DNA of 64,000 bases from a virus. A model generated the notes under the pieces. The model ran no database searches, was not told the origin of the DNA, and worked only from the letters and a program-made list of their open reading frames with translations. Made by a program: the position numbers and the translations under genes. Numbering within the stretch: the first letter of the stretch is position 1; each line of letters opens with the position of its first letter. Of the stretch, positions 1-64,000 are shown in pieces. The DNA lies in the IMG/VR virus record IMGVR_UViG_3300020182_001907. One strand, written 5' to 3'.

Positions 1-374
1 TGGCAAATTTTATTGGAATGAGCACCGTAGATACAATTCGAGCACCTTACACCGTGATCGACGATGTTCTAGTAAAACGTGATCTGCTAAACGAGTTTTA
101 TACTAAGCGCGGTGAACGAGTAATGAGACCAAATTACGGATGTATTATTTGGGAAGTGTTAATGGATCCTGACACTGTAGAACTGGAAAGTGCTGTAGAT
201 GAGGATATAAAAAGGATTATTGCTAGAGATCCTCGAGTGAAACTGCTTAGAATTAACACAGTGGTAGCAGAACACACACTGAGAAGCGAAGTCCAATTAG
301 AGTATGTTTTTTCAGGAAACAGCGATACTCTTTATCTCAGTTATACACGAAGTGCAGAAGAAAGACTCAGCTAA
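1..374 (+). CDS. Baseplate wedge subunit, T4 gp25/GPW-like (start codon probably begins one base before the window)
   Basis: Motif 'DLLNEFYTKRGERVMRPNYGCIIWEVL...DPRV' matches the gp25 pattern (L.T..GER.M.P.FG). The frame is open to the window edge (xTG GCA AAT TTT ATT GGA ATG), so the protein probably begins MANFIGMST. It lies directly upstream of a gp6-like gene. Confidence 0.85.
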   Translation, partial: ANFIGMSTVDTIRAPYTVIDDVLVKRDLLNEFYTKRGERVMRPNYGCIIWEVLMDPDTVELESAVDEDIKRIIARDPRVKLLRINTVVAEHTLRSEVQLEYVFSGNSDTLYLSYTRSAEERLS

Positions 375-385
375 AGGAATTATAA

Positions 386-3300
386 ATGACCGTATCTAGA
401 CAACAAAACTTGTTTGCTGCTGAAGATTGGAAAATAGCATATAAAGTTTTTAACAATGTTAATTTTCAGGCGTATGACTTTGATACCATGCGTCTTGCAA
501 TGGTAGACTATATTAAAACAAATTTTCCAGAAAACTTTAATGACTACATCGAAAGTAGTGAATTCATTAGTATCATTGAATTATTAGCATACTTAGCGCA
601 AAGTTTAGCGTTTAGGATGGATTTAAATTCCAGAGAAAACTTTTTAGAAACTGCAGAACGCAGAGATTCGGTGTTCAAACTAGCACGTATGTTAGGATAT
701 AATCCTAAAAGAAATGTGCCAGCGAGCGGATTGTTAAAAATAGTTAACATTAAAACCACCGAAAACATCACAGATAGTTTAGGTACTACACTGAATAATA
801 GAAATATATATTGGGACGATGAAAACAATACACAAAGCTACGAACAGTTTATTACTATTTTAAACAGTGCAATGAGTAAGACTAATCGTTTCACTTCACC
901 AATTAAAAGTGGTGAAGTTGGAAATGTTAAAACTGAACTATATCAGTTAAACACTCCTGCAGGTTCCCCTATTGCGTATAATTTTACACTTAGAATAAAC
1001 GGAACAGAAAGAAACTTTAATGTGTGTAATCCAGATTTTGAGGACGAAGGATACTTTTATGAAAGACATCCTGATCCAACTAATTTATTTAATTTAATAT
1101 ATCGAAATGATAGCAAAGGGTCTAGCAGTGCAGACACTGGATTCTTTTTGTTTTTCCGACAAGGTATATTGAACTTTTTAGATTTTAATTACACTACTCC
1201 AGTGGAAAATCGTACACAAGATCTTGCAGTAGCAAACATTAACGAAAGCGATGTTTACCTGCAAGAAATAGATACTATTGGTGCTGTAGTTAACAAATGG
1301 ACAAAAGTTCCTAACACTGTCGGTCAAACTTTAACATATAACACATTAGCATTAAACAGCAGAAACTTGTACAGCGTGGAAAATTTAGGTACTAGCGGAA
1401 TACGTGTTAGATATTCAGATGGTAACTTTGCTAATGTCCCTCAAGGTGTATATAGATTATGGCACAGAACTAGTGACCCAGAGCGTTATAGCATACAACC
1501 ACAAAATGCACGTAACATAGTATTGAGTGTGCCGTATACAAACAATATTGGCGAAAAGCACACGCTCAGCCTCACCTGTAGCTTGCAATATACTGTTAAT
1601 AACAGTTTACCAGCAGAAAGCATTGCGGCAATCAAAGAACGTGCACCGCAAACATTTTATACGCAAAACAGAATGGTCAATGCACAGGATTATAATGTTT
1701 TCCCGCTGAGTCAAAGTAATAATATATTAAAACTAAAAGCAACTAACAGAACTCATGCTGGACACAGTCGTTATATTGACATTAACGATCCTACAGGTAC
1801 ATTTCAAAACATAGACAGTTTTGCTGACGATGCATATCTATACATTGACGATAGGAATCCTACAGAGACTATTATTGTTAACAGCAATGTAACTCCTCTA
1901 GAACTAGCAACTAGTATTATCCCTAACAGATTAAAAGGACAACCTGTAAATAATTTTGTTTATTACACACTGAGAAACATTTGGATTGATCCTGCTAAGA
2001 ACGGTATTGTAGATGTGTTCGAATTTAGCGAAGCAGACAATGTGTTATGGAATCCATTACCAAGTGCAGAACGCAGCAAGACCGGCTATTTAACTGAAAC
2101 TTTTACCACAGGCACAAGGAACATATTAGTTAACAATGTTGCAGGCAAAACAGAAATTCTAAAACAAAACAACTTTATTAAGTTTGTTAATCCTATAGAT
2201 AGCTCAGAATACAAGTGGTGTAGGATTATTAATGTGGAAAATAGCGGAGCACTTAGCGCAGGTGTAAACACATCAGTTGGTCCTTGGACACTTAGTGAAG
2301 AAATAGAGGCAACTTGGCAGGCTCGTGAAGTAATTGTTAGTTTGAGAAAACTTTTTACTGTTGCTGAAGCAGAGTTAATACAAACTGAAATACGTAACAA
2401 AAGAAGTTTTGGCCTAGGCTATAATTTACAAACAGACACTTTTTACATTATTCCAGACAGTTTACTGACAGCAGATAGCAAGGCAGGAAAGTTTGCATTA
2501 GATAATGGCCAAGCTGGCGCATACAGTTGGTTAGTATTATTAAATTACTCTCCTGTGGATCAATTCAGTTATAGATATGATGTTACCCTAAGAGGAAATG
2601 ATTATGTAGTTCAAAGCAGGGACGATATCCGTTTTTATAATGTGAAAAATTCAGGCACAATAAAAGACAAAATTACTTTTACCACAGTTAATACACGAAG
2701 CGGTGATACCGAAACATTCAGTTGGCAAGGCACTACATTTTTAAACAGTTTTACTGGAACCACATTTGAGCCTATTGGAATTAGTGCTAACCTTCCGCTT
2801 AAAACCAGAGCCACTACTTGGAAAGATTTAGAAGCTCAATGGGTGAGTAATTTTGGTTTGTTGAAACCAATAAACAGCAGCTTGGTTAGTATTACAAACA
2901 ATAATCAATATGTAAGCGAAGCGTCTACCGGATTGAATGTGTATTTTAAAACTGGCGCCCTTGCAAGTGAAAGTAACTTGGTTATCGCAGCTAATACTGG
3001 ACTTATAAGTGTGTTGCCTAGTAAAATCACAGTTCCTTTTAATAATACCACATTTGGTGTTAATGTAGTAGAAAGCACCGGCACGCCATTTATTGCATAC
3101 AGGCAATTACCTAATAATGGCGTCCCTGGCACAGACGAAGTAATATTTAAAGCAGAAGAAGGCGGTGTACCATATAGCTATGGCGAGGGTGGTAACAGTT
3201 TAGACTCTAGCACAGTCGGTCGATTATATTTGTTAGATTATAATCCAGTAACTGAAACAGGAAACATTGAATACAGAAATATTCAAAATCATGATCTACA

Positions 3301-4522
3301 TTCCAGTTCAGATATCACTGGCGCAGTAAGCAGAGACAAGTTAGTTTTAAGATACATTACCAATAAAGAAAAACTGTCAGTTCCAATTGATTGGGAACTA
3401 ATAGACACTTTTAAAGAATCTGATGGGTATGTTGATCCTAGAAAAGTTAAAGTAGCACCTATTGATACCGATAGAGATTTGGTGCCTGATCGTCCTTTAC
3501 AATTCTCAGAGTATGTTAATCCAGAAGACTACGTACTGTTTGAATACTACAAAGATTTTGACGGCACTAGTTATGATATTCCAGTGAGCGGCGTTATTGC
3601 TGATTTTAGACGTGAGGATAATTTATTAATTAATAATACTGCAGGCACTGTTACGCCTTTGCGTTATACAGACATATATAGTTTTAGTGACCTAAAATGG
3701 ATCATTGTCAAGAATGATGCTGTAGCGAATCTGTTTATTAACATTAGTTCAGCAGCAGGCTTAGTTATTTTTAGCGTAGGTTCGGGAAAAGTTTTTCAAG
3801 TAACACGAGTTAGTACAAGCGACACTGAACTCTTAGTGCTAGAAACCTCAGACTACTTTGTGCGTATCGGCAGAGGTAAAAATCAAAACACTGCATCAGA
3901 CAGCACGACAAACGGAATTATTAGATGGCAGCACAATGCTAGCAGCAGTGTACGTGTTGATCCTAGCATTAGTAACATAGTGGAAATGATTTTATTAACG
4001 CAAAGCTATAACGATTTGGTTAACAGATGGAAATCCAATCAATCAGGAGAGTTTCCCATAGAGCCAACCACCGATCAACTAAGCCTGGAATTTTCAGGAC
4101 TAAATACATACAAGACTGCTAGCGATACATTAGTGTTCCGCAGCTCAAAGTTTAAATTGTTGTTTGGGAATCAAGCAGATGAAGAGTTTAAAGCTAAATT
4201 TCGTGTTGTTAAACTCAGCGACCAGATAAGTGATAATGAGTTGAAAAGTGGCATTATATCGACAATTAACGAATATTTTGACGTTAATAATTGGGAGTTT
4301 GGTGAAACATTTTATTTTACAGAATTGAGCACATACATTCATCAGAAATTAGGTAGTAACATAGGCAGTATTGTTATATTGCCCAAGAATATTTCAGGTA
4401 AATTTGGAGAGTTATTCCAAGTTAAAGCAGAGTCAAATGAATTATTCATTAGTACTGCTTCTGTTAATGATATAGAAATTATTAGCAGAATTGATAACCA
4501 AACACTAAGAGCGGATATTTAA
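386..4522 (+). CDS. Baseplate wedge subunit, T4 gp6/baseplate J-like, enlarged (1378 aa)
   Basis: N-terminal 'YDFDTMR..MVDYI...FNDYIESSE..IELLAY...ENFLETAERRDSVFKLARMLGYNPKR' and 'ESIAAIKERAPQTFYTQNRMVNAQDY' are gp6-type motifs. AGGA SD upstream; follows the gp25-like gene. Confidence 0.85.
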   Translation: MTVSRQQNLFAAEDWKIAYKVFNNVNFQAYDFDTMRLAMVDYIKTNFPENFNDYIESSEFISIIELLAYLAQSLAFRMDLNSRENFLETAERRDSVFKLARMLGYNPKRNVPASGLLKIVNIKTTENITDSLGTTLNNRNIYWDDENNTQSYEQFITILNSAMSKTNRFTSPIKSGEVGNVKTELYQLNTPAGSPIAYNFTLRINGTERNFNVCNPDFEDEGYFYERHPDPTNLFNLIYRNDSKGSSSADTGFFLFFRQGILNFLDFNYTTPVENRTQDLAVANINESDVYLQEIDTIGAVVNKWTKVPNTVGQTLTYNTLALNSRNLYSVENLGTSGIRVRYSDGNFANVPQGVYRLWHRTSDPERYSIQPQNARNIVLSVPYTNNIGEKHTLSLTCSLQYTVNNSLPAESIAAIKERAPQTFYTQNRMVNAQDYNVFPLSQSNNILKLKATNRTHAGHSRYIDINDPTGTFQNIDSFADDAYLYIDDRNPTETIIVNSNVTPLELATSIIPNRLKGQPVNNFVYYTLRNIWIDPAKNGIVDVFEFSEADNVLWNPLPSAERSKTGYLTETFTTGTRNILVNNVAGKTEILKQNNFIKFVNPIDSSEYKWCRIINVENSGALSAGVNTSVGPWTLSEEIEATWQAREVIVSLRKLFTVAEAELIQTEIRNKRSFGLGYNLQTDTFYIIPDSLLTADSKAGKFALDNGQAGAYSWLVLLNYSPVDQFSYRYDVTLRGNDYVVQSRDDIRFYNVKNSGTIKDKITFTTVNTRSGDTETFSWQGTTFLNSFTGTTFEPIGISANLPLKTRATTWKDLEAQWVSNFGLLKPINSSLVSITNNNQYVSEASTGLNVYFKTGALASESNLVIAANTGLISVLPSKITVPFNNTTFGVNVVESTGTPFIAYRQLPNNGVPGTDEVIFKAEEGGVPYSYGEGGNSLDSSTVGRLYLLDYNPVTETGNIEYRNIQNHDLHSSSDITGAVSRDKLVLRYITNKEKLSVPIDWELIDTFKESDGYVDPRKVKVAPIDTDRDLVPDRPLQFSEYVNPEDYVLFEYYKDFDGTSYDIPVSGVIADFRREDNLLINNTAGTVTPLRYTDIYSFSDLKWIIVKNDAVANLFINISSAAGLVIFSVGSGKVFQVTRVSTSDTELLVLETSDYFVRIGRGKNQNTASDSTTNGIIRWQHNASSSVRVDPSISNIVEMILLTQSYNDLVNRWKSNQSGEFPIEPTTDQLSLEFSGLNTYKTASDTLVFRSSKFKLLFGNQADEEFKAKFRVVKLSDQISDNELKSGIISTINEYFDVNNWEFGETFYFTELSTYIHQKLGSNIGSIVILPKNISGKFGELFQVKAESNELFISTASVNDIEIISRIDNQTLRADI

Positions 4523-4525
4523 CGT

Positions 4526-7500
4526 ATGGCTGATAAAATTTATAAAAAGTTACCGGCAGTTCTACAAACGACAACGATCAAAAACTTTTTTGAGAATACT
4601 GTAGAACAACTGTTTAGCAAGCAAGACGCAGAAATAGTTCAAGGCTTTATAGGATCACCTAGTAACGAAGATGTTAACGCCAGAGGACAGTTTTTAACTG
4701 AACCAACTGCTACAAAACGTTTTTACGCCTTAACTCCAACAGTTAATACTATTAATAGTGTAACAGCTAAGAGTGAGAACTTTTATTTTTACGACGAAAT
4801 AATAGATACACTTCATACTTACGGAGTGGATACTCATAATCATAATAAAATATTCAGTTCAGAATTTTTAACATACTTGCCGCCGATAGACATCGATAAA
4901 TTTTTAAACTATCAAGAATACTACTGGATAGAAAACGGACCTAACACAATTACTATAACTCCTACAGCAGATGTAGTACTAGACATAGACAATGAAGTGA
5001 TAGGCAAAAAGGAATTCACTTACGGATCAGTTAACCTGCGTAACGGAATGATTCTTCAGTTCTCAGGTGATAACTGTGTACCTGCTAGCCGAGTAAATAT
5101 TGAATACATTGTGCAAGGCGTAGGTACTGCAATACAATTAATACAAAAAGATCTAAACAATATTACTTCTTACACTAAAGATAAAGATTATATCCTACAA
5201 GCTAGGGGAGCAAAAAATCAAAATTTATGGAGTAGAATTAACTACTGGTATCATGTAAATAATTTCCGTGACGCAGGTCAAGACTTGCCTCCTAGAGTTA
5301 ATCGTGCAAACAGACCTATCCTAGAATTTGCACAAGAATTAGAACTATTTAATCACGGAACTGAGTTTGCAACCGTTGTAGATTTAGCAACCAACGCCCC
5401 CCTTAATCAATTAGATGGATCACTTGCCGACGCACAGCTGACAGATGAAAATGTAATAGGCAAAGAATTTATATTTTTAAATCAGTCTGAGCTAGAAGTG
5501 GGAAATATTGTGCACACGGCTATTGAAATAGATTCAAACACAGCACCGCAATTAAATATAACAGACGTTACTGGCACATTTAACGCAAACATTGATTTAA
5601 ACTGGACTAGATCAAAAAATAAGTTAGGGTATGAATTATCGTCTATAACAGTACTTGACCAAGGCTCGTCAATCACTTCCTTTCAACTTCTTGATCTGGA
5701 CTACGCCCTCTTAGAAGAAGGCGATGTAGTCACTACAAGTACTATAAACATTGTAGCTCCAGTAACTTCTGTGTTGCCAGGAATGGCTGTTTGGATTCCG
5801 GCAGTTGGTACTAATGGCGAATACACTTATGGTATTGTAGATACTGTTGACACTGTAAATAGAATTATTACTACTGTAGAACCGATAACCATTTATCGTA
5901 ACCTAGCGCTCCAGACACCCTATATAGCCTTTACTCCAATAATAGCTACTATAACTTCACCATATGGATCAGATGCAATAGTAGCAATCGGTTCATTCGG
6001 CGGCCTTGTTTACGAAGCGCTCAGTTTTGTATTAAATCCAGGCGCTGGGTATTATACTGAAGGCTCAATTAAAGTACAGCAAGTAGGCGACCCTATATTA
6101 AATCCTAGCGGTATCACTGAAGAAAATTTAGCGTTTGTCCCTTACAAAATAGATGTTGATAAACCTGTACAGGTTTCTCTGGGTTCTAATGCAGGTAAAG
6201 AATTTAAATGGGATGTTACAGGCTGGTTACAGTGTCAGGAGAAACTGTACTTAAACCAACCACCACTGTTTACACTTTATGACACCCAAGGAACTTACTT
6301 AGGCGATCGCCCAGGCAATAATTTTGCAGGCAGTAAAATATTTGGTTATGCGACCGAAGTACCAGCAAACGCACAAAACATTTCCAGAAGTGTTGTTGAA
6401 GACACTGAATTAGGTTTTAATTTTATATTTGAAAACTTTAAAAGCGGTAGCGAAATATTATTTGATAATTTTCAAGAAACAATAAGATATTCAGACAACC
6501 AAGGCGAGATTAACGGTTACTATTTTTATAAAATGGTTAGCGATGATGTCGAATCATATGAAACTTACATGCGAACTGTGCCAGTGAAAACTCGGCAGAG
6601 TATTGTAAGCAGCTATCTGGTAAACAAGTTTGATATTGATGGGGTACAACAAGAATGGTATATTGGCGGAGTCCCAGATGTAGACCAAAATTTAAACAAT
6701 GGGTACGATATAACAGTCACAGTCAATGGAATAAAACGAACCGATTGGACTTACAATCTAAATAGAGCAGGGTATATTAAATTTGACACGTTCAATTTAA
6801 TCGAATCTGATTTTATATACATTACAGCAAATTGCACTACGGGATTAATTAGCGAACGCACTACTAGTAAATATGAACTTCCGTTAGCATTGTACAGTAA
6901 CATCTTTAATGAAGACATAAACACAATCAGCCAGCCAAGTTATGCAGGCCATTTTGCAAATTACATGCAAAGGCAACAAGGGTTTACTGGCGAAGTCTAC
7001 GGCATCAATAATTTCAACGACACTAAAAAAGACATCAAGCATGCAACCGATATAATAGTAAGTCAAGATGATTTAGTATTAGGTGCATTTTTACTAGATG
7101 ATCAACCACATAATTTAGTTGATGCGCTACGTTTCAATGCTAATGAATATATCAAATATAAAAACAGATTAATTAATGAAATTAACAAGTATTACAGTAA
7201 CGAGTTTAATGAAGATTTGTCAGTAGAAGAAACTCTAGAAAATATTATTAAGAGAGTGATTTCTTATAAAGTAAGTCAGGATGTTTTTAACAGAACTTAC
7301 GTGGTACCATTTGGCGATATCTACGACGTACAACAATTTTCAATTGCATTAGATCAAACACAACTTACACTTACAACCGACTTGGATTTAAACAAAATAG
7401 AAAACTCCGTTATGGTATATAGAAACGGTGTGTTATTGACAGCAGATGTTGATTACACGTTTAGTAGTCTTACGTTTCCAGTAACAATTGACATATCTAC

Positions 7501-10500
7501 AGAGTTAGTAATTAACGATACTATCACTGTGAAAATATATAATGTTTTAAGAGATAGCGCTCAATGTCCTCCAACTCCTAGCACAATGGGCTTATATCCG
7601 TTGTTTATTCCTAGAATCGAACAAGACACCAGCTTTGTAACTCCTATCACAGTATTAGTGGGACACGACGGTAGTAGAACTCCTGTTAACAACGATGACA
7701 GAGACACGTTGCTGTTAGAATTTGAAAAAAGAATTTATAACAGTGCAAAAAAAGAATTTAGGAAATCTAACAGTTTACCTGAATATAATTATGCTGATGT
7801 TCGAGCAGGTGCTTTCAGAGAAACAGGGTATACTGTAAAAGAATGGAGCGATATATTAAGATATTATTTTATCGAATGGTCCAGAGCAAATGAACTAGAT
7901 TATATCATTAACGAGTTTTATGATCAAATTAACAGTTTTACCTGGAACTATAACACAGAATTACCCGGACATTGGAAAGGTTTATACGAATATTACTATG
8001 ATACTATAAATCCTCATACTAGTCCATGGGAAATGTTAGGATTCACAGAAAAGCCATCATGGTGGGATACAGAATATGCACTGTTCATAGAAGACGATTT
8101 TGGGTTAAACATTCCATATGTTAATTACGGCTCAGTTAATACCAAGATGTGGAAAGATCTTGAAGAAGGTATTATACGCCAAGGCCCACGTGAAAACGTA
8201 ACTAACAATTTATACTTAGAAAACAATCGTTTTAGAAGAATGGGATTAAATGCAGTATTACCAGTAGGCAGCGATGGTAATTTAAAATCGCCTGATCAAG
8301 TTATGACTACTGAAAATGTTACTCGCAGTATTTCATATACAAACACTGACACTGGTAATCATGACGCAAACTTTGCGTTTAGAACAAACAAATTTTATAA
8401 TTTAAACGGCATTAATGTTAGTTGGGACAACGACAACGTGTATGTACAAGGTAGAGGTATTCCTGTTTACAGCGATGAAAACCAACCAATTAATGTATCG
8501 GGTGAACAATCACTTAGTGACATACCCATACTCAGCCAAGATATATCATATTGCGTACCAAGAAAACCACTCACGGATCTAGGTGTTAATGTTGAGACAT
8601 GGAACGATGCCGATTATTGGGATGATTCTGCAACCTGGAATGATACTTCTCTCACTGCACTGGGTAATGCCAGTAAGATGAGCAATGACGCTATAGCAGT
8701 ATTAGTTAACGGCTTACCGTTGTACAATTTTTACGATGAAAACACTACTTGGGAATCTCAAGGCAGTTGGCATTATGATAACAATCGTTTAGGTGAAGAC
8801 AAATCTATAGACAGCGAAGGATTGTTACACTATAATAAAATCACTCCAGAAGTAGCAGGATTGAGCTCATGGAGTACTACAGAACATTCACCCATAGTAG
8901 GCTGGGCATTTGACGGTTTGCCTATATATGGTCCGTATGGTTATGCTGATCCTCTTGACAGCAGTAGTGCTATCGTGAGAGTAGAAAGTTCATGGAAACT
9001 ACGTAGAGAAAATCCTACGTTTGGTACTAGACCTGGATCAGTTGGCGGAGCATTTTCGGGGGTATTTGTAGAAGATTATTACTTTGACGAAGATTTCTTC
9101 TCTGAAACACCACACGCAGCCGATGAATTTAATGCAGTGTTTGGTGTTACTCCTGATAGCGAGCAACCCTTTTATCACTATGTTGCAACATTAGATAACA
9201 ATTTAAAGCCAGCATTTCCTTATGCTGTCGGTGGCGGTGTGCAAACTCGCACAGTTGAAGGCCTGTTTTTTAATGCATGGTCTAACACTTTTAGATTCCA
9301 AGCCAGTAATACCAGAGGTATTGCTAGAATAAACGTATTAGATCCAGGGGGTTTGTACACCCAGGGTAATACATCAGTAGTCATAGAAGGTGACGGCTCG
9401 GGAGCAACTGCTAATGTTGTTGTTACAGACGGCGGAATTACCAGCGTTGTGATTACTAATAAAGGGAAAGATTATAACACTGCAACTGCTGCAATAGTAG
9501 GTGATGGCGTCCGTGCTGTAATTGAAATTATTATAGACACTGAAGATAATAACAGTAACAATTGCGAAGTAAATGTGTCAGCGACTTCTGCCCTAGTAAG
9601 TGTTGAAAATCTAACAGTTACTTCTAATCGTAATTTAGACAAGAATTGGAAATTTGGTGACGGTGCGCCTGTTGAGCAAGCATGGAAATATTCATCTGGC
9701 TATCCTTTTGCAGTAACTGAAGCATTGTTATTAAGCAAGCCAGGTAAGTTTGCTACTGTGTTTAGTAATCCTATTAAAATTGCTAGAACTCCAGTCAATA
9801 AAAGAATTTTGGTTAACATTGACACAAATAAATCTTGGCATTTTTCAAATCCAAGCGAGTTCCAAATACATGGCGAAATAGTGGATAATGTGTTTACAAC
9901 AAATATTGGCTACACTCAGTTTATTAACAGTTGGCTAACTTTTCAAAGATTAGACACCAACATAGATTTTGCTGAAAAGATTAGAACATTGAATGTTAAA
10001 CTATCTCATCGTATGAGCAGTTTTATAGACCAAGACACACTAACAGCAAGAACGGATCAGTACAGTATCCAAGGAAGTGCTAGCAGTTTAATAATTCCTA
10101 AAGATGATTTATCTGTTGACTTACACAGTAGTAACTATAAATCAAGAAACTTTTACAGCGGAGTTATTGTTCAGCGAAGTTCTGAAGGATATATTGTTAC
10201 TGGTTTTGATAAAAACCGCGGATATTTTGAAATATTAGAAAGCGACAGGCAAGGCAGAAGTAACAGAGTTGAAGTTGGCGGATCACCAGCAGGATACAGC
10301 CAGTGGCAACCTAACCTCACTTATAATAAAACTGCTATTGTAGAATACCAAGGAAGATATTTTCAAGCAAGAGTTAGAATAACGGGCGGAGAAACCTTCG
10401 ACAGAGATCTATGGGCACCACTTGCATCTTTACCACAATTGAATGCTGCTAGAGGTACTAGATATCAAAATACTACTGGAATAGTTCGAAGAATATATTA

Positions 10501-13500
10501 TGGTACAGAGTACACTAATATTGATGATGTATATGACTTTTTAATCAGTTTAGGAAGATTCAATGAACTTAGTGGTTTTCAGTTTGGAGAATACGACATC
10601 TCAATAAGCGATATTAGAAATTGGGATTATGCTGCAAAACAATTCCTATTTTGGACCACAGGAAATTGGGAAGTAGGAAACACATTAGAACTTAGTCCTG
10701 CAGCAACACAAATTACGTTTGAATCCCCTGACAGAGGCTTTGTTGCAAAAATAAATCGTACAGATAGGCAGCAATTTACTCTTGTAACTGAAGATGGTAG
10801 TATTATTGATGCAAGTGAATGTGAAATTGTTAGATCGGATAGAATGATCTCTATTAAACCGCCTGCAGGAAAGCAAATATATGGTGTAATGTTGTATGTA
10901 AAAGAAATAGAACATGTGATAAGTTTCAATAACACAACGCAATTTAATGATATTATATTCAGCAGTTTGCTCAATCAACGACAAAGCAGAATAAAATTAA
11001 AAACTAAACGTACTAAAGATTGGGATGGCCGATTAAACGCATCAGGATACATTGTTGACGGTGGCGAATTAATACCTAATCCTGATAACTTAGCAGAAAA
11101 TCTTGGACGCTATCATGAACTAGGGTTTGTGCCTGTACAAAAAGATGTCTATGATGCAAGTAGAGCATTGTACGGATATGTACCAAGAGAATATTTAACA
11201 GAATTGGATGTACTTGATGATCAACAATTTGATTTTTACAGAGGTATGTTACAGAGTAAAGGTACGCAAACCAGTTTAACTCGAATTGCTAAGAGCAGCA
11301 GTATACTGGATGGCGACATAACTATTTTTGACGAATGGGCGCTTAAGATTGGCGAGTTTGGCGACACTAGTAACAACCAGCACGTAGAGTTGAGACTGGA
11401 AAAAACAGATTTAAAACAAGATCCCCAGTTAATTACACTAAGCTTTCCAGAAGATATTACTAATGTAGTAGAAAGTATTGAAGTTGTAGATGCAAGATAT
11501 ATATACACTGAAGCGCCAGCTATCGAAATAGCTGCACCTTTATCTCCTGGCATACAAGCAACCGCGCAAAGTTTTTTAAACACTGATGGTACGCTAAGTC
11601 ATATAGAGGTTACAGAGCCTGGTAGTAATTACTCACTAGAAGGTGTAACGTCTAATGTTATTGCTTCTGATGTAACACTATATGATTTAAACAGCGACTT
11701 TGACTATGCAAGCACTACTAGCACAAATTATGTTAATCTTTCTGTTAACCAGATTGATATTACTATAAGTGTTAACGGTAGTTCGTCAACTCTTGTTTCT
11801 ATTCCTAGCGCAAATCCGGGTGTGGTAGATGTATTACCTGCCGACATAGTTTCAGCATTAGAAGATGCATTTCCAGAGGAACTGTTTGTTGTTGCTAGAG
11901 AAACACATGACCTTTCAGGTAGCGTAAAATGGTTGTTTACACTGCTAGCAACAAACGAATTAGTAATTGATGACGGAAATGATTTGTTACTTACAAACGG
12001 CACTTATATAAACACTCAGCGATACAGATTAGACAGCACTGTACAACAAGGAAGTAATGTAACAGTTGCAAGTGATATAACTGTGACTGTGGCTAATGTT
12101 GTTGTTTCAGATTCAAACTGGGACTTTGATTTAGGACAAATTGTGTCTACTAACCCAAGTAGTAGTACGCCAGTAATTAGCAATACAAAACGTCAGCAAG
12201 GAGACGTTGACTCTGTAACGTATACTGCTATTTTCAACATGTACGGCGAACCCGGTTCAACTGAGAACGGGCAGTTTGAACTACTTCCACTATCACTACA
12301 GGGATCTGGCACCGGAGTAATATTTAATATAATAACTGTTAGTAGAACTAACATTGGCGGCGCACCATACGGATCAGAAACCTGGCAAGTAGAGATAGAT
12401 ATCACGATACAAAACCCTGGACAAGATTATGTTCTAGGAGATACATTTATTTTAAGAAGCTCACTGTCGTTACGAGAACACCAAGTAGTAACAGTAGATG
12501 CAATTAATAATGCATACGATCTTAGAGAATATACCTTAATTAATAATAACGCTAGTTTAGACTTAGGTCCTGCATTTGCTACAGAGAATTTACAGATTGA
12601 TAATTCTGGACAGTATAAATTTATTGAAGTATACATAGACGATCAGAAGATTGAAAATTTTGCAGACGGTGGAACAGGTGCAGGGACTTTATACGTTATA
12701 GATAATGGCGGCGCTGGTGGAACAGGAAGAATACAATTTCCTGATATTAGTAGACTACCTATAGCACTGTTAACATATCAGTTTAATCCTCCGTTAAGTG
12801 AACCTGTACCTAACGGATACCAAAGAGAAACATATTTTAGTCTTACCTCAGCTAACACAATTAAAGTTGTAGAATCAAGCACTATACAATTTAATGCTGG
12901 ATTTACTGACGATATTGCTGAATCAGACATTAGAATTAAAGTAACAACACAAGACGGAATTGTTACAAGAATTGGACAAGTACGAACATATGAAGTAACC
13001 CGAGATCAGAAAAACGATAATATACTTTTTGTAGATATTGACAATACAGAAAGATTCCTAAAGAAACCAACAGGCGTAAGGACTAATAATTTGTGGGCAA
13101 CTACAAATGCAGTAAATGCAAGCGGTATTACCGACCAAGCATATCCTACAGTACTTAACGCAGGATACGTTGCAACAGGTAATGTAGAATATCAAAGTTT
13201 TGATATAGCTAGCTTGCCTGATCTTTACGACGATAATATATTAATTAAACCATATAGCGGTAGCCATATTCATATGGCAAAAGACGATCACAATGATTGG
13301 AATGTATATAAACTGTTAAACATAGGCAGTGATGTTAGTTTCCTGAGTAAAAACCAATCAGGCAATGTAAGTCTTTACACTGACAAAAGTTTGTTTAACT
13401 TTATAGATACTAACCAGATAGGACAGCCTAACACTGGCAAGTTCATGGATTATTATATCACACTTGATAATGCAAACGTAAGTGATAATGTTTTGGTGTG

Positions 13501-16500
13501 GAGTAATGAAGAAGTAGTATTAACTGAAAGCAGCACTGTAGAAGACGTACAAGCACCTAGGATGGTTGAAGCATTTATAAAGAGCATCGGACCATCTGAC
13601 TTATTGAGTATCACTAGTGTTGATCCTATAGTAGGCGGTTATGTAAACAACCTTACACTAATACCACAGTTGGTTAGTGATACAGTAATTGTTACCGGTT
13701 CCTTCAATGGTAGAATTAACGAAGGTGATGCTATAACTCTGCTTGATAATTTAGGTACTAACTATAGCAGTAATGTTTCAGCAGGCGCCGCTACCTCTTC
13801 AACCGACGGAAAGTTAACATTGTCTGCTGACAATGAAGATGTACTTTTACTTGATCCTTTAGTAACAGCAGCAGGTGCCGGAAATTTATATGTTACGCTT
13901 AATGTCCAGGTCAGTGACTATTTGTATGGAGAGTATACAGCAAACGCATCTACATTAACATTAGAAGACAAGCTAAATTTTGAATTAATCACAGCAATAA
14001 ATGGCAAAAAGTTTGCTGTTGACTCGGTGAGTACGGGCAGTAACACTGTTACATTAACAGACCCTAAAGGAAAGGATAGTAATTTAGCAGATAATTATAT
14101 TTTTACTTCTAATCTAGCTGCTAATTTAGAGACTTCAGGTTACACTGTTACCGTTTACGAACAATATACGCCTCTTAGCGGTAATTATTTTATAGCTGCT
14201 AATGTAACTTACAACAGTTTTGAAATTGAACGTCCTGGTACTGCTCCTAGTACCAATGTTACCGGGGCACTGTTGAATAAATCTAGAATAACAACTAGTG
14301 CACCGCACGAACTATTTCCAGGAGATATTGTTAGGATAAACACTCCAAACGTATCAGGCACTTTTAGCATAGACACGGTTACCGCCAACACAATGGATTT
14401 AGGTGCCCGATGGCTTCCAGGATATGTTAGTGAGTCAGGCAATATTGTTAAAAAAGGAATCAAGATAGAAACAGTTGCACCACATGGCATTAGTTCGTTG
14501 TATGCTAAATCAGATAAACGAATAGCAGTACACTTTGTGTCGCCACTGTACTATAACAAGGTGTACTATGTAGATAGCGTCACACCAACAACATTAATCA
14601 TAAACAATGTGTGGCCCAGAACTGACACTACTCATGTATTCTACGAGGAAAAAGTTGCACAACTAAGTAGTTCTGCACTGTTTGACAAAGAAAATCCTGA
14701 TTATGAAAATGCTACTAATATTATAGAGATAGTAGAGAATCCTCTGCTCAGTGATTATCAAGCAACGTGGGACAGTAATTCGTCAATATTAAGTGACGGT
14801 ATGATTAATTTTTATGGAAATGTTGTTATTATTTCTCCACGTGCACTACCTAGTAATACCAGCGTAAGCACAGGTATAACATTAGTTAGATCAGTAAAAA
14901 GAGAAACTAAATTCCCTGTAGTGACAACACTTGATCATAATAGAATTAATATGAACGGTAGTGAAATAACTGTTGACAGCTATAATAACTTGTCTGGTAT
15001 GAACGAAGCTATTAATAGAGCTATTGCTCTGCGCCGAGCATACACTGACTTAACACAACCTACTAGTGCAGGATTTCGATTAGCATTCAATATGTTAACA
15101 GATCCTTTCACTCCTGTTGCACAAACCAGCTCAGGTAATAAGCTACCAGCAGCATTTATTTCTAATTATGGTCCTTACGTGCGTGATGCAGAGACGATTA
15201 ATCGATTAGGAAACCAAAATGCACAAGCAACTGGCGAATTAAAAATTGCTGACACTGTAGAACAGATATACAATGAAAACTTTAACCAAGGGCCGAAGAT
15301 AGCTGGTCCTACTCAAGGATTAAGTTACACTGATGCTATAACAGGAATCAAGTATAACTGGAGCCCAAGTATAAAAGATTACAGAGCAGAATATACTGCT
15401 CAGCAGGAATTAGAAGAACAAAGCATCACTAATACTGTTGAATACCCTGATCCAGAAGGACATATAACAACAATTCAAGGACCTGCAATATCAAGTTGGA
15501 GTTCGGAAGGAATATTATATGAAGTACCTGGTGTATATGGAGATATTGCATATCCTGAGGGTAGTGTGGTAATTTACAATTCGCAATATTGGATTGCGCT
15601 AATAGATATAATGTTGTCAGACAATACTACATTTGGTTCTGACGGCGGTAATCCGTATCAAGATCGTGAATTTCCAGATCAAGACCTAATACGCACTAAT
15701 ATTAATGGCAAATTTGTTTACACTTGGCGAGCAATTAACAATTCAGATGCTATTAAGTCAGCAATAAATGAACAGCTAACTCTTACTACCTTGCCTGGCA
15801 CTGGGACTAGTACAGCAAATATACCAGGAGTAAAACGTAAGAGTTATAACATGCTTGAAAAAACTGATTTAAACGGACTGCTAGTACAACCTAGCTACAA
15901 TGATCCGGTCGGCACAGTCATACCAAGATACAGATTACAGCCCAATCAGTATAAATCATATGCAATTTATCAAGCTGTAAGGAACGACAATAATGACATA
16001 TATTACATAAAACTAGATGAGGTTAGCCCGCCATTAACTCGACATGATTTTTATAGGACTATAAATGCATACAGTAACTTTAGTGGGTACGAAGCAGTAG
16101 ACTTTTATTATACTAATAATATTACATTAAGCAATTACCTGGATGTTAATCAGAGAATAACCTACAACCGTGATCCGTTAAAGATGAAACAGACTGGTTA
16201 TGTGTTAGAAATAGGACCAGCAGAACCTGCATCTTTTATAGGCAAGCAATTGCTCGCAGAACCATTTGCTGTTTCAGGTGGCAACAATACTAATGCAATT
16301 GAAAACTTTAGAAACTTACCATACTTGGAAATAGCGTCATCAGATCAAAATGGTAGTTTAGGTAAAGCAACAATTACGCTAGGCAATGAAAATGACAACG
16401 CAAACGGATATAACAGTTTCTTATTGTGGACGCCGGGACTAACACCAGGTAAGTGGGAGCCTTCACCAGAAGGCCCTGGCCCATTAAATGGATACAACGG

Positions 16501-19500
16501 CGTTCCAGTATCAGCAGGCTTCGGCAAGGGCTATTACAGTGCTGGCGATGGCCACACTGATGCAGGTAACTATCCTGGTTACACAGTAAAATACGATCGT
16601 CCAATTCCTAGATTTGTATATTCTAAAAATTATAAAGTAAGTCCTCCTGTAACTAATAGAGATGACACATTAGAATACATACCTCTAACAAATACTGATT
16701 TAGGTGAGCTTGGATTACGTCCAGATCAGATATATGTAGCATGTTTTTGGACTGAACCTTTCGTTTATACTAATCAACTAGTTGGATATAATAACAATAA
16801 CATTGACAGTTCCGGCAAACCGGCACCAATTTACAGCGATTATGAAGGCACTGTTGTTAGGTTTAAGTATATTAGAATTACAGAGTTACCAGCAAATGCT
16901 ATAACACGTAGATTAATCCCTGATACAGGTTGGGGTGGTAAACCTTGGTCAAATAGAATAGTTGACAATGTAGGTGTGCAATTTACCAACGACAATGAAA
17001 ATCAAATTTGGGATTTATTTAAGCCAGCAGACGTATCAGCAGGTACAACAACAGAAGCATTAACAACAGCTACTGTACAAAACACTGCTGATGCCCCTAC
17101 CGGCGAACAAATTCAAAGTAGCACTGCTCCTGAAACGCAGCCAATATTCGTTCCTACTACAGCTTTAGGACCAGTTATTACAGGCGGTGTGCTTGATGGA
17201 CTTACTGGTCCGTGTGACACTGTGCAACAACCTGGGGATCCTGAGTCAGGCATCGGCGGCGATTGCGATAAAGTTCCTCAGGAATCAGTACAAGCTTTAA
17301 CACTTACTAAAGACGATATGGAGCTGATATCAGATCCTACAATCATCAGTGATTATAATGTATACTATAAAACAGTTAAGATTGCAGGAAGCCGCTCGCC
17401 GTTTACAGTATTTTTTAACTCAGGAGGTAGCTCAATTGCTCTAGGGTTAACACAATCCAAAAATATATACACTCCAACTGAAACAACTGTTCAGGCACAG
17501 TTTGGTGGAGAACAGCCGTTTATTAAAAATAATACAGGTACTAGCAGAGCAGGAAGTCTACAAGGACAAGTGTTCGCATATGGAGACATTAATACTGGCG
17601 TACCTGTTACTAACATTGTTAGTAATGCATTAGGATTAATAACAAACGCACCGTTACCTGGCATACAAACTTACACTGCTGCTGGTAGCGAAGTAACATT
17701 CCCTAGCATAACTGGGTCAGCATTCAATTTGCTATTCCCAGATAACGAAATGGCTGTAAGTGGTATCGGGTTTATCAGAGAAGAACAATTAATTTGTAGT
17801 GTACCTGGACCATATGTGACTGTGTTTGTTGCAACAGATAGTCGCGCTAGCACCGATGACTTCACACTAGTATTAAGTTACCTCAAAGAACTTGTAGTTA
17901 CAGAAGAAGTAGCTCCAATAACTGGTGAGTGCACGGACGACGTTTTAACAAACAGCAGAAACTATTCTGCTGGCGCAACTGTAAGAGCATGGAGCAACAA
18001 TGTAACTCCTCTAAATGGAACGTTTAGTACTATATTTGCAAATTCCAGTGGCAATCCCATATTATACGATTTTTTTAGTAGTATATCTGAATCAGGCTCA
18101 GTAACATCGTTTGTGGATTTTAGATCTAGAGTGGATAATATTTATTGGACAGCAGGAGCAGCCGATTCTCCTTATGCAAATAAAGATACTTATAAAGCAT
18201 TAGAACTGCAAATACCTCTAGGAACTAGAACTGGCTTTACATACGACACAATTGATAACTGGGCCGACACTCCGAACCCAGATGTAGTTAACCTCACTTC
18301 TCATGTGGATAAAACTAATAATTTGCTGGTGTCAGAAAACATAGTTAATGCGTTTAATACTCCTGTTAAAGCAGGAAATACGAATAGTGGTTCTACTATA
18401 GAACTTAAAGGTTATTTTAGAGCACCTAAAACAGGCTGGTATAAATTTGATAATATAACCAATGAAACCGAAAATCTATCTAGGTCGTGGATTTGGGTAA
18501 GTTCGGCAGCTGATCCTTCTAACAGTTTAACACATGTAAACTCCAGGATTTTATGGAAAAGATACGGGGTTGATGATGCTAAACTTCAAATAGATTCTGC
18601 AGGGAATGAAACAGCAGTAGCAGAAGAATATTTTGTAAATGACGGCTACCAATTAACTGGTGACGAAACTCAGGAGCAATATATTAATAGTGTAGCATAC
18701 CACAGAGACAATGCAGCTAGTTCACATACTCATTCACAGACCGGTCAAACTACAGTGATTTTCTTAAAAGAAGGATCATTTTATTTTACTAGAGCATTAG
18801 CTACTAACCACCTAGTAGAAGCAGTGATGCACTTGCAGTATGCGTTTAGTGATGCACCAGAAAACTTGCTCCCTAGTTCAACTAATTTTACTACTGGACG
18901 TTTAGGCTTCTCAGGAAGAACTTGCGCTGCTGATATTCAGGATAATGCACCTCCAGTAGTGCAGGATCCTGCACAACCAATAGATCCAGTGACTAATCCT
19001 GCACCAGTTTATGATTGCTTTGGAACACCTATCGGTCAAAATTTTAACCTTTATCAAACTTCTACAACACTAGCAATTGATGTATCATATGAAGGCGAAT
19101 CAGGGGTATATAGTTATATTGACATTAACGATGGTGCTGTTAACACTTTAGATTTTTATACTAATACAGATCCTAACTTTTCAGGAACAATACCTACGTC
19201 TATTACTACTAGTATTGCAACGTTTTGTACAGCTGATTTAGCTGCTTGCATAACCAATCAGTTAACATCACAGTATGCTGGACAATCATTAAACGACCAA
19301 CAAAAACTTGCAATTATAAATTCATGTAGCAATGTTACACAGGAACCAGAAACACCTATATATCCTGCGGACCAAGGTAACGATCCAGATAATGCTGAAC
19401 AAACACAAGAAATTGTTTTCGAGCCATTAATAGATGATCGCCAAGATGTGCAGAGAGGGTGGACTGGTGGTATTGCAACCTCAGAGCAAGGGCAAACCAG

Positions 19501-22500
19501 AGGTTATGTTTGGGGTAACTATGTAGGATACAGCAAGCCACAGATGACCGGATACAATTTTTATCCTGGCGTGTTTAAGAAAACCACTGTGAAGTTAGTG
19601 CAACCAAGCCAAAATACTTATACCACACAAAATACTATACCAGAAGGTCAAGTAGTTGGTCCTAATAGTCAACGTATATCAGGTGGTGCAATTATATCTT
19701 TAGCTAAACCACTTACAACAACTGTACCAAAGACCCCAACAGTGTTAAAAAGATACGAAGTACAAGATCAGCCATGGGCTGATAATTTAACAAATGTAAA
19801 TTCTTTAACCTATAACCCTCGCAGAATTGGCAGTAGTATTAATGTTAACAACAGTAATTTAACGAATGTTAAACCTAACATTAACAGTAATGATTTAGAT
19901 TATAATGGTCCAGCATTCACAACCCCTGACACGGTTTTGCAGGAAGATCGCAGCGATGTAACTAGAGTTGTAGCAAATCAAACTACGAGCTTACAACCGT
20001 TACAGTTTTCTAAAGTAAACACAGGTATAAGATTTACCAAAGTGCCTGTTATTGATATAACACCGCTAGATATTGATGCTAACGGAAACTACTTGCCAGC
20101 AGGTACTACTGTGCAAGCACAAATTTCTCGACCTACACCTACAGCAAGTATTACCCAAGAAGATTTGCTGGGCACCAAAGAAGGAGAAGAACTTTACATA
20201 AATGGAAGGCGACTTGTTGTTAGAGCTAGAACACTAGAGGATCTTAAAAATCAAATTAACTGCGGTGTGTTCGGATTAGAGGCTGGTATTGTAAACCAGG
20301 CAGGACAACCTACACTAGTTATATCAAGTTGTACTGGACAAGCATGGAGAGTAGCAAATGGCTGCGGTGGCGGAGTATATTCGCAAGTTGGTGACTTCCA
20401 TATTAACAGAGGTTTTGAACAATCTCGAACAGCAGTAAGTAGCTTAACTGATGCTGTTGTTGATACAGGACAGGCAGCCGCTAGCACAGTATATACAAAA
20501 TATACTTATGTTACAGAACAAACTATAGGTGTTGCAGGCGAAATTATACCAGCAAATACCTATGTTAGATTTGGTTTAAATACTGGTACTGGGGAAACAG
20601 GATACACCACAAACCAAACTTATGTTGATGCTGCTGGTGATATAAACCTTGTTGAATTTGAAGGCAACAGCACTGGCACTATTGCCCCTATGCCCAGTAC
20701 AAGCACCACTAGTGAATATCAGACAGCTGGTAGTGGATATAGAATAGGTGACAGACTGAGATTAATTGGCGGTACCCCAATAAATTCTGCAAAAGCTCCT
20801 CTAACTAAAATTTGTATAGACAGTGCAGGATCAGGTTATACCGATGTTACTAAATTGCAAGTAGTAATTAATTCAAATAACGCTACGCCTGGAGTAGGCG
20901 CAGCCGCAATAGTTACTGCACTGGATATTAATGGCGGTATAGCAGAAATAGAAATAGTTAACGGCGGTACTGGGTACGACATAAATAGACCACCACTTGT
21001 AGAAATTATTGATTTAGCTAATCCTAGTGCTGCAACAAGAACTATAGACAGCAGATGGCCAGGCGCATCCGCCGGCGGCAGTTTAAGTGTTAATGGTGGA
21101 GATATTTTAGAAATAGATAATTATAGTAGTTCTATAGACGGCAAAGATTTATATATAGACAAGCGTCATCTCAAAGCTACCGCTCCGTTTACGATAGGAC
21201 AACGACTTTTTGACGGGTTAGTTTCCCCAGTAAATATAAACAGTAATGTGGCATGGATCGATCCGCAAACGCTGGATAATAGTTTTACTGGAAGAGCACA
21301 AATTACATTGACTGGCGTTAGTTCAGGCTCAGCTATATTAGAAAGTATCCGACCAAACAGTTTTGTAGAAATCGCTCATTTTCCGAGAACTGCATTCGAT
21401 AACGTAGCCACAATTACAGCTGGAAGCTTGTCTAAGTTAAGCAGCACAATGACCATACCAGGAAACTATCAGTCAATTATACAGCCAGGAGATGTAATTA
21501 CATTCCTCGATCAAAATGAACAGTTAGAAAAAGAAGATGGTTCGATTAGTTTGCCAGATCCAAGATATATACAGTTACAGATAGATAGTGCAACAGATAA
21601 CGGAGGCAGCACTGACCTCGTATTTACAACCACTGTCGATGCACGATATACTTTCGCAGACGCTACTGTAGGCGGAACTGACAGACCAGTACTTATAGGT
21701 AGAGCAATTGAATCTAAATTCTTTATTCCTCAGCCTACTGACAACAATCCTACTGTTACATATAATAGTGGATTAAGCACACTTACTGTAGTTATAGAAA
21801 GTGACATGTTTAGAACGTTCCCATCATTTAAAAATAGTGGCATGTTTGGCAACGGTTTCTTACCAGATGTTTATACAGGGATTATGCAGCCCGACACTGT
21901 TTATGTTTATTATAAGAAGGCATGGTGGACCGAAACACTGGTTAATCCTCCAGGCGGCGTTCCTGTATTACAAGATATTGTTGATCCTAGTGTGCCTAGA
22001 AATAGTGCAAAATTAAGTGCATTAATGGGAACCAGTGATACATACGGCACTAACTTAAATTTCAATGATAATGCACTGAAAGCTGGATACCAAGGCATGG
22101 CAGGCCCACAGCGTATTGCTAAGTTCATTGTTACTGGTGTAGATAGTTTTGGTGCTATTACTAGTTTAAGGATTATCGACAGAGGAGTATACAAAATATT
22201 CCCAAGTGATTTAACCCGTGGATTACCTTTAGAGTATGATTACGAAATACCAGGAACAAGTAGCGGACAATTATTAAACGGAGTAGCAACAGTACTTCCT
22301 AGCCAACGTGGCACTACATTAGGCGTCAGCGACCCACTGTGGTCTGTGCAATACGGACCAGATCATCCAGAATATAAGGTTGATCCGTACGGCGATACTT
22401 CAAATGAGCGCCATCCAGACTGGTTTAGATATCCTGAATTTTATTTTAATGGTGTGCAATGGGTTCCTTATAAAGGAACTCCAGGAGAGTATGATCCTAG

Positions 22501-25500
22501 CACATGGGTAATTGTTGATACCAGAGATCCTTCTACCAGCCAAGACATTAGTATTAATGATGCGTGGGAAAATTTAACAGCAGAACAAATTGAGAGATTT
22601 TATGTTACTGGACAGTTACTACGTAAAACATATCTTATAGACGACAATGTAGCGAGCACCACATACGGAAAATATATTACACCTAGAACGCTTGCAGGAG
22701 GCTCAGGTGCTAGAGTGTTTTTAACAGCGCAAGAAATACCTGATTGTTCCGAAAAAGGCACTGCTAGAGAAGCATTAGGTTTACCAGAGATTGTTGAGAA
22801 AGTAAATGCTCCGTTATCCTTAGCAAAAAATATCAACGATGCTATTGCGGCTGCAGGATATAATCCAAATACACTAAATGCAAGTGTTACTCCTAACGGT
22901 GATTTGGGGGAGTTTGGTTTAAGCACCAGTTTCCCTGGAATAAGATTAGATTCGTCAACACCTGGTTTCTTAGAGAAATTTGGATTACCCACAGGTGATT
23001 ATAATTTGGGCATGTTGTGTATTGAAAGCACACTCCAAGATCCGAATACAACAGACGAAGAAGCACAGCAAGTAATTAATGAACTGTACCAATCAGGATC
23101 GTATGGTAACCTCAGTACAGACGAGCTAAGTTCTATTACTGGCCGTTCAAGAGAAGATGTTAAAAACGTTGATGTATTAAGTTTTGCTTGTGTTCAGCGT
23201 ATATCTCCTAAAGTACCAGCTGGTGTTAACACTGGGGATCTGTTAAATGATAATAACAGTATATTTCCTGGTAACAACATTATACGTTTAAGAGAATTAT
23301 TTAAGTATACAGTTAGCAACATATTTGGCGAAGATATTAGTTTAAACACGGTTAGCAATAGACAGGACGTTAGCGTTAATGTTTTTGAAAGCAGAAGATA
23401 TAATAATTTTAATACACTACCTGTAAACTTTGAGACTACCGATGCAGCCACTAATGCGGTTAATACAGTATTATACCCTGGTCAACCAGTTATTAACACA
23501 AATGTCCCTTCTACAAACCTACCAGTTGTCGAAAAGCGTTGGATTGACAATTATAACGGCAGTTGGGCTTATTTCGAGAATGGTGTGTTAATCAGGCAGC
23601 AAGAGCCATTAGTTGATTCTCGGTATGTCAGTAGCACATTAATGTACAATGGAACTACTGGCGAGAAATTCTTAGATTTATACCAATGGGATCCGTTTAA
23701 AGGGGTGTTACCTAAATTTATTGCTGACGAAGTTTACTATATTAGCGAAGTAGACCCTGTAGGTTACAGCAGTGCAAGAAGTGTGTTTGGTAGAAATAAT
23801 ATAGGCAAAACTTGGTGGGATACCAGTACAATACGTTATTTTTGGTATGAGCAAGGGTCAGCAGTTGAGCGCCGGAACGCTTGGGGAAGTGCCTTCCCTG
23901 GAAGCAGCATTACAATATGTGAATGGATAGAAAGCGAAGCTTTGCCAGAAAATTGGGCTGGCGATGGAACTCCTCGATTCCTTGATAGATATATCACAGA
24001 AAGACATCAAGATCCTATAACAGGCGAGTTTAAATTGTATTACTATTACTGGGTGCAGAATAGATCAATAATAGATGACAGAATCAAGAGAGATTTAAAC
24101 AGGTCCCTTGATACACGCACTATCGCAAGATACATAGCTAATCCTTACAAGTATGGTATTGAAACTGTTTCGTATATAAGTCCCTCGTCAATGTTAATAG
24201 GTAACACAGGACCTAGCTTAAATAAATTTGAAAATAGATTGCAAATTAATTTTAGTAGAAACCTTAATCCCGACGGCATAGATCACACTGCATGGGAATT
24301 AGCAAGAGAAGGCGACAAGGATAGCGTTATCCCAAATGATTTATCAAACAAGCTTATAGATAGTTTAGCAGCAGAAAACGCAATAGGCCAAGTAGTACCG
24401 TCACCGTTGTTAAGTGATGTAGAACGTTACGGTATAGGTTTCCGACCTCGTCAAACAATGTTTAAAAACATCAAAGAAGCAAGACGAGTTATGGTTAATG
24501 TAATTAATAGACTGCTTAGTGACTTGAGATTAGAAACAGAGTATCCTGAATGGGATTCAACTTTACCATCAGTTAGAACATATATTAAAACTGTTGATTG
24601 GTTTGCTGTTAGAACAGTTGATAACGAAACAAACGAAAATATTAGATTTAATGATTCTTATAAGCCTGTCTACAAAGTTAGCAGTGTAGCAGAATTATAC
24701 AGATTGCAAAATGTTCCAGATGGTAGTATTGCACAAGTAAGTAACGAGCAAAACACTAGTGTTGAATTATGGATTTACATAGGAAACAAGAATAGATACA
24801 AGCAGATTAATATCAAAGACGAAACAATTCAGTTAAGCTCTGCGTTGTACACTGATGATACTAATGCTATTATGAGTAACGAAATACGTTTACTGTTAAC
24901 TACACTAAAAGATAAAGTATTCTTCAACACAAACAAATGGAATGAGTTGTTCTTTGAAATGTTAAAGTATGCATATGTTGAGCAAGGACAGTTGAGCTGG
25001 GCATTTAAAACTTCTTATTTGTTTGTCAAAAAAGAAGAAGAAGACTTAGTTAAATTTACTGGATTTAAGCCTGACAACTTCCAGAAAGTACTTGACTACA
25101 TGAATGAAGTTAAACCATACAATGCTAAGATTCGTGAATACAAAGATGGTAAGCGAGCCCCACTTGATTACATAGGACAAAACAATATCAGCGATTATGA
25201 TAAACCTCCCTTTGTTGATCCGGAAGCCAACAAAATTAGAGTGTTGGACGAAACAATACCAGCAGACCTAGAACTTATGGGAACAAATGCTCGATACGTT
25301 GACTATTGGACAGCCATCACAACTGATAATACTACTCCTATAAGAAAAGGCAAAGTCAATCTTACTTTCGACAGAACAAACTGGTTACCAACATTGTTTG
25401 GATGGGATCCGGCTACTGATACAGAAAGTATAGCTATATCTAAAAATATTGCGTTTTTATCAGTAGCTAATGCAGCAGTTATGGCTGATCCTAGCAGTAA

Positions 25501-28270
25501 CATAAGAGCAATAGATAGAATATTTAAATATGATTCAGATGTTCAGGCAGCATTCAACACTGAAGTAAACACGTTCTTTAATGACCCTACTGCGTCTGCT
25601 AATATAAGTATTGTAGGGAACTATTTGTTACTCAATAACATGATTGGCAGCAATCAAATGGATACTACACTATCGCTGCTAAAAACAAAATCTGGCGGAG
25701 ATTTCCAAGGGGAAACTGTAAATGCATACACCTTCAAAGAATATGTTGATAATTTTGATTCCATAACTGACGTAGTTACACAGTTTGGTTTCGACAGCGA
25801 CCCGTGGGACGAAAACACTGATTATGATAACGTAACAGTTACGGACAGCAGAAATAGTGCCAATTACGGTAATGTTACAAGCATAGGAGTTGGAGATCAT
25901 CCTTGGGACCAAGTAAAAGAATATGTAATCTATGAAGGCATAATTAATAAAGATATAGATGGCCCTGTAACGCTGAGACGTAACGATGAAGTTTACGAAG
26001 GATTTGATAGTATTACTTTTCATAGAATGCTTTACGGCGAAGAAATGCCAGAAGAGTTAGCATTGTTTGATCCGTTAGAGTCTGTTGTAATGACAGTTGT
26101 AACCTCAGAATTTGCTAGAGGTACCACGGATGTTGTGGCACAGTATGATGTTTTACCTGCAAACATTGATCTTCAACATACTGTATACAATTTAGTAAGC
26201 ACTACAGTATTAGATGGTGGAAGGGGTTGGATTAATCCTACAGTTACTTTCTATAACGATTTTACTAACAGTGAGCCTGCCCTGTGGTCAGCAACTGCTA
26301 CAGTAGTACCAGATGGCGACGGTTCGACCATTAGTGCTATAAACATTACCCTTGGTGCCGCGCAAATTATCGGATTACAAAGTCAACTTAACATAGTTGT
26401 TTCTGAAAGTTATACTCAAACTTTAACAGCGCAAGCAAACAAAAGAACAAACGTACTTAAATTAAGTAATCCTGCAGAATTAATTGTTGGACAAAGTGTA
26501 ACCAGTGTTACAGGTAATATATTGTATGGAGAAATTGTGTCAATAGATGGTGCAAATGCAACTATCAGCACTTTCTTAGAAGATACACTGCTTAACGGAT
26601 CAACAGTGTCAGTTAGCGGAAGTAACTTTACTGGTAGAAGTTTTTATGGAATAACAACTGAAGCAAGTGTTTTAATTGATAAGAAATTTGCAGAAGAAAA
26701 TTATGATCCATCAGAATACACTATAATTTCTCCAACACTTGCAGAGTTTACAAATATTGATTTTGTTAACGCAGTGATTCAGGCTGGTGTAGATCCTACT
26801 AGCAATACTAATTTCTACGGCATCGATACAGTCTCTGGGTGGGATACTGCTATAGAAAATGGTACTATTGGAGCTTGGGACTTGCTTGATGAAACCATAC
26901 AACAAAATATCGTTGAGCAAGTAGCACCCAACTCACGTGAAGTTACACATAGAGTGCATATGAACTTATTTGGCGGTACAGATTATTTAAGAATAAGCAG
27001 TAGAAAGACATCTGCCCTATCAAAAGACTTAGAAATATGGGGGAGCGAATTATTCCTTGACAATGTTTCGTGGGTACAGCCAGCATCTTTAGACCAGCCT
27101 CAGGCTTTGTGGATAGGTGATGAGTTAATACAATATGGTAGGAAGATCGACGATAAAGTTGATTTTATAACTAGGGGTGCTAAAGGCACCACTATACAAC
27201 ACCACCCAGCAGGAACTCCAGTGTACTCTGCTTACAATGTAGATTTGTTTAATGACTTGATGCCAGAGAGCGCAGTATGGCTTGAAATAGGAACACGTTA
27301 CGAAGACGTAACTAAGTGGGATCAAGCAGGAGATGCTACTCTTGGTAATCAGGATGATAACTTTTGGTTACAGATTAATAGCTGGGACGAAAATGCCAAT
27401 GTATTAAGCACACAGAGCGATACCGCAGTATTAATAGAGAGTGGTGCAGAAACAAGTAACTTAGTAATGACTACAGGAATGTTTGATATAACTAACAAAG
27501 CTATTAAGATAAAATCTACTATCTCACAACCAGCTGTACTAGCGCAGTCGGCAGTACAATATACTAATATTTTACAATTACAAGCTCCATTGTACACTAG
27601 TACGGCTGTCGTAATGGAAGATGTTCCTCAAGGTAATAGTACTATAAGAGTAAGTAGTCCAGGACATAATGTTAATGATATACTAATTGTGCAGACAGCT
27701 AGTGGAACAGCTGGTGAATATATTGGACAAATTCAGTCCTACTTAGGCGAACCAGAGCCTGGTAAACATGAATACCAGTTGTATACTCCAGTGTATCAGA
27801 AAGTTAATGAACTTACACAATTGTGGTTCTCAAGATATGTACCAGGAATGGAAATTAAACGGGGTATTAATACCTTAGGGTTTATAGGAGACTTGAATTA
27901 TGGGTCAGGTAATATTACACTAAGTAATCAATTATCTGGTCTCTTACCAACAGCAGGACAAACTGTTGAGTTGTATTGGAGAGATGTTGCAATTGTAAAT
28001 GAAACATTTGGTGCAGGCCCGGGACAAATAGTTAATGTTGTTCCTAGTGCAGCTGAAGGTTGGCAGTCAACGTTTAATAGAATTTTATTCAACGACGCTG
28101 TTACTGTTGAAGTTGAAGTGATTGAAACAGGCAATTCAGATGTAGCGTGGGATAGTGCAAGACTTGCTGGTCAAACAGCACAAAGTTTGGCAGATAGAGC
28201 AAATGCTGATTATAGTTCTTTTAACAGCATTATGCGATTTATGCACTTCGGCGAAGATCCGACCCCATAA
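4526..28270 (+). CDS. Giant (7914 aa) mosaic baseplate/tail structural protein with YHYH-like, CBM5/12-like, PA14-like and repeated beta-sandwich modules
   Basis: A single 23.7-kb stop-free ORF 3 nt after the gp6-like gene (the gp7/gp8-like position). T/N/S/G/V-rich. YHYH-like motif HSPIVGWAFDGLPIYGPYGY (~8885), CBM-like WQPNLTYNKTAIVEYQGRYFQA (~10303), PA14-like ELKGYFRAPKTGWYKF (~18401), several 'I.V...GSGY' modules. Confidence 0.75.
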   Translation: MADKIYKKLPAVLQTTTIKNFFENTVEQLFSKQDAEIVQGFIGSPSNEDVNARGQFLTEPTATKRFYALTPTVNTINSVTAKSENFYFYDEIIDTLHTYGVDTHNHNKIFSSEFLTYLPPIDIDKFLNYQEYYWIENGPNTITITPTADVVLDIDNEVIGKKEFTYGSVNLRNGMILQFSGDNCVPASRVNIEYIVQGVGTAIQLIQKDLNNITSYTKDKDYILQARGAKNQNLWSRINYWYHVNNFRDAGQDLPPRVNRANRPILEFAQELELFNHGTEFATVVDLATNAPLNQLDGSLADAQLTDENVIGKEFIFLNQSELEVGNIVHTAIEIDSNTAPQLNITDVTGTFNANIDLNWTRSKNKLGYELSSITVLDQGSSITSFQLLDLDYALLEEGDVVTTSTINIVAPVTSVLPGMAVWIPAVGTNGEYTYGIVDTVDTVNRIITTVEPITIYRNLALQTPYIAFTPIIATITSPYGSDAIVAIGSFGGLVYEALSFVLNPGAGYYTEGSIKVQQVGDPILNPSGITEENLAFVPYKIDVDKPVQVSLGSNAGKEFKWDVTGWLQCQEKLYLNQPPLFTLYDTQGTYLGDRPGNNFAGSKIFGYATEVPANAQNISRSVVEDTELGFNFIFENFKSGSEILFDNFQETIRYSDNQGEINGYYFYKMVSDDVESYETYMRTVPVKTRQSIVSSYLVNKFDIDGVQQEWYIGGVPDVDQNLNNGYDITVTVNGIKRTDWTYNLNRAGYIKFDTFNLIESDFIYITANCTTGLISERTTSKYELPLALYSNIFNEDINTISQPSYAGHFANYMQRQQGFTGEVYGINNFNDTKKDIKHATDIIVSQDDLVLGAFLLDDQPHNLVDALRFNANEYIKYKNRLINEINKYYSNEFNEDLSVEETLENIIKRVISYKVSQDVFNRTYVVPFGDIYDVQQFSIALDQTQLTLTTDLDLNKIENSVMVYRNGVLLTADVDYTFSSLTFPVTIDISTELVINDTITVKIYNVLRDSAQCPPTPSTMGLYPLFIPRIEQDTSFVTPITVLVGHDGSRTPVNNDDRDTLLLEFEKRIYNSAKKEFRKSNSLPEYNYADVRAGAFRETGYTVKEWSDILRYYFIEWSRANELDYIINEFYDQINSFTWNYNTELPGHWKGLYEYYYDTINPHTSPWEMLGFTEKPSWWDTEYALFIEDDFGLNIPYVNYGSVNTKMWKDLEEGIIRQGPRENVTNNLYLENNRFRRMGLNAVLPVGSDGNLKSPDQVMTTENVTRSISYTNTDTGNHDANFAFRTNKFYNLNGINVSWDNDNVYVQGRGIPVYSDENQPINVSGEQSLSDIPILSQDISYCVPRKPLTDLGVNVETWNDADYWDDSATWNDTSLTALGNASKMSNDAIAVLVNGLPLYNFYDENTTWESQGSWHYDNNRLGEDKSIDSEGLLHYNKITPEVAGLSSWSTTEHSPIVGWAFDGLPIYGPYGYADPLDSSSAIVRVESSWKLRRENPTFGTRPGSVGGAFSGVFVEDYYFDEDFFSETPHAADEFNAVFGVTPDSEQPFYHYVATLDNNLKPAFPYAVGGGVQTRTVEGLFFNAWSNTFRFQASNTRGIARINVLDPGGLYTQGNTSVVIEGDGSGATANVVVTDGGITSVVITNKGKDYNTATAAIVGDGVRAVIEIIIDTEDNNSNNCEVNVSATSALVSVENLTVTSNRNLDKNWKFGDGAPVEQAWKYSSGYPFAVTEALLLSKPGKFATVFSNPIKIARTPVNKRILVNIDTNKSWHFSNPSEFQIHGEIVDNVFTTNIGYTQFINSWLTFQRLDTNIDFAEKIRTLNVKLSHRMSSFIDQDTLTARTDQYSIQGSASSLIIPKDDLSVDLHSSNYKSRNFYSGVIVQRSSEGYIVTGFDKNRGYFEILESDRQGRSNRVEVGGSPAGYSQWQPNLTYNKTAIVEYQGRYFQARVRITGGETFDRDLWAPLASLPQLNAARGTRYQNTTGIVRRIYYGTEYTNIDDVYDFLISLGRFNELSGFQFGEYDISISDIRNWDYAAKQFLFWTTGNWEVGNTLELSPAATQITFESPDRGFVAKINRTDRQQFTLVTEDGSIIDASECEIVRSDRMISIKPPAGKQIYGVMLYVKEIEHVISFNNTTQFNDIIFSSLLNQRQSRIKLKTKRTKDWDGRLNASGYIVDGGELIPNPDNLAENLGRYHELGFVPVQKDVYDASRALYGYVPREYLTELDVLDDQQFDFYRGMLQSKGTQTSLTRIAKSSSILDGDITIFDEWALKIGEFGDTSNNQHVELRLEKTDLKQDPQLITLSFPEDITNVVESIEVVDARYIYTEAPAIEIAAPLSPGIQATAQSFLNTDGTLSHIEVTEPGSNYSLEGVTSNVIASDVTLYDLNSDFDYASTTSTNYVNLSVNQIDITISVNGSSSTLVSIPSANPGVVDVLPADIVSALEDAFPEELFVVARETHDLSGSVKWLFTLLATNELVIDDGNDLLLTNGTYINTQRYRLDSTVQQGSNVTVASDITVTVANVVVSDSNWDFDLGQIVSTNPSSSTPVISNTKRQQGDVDSVTYTAIFNMYGEPGSTENGQFELLPLSLQGSGTGVIFNIITVSRTNIGGAPYGSETWQVEIDITIQNPGQDYVLGDTFILRSSLSLREHQVVTVDAINNAYDLREYTLINNNASLDLGPAFATENLQIDNSGQYKFIEVYIDDQKIENFADGGTGAGTLYVIDNGGAGGTGRIQFPDISRLPIALLTYQFNPPLSEPVPNGYQRETYFSLTSANTIKVVESSTIQFNAGFTDDIAESDIRIKVTTQDGIVTRIGQVRTYEVTRDQKNDNILFVDIDNTERFLKKPTGVRTNNLWATTNAVNASGITDQAYPTVLNAGYVATGNVEYQSFDIASLPDLYDDNILIKPYSGSHIHMAKDDHNDWNVYKLLNIGSDVSFLSKNQSGNVSLYTDKSLFNFIDTNQIGQPNTGKFMDYYITLDNANVSDNVLVWSNEEVVLTESSTVEDVQAPRMVEAFIKSIGPSDLLSITSVDPIVGGYVNNLTLIPQLVSDTVIVTGSFNGRINEGDAITLLDNLGTNYSSNVSAGAATSSTDGKLTLSADNEDVLLLDPLVTAAGAGNLYVTLNVQVSDYLYGEYTANASTLTLEDKLNFELITAINGKKFAVDSVSTGSNTVTLTDPKGKDSNLADNYIFTSNLAANLETSGYTVTVYEQYTPLSGNYFIAANVTYNSFEIERPGTAPSTNVTGALLNKSRITTSAPHELFPGDIVRINTPNVSGTFSIDTVTANTMDLGARWLPGYVSESGNIVKKGIKIETVAPHGISSLYAKSDKRIAVHFVSPLYYNKVYYVDSVTPTTLIINNVWPRTDTTHVFYEEKVAQLSSSALFDKENPDYENATNIIEIVENPLLSDYQATWDSNSSILSDGMINFYGNVVIISPRALPSNTSVSTGITLVRSVKRETKFPVVTTLDHNRINMNGSEITVDSYNNLSGMNEAINRAIALRRAYTDLTQPTSAGFRLAFNMLTDPFTPVAQTSSGNKLPAAFISNYGPYVRDAETINRLGNQNAQATGELKIADTVEQIYNENFNQGPKIAGPTQGLSYTDAITGIKYNWSPSIKDYRAEYTAQQELEEQSITNTVEYPDPEGHITTIQGPAISSWSSEGILYEVPGVYGDIAYPEGSVVIYNSQYWIALIDIMLSDNTTFGSDGGNPYQDREFPDQDLIRTNINGKFVYTWRAINNSDAIKSAINEQLTLTTLPGTGTSTANIPGVKRKSYNMLEKTDLNGLLVQPSYNDPVGTVIPRYRLQPNQYKSYAIYQAVRNDNNDIYYIKLDEVSPPLTRHDFYRTINAYSNFSGYEAVDFYYTNNITLSNYLDVNQRITYNRDPLKMKQTGYVLEIGPAEPASFIGKQLLAEPFAVSGGNNTNAIENFRNLPYLEIASSDQNGSLGKATITLGNENDNANGYNSFLLWTPGLTPGKWEPSPEGPGPLNGYNGVPVSAGFGKGYYSAGDGHTDAGNYPGYTVKYDRPIPRFVYSKNYKVSPPVTNRDDTLEYIPLTNTDLGELGLRPDQIYVACFWTEPFVYTNQLVGYNNNNIDSSGKPAPIYSDYEGTVVRFKYIRITELPANAITRRLIPDTGWGGKPWSNRIVDNVGVQFTNDNENQIWDLFKPADVSAGTTTEALTTATVQNTADAPTGEQIQSSTAPETQPIFVPTTALGPVITGGVLDGLTGPCDTVQQPGDPESGIGGDCDKVPQESVQALTLTKDDMELISDPTIISDYNVYYKTVKIAGSRSPFTVFFNSGGSSIALGLTQSKNIYTPTETTVQAQFGGEQPFIKNNTGTSRAGSLQGQVFAYGDINTGVPVTNIVSNALGLITNAPLPGIQTYTAAGSEVTFPSITGSAFNLLFPDNEMAVSGIGFIREEQLICSVPGPYVTVFVATDSRASTDDFTLVLSYLKELVVTEEVAPITGECTDDVLTNSRNYSAGATVRAWSNNVTPLNGTFSTIFANSSGNPILYDFFSSISESGSVTSFVDFRSRVDNIYWTAGAADSPYANKDTYKALELQIPLGTRTGFTYDTIDNWADTPNPDVVNLTSHVDKTNNLLVSENIVNAFNTPVKAGNTNSGSTIELKGYFRAPKTGWYKFDNITNETENLSRSWIWVSSAADPSNSLTHVNSRILWKRYGVDDAKLQIDSAGNETAVAEEYFVNDGYQLTGDETQEQYINSVAYHRDNAASSHTHSQTGQTTVIFLKEGSFYFTRALATNHLVEAVMHLQYAFSDAPENLLPSSTNFTTGRLGFSGRTCAADIQDNAPPVVQDPAQPIDPVTNPAPVYDCFGTPIGQNFNLYQTSTTLAIDVSYEGESGVYSYIDINDGAVNTLDFYTNTDPNFSGTIPTSITTSIATFCTADLAACITNQLTSQYAGQSLNDQQKLAIINSCSNVTQEPETPIYPADQGNDPDNAEQTQEIVFEPLIDDRQDVQRGWTGGIATSEQGQTRGYVWGNYVGYSKPQMTGYNFYPGVFKKTTVKLVQPSQNTYTTQNTIPEGQVVGPNSQRISGGAIISLAKPLTTTVPKTPTVLKRYEVQDQPWADNLTNVNSLTYNPRRIGSSINVNNSNLTNVKPNINSNDLDYNGPAFTTPDTVLQEDRSDVTRVVANQTTSLQPLQFSKVNTGIRFTKVPVIDITPLDIDANGNYLPAGTTVQAQISRPTPTASITQEDLLGTKEGEELYINGRRLVVRARTLEDLKNQINCGVFGLEAGIVNQAGQPTLVISSCTGQAWRVANGCGGGVYSQVGDFHINRGFEQSRTAVSSLTDAVVDTGQAAASTVYTKYTYVTEQTIGVAGEIIPANTYVRFGLNTGTGETGYTTNQTYVDAAGDINLVEFEGNSTGTIAPMPSTSTTSEYQTAGSGYRIGDRLRLIGGTPINSAKAPLTKICIDSAGSGYTDVTKLQVVINSNNATPGVGAAAIVTALDINGGIAEIEIVNGGTGYDINRPPLVEIIDLANPSAATRTIDSRWPGASAGGSLSVNGGDILEIDNYSSSIDGKDLYIDKRHLKATAPFTIGQRLFDGLVSPVNINSNVAWIDPQTLDNSFTGRAQITLTGVSSGSAILESIRPNSFVEIAHFPRTAFDNVATITAGSLSKLSSTMTIPGNYQSIIQPGDVITFLDQNEQLEKEDGSISLPDPRYIQLQIDSATDNGGSTDLVFTTTVDARYTFADATVGGTDRPVLIGRAIESKFFIPQPTDNNPTVTYNSGLSTLTVVIESDMFRTFPSFKNSGMFGNGFLPDVYTGIMQPDTVYVYYKKAWWTETLVNPPGGVPVLQDIVDPSVPRNSAKLSALMGTSDTYGTNLNFNDNALKAGYQGMAGPQRIAKFIVTGVDSFGAITSLRIIDRGVYKIFPSDLTRGLPLEYDYEIPGTSSGQLLNGVATVLPSQRGTTLGVSDPLWSVQYGPDHPEYKVDPYGDTSNERHPDWFRYPEFYFNGVQWVPYKGTPGEYDPSTWVIVDTRDPSTSQDISINDAWENLTAEQIERFYVTGQLLRKTYLIDDNVASTTYGKYITPRTLAGGSGARVFLTAQEIPDCSEKGTAREALGLPEIVEKVNAPLSLAKNINDAIAAAGYNPNTLNASVTPNGDLGEFGLSTSFPGIRLDSSTPGFLEKFGLPTGDYNLGMLCIESTLQDPNTTDEEAQQVINELYQSGSYGNLSTDELSSITGRSREDVKNVDVLSFACVQRISPKVPAGVNTGDLLNDNNSIFPGNNIIRLRELFKYTVSNIFGEDISLNTVSNRQDVSVNVFESRRYNNFNTLPVNFETTDAATNAVNTVLYPGQPVINTNVPSTNLPVVEKRWIDNYNGSWAYFENGVLIRQQEPLVDSRYVSSTLMYNGTTGEKFLDLYQWDPFKGVLPKFIADEVYYISEVDPVGYSSARSVFGRNNIGKTWWDTSTIRYFWYEQGSAVERRNAWGSAFPGSSITICEWIESEALPENWAGDGTPRFLDRYITERHQDPITGEFKLYYYYWVQNRSIIDDRIKRDLNRSLDTRTIARYIANPYKYGIETVSYISPSSMLIGNTGPSLNKFENRLQINFSRNLNPDGIDHTAWELAREGDKDSVIPNDLSNKLIDSLAAENAIGQVVPSPLLSDVERYGIGFRPRQTMFKNIKEARRVMVNVINRLLSDLRLETEYPEWDSTLPSVRTYIKTVDWFAVRTVDNETNENIRFNDSYKPVYKVSSVAELYRLQNVPDGSIAQVSNEQNTSVELWIYIGNKNRYKQINIKDETIQLSSALYTDDTNAIMSNEIRLLLTTLKDKVFFNTNKWNELFFEMLKYAYVEQGQLSWAFKTSYLFVKKEEEDLVKFTGFKPDNFQKVLDYMNEVKPYNAKIREYKDGKRAPLDYIGQNNISDYDKPPFVDPEANKIRVLDETIPADLELMGTNARYVDYWTAITTDNTTPIRKGKVNLTFDRTNWLPTLFGWDPATDTESIAISKNIAFLSVANAAVMADPSSNIRAIDRIFKYDSDVQAAFNTEVNTFFNDPTASANISIVGNYLLLNNMIGSNQMDTTLSLLKTKSGGDFQGETVNAYTFKEYVDNFDSITDVVTQFGFDSDPWDENTDYDNVTVTDSRNSANYGNVTSIGVGDHPWDQVKEYVIYEGIINKDIDGPVTLRRNDEVYEGFDSITFHRMLYGEEMPEELALFDPLESVVMTVVTSEFARGTTDVVAQYDVLPANIDLQHTVYNLVSTTVLDGGRGWINPTVTFYNDFTNSEPALWSATATVVPDGDGSTISAINITLGAAQIIGLQSQLNIVVSESYTQTLTAQANKRTNVLKLSNPAELIVGQSVTSVTGNILYGEIVSIDGANATISTFLEDTLLNGSTVSVSGSNFTGRSFYGITTEASVLIDKKFAEENYDPSEYTIISPTLAEFTNIDFVNAVIQAGVDPTSNTNFYGIDTVSGWDTAIENGTIGAWDLLDETIQQNIVEQVAPNSREVTHRVHMNLFGGTDYLRISSRKTSALSKDLEIWGSELFLDNVSWVQPASLDQPQALWIGDELIQYGRKIDDKVDFITRGAKGTTIQHHPAGTPVYSAYNVDLFNDLMPESAVWLEIGTRYEDVTKWDQAGDATLGNQDDNFWLQINSWDENANVLSTQSDTAVLIESGAETSNLVMTTGMFDITNKAIKIKSTISQPAVLAQSAVQYTNILQLQAPLYTSTAVVMEDVPQGNSTIRVSSPGHNVNDILIVQTASGTAGEYIGQIQSYLGEPEPGKHEYQLYTPVYQKVNELTQLWFSRYVPGMEIKRGINTLGFIGDLNYGSGNITLSNQLSGLLPTAGQTVELYWRDVAIVNETFGAGPGQIVNVVPSAAEGWQSTFNRILFNDAVTVEVEVIETGNSDVAWDSARLAGQTAQSLADRANADYSSFNSIMRFMHFGEDPTP

Positions 28271-28293
28271 GTAAATTAGTGTTTTTTAAAAGT

Positions 28294-28301
28294 GATAAAT
28301 A
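28294..28301 (+). promoter_or_regulatory. Putative late promoter box GATAAATA (T4 TATAAATA-like)
   Basis: Lies in the 37-nt gap before the 222-aa gene. The 13-mer TGATAAATAACAA (28293-28305) recurs exactly at 43425-43437. Confidence 0.6.
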
Positions 28302-28307
28302 ACAACA

Positions 28308-28976
28308 ATGGATGTTAATAAACCAAATTCGGAAAAACAAGTTATGAATCAATCTACAAAACCAGATGACCAAATGGGATTGAACGTGAGCGGGCATATT
28401 TTAATCCGCGACAAGCAAACCGGTCAGGAGATCGTAAACAAAAGAAATGCTATTCATTACGGTAATATGGCATACATAGTAGCTCAAGCATTAAGTAATA
28501 ATGAAACAGCATATATTCATTATCTTGCTTTCGGAAATGGCGGAACTAGTGTAGATACAGCTGGAAAAGTATCATATAAAACCCCTAGGGTCACCGAAGG
28601 ATATGAATCAGGTGCAAACTTATACAGTAGGACATATTGGAAGGCTATTAGCGACAGCGACGAAAACAGCGATCAAGTTAATAATAATATATCGATAATC
28701 CCAGGACAAAGTTACACTGATATTAAATGTACCTGTACGTTAGCATATAATGAACCAAGTGGTCAAGACACGTTTGATAGTAGTACAACAAATGAAGGAG
28801 ATTACATTTTCGATGAGCTTGCTTTATTTTCTTACCCAACTGATACTGGATTAGCAACCCCAGAAGAAATTATAAACACAAGCACAATGTTAACCCATGT
28901 ACTTTTTCATCCAGTACAAAAAAGTTCAAACAGAGAGATAGAAGTAATTTACACTATTAGAGTACAACTAAGCTAA
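28308..28976 (+). CDS. Putative baseplate/tail structural protein (start may be ATG 28344)
   Basis: 'GHILIRD...IVNKRNAIHYGN...AFGNGG...FDELAL...HVLFHPVQKS.NREIEVIYTIR' pattern typical of phage baseplate/fibre-attachment proteins. Located between the giant baseplate protein and a tail fibre. Confidence 0.6.
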   Translation: MDVNKPNSEKQVMNQSTKPDDQMGLNVSGHILIRDKQTGQEIVNKRNAIHYGNMAYIVAQALSNNETAYIHYLAFGNGGTSVDTAGKVSYKTPRVTEGYESGANLYSRTYWKAISDSDENSDQVNNNISIIPGQSYTDIKCTCTLAYNEPSGQDTFDSSTTNEGDYIFDELALFSYPTDTGLATPEEIINTSTMLTHVLFHPVQKSSNREIEVIYTIRVQLS

Positions 28977-28988
28977 GAGGATTAAACA

Positions 28989-31043
28989 GTGCCATATATT
29001 ATTGAGAATGCAAGCGGCGAACCAATAACGATACCTGACGGTAGTCTTAACAGTGACTACAGTATCGATCTTATTGGACGTAACTATGAGAATTATGGTC
29101 AAGTTATTGCAAAAACCCAAATCGATTTATTAGATAATTTCGCCTCTGACGGTACTCCGCCAGCTGATCCAACAAGTGGTCAATTATGGTACGATAAAAA
29201 CTTTAAAGTGTTGAGATCATACGACGGCACTACGGGTGCATGGCTGCCAAATCGCCCTCTTGTAGTAAACTCCCCTCCTACAAATATACACGGCCAAAAC
29301 AAAGCAGGTACAGAATATTTTAACATTGGTACAGGTCAATTATATATTAACACGGGCTCTACTGGGTATCAACTAGCAAACAAGCCAGGGGAAATATCCC
29401 TACTGTATGATACAAACTCTGAACTAAGCAATCCAACTTTTTATGGAACCAGTATAAGAAATATCTTCTTAGTTGATACTGATGGAATACCGCGCTCAGT
29501 ATTAGCATTATATTATAAAAATGATGGTGAAATAACAGCAAGCGGCTATTATGACGGCGAGCGTATTATTGCATTATATAGTGGACACGAAACTTCTTTT
29601 ACTGTTGCAGATGCAGTAAGTACTACAGATGGAGATACTCATAATTTTCATCCTCAATTCGATATTGTACAAAGTATAGGCGGTATAGGTACTACTATAT
29701 ATCCTGGGATGAATACTCGATTAGACGATCAAACAGTAGTTAATTCAGCAAGATTATCACAAAGATCTAATGCTGCTTATAATTTAAACACTGGTTCTTA
29801 TTACCTTGAATTAGTTAACGGACAAATTGAAGATAACGGTGGTACAAACATTGCTGCTGCTAATGTGTTTCATCATGGTGCAAACACTGTTCCTGTAGTA
29901 AGTAATACATATAATTTAGGTAGTACTACTAACCTATTCTCACAAGGTTATATAAATGATTTAAAAATTGGCAATAGCATTTTATCTAATGGTGGTACAT
30001 ACACCATTGGGTCTCAAGCTGATCCAGTTGATGTTGTAAGCGCATCTACTATTAATGTCTATACTAATATACTTTTTCCATCAGGCGGAGACATTGCATC
30101 AACTAGTGACCGAGTAAACAACATTAGTGCAGCTAACGTAAACATTCAGGGACATGCTGATATTAATGGCTACAGAATGCCTGCTAGTACTGGTACTAAC
30201 GGTCAGCTTATGTATTTAAATAATGTAACTGGCGGAAGTGAATTTGCAGACCCTATAAGTAATATTAAATATGTTACTAGCAGTAATGGTAGTATTGATG
30301 TAGTAGAATCATCTTCGACAGAAACACCAATTGGTAGTTTATCATTAAATGTTAGATCATTAGATTTTCAATCAAATGTTAATTATACAAGAGAATTAAT
30401 TTCTATTGCAACAGCATCAAATACTGCACTAGAGTATAATAATACTACGGGCGAAATTAGTTTTATTAGAACAACACCGTTTGATAATCTAGTTCCTGCT
30501 ACGCATTTCTTATTACTACAAGGTACTACCAGCCAAACAGCAACAGGGGTTAAGACGTTTACGGCAAGAGCAGATTTTCCAGCAGGAATAGATATATCAA
30601 AAAATATTCGATACGGTGCATCCGCAGATTTTCCAGCAGGAATACCTACATCAACGACAAATTTAGTTTTTAACACTCGCGACGATAGCACTGCTACAAA
30701 TCATAGCATAACGTTTTCAAAGAAAGGCGACATTACTGCATCAGGCGACATTACTGCATTTAGTGATTTAAGACTAAAAGAAAATTTAGAACCTATTACC
30801 GATGCAGTATCAAAAGTTAAAGCAATTACGGGATACACATACACATTGATAGGAGATTCGGTTAAGCACACAGGAGTTATTGCACAAGATGTAGAATCAG
30901 TACTACCAGAAGTTGTTCACACTGGCGACGATCCTGACGGGACAAAGAGTGTTGCATACGGAAATATGGTGGGATTGTTAATAGAAGCAATAAAAGATTT
31001 ATCTAATGAAATAGACGCTCTGAAACAACGACTCGGCGATTAA
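28989..31043 (+). CDS. Tail fibre with C-terminal intramolecular chaperone/autoprocessing (peptidase S74-type) domain
   Basis: GTG start with GAGG SD. N-terminal anchor 'LIGRNYENYG...NFAS...P..GQLWYD'. C-terminal 'FSDLRLKENLEPI.DA..KV....G.TY.....GVIAQDVESVLPEVV......KSVAYGNMVGLLIEAIKDL' followed by a coiled coil is the canonical S74 chaperone. Confidence 0.85.
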   Translation: MPYIIENASGEPITIPDGSLNSDYSIDLIGRNYENYGQVIAKTQIDLLDNFASDGTPPADPTSGQLWYDKNFKVLRSYDGTTGAWLPNRPLVVNSPPTNIHGQNKAGTEYFNIGTGQLYINTGSTGYQLANKPGEISLLYDTNSELSNPTFYGTSIRNIFLVDTDGIPRSVLALYYKNDGEITASGYYDGERIIALYSGHETSFTVADAVSTTDGDTHNFHPQFDIVQSIGGIGTTIYPGMNTRLDDQTVVNSARLSQRSNAAYNLNTGSYYLELVNGQIEDNGGTNIAAANVFHHGANTVPVVSNTYNLGSTTNLFSQGYINDLKIGNSILSNGGTYTIGSQADPVDVVSASTINVYTNILFPSGGDIASTSDRVNNISAANVNIQGHADINGYRMPASTGTNGQLMYLNNVTGGSEFADPISNIKYVTSSNGSIDVVESSSTETPIGSLSLNVRSLDFQSNVNYTRELISIATASNTALEYNNTTGEISFIRTTPFDNLVPATHFLLLQGTTSQTATGVKTFTARADFPAGIDISKNIRYGASADFPAGIPTSTTNLVFNTRDDSTATNHSITFSKKGDITASGDITAFSDLRLKENLEPITDAVSKVKAITGYTYTLIGDSVKHTGVIAQDVESVLPEVVHTGDDPDGTKSVAYGNMVGLLIEAIKDLSNEIDALKQRLGD
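30570..30644 (+). repeat. Exact 21-bp direct repeat GCAGATTTTCCAGCAGGAATA (30570-30590, 30624-30644), encoding ADFPAGI twice
   Basis: Read directly from the sequence; in frame, 54-nt period. Confidence 0.9.
30725..30759 (+). repeat. Exact 17-bp tandem repeat AGGCGACATTACTGCAT (30725-30741, 30743-30759), encoding GDITA twice just before the S74 'SD' site
   Basis: Read directly from the sequence; 18-nt period. Confidence 0.9.
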
Positions 31044-31059
31044 AGCAAGGATTTTTTTG

Positions 31060-34000
31060 ATGGTACATAGAGAATACAATGTCATTGTACATAAAGATGT
31101 GGATTTAGCTGAGCTAGAACAAGAACTGTGTGCTGCATTTGGTAACGAAACGATCCCTGATCGTGAAGTAGAAATTGTTGATCCAAGATATAAAAATCCA
31201 CGTATTACTAGTTTTAATCTCAGTGATGACGAAGCTGAACAGTTACGTGCAGATCCTAGAATACTAGAAGTAGAAATTCCACCACTTCAACAACCAGGTA
31301 TGATTGTTGAAAGATTTGTAGTGACTACCCAATCAGGAGATTTTGATAGAAGTAGTAGTACTGCTGATGATCATGTTAACTGGGGTTTACGTAGAGTTAT
31401 TGAAACTACCAATACATTTGGTGGTAGCACAACTATTGCAGGGGATTATAGTTATAGCAGAGATGGAACCGGCGTCGACTTTGTAGTAATGGATAGCGGA
31501 ATACAAGCCGATCATCCTGAATTCGAAGACGCAGATGGAAATAGTCGTGTAAGACAAATTGATTGGTATGATGCTGCTGATATTCCAGGAACTATGCCAA
31601 CTAATTTTTACACTGACTTTGAGGGACATGGAACACATTGCGCCGCAATTGCTGCTGGTAAAACATATGGATGGGCTAAAAACGCAGATATATATTCGTT
31701 AAAAATGGCAGGACTAGAAGGACCAACAGATCCTAATAATGGTATTAATTATTCAGTAATATTTGACCTTGTTGTAGCATGGCATAATCGTAAAAACAAT
31801 CCTGCTGATCCTATCTACACTGGACGTCCTACAGTAATGAATATGAGCTGGGGGTTTCTTTACCAGAACGAAAATGAACCAGATTCCGGTGAATACAGGG
31901 GTACACCGTGGACATTTGGAGATCCCGGATACACGGTAGGCACGACGCTGTGGAATAGCACAGGGATAGTACCAAAATTAGGAAATGCCACATCAGGTTA
32001 TAGGTATAAATTACCAGGTAGCAATACTAGTGCGAACACAGACATTGACACTATTGCATCAGCAGGAATAATAGTAACAATTTCAGCAGGAAACAACTAT
32101 TATAAAAATACTCTACCAGGCGATGTAGAGTACGATAATTCAGTTTCGTGGGGTGCCATAACAAGATTTTATCATCGACAGGGATCTCCTTACAGCCCTG
32201 ATGTTTTTTTTGTAGGAAGCATAGACACAGATCAAATATTAGACGGCACTTATAAAGACCGTGTAGCTTCGAGCAGCACCAGAGGTCCAGCAGTAAACAT
32301 ATTTTCTCCAGGCGATAGCATAGCAAGTGCTACTTCTACAGTTAATTCGTATGCAAGTTTAGATGTTTATAATTATATTCCAGACACTAATTTTAGAATG
32401 GTAGAACTTGGCGGTACTAGTATGGCCGCACCACAGGTGGCAGGCATAGCAGCATTACATTTGCAAGCTAATCCTAATTTAACACCAGCACAAATACAAG
32501 ACCGGATTATAAACGATAACAGTTATAATGTAATGTACAGTACAGGATCAGACACTGACTATACAGCGTTCACTAGTTCACTCCTGGGCGCTGCTGGTAA
32601 TGTTGTATATTCTAAATATTCTATAGACGTTAACGAATCACTAAGTGATATTACTTTGAGCAATCCTTCATTAGTGACTACAAATTTAAACCAGCCAGCA
32701 ACTATTAATTTACGGGATTTAACAAGCAACGTAGCTGTAACAAATTTTCGTGAATTTACGGTTACTACTACGCCAACCAACGGCACGGTTACTTTAATTG
32801 ATCCATCCCAAGGCACAGTGGAATATACTCCAAATAATAGTTATACTGGGCCAGACAATTTTTCTTTTACCTTAAAAAATAATTTAGGTAATGTTAGCAC
32901 TAATCAATCTGATGTTTCTGTGCAAGTTGGTAGCGGACAACTCGTAACAGTAGCCGATGATTCTTTTACTACATTTGGATTAGAAACCACAGTACTTGAT
33001 GTTTTAGCAAACGATGGTATAAATGCTAATGTATCCACAGTGGTAGTTGATACTAGTCCTTCTAATGGCACAGCATCTCCAAACATAGATGGTACAATTG
33101 ATTATACATCGAGCATAAGATACGGACTAGATTCTTTTACGTACACAGTAGATAGTACCACTGACGTAACTAGCGATATTTCAAATGTTACAGTATACAT
33201 AAATCAGAGAGTAGCTGTTTCAGATTTCTCGTTTGAGGCAAGTAGCCCTGGTACATCAACAATACCTGTACTAAAAAATTCTACAAGTTACGATCCTCAT
33301 TTTGCAAATGTTAGAGCTATTTACAATTTTATATCTCCCAGTTTAGGCACAGCAGCCAGTGCTACCGGCAGCACTTATCTCGGTAATATTACTCCAGTTG
33401 GCTCGTCGATAGAATTTGTAACCACTGGTGGCGAACATGATCTTGGCAGCTTATATTTTGGAGATAAGGATTTTCATACAGGAGCATCAATCGATTCTAC
33501 AAATTTAGCTGCTAGTAATTTCTTTACAAGTCCTGAGTGGACTGTGGAATGGAGCTTTAAAATATCTAGTAGCAGTGTTACTGGTACGCAATCGATGATG
33601 TGTGCTAAAAGCGTTAACAACGGTCCGTTACGTGTATTTTTTAACGGCACAGGTTTAACATGTTTAGTTAATTCCTCTAGTTCTATTATTAGAAATTTTC
33701 AAGGATTAACTGGCTGGGTCTATGACGATTGGAACAAAATTGCAATACAACGAAATAATGATTCGTTAGCTGTGTTTATAAACGGAGTACTAGTAAGAGA
33801 AAGTTCTACTGGTACAAGTCTTAACAATATATCTGAAACAGACAGTATTATATATCTCGGTAGAGATGCATTTAGTACCACCACATATAAACTTAACGAT
33901 TGTTACATGGATAACATTCGATTTACTGCATCTGCAAGATACGATATAGCAGATAGTTATTATCCTGCGACACAGACATTTGCCACTAGTAATTCTGATT

Positions 34001-37000
34001 TAGCAAACGTCAGCACATTAACAATTGCAGAACAACCTACTTACGGTACCGCAGTACTTGATTTAGGAAATGCTGCAATATTATACACAGCTGACGAAGG
34101 ATATGTAGGAGCAGACTCTTTCAAATATAATGTAACTAGCCTTAATCCAACACTGAGCGGCAATGCAATTGTTACGCTTGAAGTATCAGGTATAGGAACG
34201 TATGATACAATGCTGGTTTCTCCTGCATCAGTAGACGAAGACGGTAGCACAGTAACATTTACTATTAATACTGCATTTGTATTAGATGGTACCACTGTTG
34301 GATATACTGTAGGCGGTACTGGCATAACAGTTGATGATATCAGTTTGGGTAGTTTAACTGGAACAATTAATGTAAATTCTAATCAAGGCACACTAGCATT
34401 ACAGGTGTTAACTGATAACTTAACTGAGGGTGCTGAAACACTTACTTTGACACTAGATGCAACTGACAGTGCGGGATGGGCAACAAACAGTTTAAGCAAT
34501 GTATTACTAATTAATGATACCAGCCTAAGTAAAATATATGATTCATTAGATGTTTCGCCTGTATCGGTAGACGAAGACGGCAGTAATGTAACATTTACAG
34601 TTAATACCACTAATGTAACAGATGCTACAACAATTGGTTACACCATAAGCGGTACTGGTATAACAACTAACGATATTAGTTTAGGCAGTTTAACAGGTTC
34701 TATAACTATTACAGCAAACGAAGGTACACTAGAATTCCAGGTGTTAGCCGACACGTTTACGGAAGGTCCAGAAACCTTAATTTTAACACTAGATGCTAAT
34801 GATAGTTTTGGTACTAGTACAGGATCACTGAGTAATACTGTAACCATCAATGATACTAGTGTAACAGCAGGAGTTTATAACACCTCAACTTTTAATATTA
34901 ACAGTGTTAACGAAGACTCAGACGGGGACAACACTGATGTAATATTTACTGTGAACACTACAGCAGTACTTGATGGGACCACTGTTGGTTATACTATTAG
35001 TGGTGCTGGAATCACAGTTGATGATATCAGTTTGGGCAGTTTAACTGGTAATATTACTATCAACAGTAATACAGGTAATGTGTCTTTCAATGTAATTGCT
35101 GATAATTTAACAGAAGGAAACGAAACTTTAATCTTAACCCTGGATGCAACAGATAGTGCAGGATGGTCAACAGGCGGGTTAAGTGACACTGTGTTACTTG
35201 TTGATACCTCAGTTAATGATCCTATATATGATAATGTATACTTTAATTTAACTAACGTTGACGAAGATTCGTCAACACAAGTAGTTTTCACAGTAGATAC
35301 TAGTTACGTAATAGACGGAACTACAATTGGTTATACTGTAGGCGGGACAGGAATTACTGTTAATGATATAAGTTTAATATCTCTAACCGGAGATTTTACA
35401 ATAATCAATAATACTGATAGTATTGATTTTACTGTAAATACAGATAGTTTAACAGAAGGAAACGAAACTTTAACGATTACGTTGGACGCACAAGACTCTG
35501 TTGGAACTAACACAGGTAGTTTAGCAAATAGTATTATTTTAAACGACACCAGCCAATCACCGCTGCCCGGCACACCTACTTATAACACAGTAGGTTTTAA
35601 TTTTCCTACTGTTAACGAAGATGGCACAACTATTGTTATTTTTACAATTAATACCACTGACGTTGTGTCAGGAACAACAGTACCTTACACAATCAGCGGC
35701 GGCGGCATTACAACTGATGATTTAAATCTTAACTCTTTAACAGGCGATATAGTTATAGTTCAAGGTAACATAGGGCAACTTGCGTTTACAGTAAACCAAG
35801 ACTTCTTCACAGAAGGACCAGAAATATTAACTGTAACACTTGGTGCTACAGACAGTAACGGCGACCCAACTGGATCATTATCGGGGCAGGTAACATTAAT
35901 TGACACTAGCAAAACCCCTGCCTACTTGTCTGCTGCGTTTGATGTAGATAGCATAACAGAAAATGGAACAGATTTTGCAGTGTTTAGAGTTGATACTGAA
36001 AACGTAGCTGTCAATACTGAAATTGGATATGTAATAACAGGTGTTGGCAGCGGAGATATATCAGTCCCGCTAACAGGCAATATATTTATTAACAATACAG
36101 ACTACGGCATACTTGCATTTACTGCCACAGAAGACTTTACAACAGATGGCAATATGACTGCTACTGTTACACTAGTAGCTCAGGATAGTTTTGGTACATT
36201 TACTGGAGGACTAAGTGACAGTGTTATAATTATTGACACTAGTAAAACACCAAATACTCCGCCTACTGCTACCAGTGTAAATACATCTACTGGAGAATCG
36301 ACAACAATCATCATAGATTTATCAGGTAATATTTCCGATAGCGGCCCATTTTCGGGACTAACTGCATTAAATATTGTTACACCTCCGGATTTTGGTACTG
36401 CAAATGTAACTTTTAGTTTACCTGATGCTTACATTACATATACCCCTAATCCTGGTTTCTATGGCACAGACATAATTGCATATAACGTAACTGACAACGA
36501 GGATACAGACAGTAATACTGCATTTGTTACTATTAGAGTTTTTCAAGCACCAATTGCTGCTAATAATACAGTAACAATGAATCAAGCGGAAGTAGAAACT
36601 TTTGATATTTTATCAAATGATTCCCCCGGCGAAGGCGCCTTAGTTCCAACATTAACTGTTATTGAAACAGTGCCTAGCAACGGTACTGTGATTAATAATT
36701 TAGACGGCACAATTACTTATACTCCGTTTTCACAGTTCTTTGGTCTTGATACTCTAACATATAATGTTACAAATAGCAATAACGCTACCAGTCTGACACC
36801 TGGCACAGTATTTATTACTGTAAATCAAGCAGATCCACCGGTAGCAGAGGACGACGAATTCATTGGGCTTGTTAATACTGCATTTAATATAAACGTAGTA
36901 TCTAATGACCTTACAGGAAATGATCCAATAGATTTAAACACATTGATTATAACAGTTCCTCCAGTAAACGGCGCAGCAATTTATTTAAATGATGGTACGA

Positions 37001-40000
37001 TTACGTATACACCAAATACAGGATTTATTGGCGTAGATACCTTATCATACACAATAAGTGATACTGTTGGTAGAACTTCTAATCCTGCTAATGTGACCAT
37101 TACAATATCAGGTCCTGATGCATTGTTATTACACACTGTGAATAACGAAAATGCATATGGTTCTTCAGTTGGTGATAATTTTGGTGAAGTGGTAGCAATG
37201 TCCGATCGATATAGTATAGTAGGCGCACCAAACGAAGACGATGATAATGGTACTAGTTCAGGTAAAGCATATATATTTAATAATACAACTGGCGAATTAC
37301 TGCACACATTAGTAAATCCTAATCCTGACAATTTAAGTATAAATGATTATTTTGGATCCGCTGTAGGAATAACAGACAACTATGCTATTGTAGGTTCTTA
37401 CGGCGAAGATGCTACCACTGGTGTAAGCCCTGGAAGGGCATATATTTATAATGCTTTTACTGGCTTACTACTGCATACAATATCTGATCCTAGCCCACCT
37501 TACGAGTTTAATAACTTTGGTCAAACAGTCGCAATAACAGATAATTATTTCATAGTGGGCGACCCTACTTTTACCCAAGGTGGCGCAAGCAGTGGCATAG
37601 TGTATGTTTATGACCTCGCAACTGCTACACTGCTGCATACAATAATTAATCCTAATCTCTATTATTCAGGCTCGGGAGACCGTTTTGGTAGTGCAATAGC
37701 AATGACAGATACTTATTTTGTTGTGGGTGCTCCTGGCGAAGACGCGACTGTCGCACCGCTAGGCGATACTGGTATAGCGTATATATACAATACAGTCACT
37801 GGCGCACAATTGTACACGTTAGAAAACCCTGCTAACCCTGGCACACAAGACCTCTTTGGTTCTTCAGTAGCAATAACAAATGATTATGCAGTAATTGGCG
37901 CACCAAGAGCCACTGGAGATTCTCTAACCTATTCTGGAATTCAGTGGGGCGCTGCTTATATTTTTAACACTAGCACCGGTGCACTATTGCACACTCTAGA
38001 TAATCCCGAAGAAAGCGCCCTTCCAATGTTTATGGGCTCTTCAGTAGCAATAGACAATGTCCGAACTTTAGTTTCCGTTCCAGACGGCAACAATCAAACA
38101 GGCATAGTGCATGTTTATGATACAGCAACTGGCAGTTATCTTTATGCTATAGTTGATCCTAATGCCGATATAAACAGTAGATTTGGCAACTACGTTGGAT
38201 TATCAGATAACTATAGCATAGTCACTTCGCCTGGATCAGTATTAGGCGGTATTGAAGGAGCAGTATATATATTTCTCACTACTGTAGGAATAAACACAGC
38301 GCCAATATCAGTAAATGATTCAATAACCACATTCGAAAATGATACTGTCATTATAGATGTGTTGGCAAACGATATAGATTTAGAAAATAACATTAGACCT
38401 AGCACAGTAAGAATGACTAGTACTCCGCTTAATGGTACTGCAATTGTCCAACAGAATGGTACTATTCAATATACTCCAGCATTTGGTTATACGGGACTAG
38501 ATTCGTTTACATATAAAGTATCAGATGTTTATAACCTTCCTGCTTCAAACGCTACAGTCTCAGTAGATATTCTGCAGCTACCACTAGCTGTCAACGATTC
38601 AGTAACTATAGAAAAAAACACTATTGCAGAAATCAACTTACCCAGTAACGATATAGGAGCCAGTATAGATCCGTCTAGCGTAACAATTATTTCTTTACCT
38701 TTGAATGGTATAGTACAGTTAGACCAACCTACAGGCAATGTGGTTTATGTACCTAACACAAACTGGGTGGGCACTGATACTTTTCAATACACAATAAAAA
38801 ATACCTTTGGGAATATTAGTACTAATATTGGAACAGTAACAATTATTGTTGAACAACCACCCGGCGACGGAAACATAATATCAATTCAAGGTAATCAGTT
38901 TGATCAATTTGGTACTGTAGTTGACAAGCCGGTTGATGTAGAAGAATTTTCGGATAAACTAGCTCCAGTAATTGACACCGATATACAGTCATTTCCTGTT
39001 AGTTTCTTTTACGATAATCCAACATTGTTATACAGCGCAACGTCAAAGCCTACATATAAATGGGCAGGTTATAATCCCAGTGTTTATCCAAGGAAAAAGG
39101 TAACAGACAGGATACCGTTTAAGTGGAGTGATATGGTTGGATACCAGAATTATTATCTACCATTCCCTGATCCAGTAATAAAAATTACTAATCTTGGTGA
39201 TGTTTCAGGTTACACTAATGATACTGAAAGCCTTATCGCATCTTCTGCAACTATTAGTGTGGATTGGCAACAATCTTCATGGCCTATTCCACCAAGACCT
39301 AGTCCATCTCAATATCAGTATACACGGTCTGTAACATTCACCTGGTACCGAGACGGAGTATTCTTATCAAGAGAAACAAAAGTTAATGATTCAGTGTTTA
39401 CTGTCAGTTCTCCGCCTTTATTACCTCTTGGTGATGCAAAAAACTATAACATAAGACTAGACGTTATAGCAATACTGTATGGTCCAGATGACAGAGTAGT
39501 TCCTTTTAAGAACGATGCATCTTTTGCACATGCTAGTAGCAGTAAAATATCCAATGCTGCATTTAAAGTATCTACATATCAACCATCAGCATCAGCGTTA
39601 ACAACTAGTGTGCTGCCAATAAAACCTAATTCTACTGGTACTCAGTATGTAACAGTGTATAGAAGATTTGTTGATGATACGCTTATAAGTACAATTGGAA
39701 ACTCAGTTACTTTTGGCTCATTTAAAAGAGGATATATTTATCCCAACTTTGATTCTGCTCCAGGAAGAACTCCTGACAATTACGTAGATTACGAATGGCA
39801 GAGACGTATCGATCCTGGCAAAGAATGGTTTGCTGAAAATCTTACTGACAACACGCAGTTCTATTGGGACGCTGGCAGTAACGACGGCTTGGGTGGCAGC
39901 CAAGATTTAAACGGACATCAAATTAGATTTAGAGCAAGGGCAAGACAAGAGTTAAATGATCCAGATCAGACGATCACTGGAGATTGGGCAACCACTAGTC

Positions 40001-43000
40001 CTATAACTGTGCAATATTTTACAGAATACTATGTACCAATATTCAGTTTAGGTGGTGTTACTAGCGCAATAAAAGGCGGGGAAATATTAGCAGTGTTTAC
40101 CCCATACAATATGGGTGCTGGAGCCACTACTTACTACTGGCGTATAGTTCCTCTTGGAGCATTTGCAAACGAGTTTGTCACAGACAGTGGAAGTTTTAGT
40201 TTAGATGAAAATTTATATTATGATGGAAGTAGACCTATCGATCATAGACAAACTATAACAAGTCTGGTTAACGTTGGTGATACTGTGGATCGAACTTATT
40301 CTATAGAATTTTTTACAAATTCTGGTTACACAGGCGATCCTATTTTTGCAGACACGTTAACCACAGTATCTTCTGTACCAGCATACAATATTCAGGCACG
40401 ATGGTTAGGGTCCAACGGCAAAAATTATACTGGTAATATTGATAAATGGGAAGTATATGTTAGAGAAGAATCTGTTGTAGATTTGTTTGACATACAAATT
40501 AAAAACTTGCCGTACAAAGTTGGTGACATTGTTTACTTGCAAAATGATCGCATAGTAGGAGATGGAACTAGTGCTAATGATATTTACTTTAGAAAAAATA
40601 GTAATCAAGCATGGGCAAAATATAACAGCGGAACTAGAGTAGCAGTAGAATGTTATAATGTAACAGTAACTGACACAGATTATATTGCCCACTTTGCTAT
40701 ACAATTTAAAGGCGAAGACGATTCACCATTGGGCGGTAGCGCTGCTAATTATGAACTGTTTAATTTTACATTCTATAATGCTGCGGTTGCTGGAACAGCA
40801 CTAGTAGACTTTACGGCTAGAATTTACGACAATGTAGAATTCTTCTTTGCTATTACTAGCGAATTAGAAGCATCTGAGGTAACTTATTATACTATTAATA
40901 ATGTATTATCTCAAACTGGCGACGGTTACGTTAAATGGAAATCGTATGACATTGCTTCTAATACAGGTAATAACGATCATTATTTTTTAAATCCAGGTAC
41001 GTATGCACTAGAAGATTTAACTTTCTTTTATCAGTGGGAGCGTATACAGGATGGCAAGTGGACCTCTTTTAGAAACGATCTAGGTGGTTCTGACTGGGTT
41101 AATAAGACATCTAGCGCTTATTATTTGGGGAGCGGTGACGAAGGGTTTTATTTTAATGACATAGGAGATACAACTGTTATCCATAATTGGGCAAACGGTA
41201 TAGACATACGACAGAGAATAATTATATATAATAATCGAGGAAAAATTATAGCAGACCAATACAGTAATGTGGTTACCATGAAAATTAATGTAAGCAACAC
41301 TGCAAGCTCTGTGGGAATCAACAGTATTAGTGTACAAAATGCTACAGAAGGTAGCACTACTTATACTCTAACAATTAACAGCAAAGGAATGATAGGAAAA
41401 GGAGTTCGTGTACAACTAACTAACAATAATTTCTATCACACATCAACAGATTTTTATACTTTAATAAAAAGAAATACTACAAATGTGCGCTTAAATGATC
41501 TTATTCCACAAAAATATTACAATACTGCGGCCACAGAAACTATAACTGTGACTGCTCCTGCTGGAACTGCTGCTGCTGGGTACGAAAGTAAATCTACAAC
41601 ATACACTATTGCGCAAGCGCCCATGGAGTTTGTGTTTGGAAAAGTTGATTATACTTCAGGCGGAAGCACTCTTGAGAAAGGGTTTGGTCAGAGCACTGCG
41701 ATAACAAGTGAAGAAGGCGGTGTGTTAAACTTCCGAGGCTTCTTTAATAACGTACCGCCAGGAGAAGACATTATATTAGAGTTCTACGCATTCACTGATG
41801 ATGGCTCACTTGTGCCTAACGCTAGCATAGTAAACTTAATAAGCGGTACTGATGGTTTAGGCAGTCTTGATAAACCTTATAAAACAGGAACAATAACATA
41901 TCCTTATGTTCCAGCAAATAGTTTGGTTAAAAGAAATCAATCATATCTAGCAAAAATGGAAGGATTAACTTTAAAATATGATCCTAGTTCCTTTGACACG
42001 TTTAAAGGAAATTGGCGAGTTACTACTACGCCGAATAGATTAGTAGACATCACTGGATCAATTAAAAGTGTTAACACTTTGCCTGTGCCATGGAGTCCAT
42101 CAGGACAAGATATCAATGTTATTGCTTCTGAAAATATAAAAGAAGATGGTACAACTGCTAATCCTGTACTACAAGGATACGTGTTTTTCTGGGGTATAAG
42201 TTCAGCGCCAGCAGGAACAACCATTTACTGGAGAATAAATTCTAGTAAAACTACTGCTGTAGCTGGTGTTAATTATGACGGTACACAAAATAACGCAACA
42301 CTGACCACAGATGCGAGTGGTGTCGCATTTCAAAATAAGCCAGGAGTTAGACAAGACGGTGACCCAACAGCTCCTTTGTTTTTCCCTGTAATTAATGACG
42401 GAACATACGCTGTAACAGATCCTGTGATAGCAGTAGACATGTCATTTTACAGTGATTTTAGAACGTCGTACACTGCATCAACTAAGATACTTAATGTTAA
42501 TCCAGCGCCAATACCTGCTCCCACTGTCAATTTAGCACAAGCGTATAGTACTGGAATATTATGGACTTATATCAATGTACAAAATTTTGCAGTAGGAGAT
42601 TATCCTACAGGAACAATACTTACATTTATAATAGACGATGATGGTACAATAAAGAACATAGCAGGGTCAAAAGGAACAATTACAACTGTAAGTACTTGGT
42701 TACCAGCAGGCGAAAGTGCTAGTGATTATGAATGGAAAGTATCATATAGACATAGTGATAGTGCTCTTGCCGACCAAACTGGTGCAATAATGTATGCATA
42801 TAATAATGGGTCTACTGGCAATGCTCAATCGTTTAATACTTGGTATAGTACTACTGGCTCTCAAATAATATTTTCCAGTGGTGCTCAAGGTGTTAACGCT
42901 GATCCTGCAACATCAGTCATGACTATTGAAGTGCGATCTAAGAGTAATAACGCAGTTAAAGATTCAGATTCAACCTCAATATATTGGCTACCGGGTAGTT

Positions 43001-43392
43001 ATACATTGCCAAGTGAGGATGTACCAGTAGAAGAACAACCAACTACACCAGCGACACCGCCACCGACACCAGTAATTAAATACTTCTTCTGGGAGCCAGC
43101 AACAATAGAAGTAGGTCAATCTAATACATTGTATTGGAGTGTATCTAACGCAACTTCAGTAGAAGTAACAGGTGACACTGGAACTTACAGGTTATCAGGA
43201 TCGGGTTCACGAGTAAATGGCCCGTACAAAAGTGCCGGCAACTTTAGTACAACACTAACAGCATACAAAGCAGGCGCAGTGCCGACTACCGCCACTGCCA
43301 CTGCCCCAATTACAGTAAAAGCCGTATCTTCTACACCACCGCCTGACCTTGACCCACGCAGAGGAGGCAGGCCCAGAATTTCTGAAAGATAG
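31060..43392 (+). CDS. Giant (~4110 aa) subtilisin-family (S8) serine protease fused to cadherin-like/Big_9, LamG, Calx-beta-like and FG-GAP domains; probable virion appendage
   Basis: Complete S8 motifs: VDFVVMDSGI (Asp), GHGTHCAAIAAG (His), SAGNN (oxyanion Asn), GTSMAAPQVAG (Ser at 32419). Repeats of 'P.NGT......GT..YTP...Y.G.DSF.Y', a LamG-like block, six 'TEG.ETL.LTL...INDTS' repeats and 'FGS.VAI.D.Y..VGAP.ED' repeats follow. ATG at 31060 with AAGGA SD; no signal peptide seen. Confidence 0.85.
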   Translation: MVHREYNVIVHKDVDLAELEQELCAAFGNETIPDREVEIVDPRYKNPRITSFNLSDDEAEQLRADPRILEVEIPPLQQPGMIVERFVVTTQSGDFDRSSSTADDHVNWGLRRVIETTNTFGGSTTIAGDYSYSRDGTGVDFVVMDSGIQADHPEFEDADGNSRVRQIDWYDAADIPGTMPTNFYTDFEGHGTHCAAIAAGKTYGWAKNADIYSLKMAGLEGPTDPNNGINYSVIFDLVVAWHNRKNNPADPIYTGRPTVMNMSWGFLYQNENEPDSGEYRGTPWTFGDPGYTVGTTLWNSTGIVPKLGNATSGYRYKLPGSNTSANTDIDTIASAGIIVTISAGNNYYKNTLPGDVEYDNSVSWGAITRFYHRQGSPYSPDVFFVGSIDTDQILDGTYKDRVASSSTRGPAVNIFSPGDSIASATSTVNSYASLDVYNYIPDTNFRMVELGGTSMAAPQVAGIAALHLQANPNLTPAQIQDRIINDNSYNVMYSTGSDTDYTAFTSSLLGAAGNVVYSKYSIDVNESLSDITLSNPSLVTTNLNQPATINLRDLTSNVAVTNFREFTVTTTPTNGTVTLIDPSQGTVEYTPNNSYTGPDNFSFTLKNNLGNVSTNQSDVSVQVGSGQLVTVADDSFTTFGLETTVLDVLANDGINANVSTVVVDTSPSNGTASPNIDGTIDYTSSIRYGLDSFTYTVDSTTDVTSDISNVTVYINQRVAVSDFSFEASSPGTSTIPVLKNSTSYDPHFANVRAIYNFISPSLGTAASATGSTYLGNITPVGSSIEFVTTGGEHDLGSLYFGDKDFHTGASIDSTNLAASNFFTSPEWTVEWSFKISSSSVTGTQSMMCAKSVNNGPLRVFFNGTGLTCLVNSSSSIIRNFQGLTGWVYDDWNKIAIQRNNDSLAVFINGVLVRESSTGTSLNNISETDSIIYLGRDAFSTTTYKLNDCYMDNIRFTASARYDIADSYYPATQTFATSNSDLANVSTLTIAEQPTYGTAVLDLGNAAILYTADEGYVGADSFKYNVTSLNPTLSGNAIVTLEVSGIGTYDTMLVSPASVDEDGSTVTFTINTAFVLDGTTVGYTVGGTGITVDDISLGSLTGTINVNSNQGTLALQVLTDNLTEGAETLTLTLDATDSAGWATNSLSNVLLINDTSLSKIYDSLDVSPVSVDEDGSNVTFTVNTTNVTDATTIGYTISGTGITTNDISLGSLTGSITITANEGTLEFQVLADTFTEGPETLILTLDANDSFGTSTGSLSNTVTINDTSVTAGVYNTSTFNINSVNEDSDGDNTDVIFTVNTTAVLDGTTVGYTISGAGITVDDISLGSLTGNITINSNTGNVSFNVIADNLTEGNETLILTLDATDSAGWSTGGLSDTVLLVDTSVNDPIYDNVYFNLTNVDEDSSTQVVFTVDTSYVIDGTTIGYTVGGTGITVNDISLISLTGDFTIINNTDSIDFTVNTDSLTEGNETLTITLDAQDSVGTNTGSLANSIILNDTSQSPLPGTPTYNTVGFNFPTVNEDGTTIVIFTINTTDVVSGTTVPYTISGGGITTDDLNLNSLTGDIVIVQGNIGQLAFTVNQDFFTEGPEILTVTLGATDSNGDPTGSLSGQVTLIDTSKTPAYLSAAFDVDSITENGTDFAVFRVDTENVAVNTEIGYVITGVGSGDISVPLTGNIFINNTDYGILAFTATEDFTTDGNMTATVTLVAQDSFGTFTGGLSDSVIIIDTSKTPNTPPTATSVNTSTGESTTIIIDLSGNISDSGPFSGLTALNIVTPPDFGTANVTFSLPDAYITYTPNPGFYGTDIIAYNVTDNEDTDSNTAFVTIRVFQAPIAANNTVTMNQAEVETFDILSNDSPGEGALVPTLTVIETVPSNGTVINNLDGTITYTPFSQFFGLDTLTYNVTNSNNATSLTPGTVFITVNQADPPVAEDDEFIGLVNTAFNINVVSNDLTGNDPIDLNTLIITVPPVNGAAIYLNDGTITYTPNTGFIGVDTLSYTISDTVGRTSNPANVTITISGPDALLLHTVNNENAYGSSVGDNFGEVVAMSDRYSIVGAPNEDDDNGTSSGKAYIFNNTTGELLHTLVNPNPDNLSINDYFGSAVGITDNYAIVGSYGEDATTGVSPGRAYIYNAFTGLLLHTISDPSPPYEFNNFGQTVAITDNYFIVGDPTFTQGGASSGIVYVYDLATATLLHTIINPNLYYSGSGDRFGSAIAMTDTYFVVGAPGEDATVAPLGDTGIAYIYNTVTGAQLYTLENPANPGTQDLFGSSVAITNDYAVIGAPRATGDSLTYSGIQWGAAYIFNTSTGALLHTLDNPEESALPMFMGSSVAIDNVRTLVSVPDGNNQTGIVHVYDTATGSYLYAIVDPNADINSRFGNYVGLSDNYSIVTSPGSVLGGIEGAVYIFLTTVGINTAPISVNDSITTFENDTVIIDVLANDIDLENNIRPSTVRMTSTPLNGTAIVQQNGTIQYTPAFGYTGLDSFTYKVSDVYNLPASNATVSVDILQLPLAVNDSVTIEKNTIAEINLPSNDIGASIDPSSVTIISLPLNGIVQLDQPTGNVVYVPNTNWVGTDTFQYTIKNTFGNISTNIGTVTIIVEQPPGDGNIISIQGNQFDQFGTVVDKPVDVEEFSDKLAPVIDTDIQSFPVSFFYDNPTLLYSATSKPTYKWAGYNPSVYPRKKVTDRIPFKWSDMVGYQNYYLPFPDPVIKITNLGDVSGYTNDTESLIASSATISVDWQQSSWPIPPRPSPSQYQYTRSVTFTWYRDGVFLSRETKVNDSVFTVSSPPLLPLGDAKNYNIRLDVIAILYGPDDRVVPFKNDASFAHASSSKISNAAFKVSTYQPSASALTTSVLPIKPNSTGTQYVTVYRRFVDDTLISTIGNSVTFGSFKRGYIYPNFDSAPGRTPDNYVDYEWQRRIDPGKEWFAENLTDNTQFYWDAGSNDGLGGSQDLNGHQIRFRARARQELNDPDQTITGDWATTSPITVQYFTEYYVPIFSLGGVTSAIKGGEILAVFTPYNMGAGATTYYWRIVPLGAFANEFVTDSGSFSLDENLYYDGSRPIDHRQTITSLVNVGDTVDRTYSIEFFTNSGYTGDPIFADTLTTVSSVPAYNIQARWLGSNGKNYTGNIDKWEVYVREESVVDLFDIQIKNLPYKVGDIVYLQNDRIVGDGTSANDIYFRKNSNQAWAKYNSGTRVAVECYNVTVTDTDYIAHFAIQFKGEDDSPLGGSAANYELFNFTFYNAAVAGTALVDFTARIYDNVEFFFAITSELEASEVTYYTINNVLSQTGDGYVKWKSYDIASNTGNNDHYFLNPGTYALEDLTFFYQWERIQDGKWTSFRNDLGGSDWVNKTSSAYYLGSGDEGFYFNDIGDTTVIHNWANGIDIRQRIIIYNNRGKIIADQYSNVVTMKINVSNTASSVGINSISVQNATEGSTTYTLTINSKGMIGKGVRVQLTNNNFYHTSTDFYTLIKRNTTNVRLNDLIPQKYYNTAATETITVTAPAGTAAAGYESKSTTYTIAQAPMEFVFGKVDYTSGGSTLEKGFGQSTAITSEEGGVLNFRGFFNNVPPGEDIILEFYAFTDDGSLVPNASIVNLISGTDGLGSLDKPYKTGTITYPYVPANSLVKRNQSYLAKMEGLTLKYDPSSFDTFKGNWRVTTTPNRLVDITGSIKSVNTLPVPWSPSGQDINVIASENIKEDGTTANPVLQGYVFFWGISSAPAGTTIYWRINSSKTTAVAGVNYDGTQNNATLTTDASGVAFQNKPGVRQDGDPTAPLFFPVINDGTYAVTDPVIAVDMSFYSDFRTSYTASTKILNVNPAPIPAPTVNLAQAYSTGILWTYINVQNFAVGDYPTGTILTFIIDDDGTIKNIAGSKGTITTVSTWLPAGESASDYEWKVSYRHSDSALADQTGAIMYAYNNGSTGNAQSFNTWYSTTGSQIIFSSGAQGVNADPATSVMTIEVRSKSNNAVKDSDSTSIYWLPGSYTLPSEDVPVEEQPTTPATPPPTPVIKYFFWEPATIEVGQSNTLYWSVSNATSVEVTGDTGTYRLSGSGSRVNGPYKSAGNFSTTLTAYKAGAVPTTATATAPITVKAVSSTPPPDLDPRRGGRPRISER
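34201..36250 (+). repeat. Six tandem ~113-aa Calx-beta-like coding repeats inside the S8 protein
   Basis: Units start near 34201, 34537, 34876, 35227, 35581 and 35923. Consensus 'Y.......SV.EDG..V.FTVNT..V.DGTT.GYTI.G.GIT.DDISL.SLTG.I.I..N.G...F.V..D..TEG.ETL.LTL.A.DS.G..TG.LS..V...DTS'. Confidence 0.9.
37120..38280 (+). repeat. FG-GAP/integrin-alpha-like beta-propeller repeats (about 7 blades) inside the S8 protein
   Basis: Repeated 'LLHT..NP......D.FGS.VAI.D.Y..VGAP.ED......G.AYI.N..TG' units. Confidence 0.8.
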
Positions 43393-43425
43393 GATTTTAA
43401 AATTAAAACGTATTTTATAAAAAAT

Positions 43426-43433
43426 GATAAATA
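43426..43433 (+). promoter_or_regulatory. Putative late promoter box GATAAATA
   Basis: Lies in the gap before the second tail fibre; GAGGA SD at 43449-43453. Confidence 0.6.
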
Positions 43434-43462
43434 ACAAGTATATAAATTGAGGAATATTAACA

Positions 43463-45301
43463 ATGCCATATATAGTAACTAACAGTGATGGTAGCTCTAC
43501 AATAACAGTAGCAGATAGTACAGTCGACACTGGTACGTATTCCCTTGCCCTTATTGGACGTAATGTTGCAAATTATGGGCAATATTTTGCTCAAAATACA
43601 ATTAGACAATTAGAAAATTTTGCTAGTACTACTGCACCTAATCCTGGTACAACGCTAGAAGGACAACTTTGGTACAATAAAACTGAACAGCAATTAAGTG
43701 TATGGCAAGGATCTACTTGGAAAAGAATTGGAGTTGTAGTAGGATCAGATAACCAAAAGCCCACTCAGTTTAGAACATCCGGTACAAGTTTTTTCAATAC
43801 AACCACAGACAAACTGGAAATTTGGAATAACGGTTGGCAAGAAGCGGCATATGGTGGTACAGTTACAGATGAATTTTCTTCGGATAGTAGCATCCAAAGT
43901 CCAACTACATACGGAACAAGATTAAGAACATTATTTTTTAAGGAAGCATCAACAGACAACATGCTGCCTGTTTTAGCATTAGTATATACTAAAAGTCCAC
44001 AAATTAATCCAACTGATCCTACTAGTAATAGAGGTTCGACCGAGGTACCATCAGGTTCAGGTAATTACGAAACAATCATGGCGTTTTGGAGTGATTTTGA
44101 CTTCTATGTTAACAGTGGAGGTACTGATTCTCCAGTCAATGGCAGTATTGTAGACTATTACAACGAGTTAGTAGAAGTTGATTCAGGAATACTTGCTGCT
44201 AGAGCAGGTAGATCGACTGGGCAAGTATTTAAAGGTTTGAACCAACGTGCTGAATATGAAGGTTCTAGTATTGCTACATTTGACAGCGTTTTTATTACCA
44301 GCGCATTGGGCTCAGCTAGTTTACCGGTTCCAGAAGGATACTTTTCTAGTTTAACCATTGGATCAGATATTACTGTGCAAACACTGACTGTTAATAATGA
44401 CGGATCTGTAGGAGGACAACTTACTGTTACTGGCAATATTACTTCTACATCAGGTACTATTAATACAACAGACTTAGTTGTTACTAATTCTAGTATCTTA
44501 AACGGAACTACAACCATAAATGGCTCTATTGTAGTTAATGGCGTAAACAGCCAAACATTAGGAACTGTTACTGAAGTAATTGAAGACAGCTATTTTGGAA
44601 ACGTTACTGCTGCAAACGCAACCATTAATAATTTAACGGTTACCGGAGACGTTGTTGGTTTATCAGTAGCAGGATTGGAATCTAGTGGTGACGTGGTTAT
44701 ACAAACAGGTTCTACTCTTATTATTCAAGACACAATTCAAGGAAGCATAGCTAATGTAACAACTCTTGATGCAAGTACATCAGGAGCAACACATTATCTT
44801 ACTTTTGGGACAAGTGACCTCGACTCTACTGCCCAACCACTTAACACAGATAGCGGAATAAACTATGTACCTAACACTGGTACCTTAAGTGCAACTACAT
44901 TTTCTGGTACAGCAACCTCAGCTGAGTTTGCGGATTTAGCTGAAATATACTCAACGGATGCTGTATACTTACCTGGTACTGTTGTAACAATCGGCGGCGC
45001 TGCTGAAATAACATTGTGCACAGAAGATGCTAGCACAGATGTATTTGGAGTTGTGTCAACAGACCCAGCGTACTTAATGAACAGCAAAGCAGAAGGTGTA
45101 GCGGTTGCATTACAAGGTCGTGTACCAGTTAGAGTTATAGGTAGTTGTTCTAAAGGCGACAGATTGGTTAGCGCAGGTGAAGGTGTTGCTAGAACAATAG
45201 GAAATACACCATATGATCCACGTATGGTAATAGGTCGAGCACTGTCTGGCAAATCAAGTCAAGCAGAAGATTTTGTAGAAACAGTAGTAGGAGTTAAGTA
45301 A
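43463..45301 (+). CDS. Tail fibre paralogue with C-terminal peptidase G2-like (IMC autocleavage) domain
   Basis: N-terminus paralogous to the 28989 fibre (MPYI..N..G...LIGRN..NYGQ....L.NFAS....GQLWY). The middle is T/S/N/V-rich and beta-helix-like. C-terminus 'ADLAEIY..D..Y.PGTVV.IGG..EIT......VFGVVST.PAYLMN......VALQGRVPVRVIG...KGDRLVSA'. Confidence 0.75.
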   Translation: MPYIVTNSDGSSTITVADSTVDTGTYSLALIGRNVANYGQYFAQNTIRQLENFASTTAPNPGTTLEGQLWYNKTEQQLSVWQGSTWKRIGVVVGSDNQKPTQFRTSGTSFFNTTTDKLEIWNNGWQEAAYGGTVTDEFSSDSSIQSPTTYGTRLRTLFFKEASTDNMLPVLALVYTKSPQINPTDPTSNRGSTEVPSGSGNYETIMAFWSDFDFYVNSGGTDSPVNGSIVDYYNELVEVDSGILAARAGRSTGQVFKGLNQRAEYEGSSIATFDSVFITSALGSASLPVPEGYFSSLTIGSDITVQTLTVNNDGSVGGQLTVTGNITSTSGTINTTDLVVTNSSILNGTTTINGSIVVNGVNSQTLGTVTEVIEDSYFGNVTAANATINNLTVTGDVVGLSVAGLESSGDVVIQTGSTLIIQDTIQGSIANVTTLDASTSGATHYLTFGTSDLDSTAQPLNTDSGINYVPNTGTLSATTFSGTATSAEFADLAEIYSTDAVYLPGTVVTIGGAAEITLCTEDASTDVFGVVSTDPAYLMNSKAEGVAVALQGRVPVRVIGSCSKGDRLVSAGEGVARTIGNTPYDPRMVIGRALSGKSSQAEDFVETVVGVK

Positions 45302-46272
45302 TGGCATCAGGAGCAACTATCACAATTACAGGCGGCACAAATATGCGATTAGTTGTAGCCGGTGTAGACGGTGTTGAAGCCGACGACTATAACTTGCCTA
45401 GAGCAAATGTAAATGATTTATTATCATCCCCGCAAGATGTAACACTTGGTACATTTACATTAGCTAGTACTTTTGGATACAATCAAGGTGGTGCAAGTGT
45501 TAATCCAAACAGTCAAGGTTCAACAGTTCTTGCAGCAGGAAGTTCTAGAGGTCTTAAAGACTTGCAAGACGATGTACAGGCATTACAGGTATTTTTAAAT
45601 GAAACTAGTGAAACTGTTACTGATGTGGCAGCTGGAGATATTATTACAGCCGCGACTTTTAACAGCTTGATGTTAGCAGTAGAAGATTGTTGGAATGCTA
45701 GATTTAACCACACTCCTAGCGCAGCAGTTACTGATGCAACTGTACAAAGAACAACTGCATGGACTAATACTCTTACTTCTGTATTAACGTGGACTTTTGC
45801 CAGTGAAGCTGCTTGCAGAGCATTCTTCAACGGTGGCGGCGAACTAGGTTTTAGTGTAGGTAGAACTGGTGGCTCAGCGAGTGATCAAAATACAAGGTGG
45901 GACGAAACGTTTACAGCAGTTGGTGATATATTGTTAGACCACGAAACAACTCAAGCGGGTTCTGGAACAAATTCAAATATAGGATTTTATGAACTAACTA
46001 CTAGTCCTCAGCAGTTGCTTGAAAAATTTACTGCTACAGCTCCATACACTGCTGACGTACTTCGAGTTACAGCAAACGTAAACAGCACAACCAACCCAAC
46101 AGTTATTACAATGACACTGACTTTAACTGATGCAGGCGACAATATTATTGATGCCCAACCAGATGGAACACTGAGCATTAATGCACGTAGACGCCAGCCT
46201 GATGTTACTGGTACTGGTTTTAGTGCTTTTGCCACTCCAACTGACAGCTTAGGTGCAATAACTGGTTCATAA
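45301..46272 (+). CDS. Putative tail/virion structural protein
   Basis: Thr/Ala/Gly-rich, with 'GDIITAATFNSL' and 'FASEAACRAFFNGGG' motifs of phage fibre-associated proteins. TAATG overlap with the preceding fibre gene. Confidence 0.6.
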   Translation: MASGATITITGGTNMRLVVAGVDGVEADDYNLPRANVNDLLSSPQDVTLGTFTLASTFGYNQGGASVNPNSQGSTVLAAGSSRGLKDLQDDVQALQVFLNETSETVTDVAAGDIITAATFNSLMLAVEDCWNARFNHTPSAAVTDATVQRTTAWTNTLTSVLTWTFASEAACRAFFNGGGELGFSVGRTGGSASDQNTRWDETFTAVGDILLDHETTQAGSGTNSNIGFYELTTSPQQLLEKFTATAPYTADVLRVTANVNSTTNPTVITMTLTLTDAGDNIIDAQPDGTLSINARRRQPDVTGTGFSAFATPTDSLGAITGS

Positions 46273-46297
46273 ACTTATATTTTAATTGATACTTGCT

Positions 46298-46305
46298 TAT
46301 AAATA
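46298..46305 (+). promoter_or_regulatory. Putative late promoter, exact T4 consensus TATAAATA
   Basis: Lies in the 64-nt gap upstream of the glycosyltransferase operon. Confidence 0.65.
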
Positions 46306-46336
46306 GTGATAACACACTTACATTACAGGTATCTTT

Positions 46337-46696
46337 ATGAGCGCAAAACTTTCAAAAGCATTAGAATTTGCTAATTATCGTGTTACTTTAAACAATCAAA
46401 AAGAAGCTCTGAGAGCTAAAGCACATTCTCTACTAAGTTACAGCATTAATGGCGGAACTTTTACCATAGACAGAACACTAATATCGTTTTGTAGAAATCT
46501 CATTGACGAACAGTTAGTTGAAGCTATACTGCTTGACGATTATAACAATCCTATTAAAATAGAAATTGTTGAATTTTACGAAGAAATTTTAAGCAGATAT
46601 AGCGAAACTACCAATGACTATTACGTAGAATACGAAAAAATAAAAAAGGCTAGAAGTGTAAACAAGGTAGTGGATATCAATGAAGATAATGTCTAA
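46337..46696 (+). CDS. Hypothetical protein (possibly tail-fibre assembly related)
   Basis: Clean ORF with AGGT SD, overlapping the next gene. Helical ends with a short beta core; the function is inferred only from position. Confidence 0.6.
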   Translation: MSAKLSKALEFANYRVTLNNQKEALRAKAHSLLSYSINGGTFTIDRTLISFCRNLIDEQLVEAILLDDYNNPIKIEIVEFYEEILSRYSETTNDYYVEYEKIKKARSVNKVVDINEDNV

Positions 46697-47594
46697 GACT
46701 AACACAATTGATCGAGGTATTATAATGTTCGCTCATAATAATACTGAAATAGATTATTTTCGTTTAGCAGTGGTAAATGCAACACTGATACAACGCTACT
46801 TAGGCTTAGAAAAACAAAATATTGCTGTGGTCACTGACTTACACTCTCTTGAACACGCCCAAAAACAATTGGGCAAAAGATTTATTAAAAACGCAATCGG
46901 GCATATAATTATAAACGAAAAAGATGTTAATTTTAAACATTCCAATGTCCGCACATACAAAGATACTAGTTTACATTCTAAACATTTAAGTTTTTATAAC
47001 AAAAACAGAAGTGATGCATACGATTTAAGTCCGTTCCAAGAAACCATACTAATAGATGCTGACTATCTTGTTTTAAGCGATTCTCTTAATCAGTGCTGGG
47101 GACATAATAACGAATTAATGATGAACTGGGAATATAAAGATGTATATAGTAGTAGAAAATATCCTTCGTTAACACGATTACATAACTTAGGAATTAGCAT
47201 GTATTGGGCTACTGTGGTGTATTTCCGCAAAACAGATTACTGCGAAACATTTTTCAATCTAGTCAAACAAGTCAGAGATAATAAAGACTACTATGGACAA
47301 CTGTTTAGAATTAATAATAAACTGTATAGAAACGATTTTAGTTTTAGTGTAGCAGCACATATATTAGGCGGATTCCAAGATAAAACATTGCCGCAGTTAC
47401 CTTTTCAGTTGTTCAAAACATTTGATACAGATGATGTTTATGAGGTGAACAGTGATTTAAGTTTAGTTCTTTGTTTAGAGAAACCAGATTCGCCTGGAGA
47501 TTTTATTGCCACTAAGTGGAAGGGAGTAGATGTGCACATAATGAACAAATGGGCGTTATCTAGGATATCAAACGGATTATTAGAATATGTCTAA
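46680..47594 (+). CDS. Putative GT-A fold glycosyltransferase (DxD); start may be ATG 46689
   Basis: 'RGIIMFA' first strand, 'SPFQETILIDADYL' DxD motif in a GT8/mannosyltransferase-like context, 'ATVVYFRK' and 'YRNDFSFS'. Confidence 0.65.
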   Translation: MKIMSKTNTIDRGIIMFAHNNTEIDYFRLAVVNATLIQRYLGLEKQNIAVVTDLHSLEHAQKQLGKRFIKNAIGHIIINEKDVNFKHSNVRTYKDTSLHSKHLSFYNKNRSDAYDLSPFQETILIDADYLVLSDSLNQCWGHNNELMMNWEYKDVYSSRKYPSLTRLHNLGISMYWATVVYFRKTDYCETFFNLVKQVRDNKDYYGQLFRINNKLYRNDFSFSVAAHILGGFQDKTLPQLPFQLFKTFDTDDVYEVNSDLSLVLCLEKPDSPGDFIATKWKGVDVHIMNKWALSRISNGLLEYV

Positions 47595-48444
47595 AGGGTA
47601 TATTGTGATTGCTCAAAATAACGCCACTGTTGATTACTTACAACAGGCGTATGCCCTTGCATTAAATTTAAAGTTAACTCAGAGCGAAGTTAACAAGTTA
47701 ACTGTTTGTGTTGATAAGGCAACAAAACGATTAATAACAGATAAACACAGACAAGTATTTGATTGCATAGTAGATATTCCCTGGATCGATGATGCTGAAA
47801 ACAGTGATTGGAAAATACAAAACAAGTGGAAATATTATTACATGACACCTTACGATGAAACTGTAATATTAGATACAGACATGATATTTCCTGTAGATGT
47901 TAGTTTCTGGTGGGATGTACTCAGCGAACGAGACGTTTGGGCAAGTACTAGTGTGAGAAACTTTAAAAACGAAACTGTGACTAATGATTATTATCGAAAA
48001 GTGTTTACTAACAACCAGCTTCCTAACGTGTATACTGCATTTATGTATTTTAAAAAATCCGAAGTTGCCGGGGAGTTGTTTGGATTAGCAGAGATAATAT
48101 TCCAGCATTGGGAAAGATTTTTTTATCTTTATATACCTAATAATAAACCAGACAATGTTAGCGGCGATGTGGTTTTTGCACTAGCAATGAAACTGTTGGG
48201 CGTGGAAAACGAATGCACTAAGCCTAAACTAACTAATTTGCCTACATTTGTTCACATGAAAAGCAAATTACAGAATTCACCACAGTTAAACGATGAGTGG
48301 ACTGCTAGTTTACCAACCTATTATCATAGCTACAGAGATTTTAAAATAGGCAATTTCCAGCAACAGTTACCCTTCCATTATGTAAACAAAGAATGGATGA
48401 CACCTGCAAAGATTGCACAAATGGAAAACGATTATGACAGTTAA
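47587..48444 (+). CDS. Putative GT-A fold glycosyltransferase (DxD), paralogue of the upstream gene
   Basis: 'SKGYIVIAQN', 'TPYDETVILDTDM', 'YTAFMYFKK', 'SGDVVFALA', 'FVHMK' and 'FHYV' give a GT8-like motif order. Confidence 0.7.
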   Translation: MSKGYIVIAQNNATVDYLQQAYALALNLKLTQSEVNKLTVCVDKATKRLITDKHRQVFDCIVDIPWIDDAENSDWKIQNKWKYYYMTPYDETVILDTDMIFPVDVSFWWDVLSERDVWASTSVRNFKNETVTNDYYRKVFTNNQLPNVYTAFMYFKKSEVAGELFGLAEIIFQHWERFFYLYIPNNKPDNVSGDVVFALAMKLLGVENECTKPKLTNLPTFVHMKSKLQNSPQLNDEWTASLPTYYHSYRDFKIGNFQQQLPFHYVNKEWMTPAKIAQMENDYDS

Positions 48445-49114
48445 TCAAGCTGCAATTGACCGTAAAAATAGATTTTTAGAAGAAAAAAAGTCTGTATCAT
48501 CTGTGAAAGAGTTAGTTAAGCATAAAGTTGAACAACCTTTTACTTTGTGGTTCAATAGTGAAGGTGATATATTATCGTTTTCGCAAAATGAAATAGCACC
48601 GAGGAACGGATGGTACACATATGATTTTGAACCAGAACAGCTATCAGTGTTATACAACGGAACACATAATTATATAGTTGTAAAAGATCAATTAGTTGAA
48701 AACAAATATTCTATACAACGAAAAGTTTTAGAGGAACAGCTAATTTCTAAAGAGGAATATTTCTTACATGAAGTTCCTTTTGTTCGCGTATCACCTAGAG
48801 GGATAAGACTAGAATTAACAAAAAATCATTTAAAAATTGCTCTCGACACTAACATTAAACAATTATACGAAGGCATTAGTCCAGTTAAAGCAACTGCAAA
48901 ATCGCAACGTACATTTGAATTTTATATAACTAAAACTGGCGATCCGCATATACTTTACGATCAAGGATCTGTGTACTTTAGTCAGTTATTAACTAGCGAC
49001 GTAGTTAAGATTAAATTAAATAAACAACTGCCAAAAGAAGTAAGTATATATACTAAAAAACTTTTTGAAAGTAAATATCGTTACAGTGTTACAGACAAAA
49101 GGAAAACGAATTAA
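48434..49114 (+). CDS. Hypothetical protein in the glycosyltransferase operon
   Basis: Overlaps both neighbours; ATG 48434 preferred over the TTG at 48413. No recognisable motif. Confidence 0.6.
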   Translation: MTVNQAAIDRKNRFLEEKKSVSSVKELVKHKVEQPFTLWFNSEGDILSFSQNEIAPRNGWYTYDFEPEQLSVLYNGTHNYIVVKDQLVENKYSIQRKVLEEQLISKEEYFLHEVPFVRVSPRGIRLELTKNHLKIALDTNIKQLYEGISPVKATAKSQRTFEFYITKTGDPHILYDQGSVYFSQLLTSDVVKIKLNKQLPKEVSIYTKKLFESKYRYSVTDKRKTN

Positions 49115-50118
49115 TGAAAGTAGAAGTAACAGAATTAGATATTGTGTATATTAGTTATGACGAACCTAACTGCGAAGAACACTGGTCTGATCTCTTAAAT
49201 AAAGTTCCATGGGCAAAACGTGTTCATGGTGTAAAAGGTTTTGATGCTGCACATAAACGTGCTGCACAAATAGCAGAAACAGACCGGTTCATCACAGTAG
49301 ACGGCGACAATATAGTAATGCCAGACTTTTTTGATCAAACGCTAGATATACCAGACACTGATATGTATGGTAATGAAATAAGCGAAAGCATCTTTAGTTG
49401 GAACGGAAGAAATTTGCTAAACGGATTAGTCTACGGCAACGGCGGACTTAAATGTTGGCCTACAGAATACACTAAAACTATTAGCACACATGAAGCAGCC
49501 ACCGACGGCGAAGGTATGGAGTTTTGTTGGAAGTTAAACTATATTCAACTTAACGACACGTTCTCAGAAGTTCATCAAACTGCAAGCCCATTCCAGGCGT
49601 TCCGCGCAGGATTTAGAGAAGGCGTTAAGATGAGTTTAGATCAAGGCAAGCGAGTACAAGCTAACGAGTTTAAGGAAAAAATCTGGTACGGCAACTATAA
49701 TAGATTACAAGTTTGGTGCAATATTGGTGATGATGTGGAAAATGGGGTGTGGGCTATATATGGTGCAAGGCTGGGCTGCAAAATGACAGTGCTGTCAGAT
49801 TGGGACACTAACAACATTGCAGATTACACTTGGTTTAAGGATTTCTTTTACAAGCAAGTCGCTCCTCAATTTAATGGCAACAAGCAAAATCAGTGTCCTC
49901 ATACCAAGCAGCAGTGGGATGATCATTTATTATATAAAGAGATAACAGCGTTAGGAAATGAAATAAACACTGAAGTTAACCAAATGTTGTTATTTGATCC
50001 AAATCCACTAGTGAGTAAGTTCTTTAAAACAACCTACACTGCTCCTAGGCGTTGGGGTGTTATGGTTAGGGAAAAACAGATTCAAGAATTACTTGAGAAA
50101 GGGTTAATAGGACATTAA
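49114..50118 (+). CDS. Putative phage glycosyltransferase (GT2-like, DGD motif)
   Basis: 'DIVYISYDEPN', 'VHGVKGFDAAHKRAA..AETDRFITVDGDN', 'NGLVYGNGG', 'QAFRAGFREGVK'; N-terminal GT-A-type layout with DxD. Confidence 0.65.
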   Translation: MKVEVTELDIVYISYDEPNCEEHWSDLLNKVPWAKRVHGVKGFDAAHKRAAQIAETDRFITVDGDNIVMPDFFDQTLDIPDTDMYGNEISESIFSWNGRNLLNGLVYGNGGLKCWPTEYTKTISTHEAATDGEGMEFCWKLNYIQLNDTFSEVHQTASPFQAFRAGFREGVKMSLDQGKRVQANEFKEKIWYGNYNRLQVWCNIGDDVENGVWAIYGARLGCKMTVLSDWDTNNIADYTWFKDFFYKQVAPQFNGNKQNQCPHTKQQWDDHLLYKEITALGNEINTEVNQMLLFDPNPLVSKFFKTTYTAPRRWGVMVREKQIQELLEKGLIGH

Positions 50119-50148
50119 CCATATAAAATTAACAAATGTTTTTATTCA

Positions 50149-50156
50149 GATAAATA
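50149..50156 (+). promoter_or_regulatory. Putative late promoter box GATAAATA
   Basis: Upstream of the UDP-sugar dehydrogenase. GATAAATATTA followed by a CA-rich leader, as at 63581. Confidence 0.6.
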
Positions 50157-50183
50157 TTAACACAATACACAAAGGATACACAG

Positions 50184-51524
50184 ATGGCCTCGATCGGATT
50201 TATTGGGGTAGGCAAGTTAGGACAAGCCTGCGCCGAGATGGTCGCTGAGATCCATGATGTTGTTGGTTATGATGTAGAACCCAGAGAGCCTGAAAATTTT
50301 ACAATGGTTTCAGACTTGCGGGATGCTGTAATAGGACAAGATATTGTTTTTATTGCTGCACCTACACCACACGACCCACAGTATGATGGACGAGCACCCA
50401 CCAGCCATTTACCCAACAAAGACTTTGACTATACTATAGTCAAGGATATCTTAAAACAGGTAAATGAAGTAGCAACACCTAAGCAATTAGTTGTACTAAT
50501 TAGCACAGTATTACCTGGCACTGTTCGCAGAGAACTAATACCTCTATTAACAAACGCCCGTTTCATATATAACCCTTACTTGATTGCCATGGGCACAGTC
50601 AAGTGGGATATGGTTAATCCAGAAATGGTTATGATTGGCACTGGAGACGGTTCAGAAACTGGTGATGCAAAACAGTTAGTAGATTTTTACAAAACAATCA
50701 TGCAAAACGATCCCAAGTATGTTGTAGGTACCTGGGATGAATGTGAATGCATCAAAGTGTTCTACAATACGTTTATTAGTGCTAAAGTTAGTTTGGTAAA
50801 CATGATACAAGACGTTGCTGAAAAGCAGGGTAATATAAATGCAGAAGTTGTATGCGATGCTCTTGCTAATGCTGATAGGCGTATTATGGGTCCGGGTTAC
50901 ATGAAGCCTGGTATGGGCGATGGTGGTGCTTGTCACCCCAGAGATAATATTGCGTTACGCTGGATGGCTGAGGAGTTGGATCTAGGTTATGATTTATTTG
51001 ATTCAGTAATGCGTAGCAGAGAAGTACAAGCAGAGAACATGGCAAAGCGTTTGGTACAACTAAGTTTACCTGCTAATATTGCGCCTATGCATTATATTCC
51101 TAAGCTACCAATTGTTATTGTGGGTAAAGCTTATAAACCTCTTGTGCCTTATGAAGCAGGTAGCAGCAGTATGCTAGTTGGCCATTATATAGAAAAATTA
51201 GGCGGCGAACTTTATTATTTAGATGAAGAATGTGGAGAAACACCACCTGAAAACATTTTAAATAACCCAGCAGTTTATTTAATGGCCCATAATCCTGAAG
51301 TAACTTATGGCGAACAATTAGATTTTGTAAAAAGTTGGTATGCAGGCAATCACGCCGTTACAAACTGTGATACTGCATTAACAGTCGAAACTGCAAATGG
51401 TTCAGAATTGACTTTCAGTACAGGAAGTGTTATACTAGATCCTTGGAGAAAAGTTCCAAACAATATCCCTGGGGTCGAAGTCATACATTACGGGAATACA
51501 AGGGGAGAGAGATCATGGCAATAG
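50184..51524 (+). CDS. UDP-glucose/GDP-mannose 6-dehydrogenase family protein
   Basis: Rossmann 'IGFIGVGKLG', 'FIAAPTP', 'STVLPGT', catalytic Lys helix 'ECIKVFYNTFISAKVSLVN', catalytic Cys motif 'GDGGACHPRD', and 'GKAYKP'. Confidence 0.9.
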   Translation: MASIGFIGVGKLGQACAEMVAEIHDVVGYDVEPREPENFTMVSDLRDAVIGQDIVFIAAPTPHDPQYDGRAPTSHLPNKDFDYTIVKDILKQVNEVATPKQLVVLISTVLPGTVRRELIPLLTNARFIYNPYLIAMGTVKWDMVNPEMVMIGTGDGSETGDAKQLVDFYKTIMQNDPKYVVGTWDECECIKVFYNTFISAKVSLVNMIQDVAEKQGNINAEVVCDALANADRRIMGPGYMKPGMGDGGACHPRDNIALRWMAEELDLGYDLFDSVMRSREVQAENMAKRLVQLSLPANIAPMHYIPKLPIVIVGKAYKPLVPYEAGSSSMLVGHYIEKLGGELYYLDEECGETPPENILNNPAVYLMAHNPEVTYGEQLDFVKSWYAGNHAVTNCDTALTVETANGSELTFSTGSVILDPWRKVPNNIPGVEVIHYGNTRGERSWQ

Positions 51525-52132
51525 TAACAAAATATAAAATTAATACAGAGATACCCGGCTGGACTACTGAAAAAAAATTAAATATGTTGGCGGAAAAAGC
51601 CGCAGCAGTACCTGAAAATGGCACAATTGTCGAGCTAGGAACTTTTTGCGGAAGAAGTGCATACAGTCTTGGTAGTAATAAACTAGATTCTGTGAAACTG
51701 GTATGTGTAGATATGTTCCCTGACAACTTTATACAGATTCTGGCTAAAGACTTCCCTGGCATTGAGCATGGCTTCGGCAATTTAGATACTCCATATACAT
51801 GGCAAGCATGTTCTTACGCCCTCAAAGATGTTGTTAATCTAGAATATCTTAGAACAGTATTGCCCCTTCCTAGTTTTGTACAAATAGATTTGGAGGTTGA
51901 TTTATTGTTTATTGACACAGTACACACTGCTGAGGGAGCCCAAAGTGATATAGATCAATGGTTTCCTCTATTAACAGATAATGCAGTTGTTGTTTTTGAT
52001 GATTATTGTGATGTGTTTCCTGAATATTCAGAAATAATAGACAAGCACCTTCTTACTCTAGATGTACAAAACAGAGAAGTATACGAACATGCATTATGGG
52101 TACAGCTAGGAAAAAAAGAGGAAAACAAATAA
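51515..52132 (+). CDS. Class I SAM-dependent methyltransferase (Methyltransf_24-like)
   Basis: 'IVELGTFCGRS', 'CVDMF', 'LLFIDTVH', 'VVVFDDY'. ATG 51515 has a GGGGAG SD. Confidence 0.85.
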   Translation: MAIVTKYKINTEIPGWTTEKKLNMLAEKAAAVPENGTIVELGTFCGRSAYSLGSNKLDSVKLVCVDMFPDNFIQILAKDFPGIEHGFGNLDTPYTWQACSYALKDVVNLEYLRTVLPLPSFVQIDLEVDLLFIDTVHTAEGAQSDIDQWFPLLTDNAVVVFDDYCDVFPEYSEIIDKHLLTLDVQNREVYEHALWVQLGKKEENK

Positions 52133-52133
52133 C

Positions 52134-53684
52134 ATGGCATATAAAAAAGGTATAACAAAATTTCACGGGGCTGGCTCTCAACAAACATTTGATGCTTTAA
52201 GTGAAGTGAGCGATTCCTTTTGTTTAGCAAAATGGCTGCAGGTTACATTGCATTTACAAAATGGGCACAACCATAGTTGCCACCATCCCGTTACACATCG
52301 GGCAGACGAAAATGAAATTGCAAATAATCCTAATGCGCTACACAATACTCTGTACAAAAAAGCCAAGCAAGCACAAATGTTAACAGGAGAACGGCCTACA
52401 GAATGCCAATACTGCTGGAACATAGAAGACATAGGGCAAGACAGTGATGACACGAGTTTTGCAAGTGACAGGATTCACAAGTCAGGCGATATTACTTGGG
52501 CCGGTACAAACCAAATACAGCCGTTGTTAGACAAAATAAAACGGGGCGAAAAAATAAATCCGCGTTATGTTGAAATTTCATTCAGTAATGTGTGTAATTT
52601 TAAATGCAGTTATTGTTCTCCTGTACACAGCAGTCTATGGACTAGCGAAATCAAAAACAAAGGTCCATATGAGTTGCTGTCTAATCCAGGACATAATAAT
52701 CTAGAATGGTTAGAGAAAGAAGATAAACTACCTATACACCACAAAGATTATAATCCATATGTAGAAGCATTTTGGGAATGGTGGCCTGATCTTGTTCAAG
52801 ATCTAGTGTCGTTTAGAATTACTGGCGGCGAGCCATTACTTGAAGAAAATACGTTTAAAGCGATCAAGATGTTACAAGAATCTGAAACTGGATCGCTAAA
52901 AGAGATGAGTATTAACAGCAATGCGTGTGTACCAGACGAAGTTATAGATCGGTATATTCTAGAAATGAATAAATTATTAGATTCTGGAAAAGTTGAAATT
53001 TCTCGGTTCTTTACAAGCTGCGATACCCATGGCGAGCAAGCTGAATATATCAGGCACGGATTTGATTATAAGAGGTGGCTTAAAAATGTAGACAAAATTC
53101 TAACAGAAATACCTAAATCTAGAGTGACAATTATGTGCACTGCTAATCTCATGAGCTTACCAAGATTTCATTTATTTCTCCAAGACGTACATGCGTTAAA
53201 GAAAAAACACTGGAATAATCCACTTAAAGGGCGTGACCAAGGATTAACATTAGATATACCTATATTGCGTCATCCCGCTCATCAAAGTGTAGCTATACTA
53301 CCTAGCACATATGCAGACATGTTAACTCCTAGTTTAGCCTATATGACCAGCCACTGGGTGGATGGACAGAACCGTGATGCCTGGACAAAAAGAACTACTA
53401 ACAAATTCTCACCTGATCTTTTACAAGATATACAAGAAGATGATAAAATGTTTACTGATTTAGAAATGCAGAGGTTTCAAAGACTGATAAAATCAGTTGA
53501 GGAAGATGTAAATGTTAACGAAGGTGTTAATTCTAAAACTTCAATGATTGATTTTTATTTGTTTGTAAACGAACATGATAGAAGACGTGGTACAGATTTC
53601 AAAAAAACTTTTCCAGAACTTATGGATTTTTATAGGTTATGTGAAGAAGAACATAATAAAAGAATTATGGTGAGGAATATATAA
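52134..53684 (+). CDS. Radical SAM protein with N-terminal twitch/SPASM-like Cys cluster
   Basis: CxxxCxxC 'CNFKCSYC', 'ITGGEP', N-terminal 'FCLAKW...HSCHHP...ECQYCW'. Confidence 0.9.
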   Translation: MAYKKGITKFHGAGSQQTFDALSEVSDSFCLAKWLQVTLHLQNGHNHSCHHPVTHRADENEIANNPNALHNTLYKKAKQAQMLTGERPTECQYCWNIEDIGQDSDDTSFASDRIHKSGDITWAGTNQIQPLLDKIKRGEKINPRYVEISFSNVCNFKCSYCSPVHSSLWTSEIKNKGPYELLSNPGHNNLEWLEKEDKLPIHHKDYNPYVEAFWEWWPDLVQDLVSFRITGGEPLLEENTFKAIKMLQESETGSLKEMSINSNACVPDEVIDRYILEMNKLLDSGKVEISRFFTSCDTHGEQAEYIRHGFDYKRWLKNVDKILTEIPKSRVTIMCTANLMSLPRFHLFLQDVHALKKKHWNNPLKGRDQGLTLDIPILRHPAHQSVAILPSTYADMLTPSLAYMTSHWVDGQNRDAWTKRTTNKFSPDLLQDIQEDDKMFTDLEMQRFQRLIKSVEEDVNVNEGVNSKTSMIDFYLFVNEHDRRRGTDFKKTFPELMDFYRLCEEEHNKRIMVRNI

Positions 53685-55201
53685 TGTCAGGGTACGACCA
53701 AGAATTAAAAGATTTTAAAAAAGTATTAGATGGCGTGAGTCCTAGTTTTTGCAGTGCCAAATGGTTGCAAACAACGTTGCATTTACAAAATGGAAGAACA
53801 CATAGTTGCCACCATCCCTCACCGCATGCAATCCCTATACAGGAATTGGAGAATTACGGACCCACAGCATTACATAACACAAAGTACAAGAAAGAGCAGC
53901 GCCGTCAGATGTTAGCTGGTGAGAGACCTAAAGAGTGTCAATACTGTTGGAATATTGAAGATTTGCCAGGGGACCATACTAGTGATAGACCACGTAAAAG
54001 TATGGAACCTTGGGCTAAAGATAAGTTAGATAGTATTATTGCTAGCGATTCTGATGCCAACATATTGCCTACCTATGTAGAAGTTAGTTTTAGTAATGCG
54101 TGTAATTTTAAATGTAGTTATTGCTCCCCTGTGCATAGCAGTCAATGGGTTAAAGAAATACGTGATCATGGACCATATAATTTAGGAAGTAGGATGCACA
54201 ATGGGTTAGAATATTTTGAGGAGACTGGGCAACTACCTTCACCTGACGCTGACACGTATATACTCCATTTTCGGAGTTGGTTGCTGAATACTCTAGGACC
54301 AAGTAGATCATTACAAGTATTGAGAATTACAGGAGGAGAGCCTACTCAAACAAAAGAGTTCGCTAAACTATGGGATATACTTTATCAGGTTCCACAACCT
54401 CAAATGGAGTTATGCATAAACACTAATTTAGGCATGGATAAAAAAGGTTTGGAAGATTTTGCAGACAAAATTAATCTCGCTTATCATCTCAATCTAGTTA
54501 AAAGTGTGACAATACACACCAGTTGCGATGCAGCTGGCGCTCAAGCAGAATACACAAGACATGGTTTAAATTATAATCAGTGGTTAGAGAATTGCCAGGT
54601 TCTTTTAAATACTTTTCCAAATTTAACAATAAACATAATGTGCACTACAAATATATTCTCTTTAACTAGTATGGATCGTTTTTTAGCCGACGTACTAGCA
54701 TTAAAATTATGTTATCATACTACTGAACGGACAGTACCAGTAACAATAGATTTCAGTATATTACGCTGGCCCGGCCATCAATCTCTTTCTATTATGCCAT
54801 ATGACTATGCCGATATGTTTAATACTAGTTTAGCATTTATGGAGAAGTGGAAAGATGATACTGAGTTAGTTGGTGGCAGCGAATCGATAGAGGCTTACGG
54901 AGTACACTATAATAAAACTCATAGTAGACAGTTAAATAAAGGCTTCTATGATTTTGAAATAAGCAAATTTAAAAGAATGATGGAGTTTACCAGGAACCCC
55001 CCTGATCTCAATGAGGGTGTAGTTAGTATCCAGGGGGCGTGGAGAGATTTTTATTTGTTTGTAGACGAACATGATAAAAGACGTGGAACAGATTTTAAAA
55101 AAACTTTTCCTGAGCTAGTAGAATTTTACAATCTCGCTAAAGCTACACATAAAAATAATGTGCATGTGATTTTAACTAATCATAGTACAACATACGAGTA
55201 G
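53684..55201 (+). CDS. Radical SAM protein, tandem paralogue of the upstream gene
   Basis: Same motifs: 'FCSAKWLQ.TLHLQNG..HSCHHP', 'ECQYCWNIED', 'CNFKCSYCSPVHSS', 'ITGGEP', 'EHD.RRGTDFKKTFPEL'. Confidence 0.9.
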   Translation: MSGYDQELKDFKKVLDGVSPSFCSAKWLQTTLHLQNGRTHSCHHPSPHAIPIQELENYGPTALHNTKYKKEQRRQMLAGERPKECQYCWNIEDLPGDHTSDRPRKSMEPWAKDKLDSIIASDSDANILPTYVEVSFSNACNFKCSYCSPVHSSQWVKEIRDHGPYNLGSRMHNGLEYFEETGQLPSPDADTYILHFRSWLLNTLGPSRSLQVLRITGGEPTQTKEFAKLWDILYQVPQPQMELCINTNLGMDKKGLEDFADKINLAYHLNLVKSVTIHTSCDAAGAQAEYTRHGLNYNQWLENCQVLLNTFPNLTINIMCTTNIFSLTSMDRFLADVLALKLCYHTTERTVPVTIDFSILRWPGHQSLSIMPYDYADMFNTSLAFMEKWKDDTELVGGSESIEAYGVHYNKTHSRQLNKGFYDFEISKFKRMMEFTRNPPDLNEGVVSIQGAWRDFYLFVDEHDKRRGTDFKKTFPELVEFYNLAKATHKNNVHVILTNHSTTYE

Positions 55202-55214
55202 AATAGTAAAAACT

Positions 55215-56693
55215 ATGACAGCCAATAAAATCAACAAACAAAAAATAATATTTGGTTATGACTATTTTTTCCCAAGTGGTCCACTACCTAACGCATTAGA
55301 TTTTGATGCAACATTGTTAAATCTCATAAATTCTAAACATCAGAATGCAAAACGTGGTTCTAGTATATTTACTTCTCCCCAACTTTTTCATACAAACATA
55401 TTAGGTATGGTTAGAGGCAATCCTGTACATCATTGGCCTGTAACAGAATACTCTAATTTACAAGCTGCTAATTATTGGGACATACTGGATATACAAATGT
55501 GTAGTGTGTATAGTATCCCCCCAGATGTAAAATACATATACCCAATTGTGTTACCGCCTCATTTAAACGAATGGATTTCTTTAGACGTTGTCCATACAAA
55601 ACCTGGCAACTTTTTTTTCAACAACATGAGTGCGGTGGCACGTCAAGACGTATGTGAAGGAAGAGCTACTATATTTCTAGATTTTGGACAAGAAAATTTT
55701 ATATCGAAATGGGATTTGGACAATTTACATCAGATGTTAGACCTGGTTAACCTGCGTGGTCCCAGTAGAGATAACTCGAATAAGATACCACCAGAACAAA
55801 TAGTATTAGGACATAATACGTTTAACGGCCAGGAGATTTACGAAAACTGGTATTCAGAGGAAGAAAGAAAAATAACGTACAGAAATTGGGACAGTGTTTT
55901 ACATCAAACCTCGAGGTTTTACGATCATGAACATGCGAATTCTTCAGCGTTGCCAACGTTGGAAGAATTAAATAAAGATGTAATTAGACAGTATTATTTT
56001 GTATTCAATAACAAACAGCCTAGACCATGGAGAATAGATTTGTTACTAGCTTTTGAAAGAATGGGATTGCTAGAAAATAAAATCAATTGGAGCTGGCTCA
56101 GTGACCGGGAGTTTGATTTAGATGATCTTAAAAGAAGTTTAGCACTGTTTCCTTTAGACAACAAGTCAGACAAGGATTTGGTCCAGTTAAACAGTCAATT
56201 ACCACGTCCATTAGATGGCGAACCTAACTCCACATTTGATAATGTAAGCGCTTGGACTGACAAAGATAGTAAACACATATTCTTAGACAGTTATTTCTAT
56301 TTGTGTACTGAAACTTACATGGATCAAGACGGCTATGAAAGCATCACAGAAAAAATAGCAAAGCCTATTGCTAACGGCCTTCCGTTTTTATTTGCTAGTT
56401 TTCCTGGTGTATTACGAAAATTAAGAGAATTAGGATTCCGTACATTCAATGGCTTTATCGACGAAAGCTATGACTTAGAGCCTGATGCAACAAAAAGAAT
56501 GGTAATGATAGGAAATGAAGTTGCACGATTATGCGCACTACCAAAAGGTGTAATACATGAATGGTACCACTCGCAGCAAGAAACTTTAATACATAATCAA
56601 CAAAATCTTTTAAAATATTACCAAAATTCTAGCCACACAACATCACTGATAGACGAGTTAGTAAAAAAATCCGGGGGTACAGAGGATAAATGA
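55215..56693 (+). CDS. Putative GT-B glycosyltransferase (GT10/fucosyltransferase-like C-terminus), paralogue 1
   Basis: 'YFYLCTET.....ITEKIAKPIANGLPF.....LRELGFRTFNGFIDESYD' resembles the GT10 'EN....Y.TEK' donor-binding motif. Confidence 0.55.
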   Translation: MTANKINKQKIIFGYDYFFPSGPLPNALDFDATLLNLINSKHQNAKRGSSIFTSPQLFHTNILGMVRGNPVHHWPVTEYSNLQAANYWDILDIQMCSVYSIPPDVKYIYPIVLPPHLNEWISLDVVHTKPGNFFFNNMSAVARQDVCEGRATIFLDFGQENFISKWDLDNLHQMLDLVNLRGPSRDNSNKIPPEQIVLGHNTFNGQEIYENWYSEEERKITYRNWDSVLHQTSRFYDHEHANSSALPTLEELNKDVIRQYYFVFNNKQPRPWRIDLLLAFERMGLLENKINWSWLSDREFDLDDLKRSLALFPLDNKSDKDLVQLNSQLPRPLDGEPNSTFDNVSAWTDKDSKHIFLDSYFYLCTETYMDQDGYESITEKIAKPIANGLPFLFASFPGVLRKLRELGFRTFNGFIDESYDLEPDATKRMVMIGNEVARLCALPKGVIHEWYHSQQETLIHNQQNLLKYYQNSSHTTSLIDELVKKSGGTEDK

Positions 56694-57802
56694 GCGATCA
56701 AGAGATATTGCGCAATTGGGTATGTATGAACCCATTTAAATATTTAGACATTCAGGAAAATTTTTCTTGGGTTTGTTGTCCTAGTTGGATAACACTAACT
56801 CCTATTTCCAGACACTATGAGTTAGAGAACAACGGGGAAATTACTATTGCTGAAGATTGGTTTAATGGAGAAATAATTAAAGATATCAGGCACAGCGTAT
56901 TAGATGGTTCTTACGAGTACTGTGATAAAAAAGTGTGCCCTCATCTTAGCGAAATCGTTAACAATAAACAACCTACACACCCTTTGCCTATAATAACTAG
57001 AGCTGAATTCCAAGAACAATATCTAAAAGAAAAAGATCCTATAACATTTGTTGAGGAATTCAAAGAAGGACCAGAGGAAATATTGTTTGGTTTTGATCGC
57101 GCCTGCAATCTTAAATGTCCCAGTTGCCGTGATGATACAGTAATTAATCTCAAAGAGGAAGATCCATTACAAATTAAAAAAAGAAAGATTGCAGATATTA
57201 TCACTGATAATTTTGCACACAATGCTAAAAAGTTAATGATAACAGGAAGCGGAGATCCTTTTTACAGCAGAGCATTTAGGAATTACTTGCAAGAATTTCC
57301 TATTGACAATTATCCTAACATGGAGATGATACACATAATTACGAATGGTAACTTACTCAATAAAAAAATGTGGGATAGTCTTAATGCCAAAGAGTTTATT
57401 CGCAGTATTGAATTTAGCGTAGACGCAGGAACACAACACACATACGAAACAGTAACTAGGTTAAATGGAGACTGGAATAAACTGTTACAAAACATATCGT
57501 TTGTTGCAACACAAGAACAAATTAACGATATTACCTTAAGCATGGTTGTAAGTGAATTAAACTACACGGAGATGCATACCTTTTGGCTAACTATGACAGA
57601 TTTATTAAAAGATTTTCAGGGTAACCTAACGCTGAATTTTAGACGTATTGTGCATTGGCAACACAGCGCATATCGCCCAGAAGACATAAGAAACATTTCT
57701 GTATTTGATCGTGATCATCCGCAGCACGATAATTTTTTAACTGAAACAAACAAAATAAAAGATTTACCTTTTGTAAGTCATAACTTTCACGAGGTAATAT
57801 AA
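56690..57802 (+). CDS. Radical SAM protein with N-terminal SPASM/twitch-like domain
   Basis: 'CMNPF...CCPSW...YCDKKVCP', then 'CNLKCPSC', 'GSGDPF', 'ITNG', 'SVDAG'. Confidence 0.88.
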   Translation: MSDQEILRNWVCMNPFKYLDIQENFSWVCCPSWITLTPISRHYELENNGEITIAEDWFNGEIIKDIRHSVLDGSYEYCDKKVCPHLSEIVNNKQPTHPLPIITRAEFQEQYLKEKDPITFVEEFKEGPEEILFGFDRACNLKCPSCRDDTVINLKEEDPLQIKKRKIADIITDNFAHNAKKLMITGSGDPFYSRAFRNYLQEFPIDNYPNMEMIHIITNGNLLNKKMWDSLNAKEFIRSIEFSVDAGTQHTYETVTRLNGDWNKLLQNISFVATQEQINDITLSMVVSELNYTEMHTFWLTMTDLLKDFQGNLTLNFRRIVHWQHSAYRPEDIRNISVFDRDHPQHDNFLTETNKIKDLPFVSHNFHEVI

Positions 57803-57805
57803 ACT

Positions 57806-59272
57806 ATGCGACTACTGGCTCAAACTCACCCTAAACCTGAAAAACAAATTACATTTTTATATGATTATGCATTTCCTAACTACTATCTGCCTAATGCAAC
57901 TAGTATGGATTTATTCATGTTAAATTATATGAACAGCCAGCACGATGACGCTCCCAGCCCGTTTACAATAAACAATCATGATGCTGTAAGCAAATTGTTT
58001 AATAATAGAAATTATAATATGGCTGCAAGCAATCACGGATCTACACTATCCGCTTCTTGCTTTGCAAGGATAATAACCATAAACTGTGACACAATGGCTA
58101 ATCGTACAAAGTATCACCGTTATGTATACCCAATACATTTAACAGCGCATCTGGATCACTTTAATGGTAGGCCAGAGGGTGACAACAAGCTTAGTAAGTT
58201 TAAAGTAAATGGGGACTATTTCTATAAGTTTATGAGTGAACAAGCAATTCAAGATGTTCGCAGCGGCAAAGCAACATTATTACTTGATTACGGTTTAGAA
58301 AATTGGATACTTCGCACAGAATACGAACAAATACATGCGACACTAGACGCCGCTGGATTTCCAGCAGAAAACGTTGTGGTGTTTATTAATTCTTTGAATG
58401 CAGAAGATGTTTATAATGAATGGTTCCCAGATAATAAAAGATTACAAGTAGCAAATTTCCCCTATTTAATGATTGCGTCAAGCCAAACTTATTCCTCAGG
58501 AGAGAATTCAGTTACCGAAAAAAACTTATTAGCAAATAAAGACAACCTACGCACTTATCATTATTTGTTTAAAAGTCGTCGTCCTAGATTTCACCGCCAA
58601 GTCATTGGTTTGCATTTACTTAGTAAAGATAATTTAAAAAAAGGCAATTGGAGCTATTTAAGAGCAGGGGAGTTACCTGATCACACATTAAATTCTCTCA
58701 GGATACATTTTCCTGATATTGACTATATAAACATGGACTTAGTTGATTCATTTAACAGTATGCTTCCCAAAACACTGGTTGGCGAAGAAGACCTCACAGA
58801 ACAAACTGTTCAAACTTGGAGAGACTCTGAGTTAAACATATACTCTAACAGCTATTTTTATATCTGCACTGAAACTGGTTTTGGCTGGGAAAGTTGGCAT
58901 CAGAAAAGGGAGCACCATATCCTAACAGAAAAAGTGTGGAAACCCGTAGCTAATTTTCAACCATTTATTTTTTGCACTGTGCCAGGCACACTTGGACGAT
59001 TGCGCGAGTTAGGATACCGCACATTTGATGGCTATATTGACGAAAGTTATGATCTAGAACCAGATTACAACAAAAGAATGCTTATGATATTAAAAGAAAT
59101 AGACAAGTTATGTGCATTGCCACAAGAAGAAATACACAACTGGTATTGGTCCCAATGGGATATTTTGGTACACAACCAGCGTCATTTGATTGATCAATGC
59201 AAATTTGATAATGCTAACCTTCTTATAGAACCTTTAGTACGTAAATTACCAGCTAGGTGGATAAATGAATGA
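57806..59272 (+). CDS. Putative GT10-like glycosyltransferase, paralogue 2
   Basis: 'YFYICTET...LTEKVWKPVANFQPF...LRELGYRTFDGYIDESYDLEPD'. The N-terminus resembles that of 55215 (YDY.FP...LPNA). Confidence 0.55.
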   Translation: MRLLAQTHPKPEKQITFLYDYAFPNYYLPNATSMDLFMLNYMNSQHDDAPSPFTINNHDAVSKLFNNRNYNMAASNHGSTLSASCFARIITINCDTMANRTKYHRYVYPIHLTAHLDHFNGRPEGDNKLSKFKVNGDYFYKFMSEQAIQDVRSGKATLLLDYGLENWILRTEYEQIHATLDAAGFPAENVVVFINSLNAEDVYNEWFPDNKRLQVANFPYLMIASSQTYSSGENSVTEKNLLANKDNLRTYHYLFKSRRPRFHRQVIGLHLLSKDNLKKGNWSYLRAGELPDHTLNSLRIHFPDIDYINMDLVDSFNSMLPKTLVGEEDLTEQTVQTWRDSELNIYSNSYFYICTETGFGWESWHQKREHHILTEKVWKPVANFQPFIFCTVPGTLGRLRELGYRTFDGYIDESYDLEPDYNKRMLMILKEIDKLCALPQEEIHNWYWSQWDILVHNQRHLIDQCKFDNANLLIEPLVRKLPARWINE

Positions 59273-59817
59273 ATTATAAATTACAAAAGTGGGACGAAGT
59301 AGCTACAAGCTACTTACAATCATTTGGGCAACAAGTTCCTGTTTACTCGCCTTCAGTATTTAGGGAATACAGAGGAGAAATTTTTACAACTTTCCACAGT
59401 CAAAAACATCCAGTACTAGAATACTTGACTAGCAATGTGAACATACACGCAAGATTTAGTAAAAGTTACAAAGGAGTTTTGCGAGGATTACATTACGACA
59501 ACAAAACTTGGAAATTAGTTCAAGCAATAGTGGGTGATATGTACTTCGTAGTATTAGACGTTAGACCAGATAGCAGTACATATGGTTTGTGGGAAAGTTA
59601 TATACTCAGTGAACACACCAGAGATCAAGTATTAGTTCCGCCAGGATTTGCTAACGGGTTTTTTGCTTTAACTGATTGCATGTTCCACTACAATTTATTT
59701 TATGAAGGAGAATATGTAGATGAAAATGCACAAGGCATTGTTAAGTGGAATGATAAAAATTTTAACATCAAATGGCCCACAAATAATCCTATTTTACAAA
59801 CAAGGGATGAATCTTGA
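59269..59817 (+). CDS. rmlC: dTDP-4-dehydrorhamnose 3,5-epimerase (RmlC) family cupin
   Basis: 'FREYRG', 'SKSYKGVLRGLHY', 'KLVQAIVG....VVLDVRPDS.TYG.W', 'VPPGFANGF', 'WND..FNIKWP'. Confidence 0.85.
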   Translation: MNYKLQKWDEVATSYLQSFGQQVPVYSPSVFREYRGEIFTTFHSQKHPVLEYLTSNVNIHARFSKSYKGVLRGLHYDNKTWKLVQAIVGDMYFVVLDVRPDSSTYGLWESYILSEHTRDQVLVPPGFANGFFALTDCMFHYNLFYEGEYVDENAQGIVKWNDKNFNIKWPTNNPILQTRDES

Positions 59818-60512
59818 CATACAATGAATGCCATGCTTTTGGATGCAGTTTTACTTTTGGAACCTCGTTAGAGCTAGAAAGCAGCAACTGGAATCGCATG
59901 GACAGATTCTCATCATTGGTTGCTGAACACTTAGGATGTAAGGAAGTAAATCATGGACTTCAAGGATGTTCGACGGCTGGTATCTTGGACAGTGTGTACA
60001 AATTTGCTAATACTCGCAGTAAGCAACAAGCAGCAGACAATCACAATACTTTATTAATTATACAAACCTCTATTCTTTCTAGGTTGCAAGTATCTAGCAG
60101 TAGCCATAATAATTATTATCAGGTAATGAACTCAGACCAACCTGAGCCATGGATTAAAGATTTTTATAACATGTATCTAGCATATTCCTATAATAATTTA
60201 CTTGCATCTCAACAGTTAACTCAAAACATCACTGTGGTTGATGGTTATTTAAAGCATCAAGGATATTCGGTTATTTGGGTACCACTTGATTGGGATGTTA
60301 ATTCACCAAAATCGAGTGATTTTGATCCCAGAATATCAATTGTAGACTTTGGCGATAAAGACCGACTTACTGATATGTTAGTGTTCGCTGACAGACACAG
60401 ACTGCGTTTAGTAGATTTACCTGACGGTCCAAAAGATTACCACCTTTCCAAGAAAGGCCATCAAGAAGTAGCACAAAAGATAATTAATTGTATACAACGG
60501 GACAAGCCATGA
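59814..60512 (+). CDS. SGNH/GDSL-like hydrolase or acyltransferase
   Basis: Block I 'AFGCSFTFG', block II 'NHGLQGCS', C-terminal 'DYHLSKKGH'. TTG start overlaps the upstream TGA. Confidence 0.7.
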   Translation: MTYNECHAFGCSFTFGTSLELESSNWNRMDRFSSLVAEHLGCKEVNHGLQGCSTAGILDSVYKFANTRSKQQAADNHNTLLIIQTSILSRLQVSSSSHNNYYQVMNSDQPEPWIKDFYNMYLAYSYNNLLASQQLTQNITVVDGYLKHQGYSVIWVPLDWDVNSPKSSDFDPRISIVDFGDKDRLTDMLVFADRHRLRLVDLPDGPKDYHLSKKGHQEVAQKIINCIQRDKP

Positions 60513-61138
60513 TCAAAAATTTATCTGCATATGAAAAAGTGCGTGACATCGATTACTCAGTACAAGATCTTAAAGACTTTGAGTTGGATATAGTTGAACA
60601 CTGGGAAGCAGGCAAAATACATGGACCTGTACATCTTAGTCATGGGAACGAACAACAACTAATAGAAATATTCCAGTGTATAAGTAAACAAGATTGGGTG
60701 TTCAGTACATGGAGAAGTCACTACCATGCATTGCTAAAAGGAGTTCCGCCTGATCAGGTAAAATCAGATATATTAGCAGGAAACAGCATTACACTGTCTA
60801 ATGTTGAACATAATTTTACTAGTAGTGCAATAGTAGGTGGGTGTTTAAGTATAGCATTAGGTTTAGCACTGGGGTTAAAAGAAACCGGCAGTAAAGATCG
60901 TGTTTGGTGCTTTATTGGTGACATGTGTTTTGAGAGTGGATTGTTTTATGAGACACACAAATATGCACGTAACTTTAATTTACCTTTACACTTTATAGTA
61001 GAAGATAACGGCGTAGCAACTAACACGCCAACTAAAGAAACCTGGAACGGAAAACGTGATATACCAGACGATGTAATTTATTACACATACGAATCAAAAT
61101 ATCCTCATTACGGTACGGGGAAATGGGTAATATTTTGA
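60509..61138 (+). CDS. Short ThDP-dependent enzyme, pyruvate/acetoin dehydrogenase E1 alpha-like
   Basis: 'GKIHGPVHLSHGNE', 'STWRSHYHAL', 'SAIVGG....ALGLA', ThDP motif 'FIGDM...IVEDN'. ATGA overlap at 60509. Confidence 0.85.
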   Translation: MIKNLSAYEKVRDIDYSVQDLKDFELDIVEHWEAGKIHGPVHLSHGNEQQLIEIFQCISKQDWVFSTWRSHYHALLKGVPPDQVKSDILAGNSITLSNVEHNFTSSAIVGGCLSIALGLALGLKETGSKDRVWCFIGDMCFESGLFYETHKYARNFNLPLHFIVEDNGVATNTPTKETWNGKRDIPDDVIYYTYESKYPHYGTGKWVIF

Positions 61139-62577
61139 ATGTAAAATTTGTTTATCAAAATTGGCATGATGGTTATCCTATTACTAATGGTTTGAATGCA
61201 GCGGCACTAAAAGAAGTGATACGCAGATGGGAAGAACCTTCGTGTAATGCGCAATCTCCAAATGATTTAGCTCACGAAGCCTGCCACGCAGTTGGACTAA
61301 ATTTCCCCTACCATCTAAAATCACAATGGTGGAAGCAAGCCGGTATTGAAGAAGTGAGAGTCCAAGACATAGACCCTCAGAGCGATACTATATGGATATA
61401 TCCTAACAACATAATGCGCGATTTCGGTGGTGTTGTGAGTGATTCCTACGATTTTTTTAGTGTATTATCTCCTGAATTGTTAGCATTTATGAGATCAGGA
61501 ACAGTAAAAATTCTGTTCGACAACTCTCACGATCCCACAGTGAACCAGGCACACTGTGGCCAAAAGAGTATATCGTATAAGTTCGAACTTAATGGTATTA
61601 ATCCTAACAACGTATTGTTTATAGCTGGCGACACCGACAGTGCGGTAGAAACTACAAAACATCTTAAGATGAAAATAATCCCGTTGGGTAAGTTTTATCC
61701 TTGGTGCGCCGCAAATACTTTTGTTGAGGCCTCTAAAGACAGCATTATAGATCCCATAGGCTTAAAGTCAGAGTATGTTACAGCAGCTGATTTGGATTCT
61801 AGTAAGATAAGAAAACACAAATTTTTAAGTTTTAATAGATCTTTACGCCCTCATAGACTTTGGCTTCTATGTAAAAGCATAGAACAAAACTGGTTAAAAG
61901 ACAATTTATTTAGTTTTTTGTCAATGGCTGGTGGCCGGGAGGTAGCGCAGGATATATTACTCAATATAAATTCTGATTACGATATTGCATCCAAAATTCC
62001 AAACAGCGGCTTAAAGAATATTATAGACCGCGATTCGATGCCCTGGTTGCCCCCTATTGCTAAGTTTAGCCAAAAAGTGGTAGACGAAGCTAAAAAAATT
62101 ATTCCGTTAGAATTAGATACACAATCAGTGCCCAGGGACAATCTGGGAGGGTTTAGTACTAGTAGTTGTAATAACAAACAATTTTACTCAGAAAGTTACT
62201 TTAATATCACTACAGAAACTGGACTTGATTATATGTTTCTTAGTGAAAAAACATTTAGACCTATTCAAAATTTACAACCATTTATTTTTATAGGACCAGC
62301 AGGTGCTTTAAAATATTTAAAAACTCAAGGCTTTAAAACTTTTGATTCAGTAATAGATGAATCCTACGATTTGGAAGCAGATCCCAGCATACGACTTACA
62401 ATGATAGCAGAGCAAATAAACAAAATTAACAATATGGACATGCAAACTGTCCACGATATGTACTATAGTTTAACAGATATACTTATACATAATCAACAAC
62501 ACCTACTTACATTTTGCGGAGATTCTCCGTATATAGAAAGTATGGAATACATAAAAGGAATATATAGTGGAAATTAA
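61123..62577 (+). CDS. Putative GT10-like glycosyltransferase, paralogue 3
   Basis: 'FLSFNR..RPHR', 'YFNITTET...FLSEKTFRPIQNLQPF...LK.QGFKTF..VIDESYDLE.D'. Confidence 0.55.
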   Translation: MGNILNVKFVYQNWHDGYPITNGLNAAALKEVIRRWEEPSCNAQSPNDLAHEACHAVGLNFPYHLKSQWWKQAGIEEVRVQDIDPQSDTIWIYPNNIMRDFGGVVSDSYDFFSVLSPELLAFMRSGTVKILFDNSHDPTVNQAHCGQKSISYKFELNGINPNNVLFIAGDTDSAVETTKHLKMKIIPLGKFYPWCAANTFVEASKDSIIDPIGLKSEYVTAADLDSSKIRKHKFLSFNRSLRPHRLWLLCKSIEQNWLKDNLFSFLSMAGGREVAQDILLNINSDYDIASKIPNSGLKNIIDRDSMPWLPPIAKFSQKVVDEAKKIIPLELDTQSVPRDNLGGFSTSSCNNKQFYSESYFNITTETGLDYMFLSEKTFRPIQNLQPFIFIGPAGALKYLKTQGFKTFDSVIDESYDLEADPSIRLTMIAEQINKINNMDMQTVHDMYYSLTDILIHNQQHLLTFCGDSPYIESMEYIKGIYSGN

Positions 62578-63532
62578 ATCAAAAAACATCATTGTTACAG
62601 GCGCAAACGGGCTTGTAGGCTTACCTGCTGTTGAAAAATGTTTAGCAGAAGGAGCAAGTAATGTTTATGCAGTGGATATTAATACTAACAAATTAGAACA
62701 ATTAGGAAAACATCCTAATCTACACATAGTCAACTCAGACTTGACTTATCTAGATAAGTGTGAAGATCTTTTTAAAAATAAAGACATTAACATAGTATTA
62801 CATATTGCAGGCATTAAAGGATCTCCTGCAAGGTCTTCAAAACAACCTTGCGACTTTTTGTTTCCGATGTTAATGTTTAATACAAATATGATTAAAGCAG
62901 CATTTGATGCAAAAGTGGACTGGTTTGTTTATCTATCTTCTGTAGGCGTGTACCAACCTAGCCAAATTATGTATGAAGATGATGTATGGGCAACAGTTCC
63001 ATCTAAAAATGATTGGTATCCAGGCTGGACAAAGCGCATGGGTGAATTAACATTAGAATCTTTACAGGTACAATATGGATGGAACAATTGGACTGTTATT
63101 CGACCGTCAAACATTTACGGGGTTAACGATAACTTTGCTCAAGATGCAACAGTTATTAGTAGTAATATTTGGAAATTAAAAAATGTTCCAGGAAACATTG
63201 TGGCGTGGGGCGATGGATCCCCAAAACGAGACTTTGTATTTAGTGACGATGTTGCTCAAGCAAGCATTGATGCAGTAAAAAAAGAAGTAAATGATATTAT
63301 TAACTTTGGATGCGGCAAAGCAGTAAGTATTAAAGAAACTATAGAAACTATAGTAGATGTTTACACAGAAATTTCAGGCGAAGAACGAAATATTGTTTGG
63401 GATGAAACAAAAATGAACGGAGATCCTATAAGATGTTTAAGTTCAGCTCGCCAAGAAAAATATGATATACTACCTAATACTTCTCTCAGAGATGGGATCA
63501 AAAAAACTATAACTACGTATTTTGATTTATAA
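62567..63532 (+). CDS. NAD(P)-dependent epimerase/reductase (extended SDR, GDP-fucose-synthase-like)
   Basis: 'IIVTGANGLVG', 'LHIAG', 'YLSSVGVY', 'RPSNIYG..DNF', 'WGDGSPKRDFVF..DVA', 'NFGCG'. GTG start with AAGGA SD. Confidence 0.88.
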   Translation: MEIKSKNIIVTGANGLVGLPAVEKCLAEGASNVYAVDINTNKLEQLGKHPNLHIVNSDLTYLDKCEDLFKNKDINIVLHIAGIKGSPARSSKQPCDFLFPMLMFNTNMIKAAFDAKVDWFVYLSSVGVYQPSQIMYEDDVWATVPSKNDWYPGWTKRMGELTLESLQVQYGWNNWTVIRPSNIYGVNDNFAQDATVISSNIWKLKNVPGNIVAWGDGSPKRDFVFSDDVAQASIDAVKKEVNDIINFGCGKAVSIKETIETIVDVYTEISGEERNIVWDETKMNGDPIRCLSSARQEKYDILPNTSLRDGIKKTITTYFDL

Positions 63533-63580
63533 GAAAATAGTTTTGCATTACCGAATTTTTTTGCTGTAAAAGACTGCCAC

Positions 63581-63588
63581 GATAAATA
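63581..63588 (+). promoter_or_regulatory. Putative late promoter box GATAAATA
   Basis: Lies in the 80-nt gap before the last SDR gene. Confidence 0.55.
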
Positions 63589-63612
63589 TTACACACAAAC
63601 ACAGAGACAAAC

Positions 63613-64000
63613 ATGGAACTTACAGACAAAATATTAATAACAGGTGCCAGCGGATTTATTGGCAGTAATATTCTTAAAAATCTTTACAGTAAAGGATATA
63701 GGAACATACGAACTACAAGTCTTTCAAGAGATTTAAGAAATGACTTTACTGGTTGCGAAACAATCGAACATCTTAAAGGTGATTTAAAAGAAGAACAGTT
63801 CTGTACTAGTGTAACCAAGGACTGTGATGTAGTTATAAATTGCGCTGCAAGCACGTCAAATGCACTGGACACCAAAGTCAATCCATTAATCCACGTAACC
63901 CCTAACATAATTATGAATGTTAATTTGCTAGAACAATCATGGAGAAACTCTGTGAGTAAATTTGTATTCATTAGTAGTAACACTGTATACCCCGAGATGG
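63613..64000 (+). CDS. NAD(P)-dependent epimerase/reductase (extended SDR), 3'-truncated by the window end; absent from the ORF track
   Basis: Manual translation gives MELTDKILITGASGFIGSNIL...GDL...DVVINCAA...KFVFISSNTVYP, open to position 64000. Confidence 0.85.
   Translation, partial: MELTDKILITGASGFIGSNILKNLYSKGYRNIRTTSLSRDLRNDFTGCETIEHLKGDLKEEQFCTSVTKDCDVVINCAASTSNALDTKVNPLIHVTPNIIMNVNLLEQSWRNSVSKFVFISSNTVYPEM

Follow-up and report, generated by a model that had tools for sequence, protein, structure and literature searches.

A T4-like phage carries a split ThDP enzyme of the E1 type, the two halves of which, mini E1-alpha (209 aa) and mini E1-beta (176 aa), are encoded within a nucleotide-sugar (heptose-type) tailoring operon. 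Judged from sequence, the pair is almost certainly not a pyruvate dehydrogenase (PDH). There is about an even chance that it acts as an E2-independent carboligase, attaching to an NDP-4-keto sugar an acyl branch that derives from a 2-oxo acid. The window, that is, the whole stretch of 64,000 nucleotides analysed, cuts the operon; beyond base 64000, extrapolated window coordinates (in brackets below) equal the coordinates of locus L003 plus 58937. The genes are arranged as follows:

59269..59817, plus strand: cupin 3,5-epimerase, RmlC family (Pfam dTDP_sugar_isom, 119 bits)
59814..60512, plus strand: unnamed product, 232-aa ORF (204 aa from ATG 59898)
60509..61138, plus strand: mini E1-alpha, ThDP diphosphate-binding (PP) domain, 209 aa (Pfam E1_dh, PDB, Foldseek, PHROG)
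61123..62577, plus strand: 484-aa 'G' family protein, virus-only, candidate glycosyltransferase
62567..63532, plus strand: SDR 'F1', GDP-fucose-synthase-like reductase or epimerase, 321 aa (Pfam Epimerase, 124 bits)
63613..64000, plus strand, cut by the window end: SDR 'F2', Fcl/GME-like, 330 aa in full (Pfam, NCBIfam, PDB); whole gene L003:4676-5668 (63613-64605)
L003:5665-6597 (64602-65534): Cj1427-like SDR, 310 aa (PDB 6vo6)
L003:6594-7019 (65531-65956): conserved 141-aa protein
L003:7021-7551 (65958-66488; G000 75020-75550): mini E1-beta, PYR domain, 176 aa (Transket_pyr, PHROG, model)
L003:7532-8392: 286-aa protein, unnamed product
L003:8445-10261 (67382-69198): HldE-II-like nucleotidyltransferase, HldE-I-like kinase, cupin, HAD phosphatase
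L003:10258-11754: carbamoyltransferase

The alpha ORF (60488/60509-61138, plus strand) yields 209 aa from the ATG at 60509, which overlaps the stop of the upstream ORF as ATGA and supplies the Met at which homologues also begin. Pfam E1_dh matched alpha with 57 bits over profile positions 4-173 of 300 only, and hhalign placed it on AcoA residues 16-188 of 320; alpha corresponds to about the first 60% of an E1-alpha, with the last third or more absent. The closest solved structures by PDB sequence comparison are PDH E1-alpha, and a Foldseek search with the AlphaFold model (pLDDT 96) gave PDH and BCKDH E1-alpha as the best matches (TMq about 0.7). The predicted ThDP motif is GDM-x26-EDN, in which the Asp-to-Asn spacing equals that of GDG...NN in E1-alpha. 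GDM is present in 83 of 86 close homologues and GDG is kept in more distant members, indicating that the change is not a lesion. The sequence-only reading, which had described a 209-aa E1-alpha-like protein with GDM among sugar-nucleotide genes, is borne out.

The beta gene is located roughly 2 kb beyond base 64000, 5.4 kb downstream of alpha in the same operon. It matched Pfam Transket_pyr with 20.6 bits, its family profile matched human E1-beta in the N-domain only (2.9e-8), and its model (pLDDT 87.5) gave a structural match to E1-beta (TMq 0.84); among solved structures, PDH E1 beta comes closest. The protein aligns with AcoB residues 4-195 of 339. A partner of E1-beta/transketolase-C type had been anticipated past 64000; a PYR-domain beta is indeed found there, but with no Transketolase_C domain. 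The predicted cofactor and catalytic residues are retained in both halves: across the two families there is little or no variation at the Asp and Asn that bind Mg, the Glu that activates the cofactor or the His residues of the active site, and in the beta family the catalytic Glu is invariant, as is Q-H.

Pairing of alpha and beta is obligatory. The two co-occur in essentially every long-enough relative among 82 IMG/VR viral loci, and also in the bacterial genomes G001, G223 and G209, in all three of which alpha adjoins beta. Beta was labelled in 64 (clustering) to 70 (BLAST) of the viral loci; the remainder were truncated, ended before beta or had beta fused to the G family, a fusion seen in L009/L010 and in loci with the same R-A-G-C layout. 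In cyanophages S-SM2 and P-TIM68, alpha and beta form one chain encoded by single genes of 402 aa and 381 aa, respectively, and fused forms of about 400 aa also occur in metagenomes; the domain order is PP-then-PYR. Both halves fall in a single PHROG, 34187 (no annotated function), alpha at positions 2-198 and beta at positions 237-401.

The alpha gene is part of a co-directional glycan operon. RmlC and SDR neighbours had been recognized before; an RmlC-family cupin and SDRs are present, but the cupin fits GDP-4-keto-heptose epimerases better. It is closest to the C. jejuni GDP-D-glycero-4-keto-D-lyxo-heptose 3- and 3,5-epimerases (PDB 7m14, 8dco and 8dcl; about 1e-34, 120-123 bits), compared with 86 bits for the true RmlC 1dzr, and it was found in 74 of the 82 viral loci, immediately upstream of alpha in 50. 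The 232-aa ORF, for which Pfam and NCBIfam gave no match, has homologues between epimerase and alpha in 10-15 loci. The G family (80/82 loci, mostly directly after alpha) has paralogues at 55215-56693 and 57806-59272; the G protein had no sequence match in Pfam, NCBIfam, PHROG or PDB, its nearest named Atlas cluster is GT10 (0.80), and a glycosyltransferase is suggested as a lead only. F1 scored 129 bits with NCBIfam Fcl (cut-off, 500) and has GDP-L-fucose synthases as its best PDB matches. F1 and F2 are present in 69 and 67 loci, respectively, and in G223 an F1 homologue (41% identity) comes after alpha-beta and is followed by an F2 homologue. The Cj1427-like SDR (9.9e-88, 298 bits against PDB 6vo6) occurs in 63 of the 82 loci. 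The activation module (the HldE-like nucleotidyltransferase and kinase with the cupin and the HAD phosphatase) had Pfam matches, and it matched rfaE_dom_II and rfaE_dom_I with 93 and 123 bits, both below cut-off. The island as a whole is rich in tailoring enzymes, including the carbamoyltransferase, radical SAM proteins and methyltransferases.

We propose that alpha provides the PP-domain half and beta the other half of a minimal two-component E1-type enzyme, with the ThDP site formed where alpha meets beta, as it is in heterotetrameric E1s. Decarboxylation of a 2-oxo acid (pyruvate in the simplest case) would give an acyl-anion equivalent, and this would attack an NDP-4-keto sugar at its C4 carbonyl. 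The adjacent Cj1427-like C4-dehydrogenase would supply this acceptor, a role taken in bacteria by a Gmd-like 4,6-dehydratase, and the cupin epimerase would adjust it; the C-acyl-branched product would be reduced by one of the two Fcl-like SDRs, and a phage glycosyltransferase would transfer the branched sugar, probably to a glycan of the virion or the cell surface. A 2-oxo-acid donor is favoured over a ketose by the Pfam and NCBIfam scores of alpha (57-90 bits for E1 models, 25 for transketolase, 19-23 for DXS), and a keto-sugar acceptor by the Cj1427-like SDR, the heptose-4-keto epimerase, the Fcl-like SDRs and their synteny counts. Supporting the keto-sugar role, the G223 operon has a Gmd-family dehydratase directly before alpha-beta (in order: nucleotidyltransferase, dehydratase, alpha, beta, F1, F2, DegT aminotransferase, GHMP kinase, C-methyltransferase). 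In a 735-kb phage, TylCIII-like C-methyltransferases flank the pair, which also counts in favour of the carboligase. Such acyl branching by ThDP enzymes has precedents, too, in YerE and ErwE (PMC9306805) and in AviB1/B2 and Pau11/12 (PMC4425429, PMC4753412). The earlier proposal of a carboligase for a C-branched sugar thus gains comparative support from neighbours predicted to make and reduce an NDP-4-keto sugar; its suggested acceptor, an NDP-4-keto-6-deoxyhexose, is probably wrong, as the neighbours point to an NDP-4-keto-heptose.

Several observations count against the carboligase. The fused cyanophage genes adjoin a Zn-alcohol dehydrogenase and a heptose kinase/nucleotidyltransferase set, not an RmlC-type epimerase. 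In bacterial locus L007 the pair adjoins PanB-like, AHAS-like, split-transketolase and aldo-keto reductase genes, suggestive of 2-oxo-acid or ketose chemistry, and one homologue occurs as a fusion with an APH-type kinase. With C4 as a tertiary alcohol, there would be some redundancy between two C4-type reductases, and we know of no phage with a branched heptose. Some of these observations would suit a transketolase/DXS-like ketol or acyl transferase that makes or extends a ketose phosphate (a sedoheptulose-7-P-type or 1-deoxy-ketose precursor), for conversion into an NDP-heptose or higher sugar by the module of kinase, phosphatase and nucleotidyltransferase. The HldE-like kinase and nucleotidyltransferase, cupin and HAD genes come right after beta in the phage's own locus, all four have homologues flanking the fused S-SM2 and P-TIM68 genes, and the kinase fusion, the split transketolase of L007 and the failure to find a GmhA/SIS gene in the record agree with such a transferase. 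We nevertheless think it unlikely: the activation module is within 10 kb in 2-6 of the 82 viral loci only, whereas 4-keto-sugar enzymes are near-universal; similarity is to E1 rather than to transketolase or DXS; and in G223 a 4,6-dehydratase gene precedes the pair and SDR genes follow it. Just as improbable is a stand-alone 2-oxo-acid decarboxylase, the aldehyde product of which would later be reduced or aminated to a non-sugar glycan substituent. Sulfopyruvate and phosphonopyruvate decarboxylases act in such aldehyde-making pathways, and the two-domain decarboxylases ComDE and PPDC are similar in size to the mini pair, which speaks for a decarboxylase, as do an E1-type active site without acceptor protein, the Zn-ADH gene that immediately precedes the fusion in each cyanophage, the PanB-like and aldo-keto reductase neighbours in L007 and the tailoring-rich setting. 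However, no PEP mutase was found in the record, and across the 82 loci it is 4-keto-sugar enzymes, not an alcohol dehydrogenase or aminotransferase, that are consistently linked. Profile affinity is likewise with the E1 and transketolase families and not with the TPP_enzyme_N/C families; the only TPP_enzyme_N/M/C match was a marginal one to TPP_enzyme_C (24.5 bits).

An auxiliary metabolic E1 (pyruvate, acetoin or branched-chain dehydrogenase) that joins host E2/E3 and redirects central carbon flow has a negligible probability, even though family members are annotated 'pyruvate dehydrogenase E1 component alpha subunit' in databases and the nearest solved structures are PDH E1 alpha and beta. 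In heterotetrameric E1s, the beta C-terminal domain binds E2. Beta has no such domain, alpha lacks its last third or more, and no E2, lipoyl, E3 or Transketolase_C gene was found in the whole 88-kb record; the complete genomes S-SM2, P-TIM68 and LR756501, all carrying the pair, have neither E2 nor Transketolase_C. Without that domain and E2/E3, a ThDP-bound carbanion could not pass to lipoamide. The earlier statement that the window contains no E2/E3 or beta was correct, with beta, E2, lipoyl and E3 genes all absent from it. The score of alpha with NCBIfam PDH_E1_alph_y (90 bits) is far under the equivalog cut-off (394), and the gene belongs to a glycan operon. By sequence, the mini-alpha family is distinct from canonical E1s: bit scores are bimodal (250-290 for the family, 92-117 for canonical E1-alpha), and a single split in the tree places the family on one side (SH-aLRT 81). 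Besides the mini pair, bacterium G001 has two full-length E1s, which also speaks against a PDH. When checked for clustering with PDH/acetoin E1s that have E2/E3 nearby, the protein grouped apart; together with the beta partner, this lends good support to the earlier view that it is not an auxiliary PDH. A degenerate remnant, in which GDM and the truncations abolished ThDP catalysis and left scaffolds or binding modules, is very improbable. GDM replaces a near-universal GDG and both proteins are reduced to single domains, but the Mg-ligand, cofactor-activating and active-site residues persist, distant members retain GDG, homologues number in the hundreds at 66-73% identity and fixed length, and both models are very confident. 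One homologue carries an intein; inteins usually occupy functional, conserved sites, which also counts against a remnant.

Among known systems, AviB1/AviB2 (avilamycin eurekanate) and Pau11/Pau12 (paulomycose) are PDH-E1-like pairs in branched-sugar clusters, proposed to add a C2 unit from pyruvate onto C4 of a 4-keto sugar (PMC4425429, PMC4753412). Like the mini pair, they consist of E1-type alpha and beta without E2/E3 among sugar genes (deoxysugar genes in their case). They are set apart, by description, as full-length actinomycete proteins for antibiotic sugars, whereas the mini pair is of 209 + 176 aa, has no beta C-terminal domain and is phage-borne with heptose-type neighbours. Pau11 (325 aa) and Pau12 (345 aa) are full-length and their role is genetically implicated only, 'through an unknown mechanism' (PMC4425429), so that these precedents weigh against the carboligase. 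YerE and ErwE join an acyl anion, generated from a 2-oxo acid by decarboxylation, to an NDP-4-keto sugar, and the product is then reduced (PMC9306805). The chemistry proposed for the mini pair is the same as in YerE/ErwE/MyGE (LPS sugars); these are, however, single AHAS-like chains with TPP_enzyme_N/M/C domains from another ThDP superfamily, YerE being a flavoprotein, and this difference from the characterised YerE and ErwE also weighs against the carboligase. The C. jejuni capsular heptose module, in which an NDP-heptose is converted to its 4-keto form, epimerized and reduced, includes no ThDP enzyme in the pathways described (PMC10680097). The phage has homologues of its Cj1427 C4-dehydrogenase, Cj1430 3,5-epimerase and Cj1428 C4-reductase (298, 123 and 80-92 bits, respectively); for activation, however, it carries genes similar to HldE (ADP-heptose type) rather than to HddA/HddC. 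A split-gene transketolase (PDB 6yak/6yaj) is also a two-gene enzyme of the transketolase/E1 fold, matching weakly (E about 1e-4); unlike the mini pair, it keeps the C-terminal domain and has full-length halves of 309 and 311 aa. ComDE and phosphonopyruvate decarboxylase have minimal PYR + PP domains, split or fused, but belong to a decarboxylase lineage with the order PYR-then-PP, whereas the mini-pair fusions are PP-then-PYR as in E1 and transketolase. Closest in sequence and fold to both halves are the heterotetrameric E1s (PDH, BCKDH and acetoin AcoAB); although the mini pair differs in its alpha of ~60% length, its beta without Transketolase_C, the lack of E2/E3 and its separate grouping, the two share the spacing of the ThDP motif, as well as the catalytic Glu and the His of beta.

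The window covers bases 9063-73062 of an 87.9-kb IMG/VR record (completeness 18% by CheckV), and the phage carrying the gene for the 209-aa E1-alpha-like protein, hereafter alpha, is T4-like as judged from its sequence. Upstream it encodes a baseplate wedge protein (phrog_10646 at 1043 bits) together with long-tail-fibre proteins. The interval 59269-64000 is the beginning of a dense co-directional gene run, and promoter and terminator scans gave nothing above background. Positions past the window end are given on L003, a locus slice of the same phage (extrapolated window coordinate = L003 coordinate + 58937). The run begins with the following genes:

59269-59817, plus strand: RmlC-family cupin
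59814-60512, plus strand: 232-aa ORF with no assigned function
60509-61138, plus strand: E1-alpha-like gene (alpha), 209 aa, Pfam E1_dh
61123-62577, plus strand: G-family ORF, 484 aa
62567-63532, plus strand: SDR (F1), 321 aa, GDP-fucose-synthase-like
63613, continuing past the window end, plus strand: second SDR (F2), GDP-fucose-synthase-like

Two giant ORFs, of 7914 aa (4526-28270, plus strand) and 4111 aa (31057-43392, plus strand), are interleaved with the baseplate wedge gene (386-4522) and the tail-fibre genes (28989-31043); presumably they encode fibre or decoration proteins of enormous size, and the glycan island follows directly downstream. Three radical SAM genes are also present (52134-53684, 53684-55201 and 56690-57802), and the products of the first two are ~510-aa paralogues that share 43% identity and are kept in 55 of 82 related loci. 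A 334-aa window protein (49114-50118) had no family match and is 31% identical to one segment of a 1132-aa protein (L003:11778-15176), in which ~150-aa modules are repeated internally.

The sequence-only reading had described a 209-aa E1-alpha-like protein bearing GDM and placed among sugar-nucleotide genes, and the ORF, Pfam assignment and motif alignment bore out all of these particulars; the start codon, the E1_dh match, the PDH E1-alpha relatives and the motif spacing agree. The start is ATG 60509, which overlaps the preceding stop as ATGA, and the same Met begins all close homologues. Alpha matched Pfam E1_dh with 57 bits over only profile positions 4-173 of 300, and hhalign spanned residues 16-188 of 320 of the acetoin dehydrogenase E1 alpha, AcoA. 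The best relatives with solved structures are PDH E1-alpha subunits, and the AlphaFold model (pLDDT 96) matches PDH and BCKDH E1-alpha with a TMq of about 0.7. In the Mg-diphosphate motif, GDM-x26-EDN, the Asp-to-Asn spacing is the same as in the GDG...ENN of human E1-alpha. GDM occurs in 83 of 86 close homologues, and GDG in distant members and in a 735-kb phage; on this alignment GDM is a clade feature. Databases hold ~7,800 alpha homologues, the best 120 of which are all 208-230 aa long with 66-73% identity, and clustering of relatives at 50% gave 110 clusters below 1e-30. Relatives are encoded on at least 533 IMG/VR contigs, and the exact protein was also found on other contigs of up to 257 kb. 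Odd homologues among P0141, P0144 and P0224 comprise one containing an intein (Hint/Intein_splicing), one placed after a LAGLIDADG domain and one joined to an APH-type kinase.

A beta partner, for which a search just beyond 64000 had been suggested, is indeed present there (Transket_pyr search, profile and fold model). Transket_pyr gave a single weak match in the whole record, 2 kb past the window end. The ORF (L003:6997-7551) has 184 aa, and homologues place the start at the ninth codon, yielding a 176-aa product, beta. The beta-family profile matched human PDH E1-beta at 2.9e-8, in an alignment confined to the N-terminal domain. At position 53 of the 176 aa, an invariant Glu falls opposite the cofactor-activating Glu in the P-I-S-E motif of E1-beta, and the E1-beta active-site His has its counterpart in an invariant Q-H. 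In its single-chain AlphaFold model (pLDDT 87.5), beta superposes on the PYR domain at the N terminus of E1-beta with a TMq of 0.84. In hhalign the beta family spans only residues 4-195 of 339 of AcoB, the acetoin dehydrogenase E1 beta, and the Transketolase_C domain is therefore missing. Between the SDRs and beta lies a 141-aa protein (L003:6594-7019) with a median 74% identity across 33 loci and only a weak DUF7164 match; its homologue is tandemly duplicated in a bacterial MAG.

Alpha and beta also occur in one chain. S-SM2 and P-TIM68, two cyanophages in culture, carry both halves in a single gene (402 and 381 aa, respectively; SSM2_198 in S-SM2), annotated as 'transketolase central region-containing protein', and metagenomes contain further fused forms of ~400 aa with E1_dh and Transket_pyr. 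Both halves map to one phage family, PHROG 34187, which PHROGs annotates as function unknown: alpha at 7.6e-52 over positions 2-198 of 405 and beta at 2.1e-18 over positions 237-401. In a survey of 82 IMG/VR loci, each with 10-kb flanks, beta was labelled in 64 by clustering and in 70 by BLAST; where no beta was labelled, the locus is truncated, stops short of beta or has beta fused to the G family. The two genes are 0.6 to 10 kb apart on the same strand in these loci, and adjacent in three bacterial genomes. At the level of genes, the pairing of alpha and beta is obligatory. The PP domain of alpha and the PYR domain of beta keep their cofactor and catalytic residues intact, and ThDP/Mg binding and catalysis are predicted.

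The neighbours had been called RmlC and SDR, which is right as to family and too general as to function. The cupin at 59269-59817 matched the Campylobacter jejuni GDP-D-glycero-4-keto-D-lyxo-heptose 3- and 3,5-epimerases at about 1e-34 with 120-123 bits, versus 86 bits for true RmlC, and is thus closer to the 4-keto-heptose epimerases. A third SDR downstream (L003:5665-6597) matched PDB 6vo6/6vo8 at 9.9e-88 (298 bits). We take 6vo6 to be Cj1427, a 2-oxoglutarate-recycling C4-dehydrogenase whose product is GDP-4-keto-heptose; the molecule name given in the PDB is consistent with this. The GDP-fucose-synthase-like F1 and F2 belong to the same class as the C. jejuni C4-reductases. C4-dehydrogenase, epimerase and C4-reductase are the activities of the C. 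jejuni heptose-tailoring pathway (PMC10680097). Across the survey, the epimerase is present in 74 of the 82 loci (immediately 5' of alpha in 50), the Cj1427-like gene in 63, and the Fcl-like SDRs in 69 and 67. One bacterial genome has, in sequence, nucleotidyltransferase, Gmd-family 4,6-dehydratase (241 bits), alpha, beta, F1-like SDR, F2-like SDR, DegT aminotransferase, GHMP kinase, GT2, TylCIII-like C-methyltransferase and DegT; around the pair in the 735-kb phage are TylCIII-like C-methyltransferases and a radical SAM/SPASM protein. Phage and bacterial contexts are independent of one another, and taken together they identify the constant partners as an NDP-4-keto-sugar-forming enzyme and two Fcl-like SDRs.

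F1 (62567-63532) and F2 (L003:4676-5668) show an apparently non-canonical spacing of the catalytic Tyr-x3-Lys (Y-P-G-W-T-K and Y-A-A-V-G-G-M-K) and are kept as a pair beside alpha and beta in phages and in the bacterium just described. The virus-only G family (~400-490 aa) has three paralogues here (55215-56693, 57806-59272 and 61123-62577; 30-35% identity); its conserved C-terminal block bears the motifs T-E-T, T/S-E-K and I-D-E-S-Y-D. Sequence comparison with Pfam, PHROG and PDB gave no match to the family; as a weak lead, the nearest named Atlas cluster is a GT10 fucosyltransferase (0.80), which would make the family a putative glycosyltransferase. In other phages, Atlas structure rows show the G-family fold joined with an SDR or a methyltransferase domain. 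At L009:10644-12377, and also in locus L010, a 577-aa fusion protein joins the PYR domain of beta with the G-family C-terminal domain, and loci L060, L064, L070 and L087 have the same R-A-G-C gene order. The fusion hints that the ThDP enzyme may be physically coupled with the putative transferase. Two S-SM2 genes annotated as 'phosphoheptose isomerase' (L005:19998-20309 and 21639-21968) share 45-53% identity with a small protein, L003:9878-10261, that has a D-x-D-x-T start, weak HAD-phosphatase matches and no SIS; being HAD-like, not SIS, they look doubtfully annotated.

The mini-alpha profile was compared with 151 bacterial genomes of one order. Three gave 212-227-aa frames at 250-290 bits, and eleven gave canonical E1-alpha, in frames of roughly 320-350 aa, at 92-117 bits; one bacterium has two full-length E1s in addition to the mini pair. 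In a tree with seven canonical E1-alphas (from bacterial genomes, and AcoA) as references and split transketolase as the outgroup, the 33 mini or fused sequences all fell on the same side of one branch with moderate support (SH-aLRT 81); an earlier tree with three canonical E1s had an unresolved base. The sequence-only reading had proposed a phylogeny against PDH and sugar-cluster ThDP enzymes, and the separation from canonical E1-alpha holds by bit scores and by this branch, in a comparison that covered canonical E1s and transketolase. Against TIGR03182 alpha scored 89.8 bits (cut-off 393.85), and it falls short of both the length (about 320-400 aa) and the curated score of a full-length E1-alpha. 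Transketolase_C (PF02780) was detected neither in the 88-kb record nor in the complete phage genomes of S-SM2, P-TIM68 and LR756501. E2 catalytic (PF00198), lipoyl (PF00364) and E3 dimerisation (PF02852) domains were absent from the 88-kb record, a search confined to phage sequence, with host E2 outside it. Because the record is a fragment, in which absences are weak evidence, the complete genomes were searched too, and PF00198 was absent from all three. The genuine acetoin dehydrogenase operon taken as comparator has acoA (320 aa) and acoB (339 aa), followed by E2 and E3. With fold matches to PDH E1-alpha on one side and these absences on the other, we consider an auxiliary PDH gene extremely improbable; a degenerate protein, which the short chains might suggest and the intact residues do not, is very unlikely. 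The mini pair is, on profile and tree evidence, a distinct and abundant family, not a broken PDH. Locus L091 (CAKLQH020000018, 'Acinetobacter phage MD-2021a') contains a complete acoA-acoB-E2-E3 operon with lipA, a PQQ gene and a diguanylate cyclase, and looks like a bacterial chromosome filed as phage.

As encoded in the phage, the pair lies inside a keto-sugar tailoring operon and has no route to lipoamide. By the chemistry of the E1-type family it would decarboxylate a 2-oxo acid to a ThDP-bound acyl-anion equivalent which, without E2, would have no outlet other than protonation or addition to a carbonyl. In the best reading, which we hold with even weight for and against, the acyl anion would join the C4 carbonyl of an NDP-4-keto sugar supplied by the conserved neighbour, and one Fcl-like SDR would then reduce the branched product. 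We prefer C4-carbonyl addition because the supply of NDP-4-keto sugar is conserved and because YerE/ErwE (PMC9306805) and AviB1/B2 and Pau11/12 (PMC4425429, PMC4753412) offer precedents. Three observations count against branching: the cyanophage fusions adjoin a Zn-ADH and a kinase, not an epimerase; the neighbours in the bacterial locus L007 are PanB-like, AHAS-like and split-transketolase; and one alpha homologue is fused to an APH kinase. A simple decarboxylase providing an aldehyde substituent, set against the conserved keto-sugar supply, seems improbable. Similarly improbable is a transketolase/DXS-like reaction supplying a heptose activation module. Directly after beta, the phage does encode an HldE-like heptose kinase and adenylyltransferase, a cupin and an HAD phosphatase, and no heptose isomerase (GmhA/SIS) was found in the record. 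Homologues of the module flank the fused gene in cyanophages but are near alpha in only 2-6 of the 82 loci, and alpha scored far below the NCBIfam cut-offs for transketolase (24.7 bits, against 488) and dxs (19.1, against 466). Pfam DXP_synthase_N scored 23 bits on alpha, marginally above the cut-off and beneath the E1_dh match. A phosphonate route was ruled out, with no PEP mutase in the record.

Locus L007 (L007:10001-16772; bacterial MAG, CAZEER010000004) is a Wzm/Wzt glycan locus with four consecutive ThDP-type genes. Mini alpha and mini beta are followed by a PanB-like hydroxymethyltransferase, an AHAS-like enzyme, a split transketolase (N and C halves) and aldo-keto reductases, with ATP sulfurylase/APS kinase upstream.

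Returning to acyl branching, we tentatively suggest that large aquatic T4-like phages and scattered bacteria may use a minimal E1-type ThDP enzyme (PP and PYR only, split or fused, ~385 aa) to build an acyl-branched heptose, which virus-only transferases would attach to the virion or to the surface of the infected cell. We know of no virus with an acyl-branched heptose, a branched higher-carbon sugar, and to our knowledge few enzymes carry out ThDP-dependent sugar acyl branching. Were this broader proposal true, the family would offer a small, widely distributed carboligase, ready to use, for tertiary-alcohol sugars. The cyanophage 'LPS gene clusters' were left uninterpreted by Sullivan et al., who did not decide between functional genes and 'stuffer DNA' (PMC3037559); branching would answer what these clusters make, and would show that 'pyruvate dehydrogenase E1', read as a metabolic gene of viruses, is a systematic mis-annotation to be corrected. 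The E1-like route of AviB1/B2 and Pau11/12 has never been reconstituted (PMC4425429), and the natural single-chain fusion in cultured S-SM2 and P-TIM68 is a tractable system for how E1-type enzymes branch sugars. The family is small in size, highly conserved and very abundant, and could yield compact biocatalysts for chiral tertiary alcohols (PMC12247030).

No description of a two-domain-only E1-type ThDP enzyme, PP then PYR, split or fused, was found in the searchable literature. The mini pair differs from canonical E1 in length, in the beta C-terminal domain, in E2/E3 partners and in curated scores. YerE, a precedent for acyl branching (PMC9306805), belongs to a different fold family: alpha lacks the single-chain TPP_enzyme_N/M/C arrangement, and TPP_enzyme_C gave only a marginal 24.5 bits, beneath the stronger E1_dh match. 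In its working the mini pair would, by analogy, be most like what is envisaged for AviB1/B2 or Pau11/12, likewise an E1-like alpha and beta in a keto-sugar tailoring cluster without E2/E3; compared by length and description only, Pau11 (325 aa) and Pau12 (345 aa) are the larger proteins (PMC4425429), against 209 and 176 aa here.
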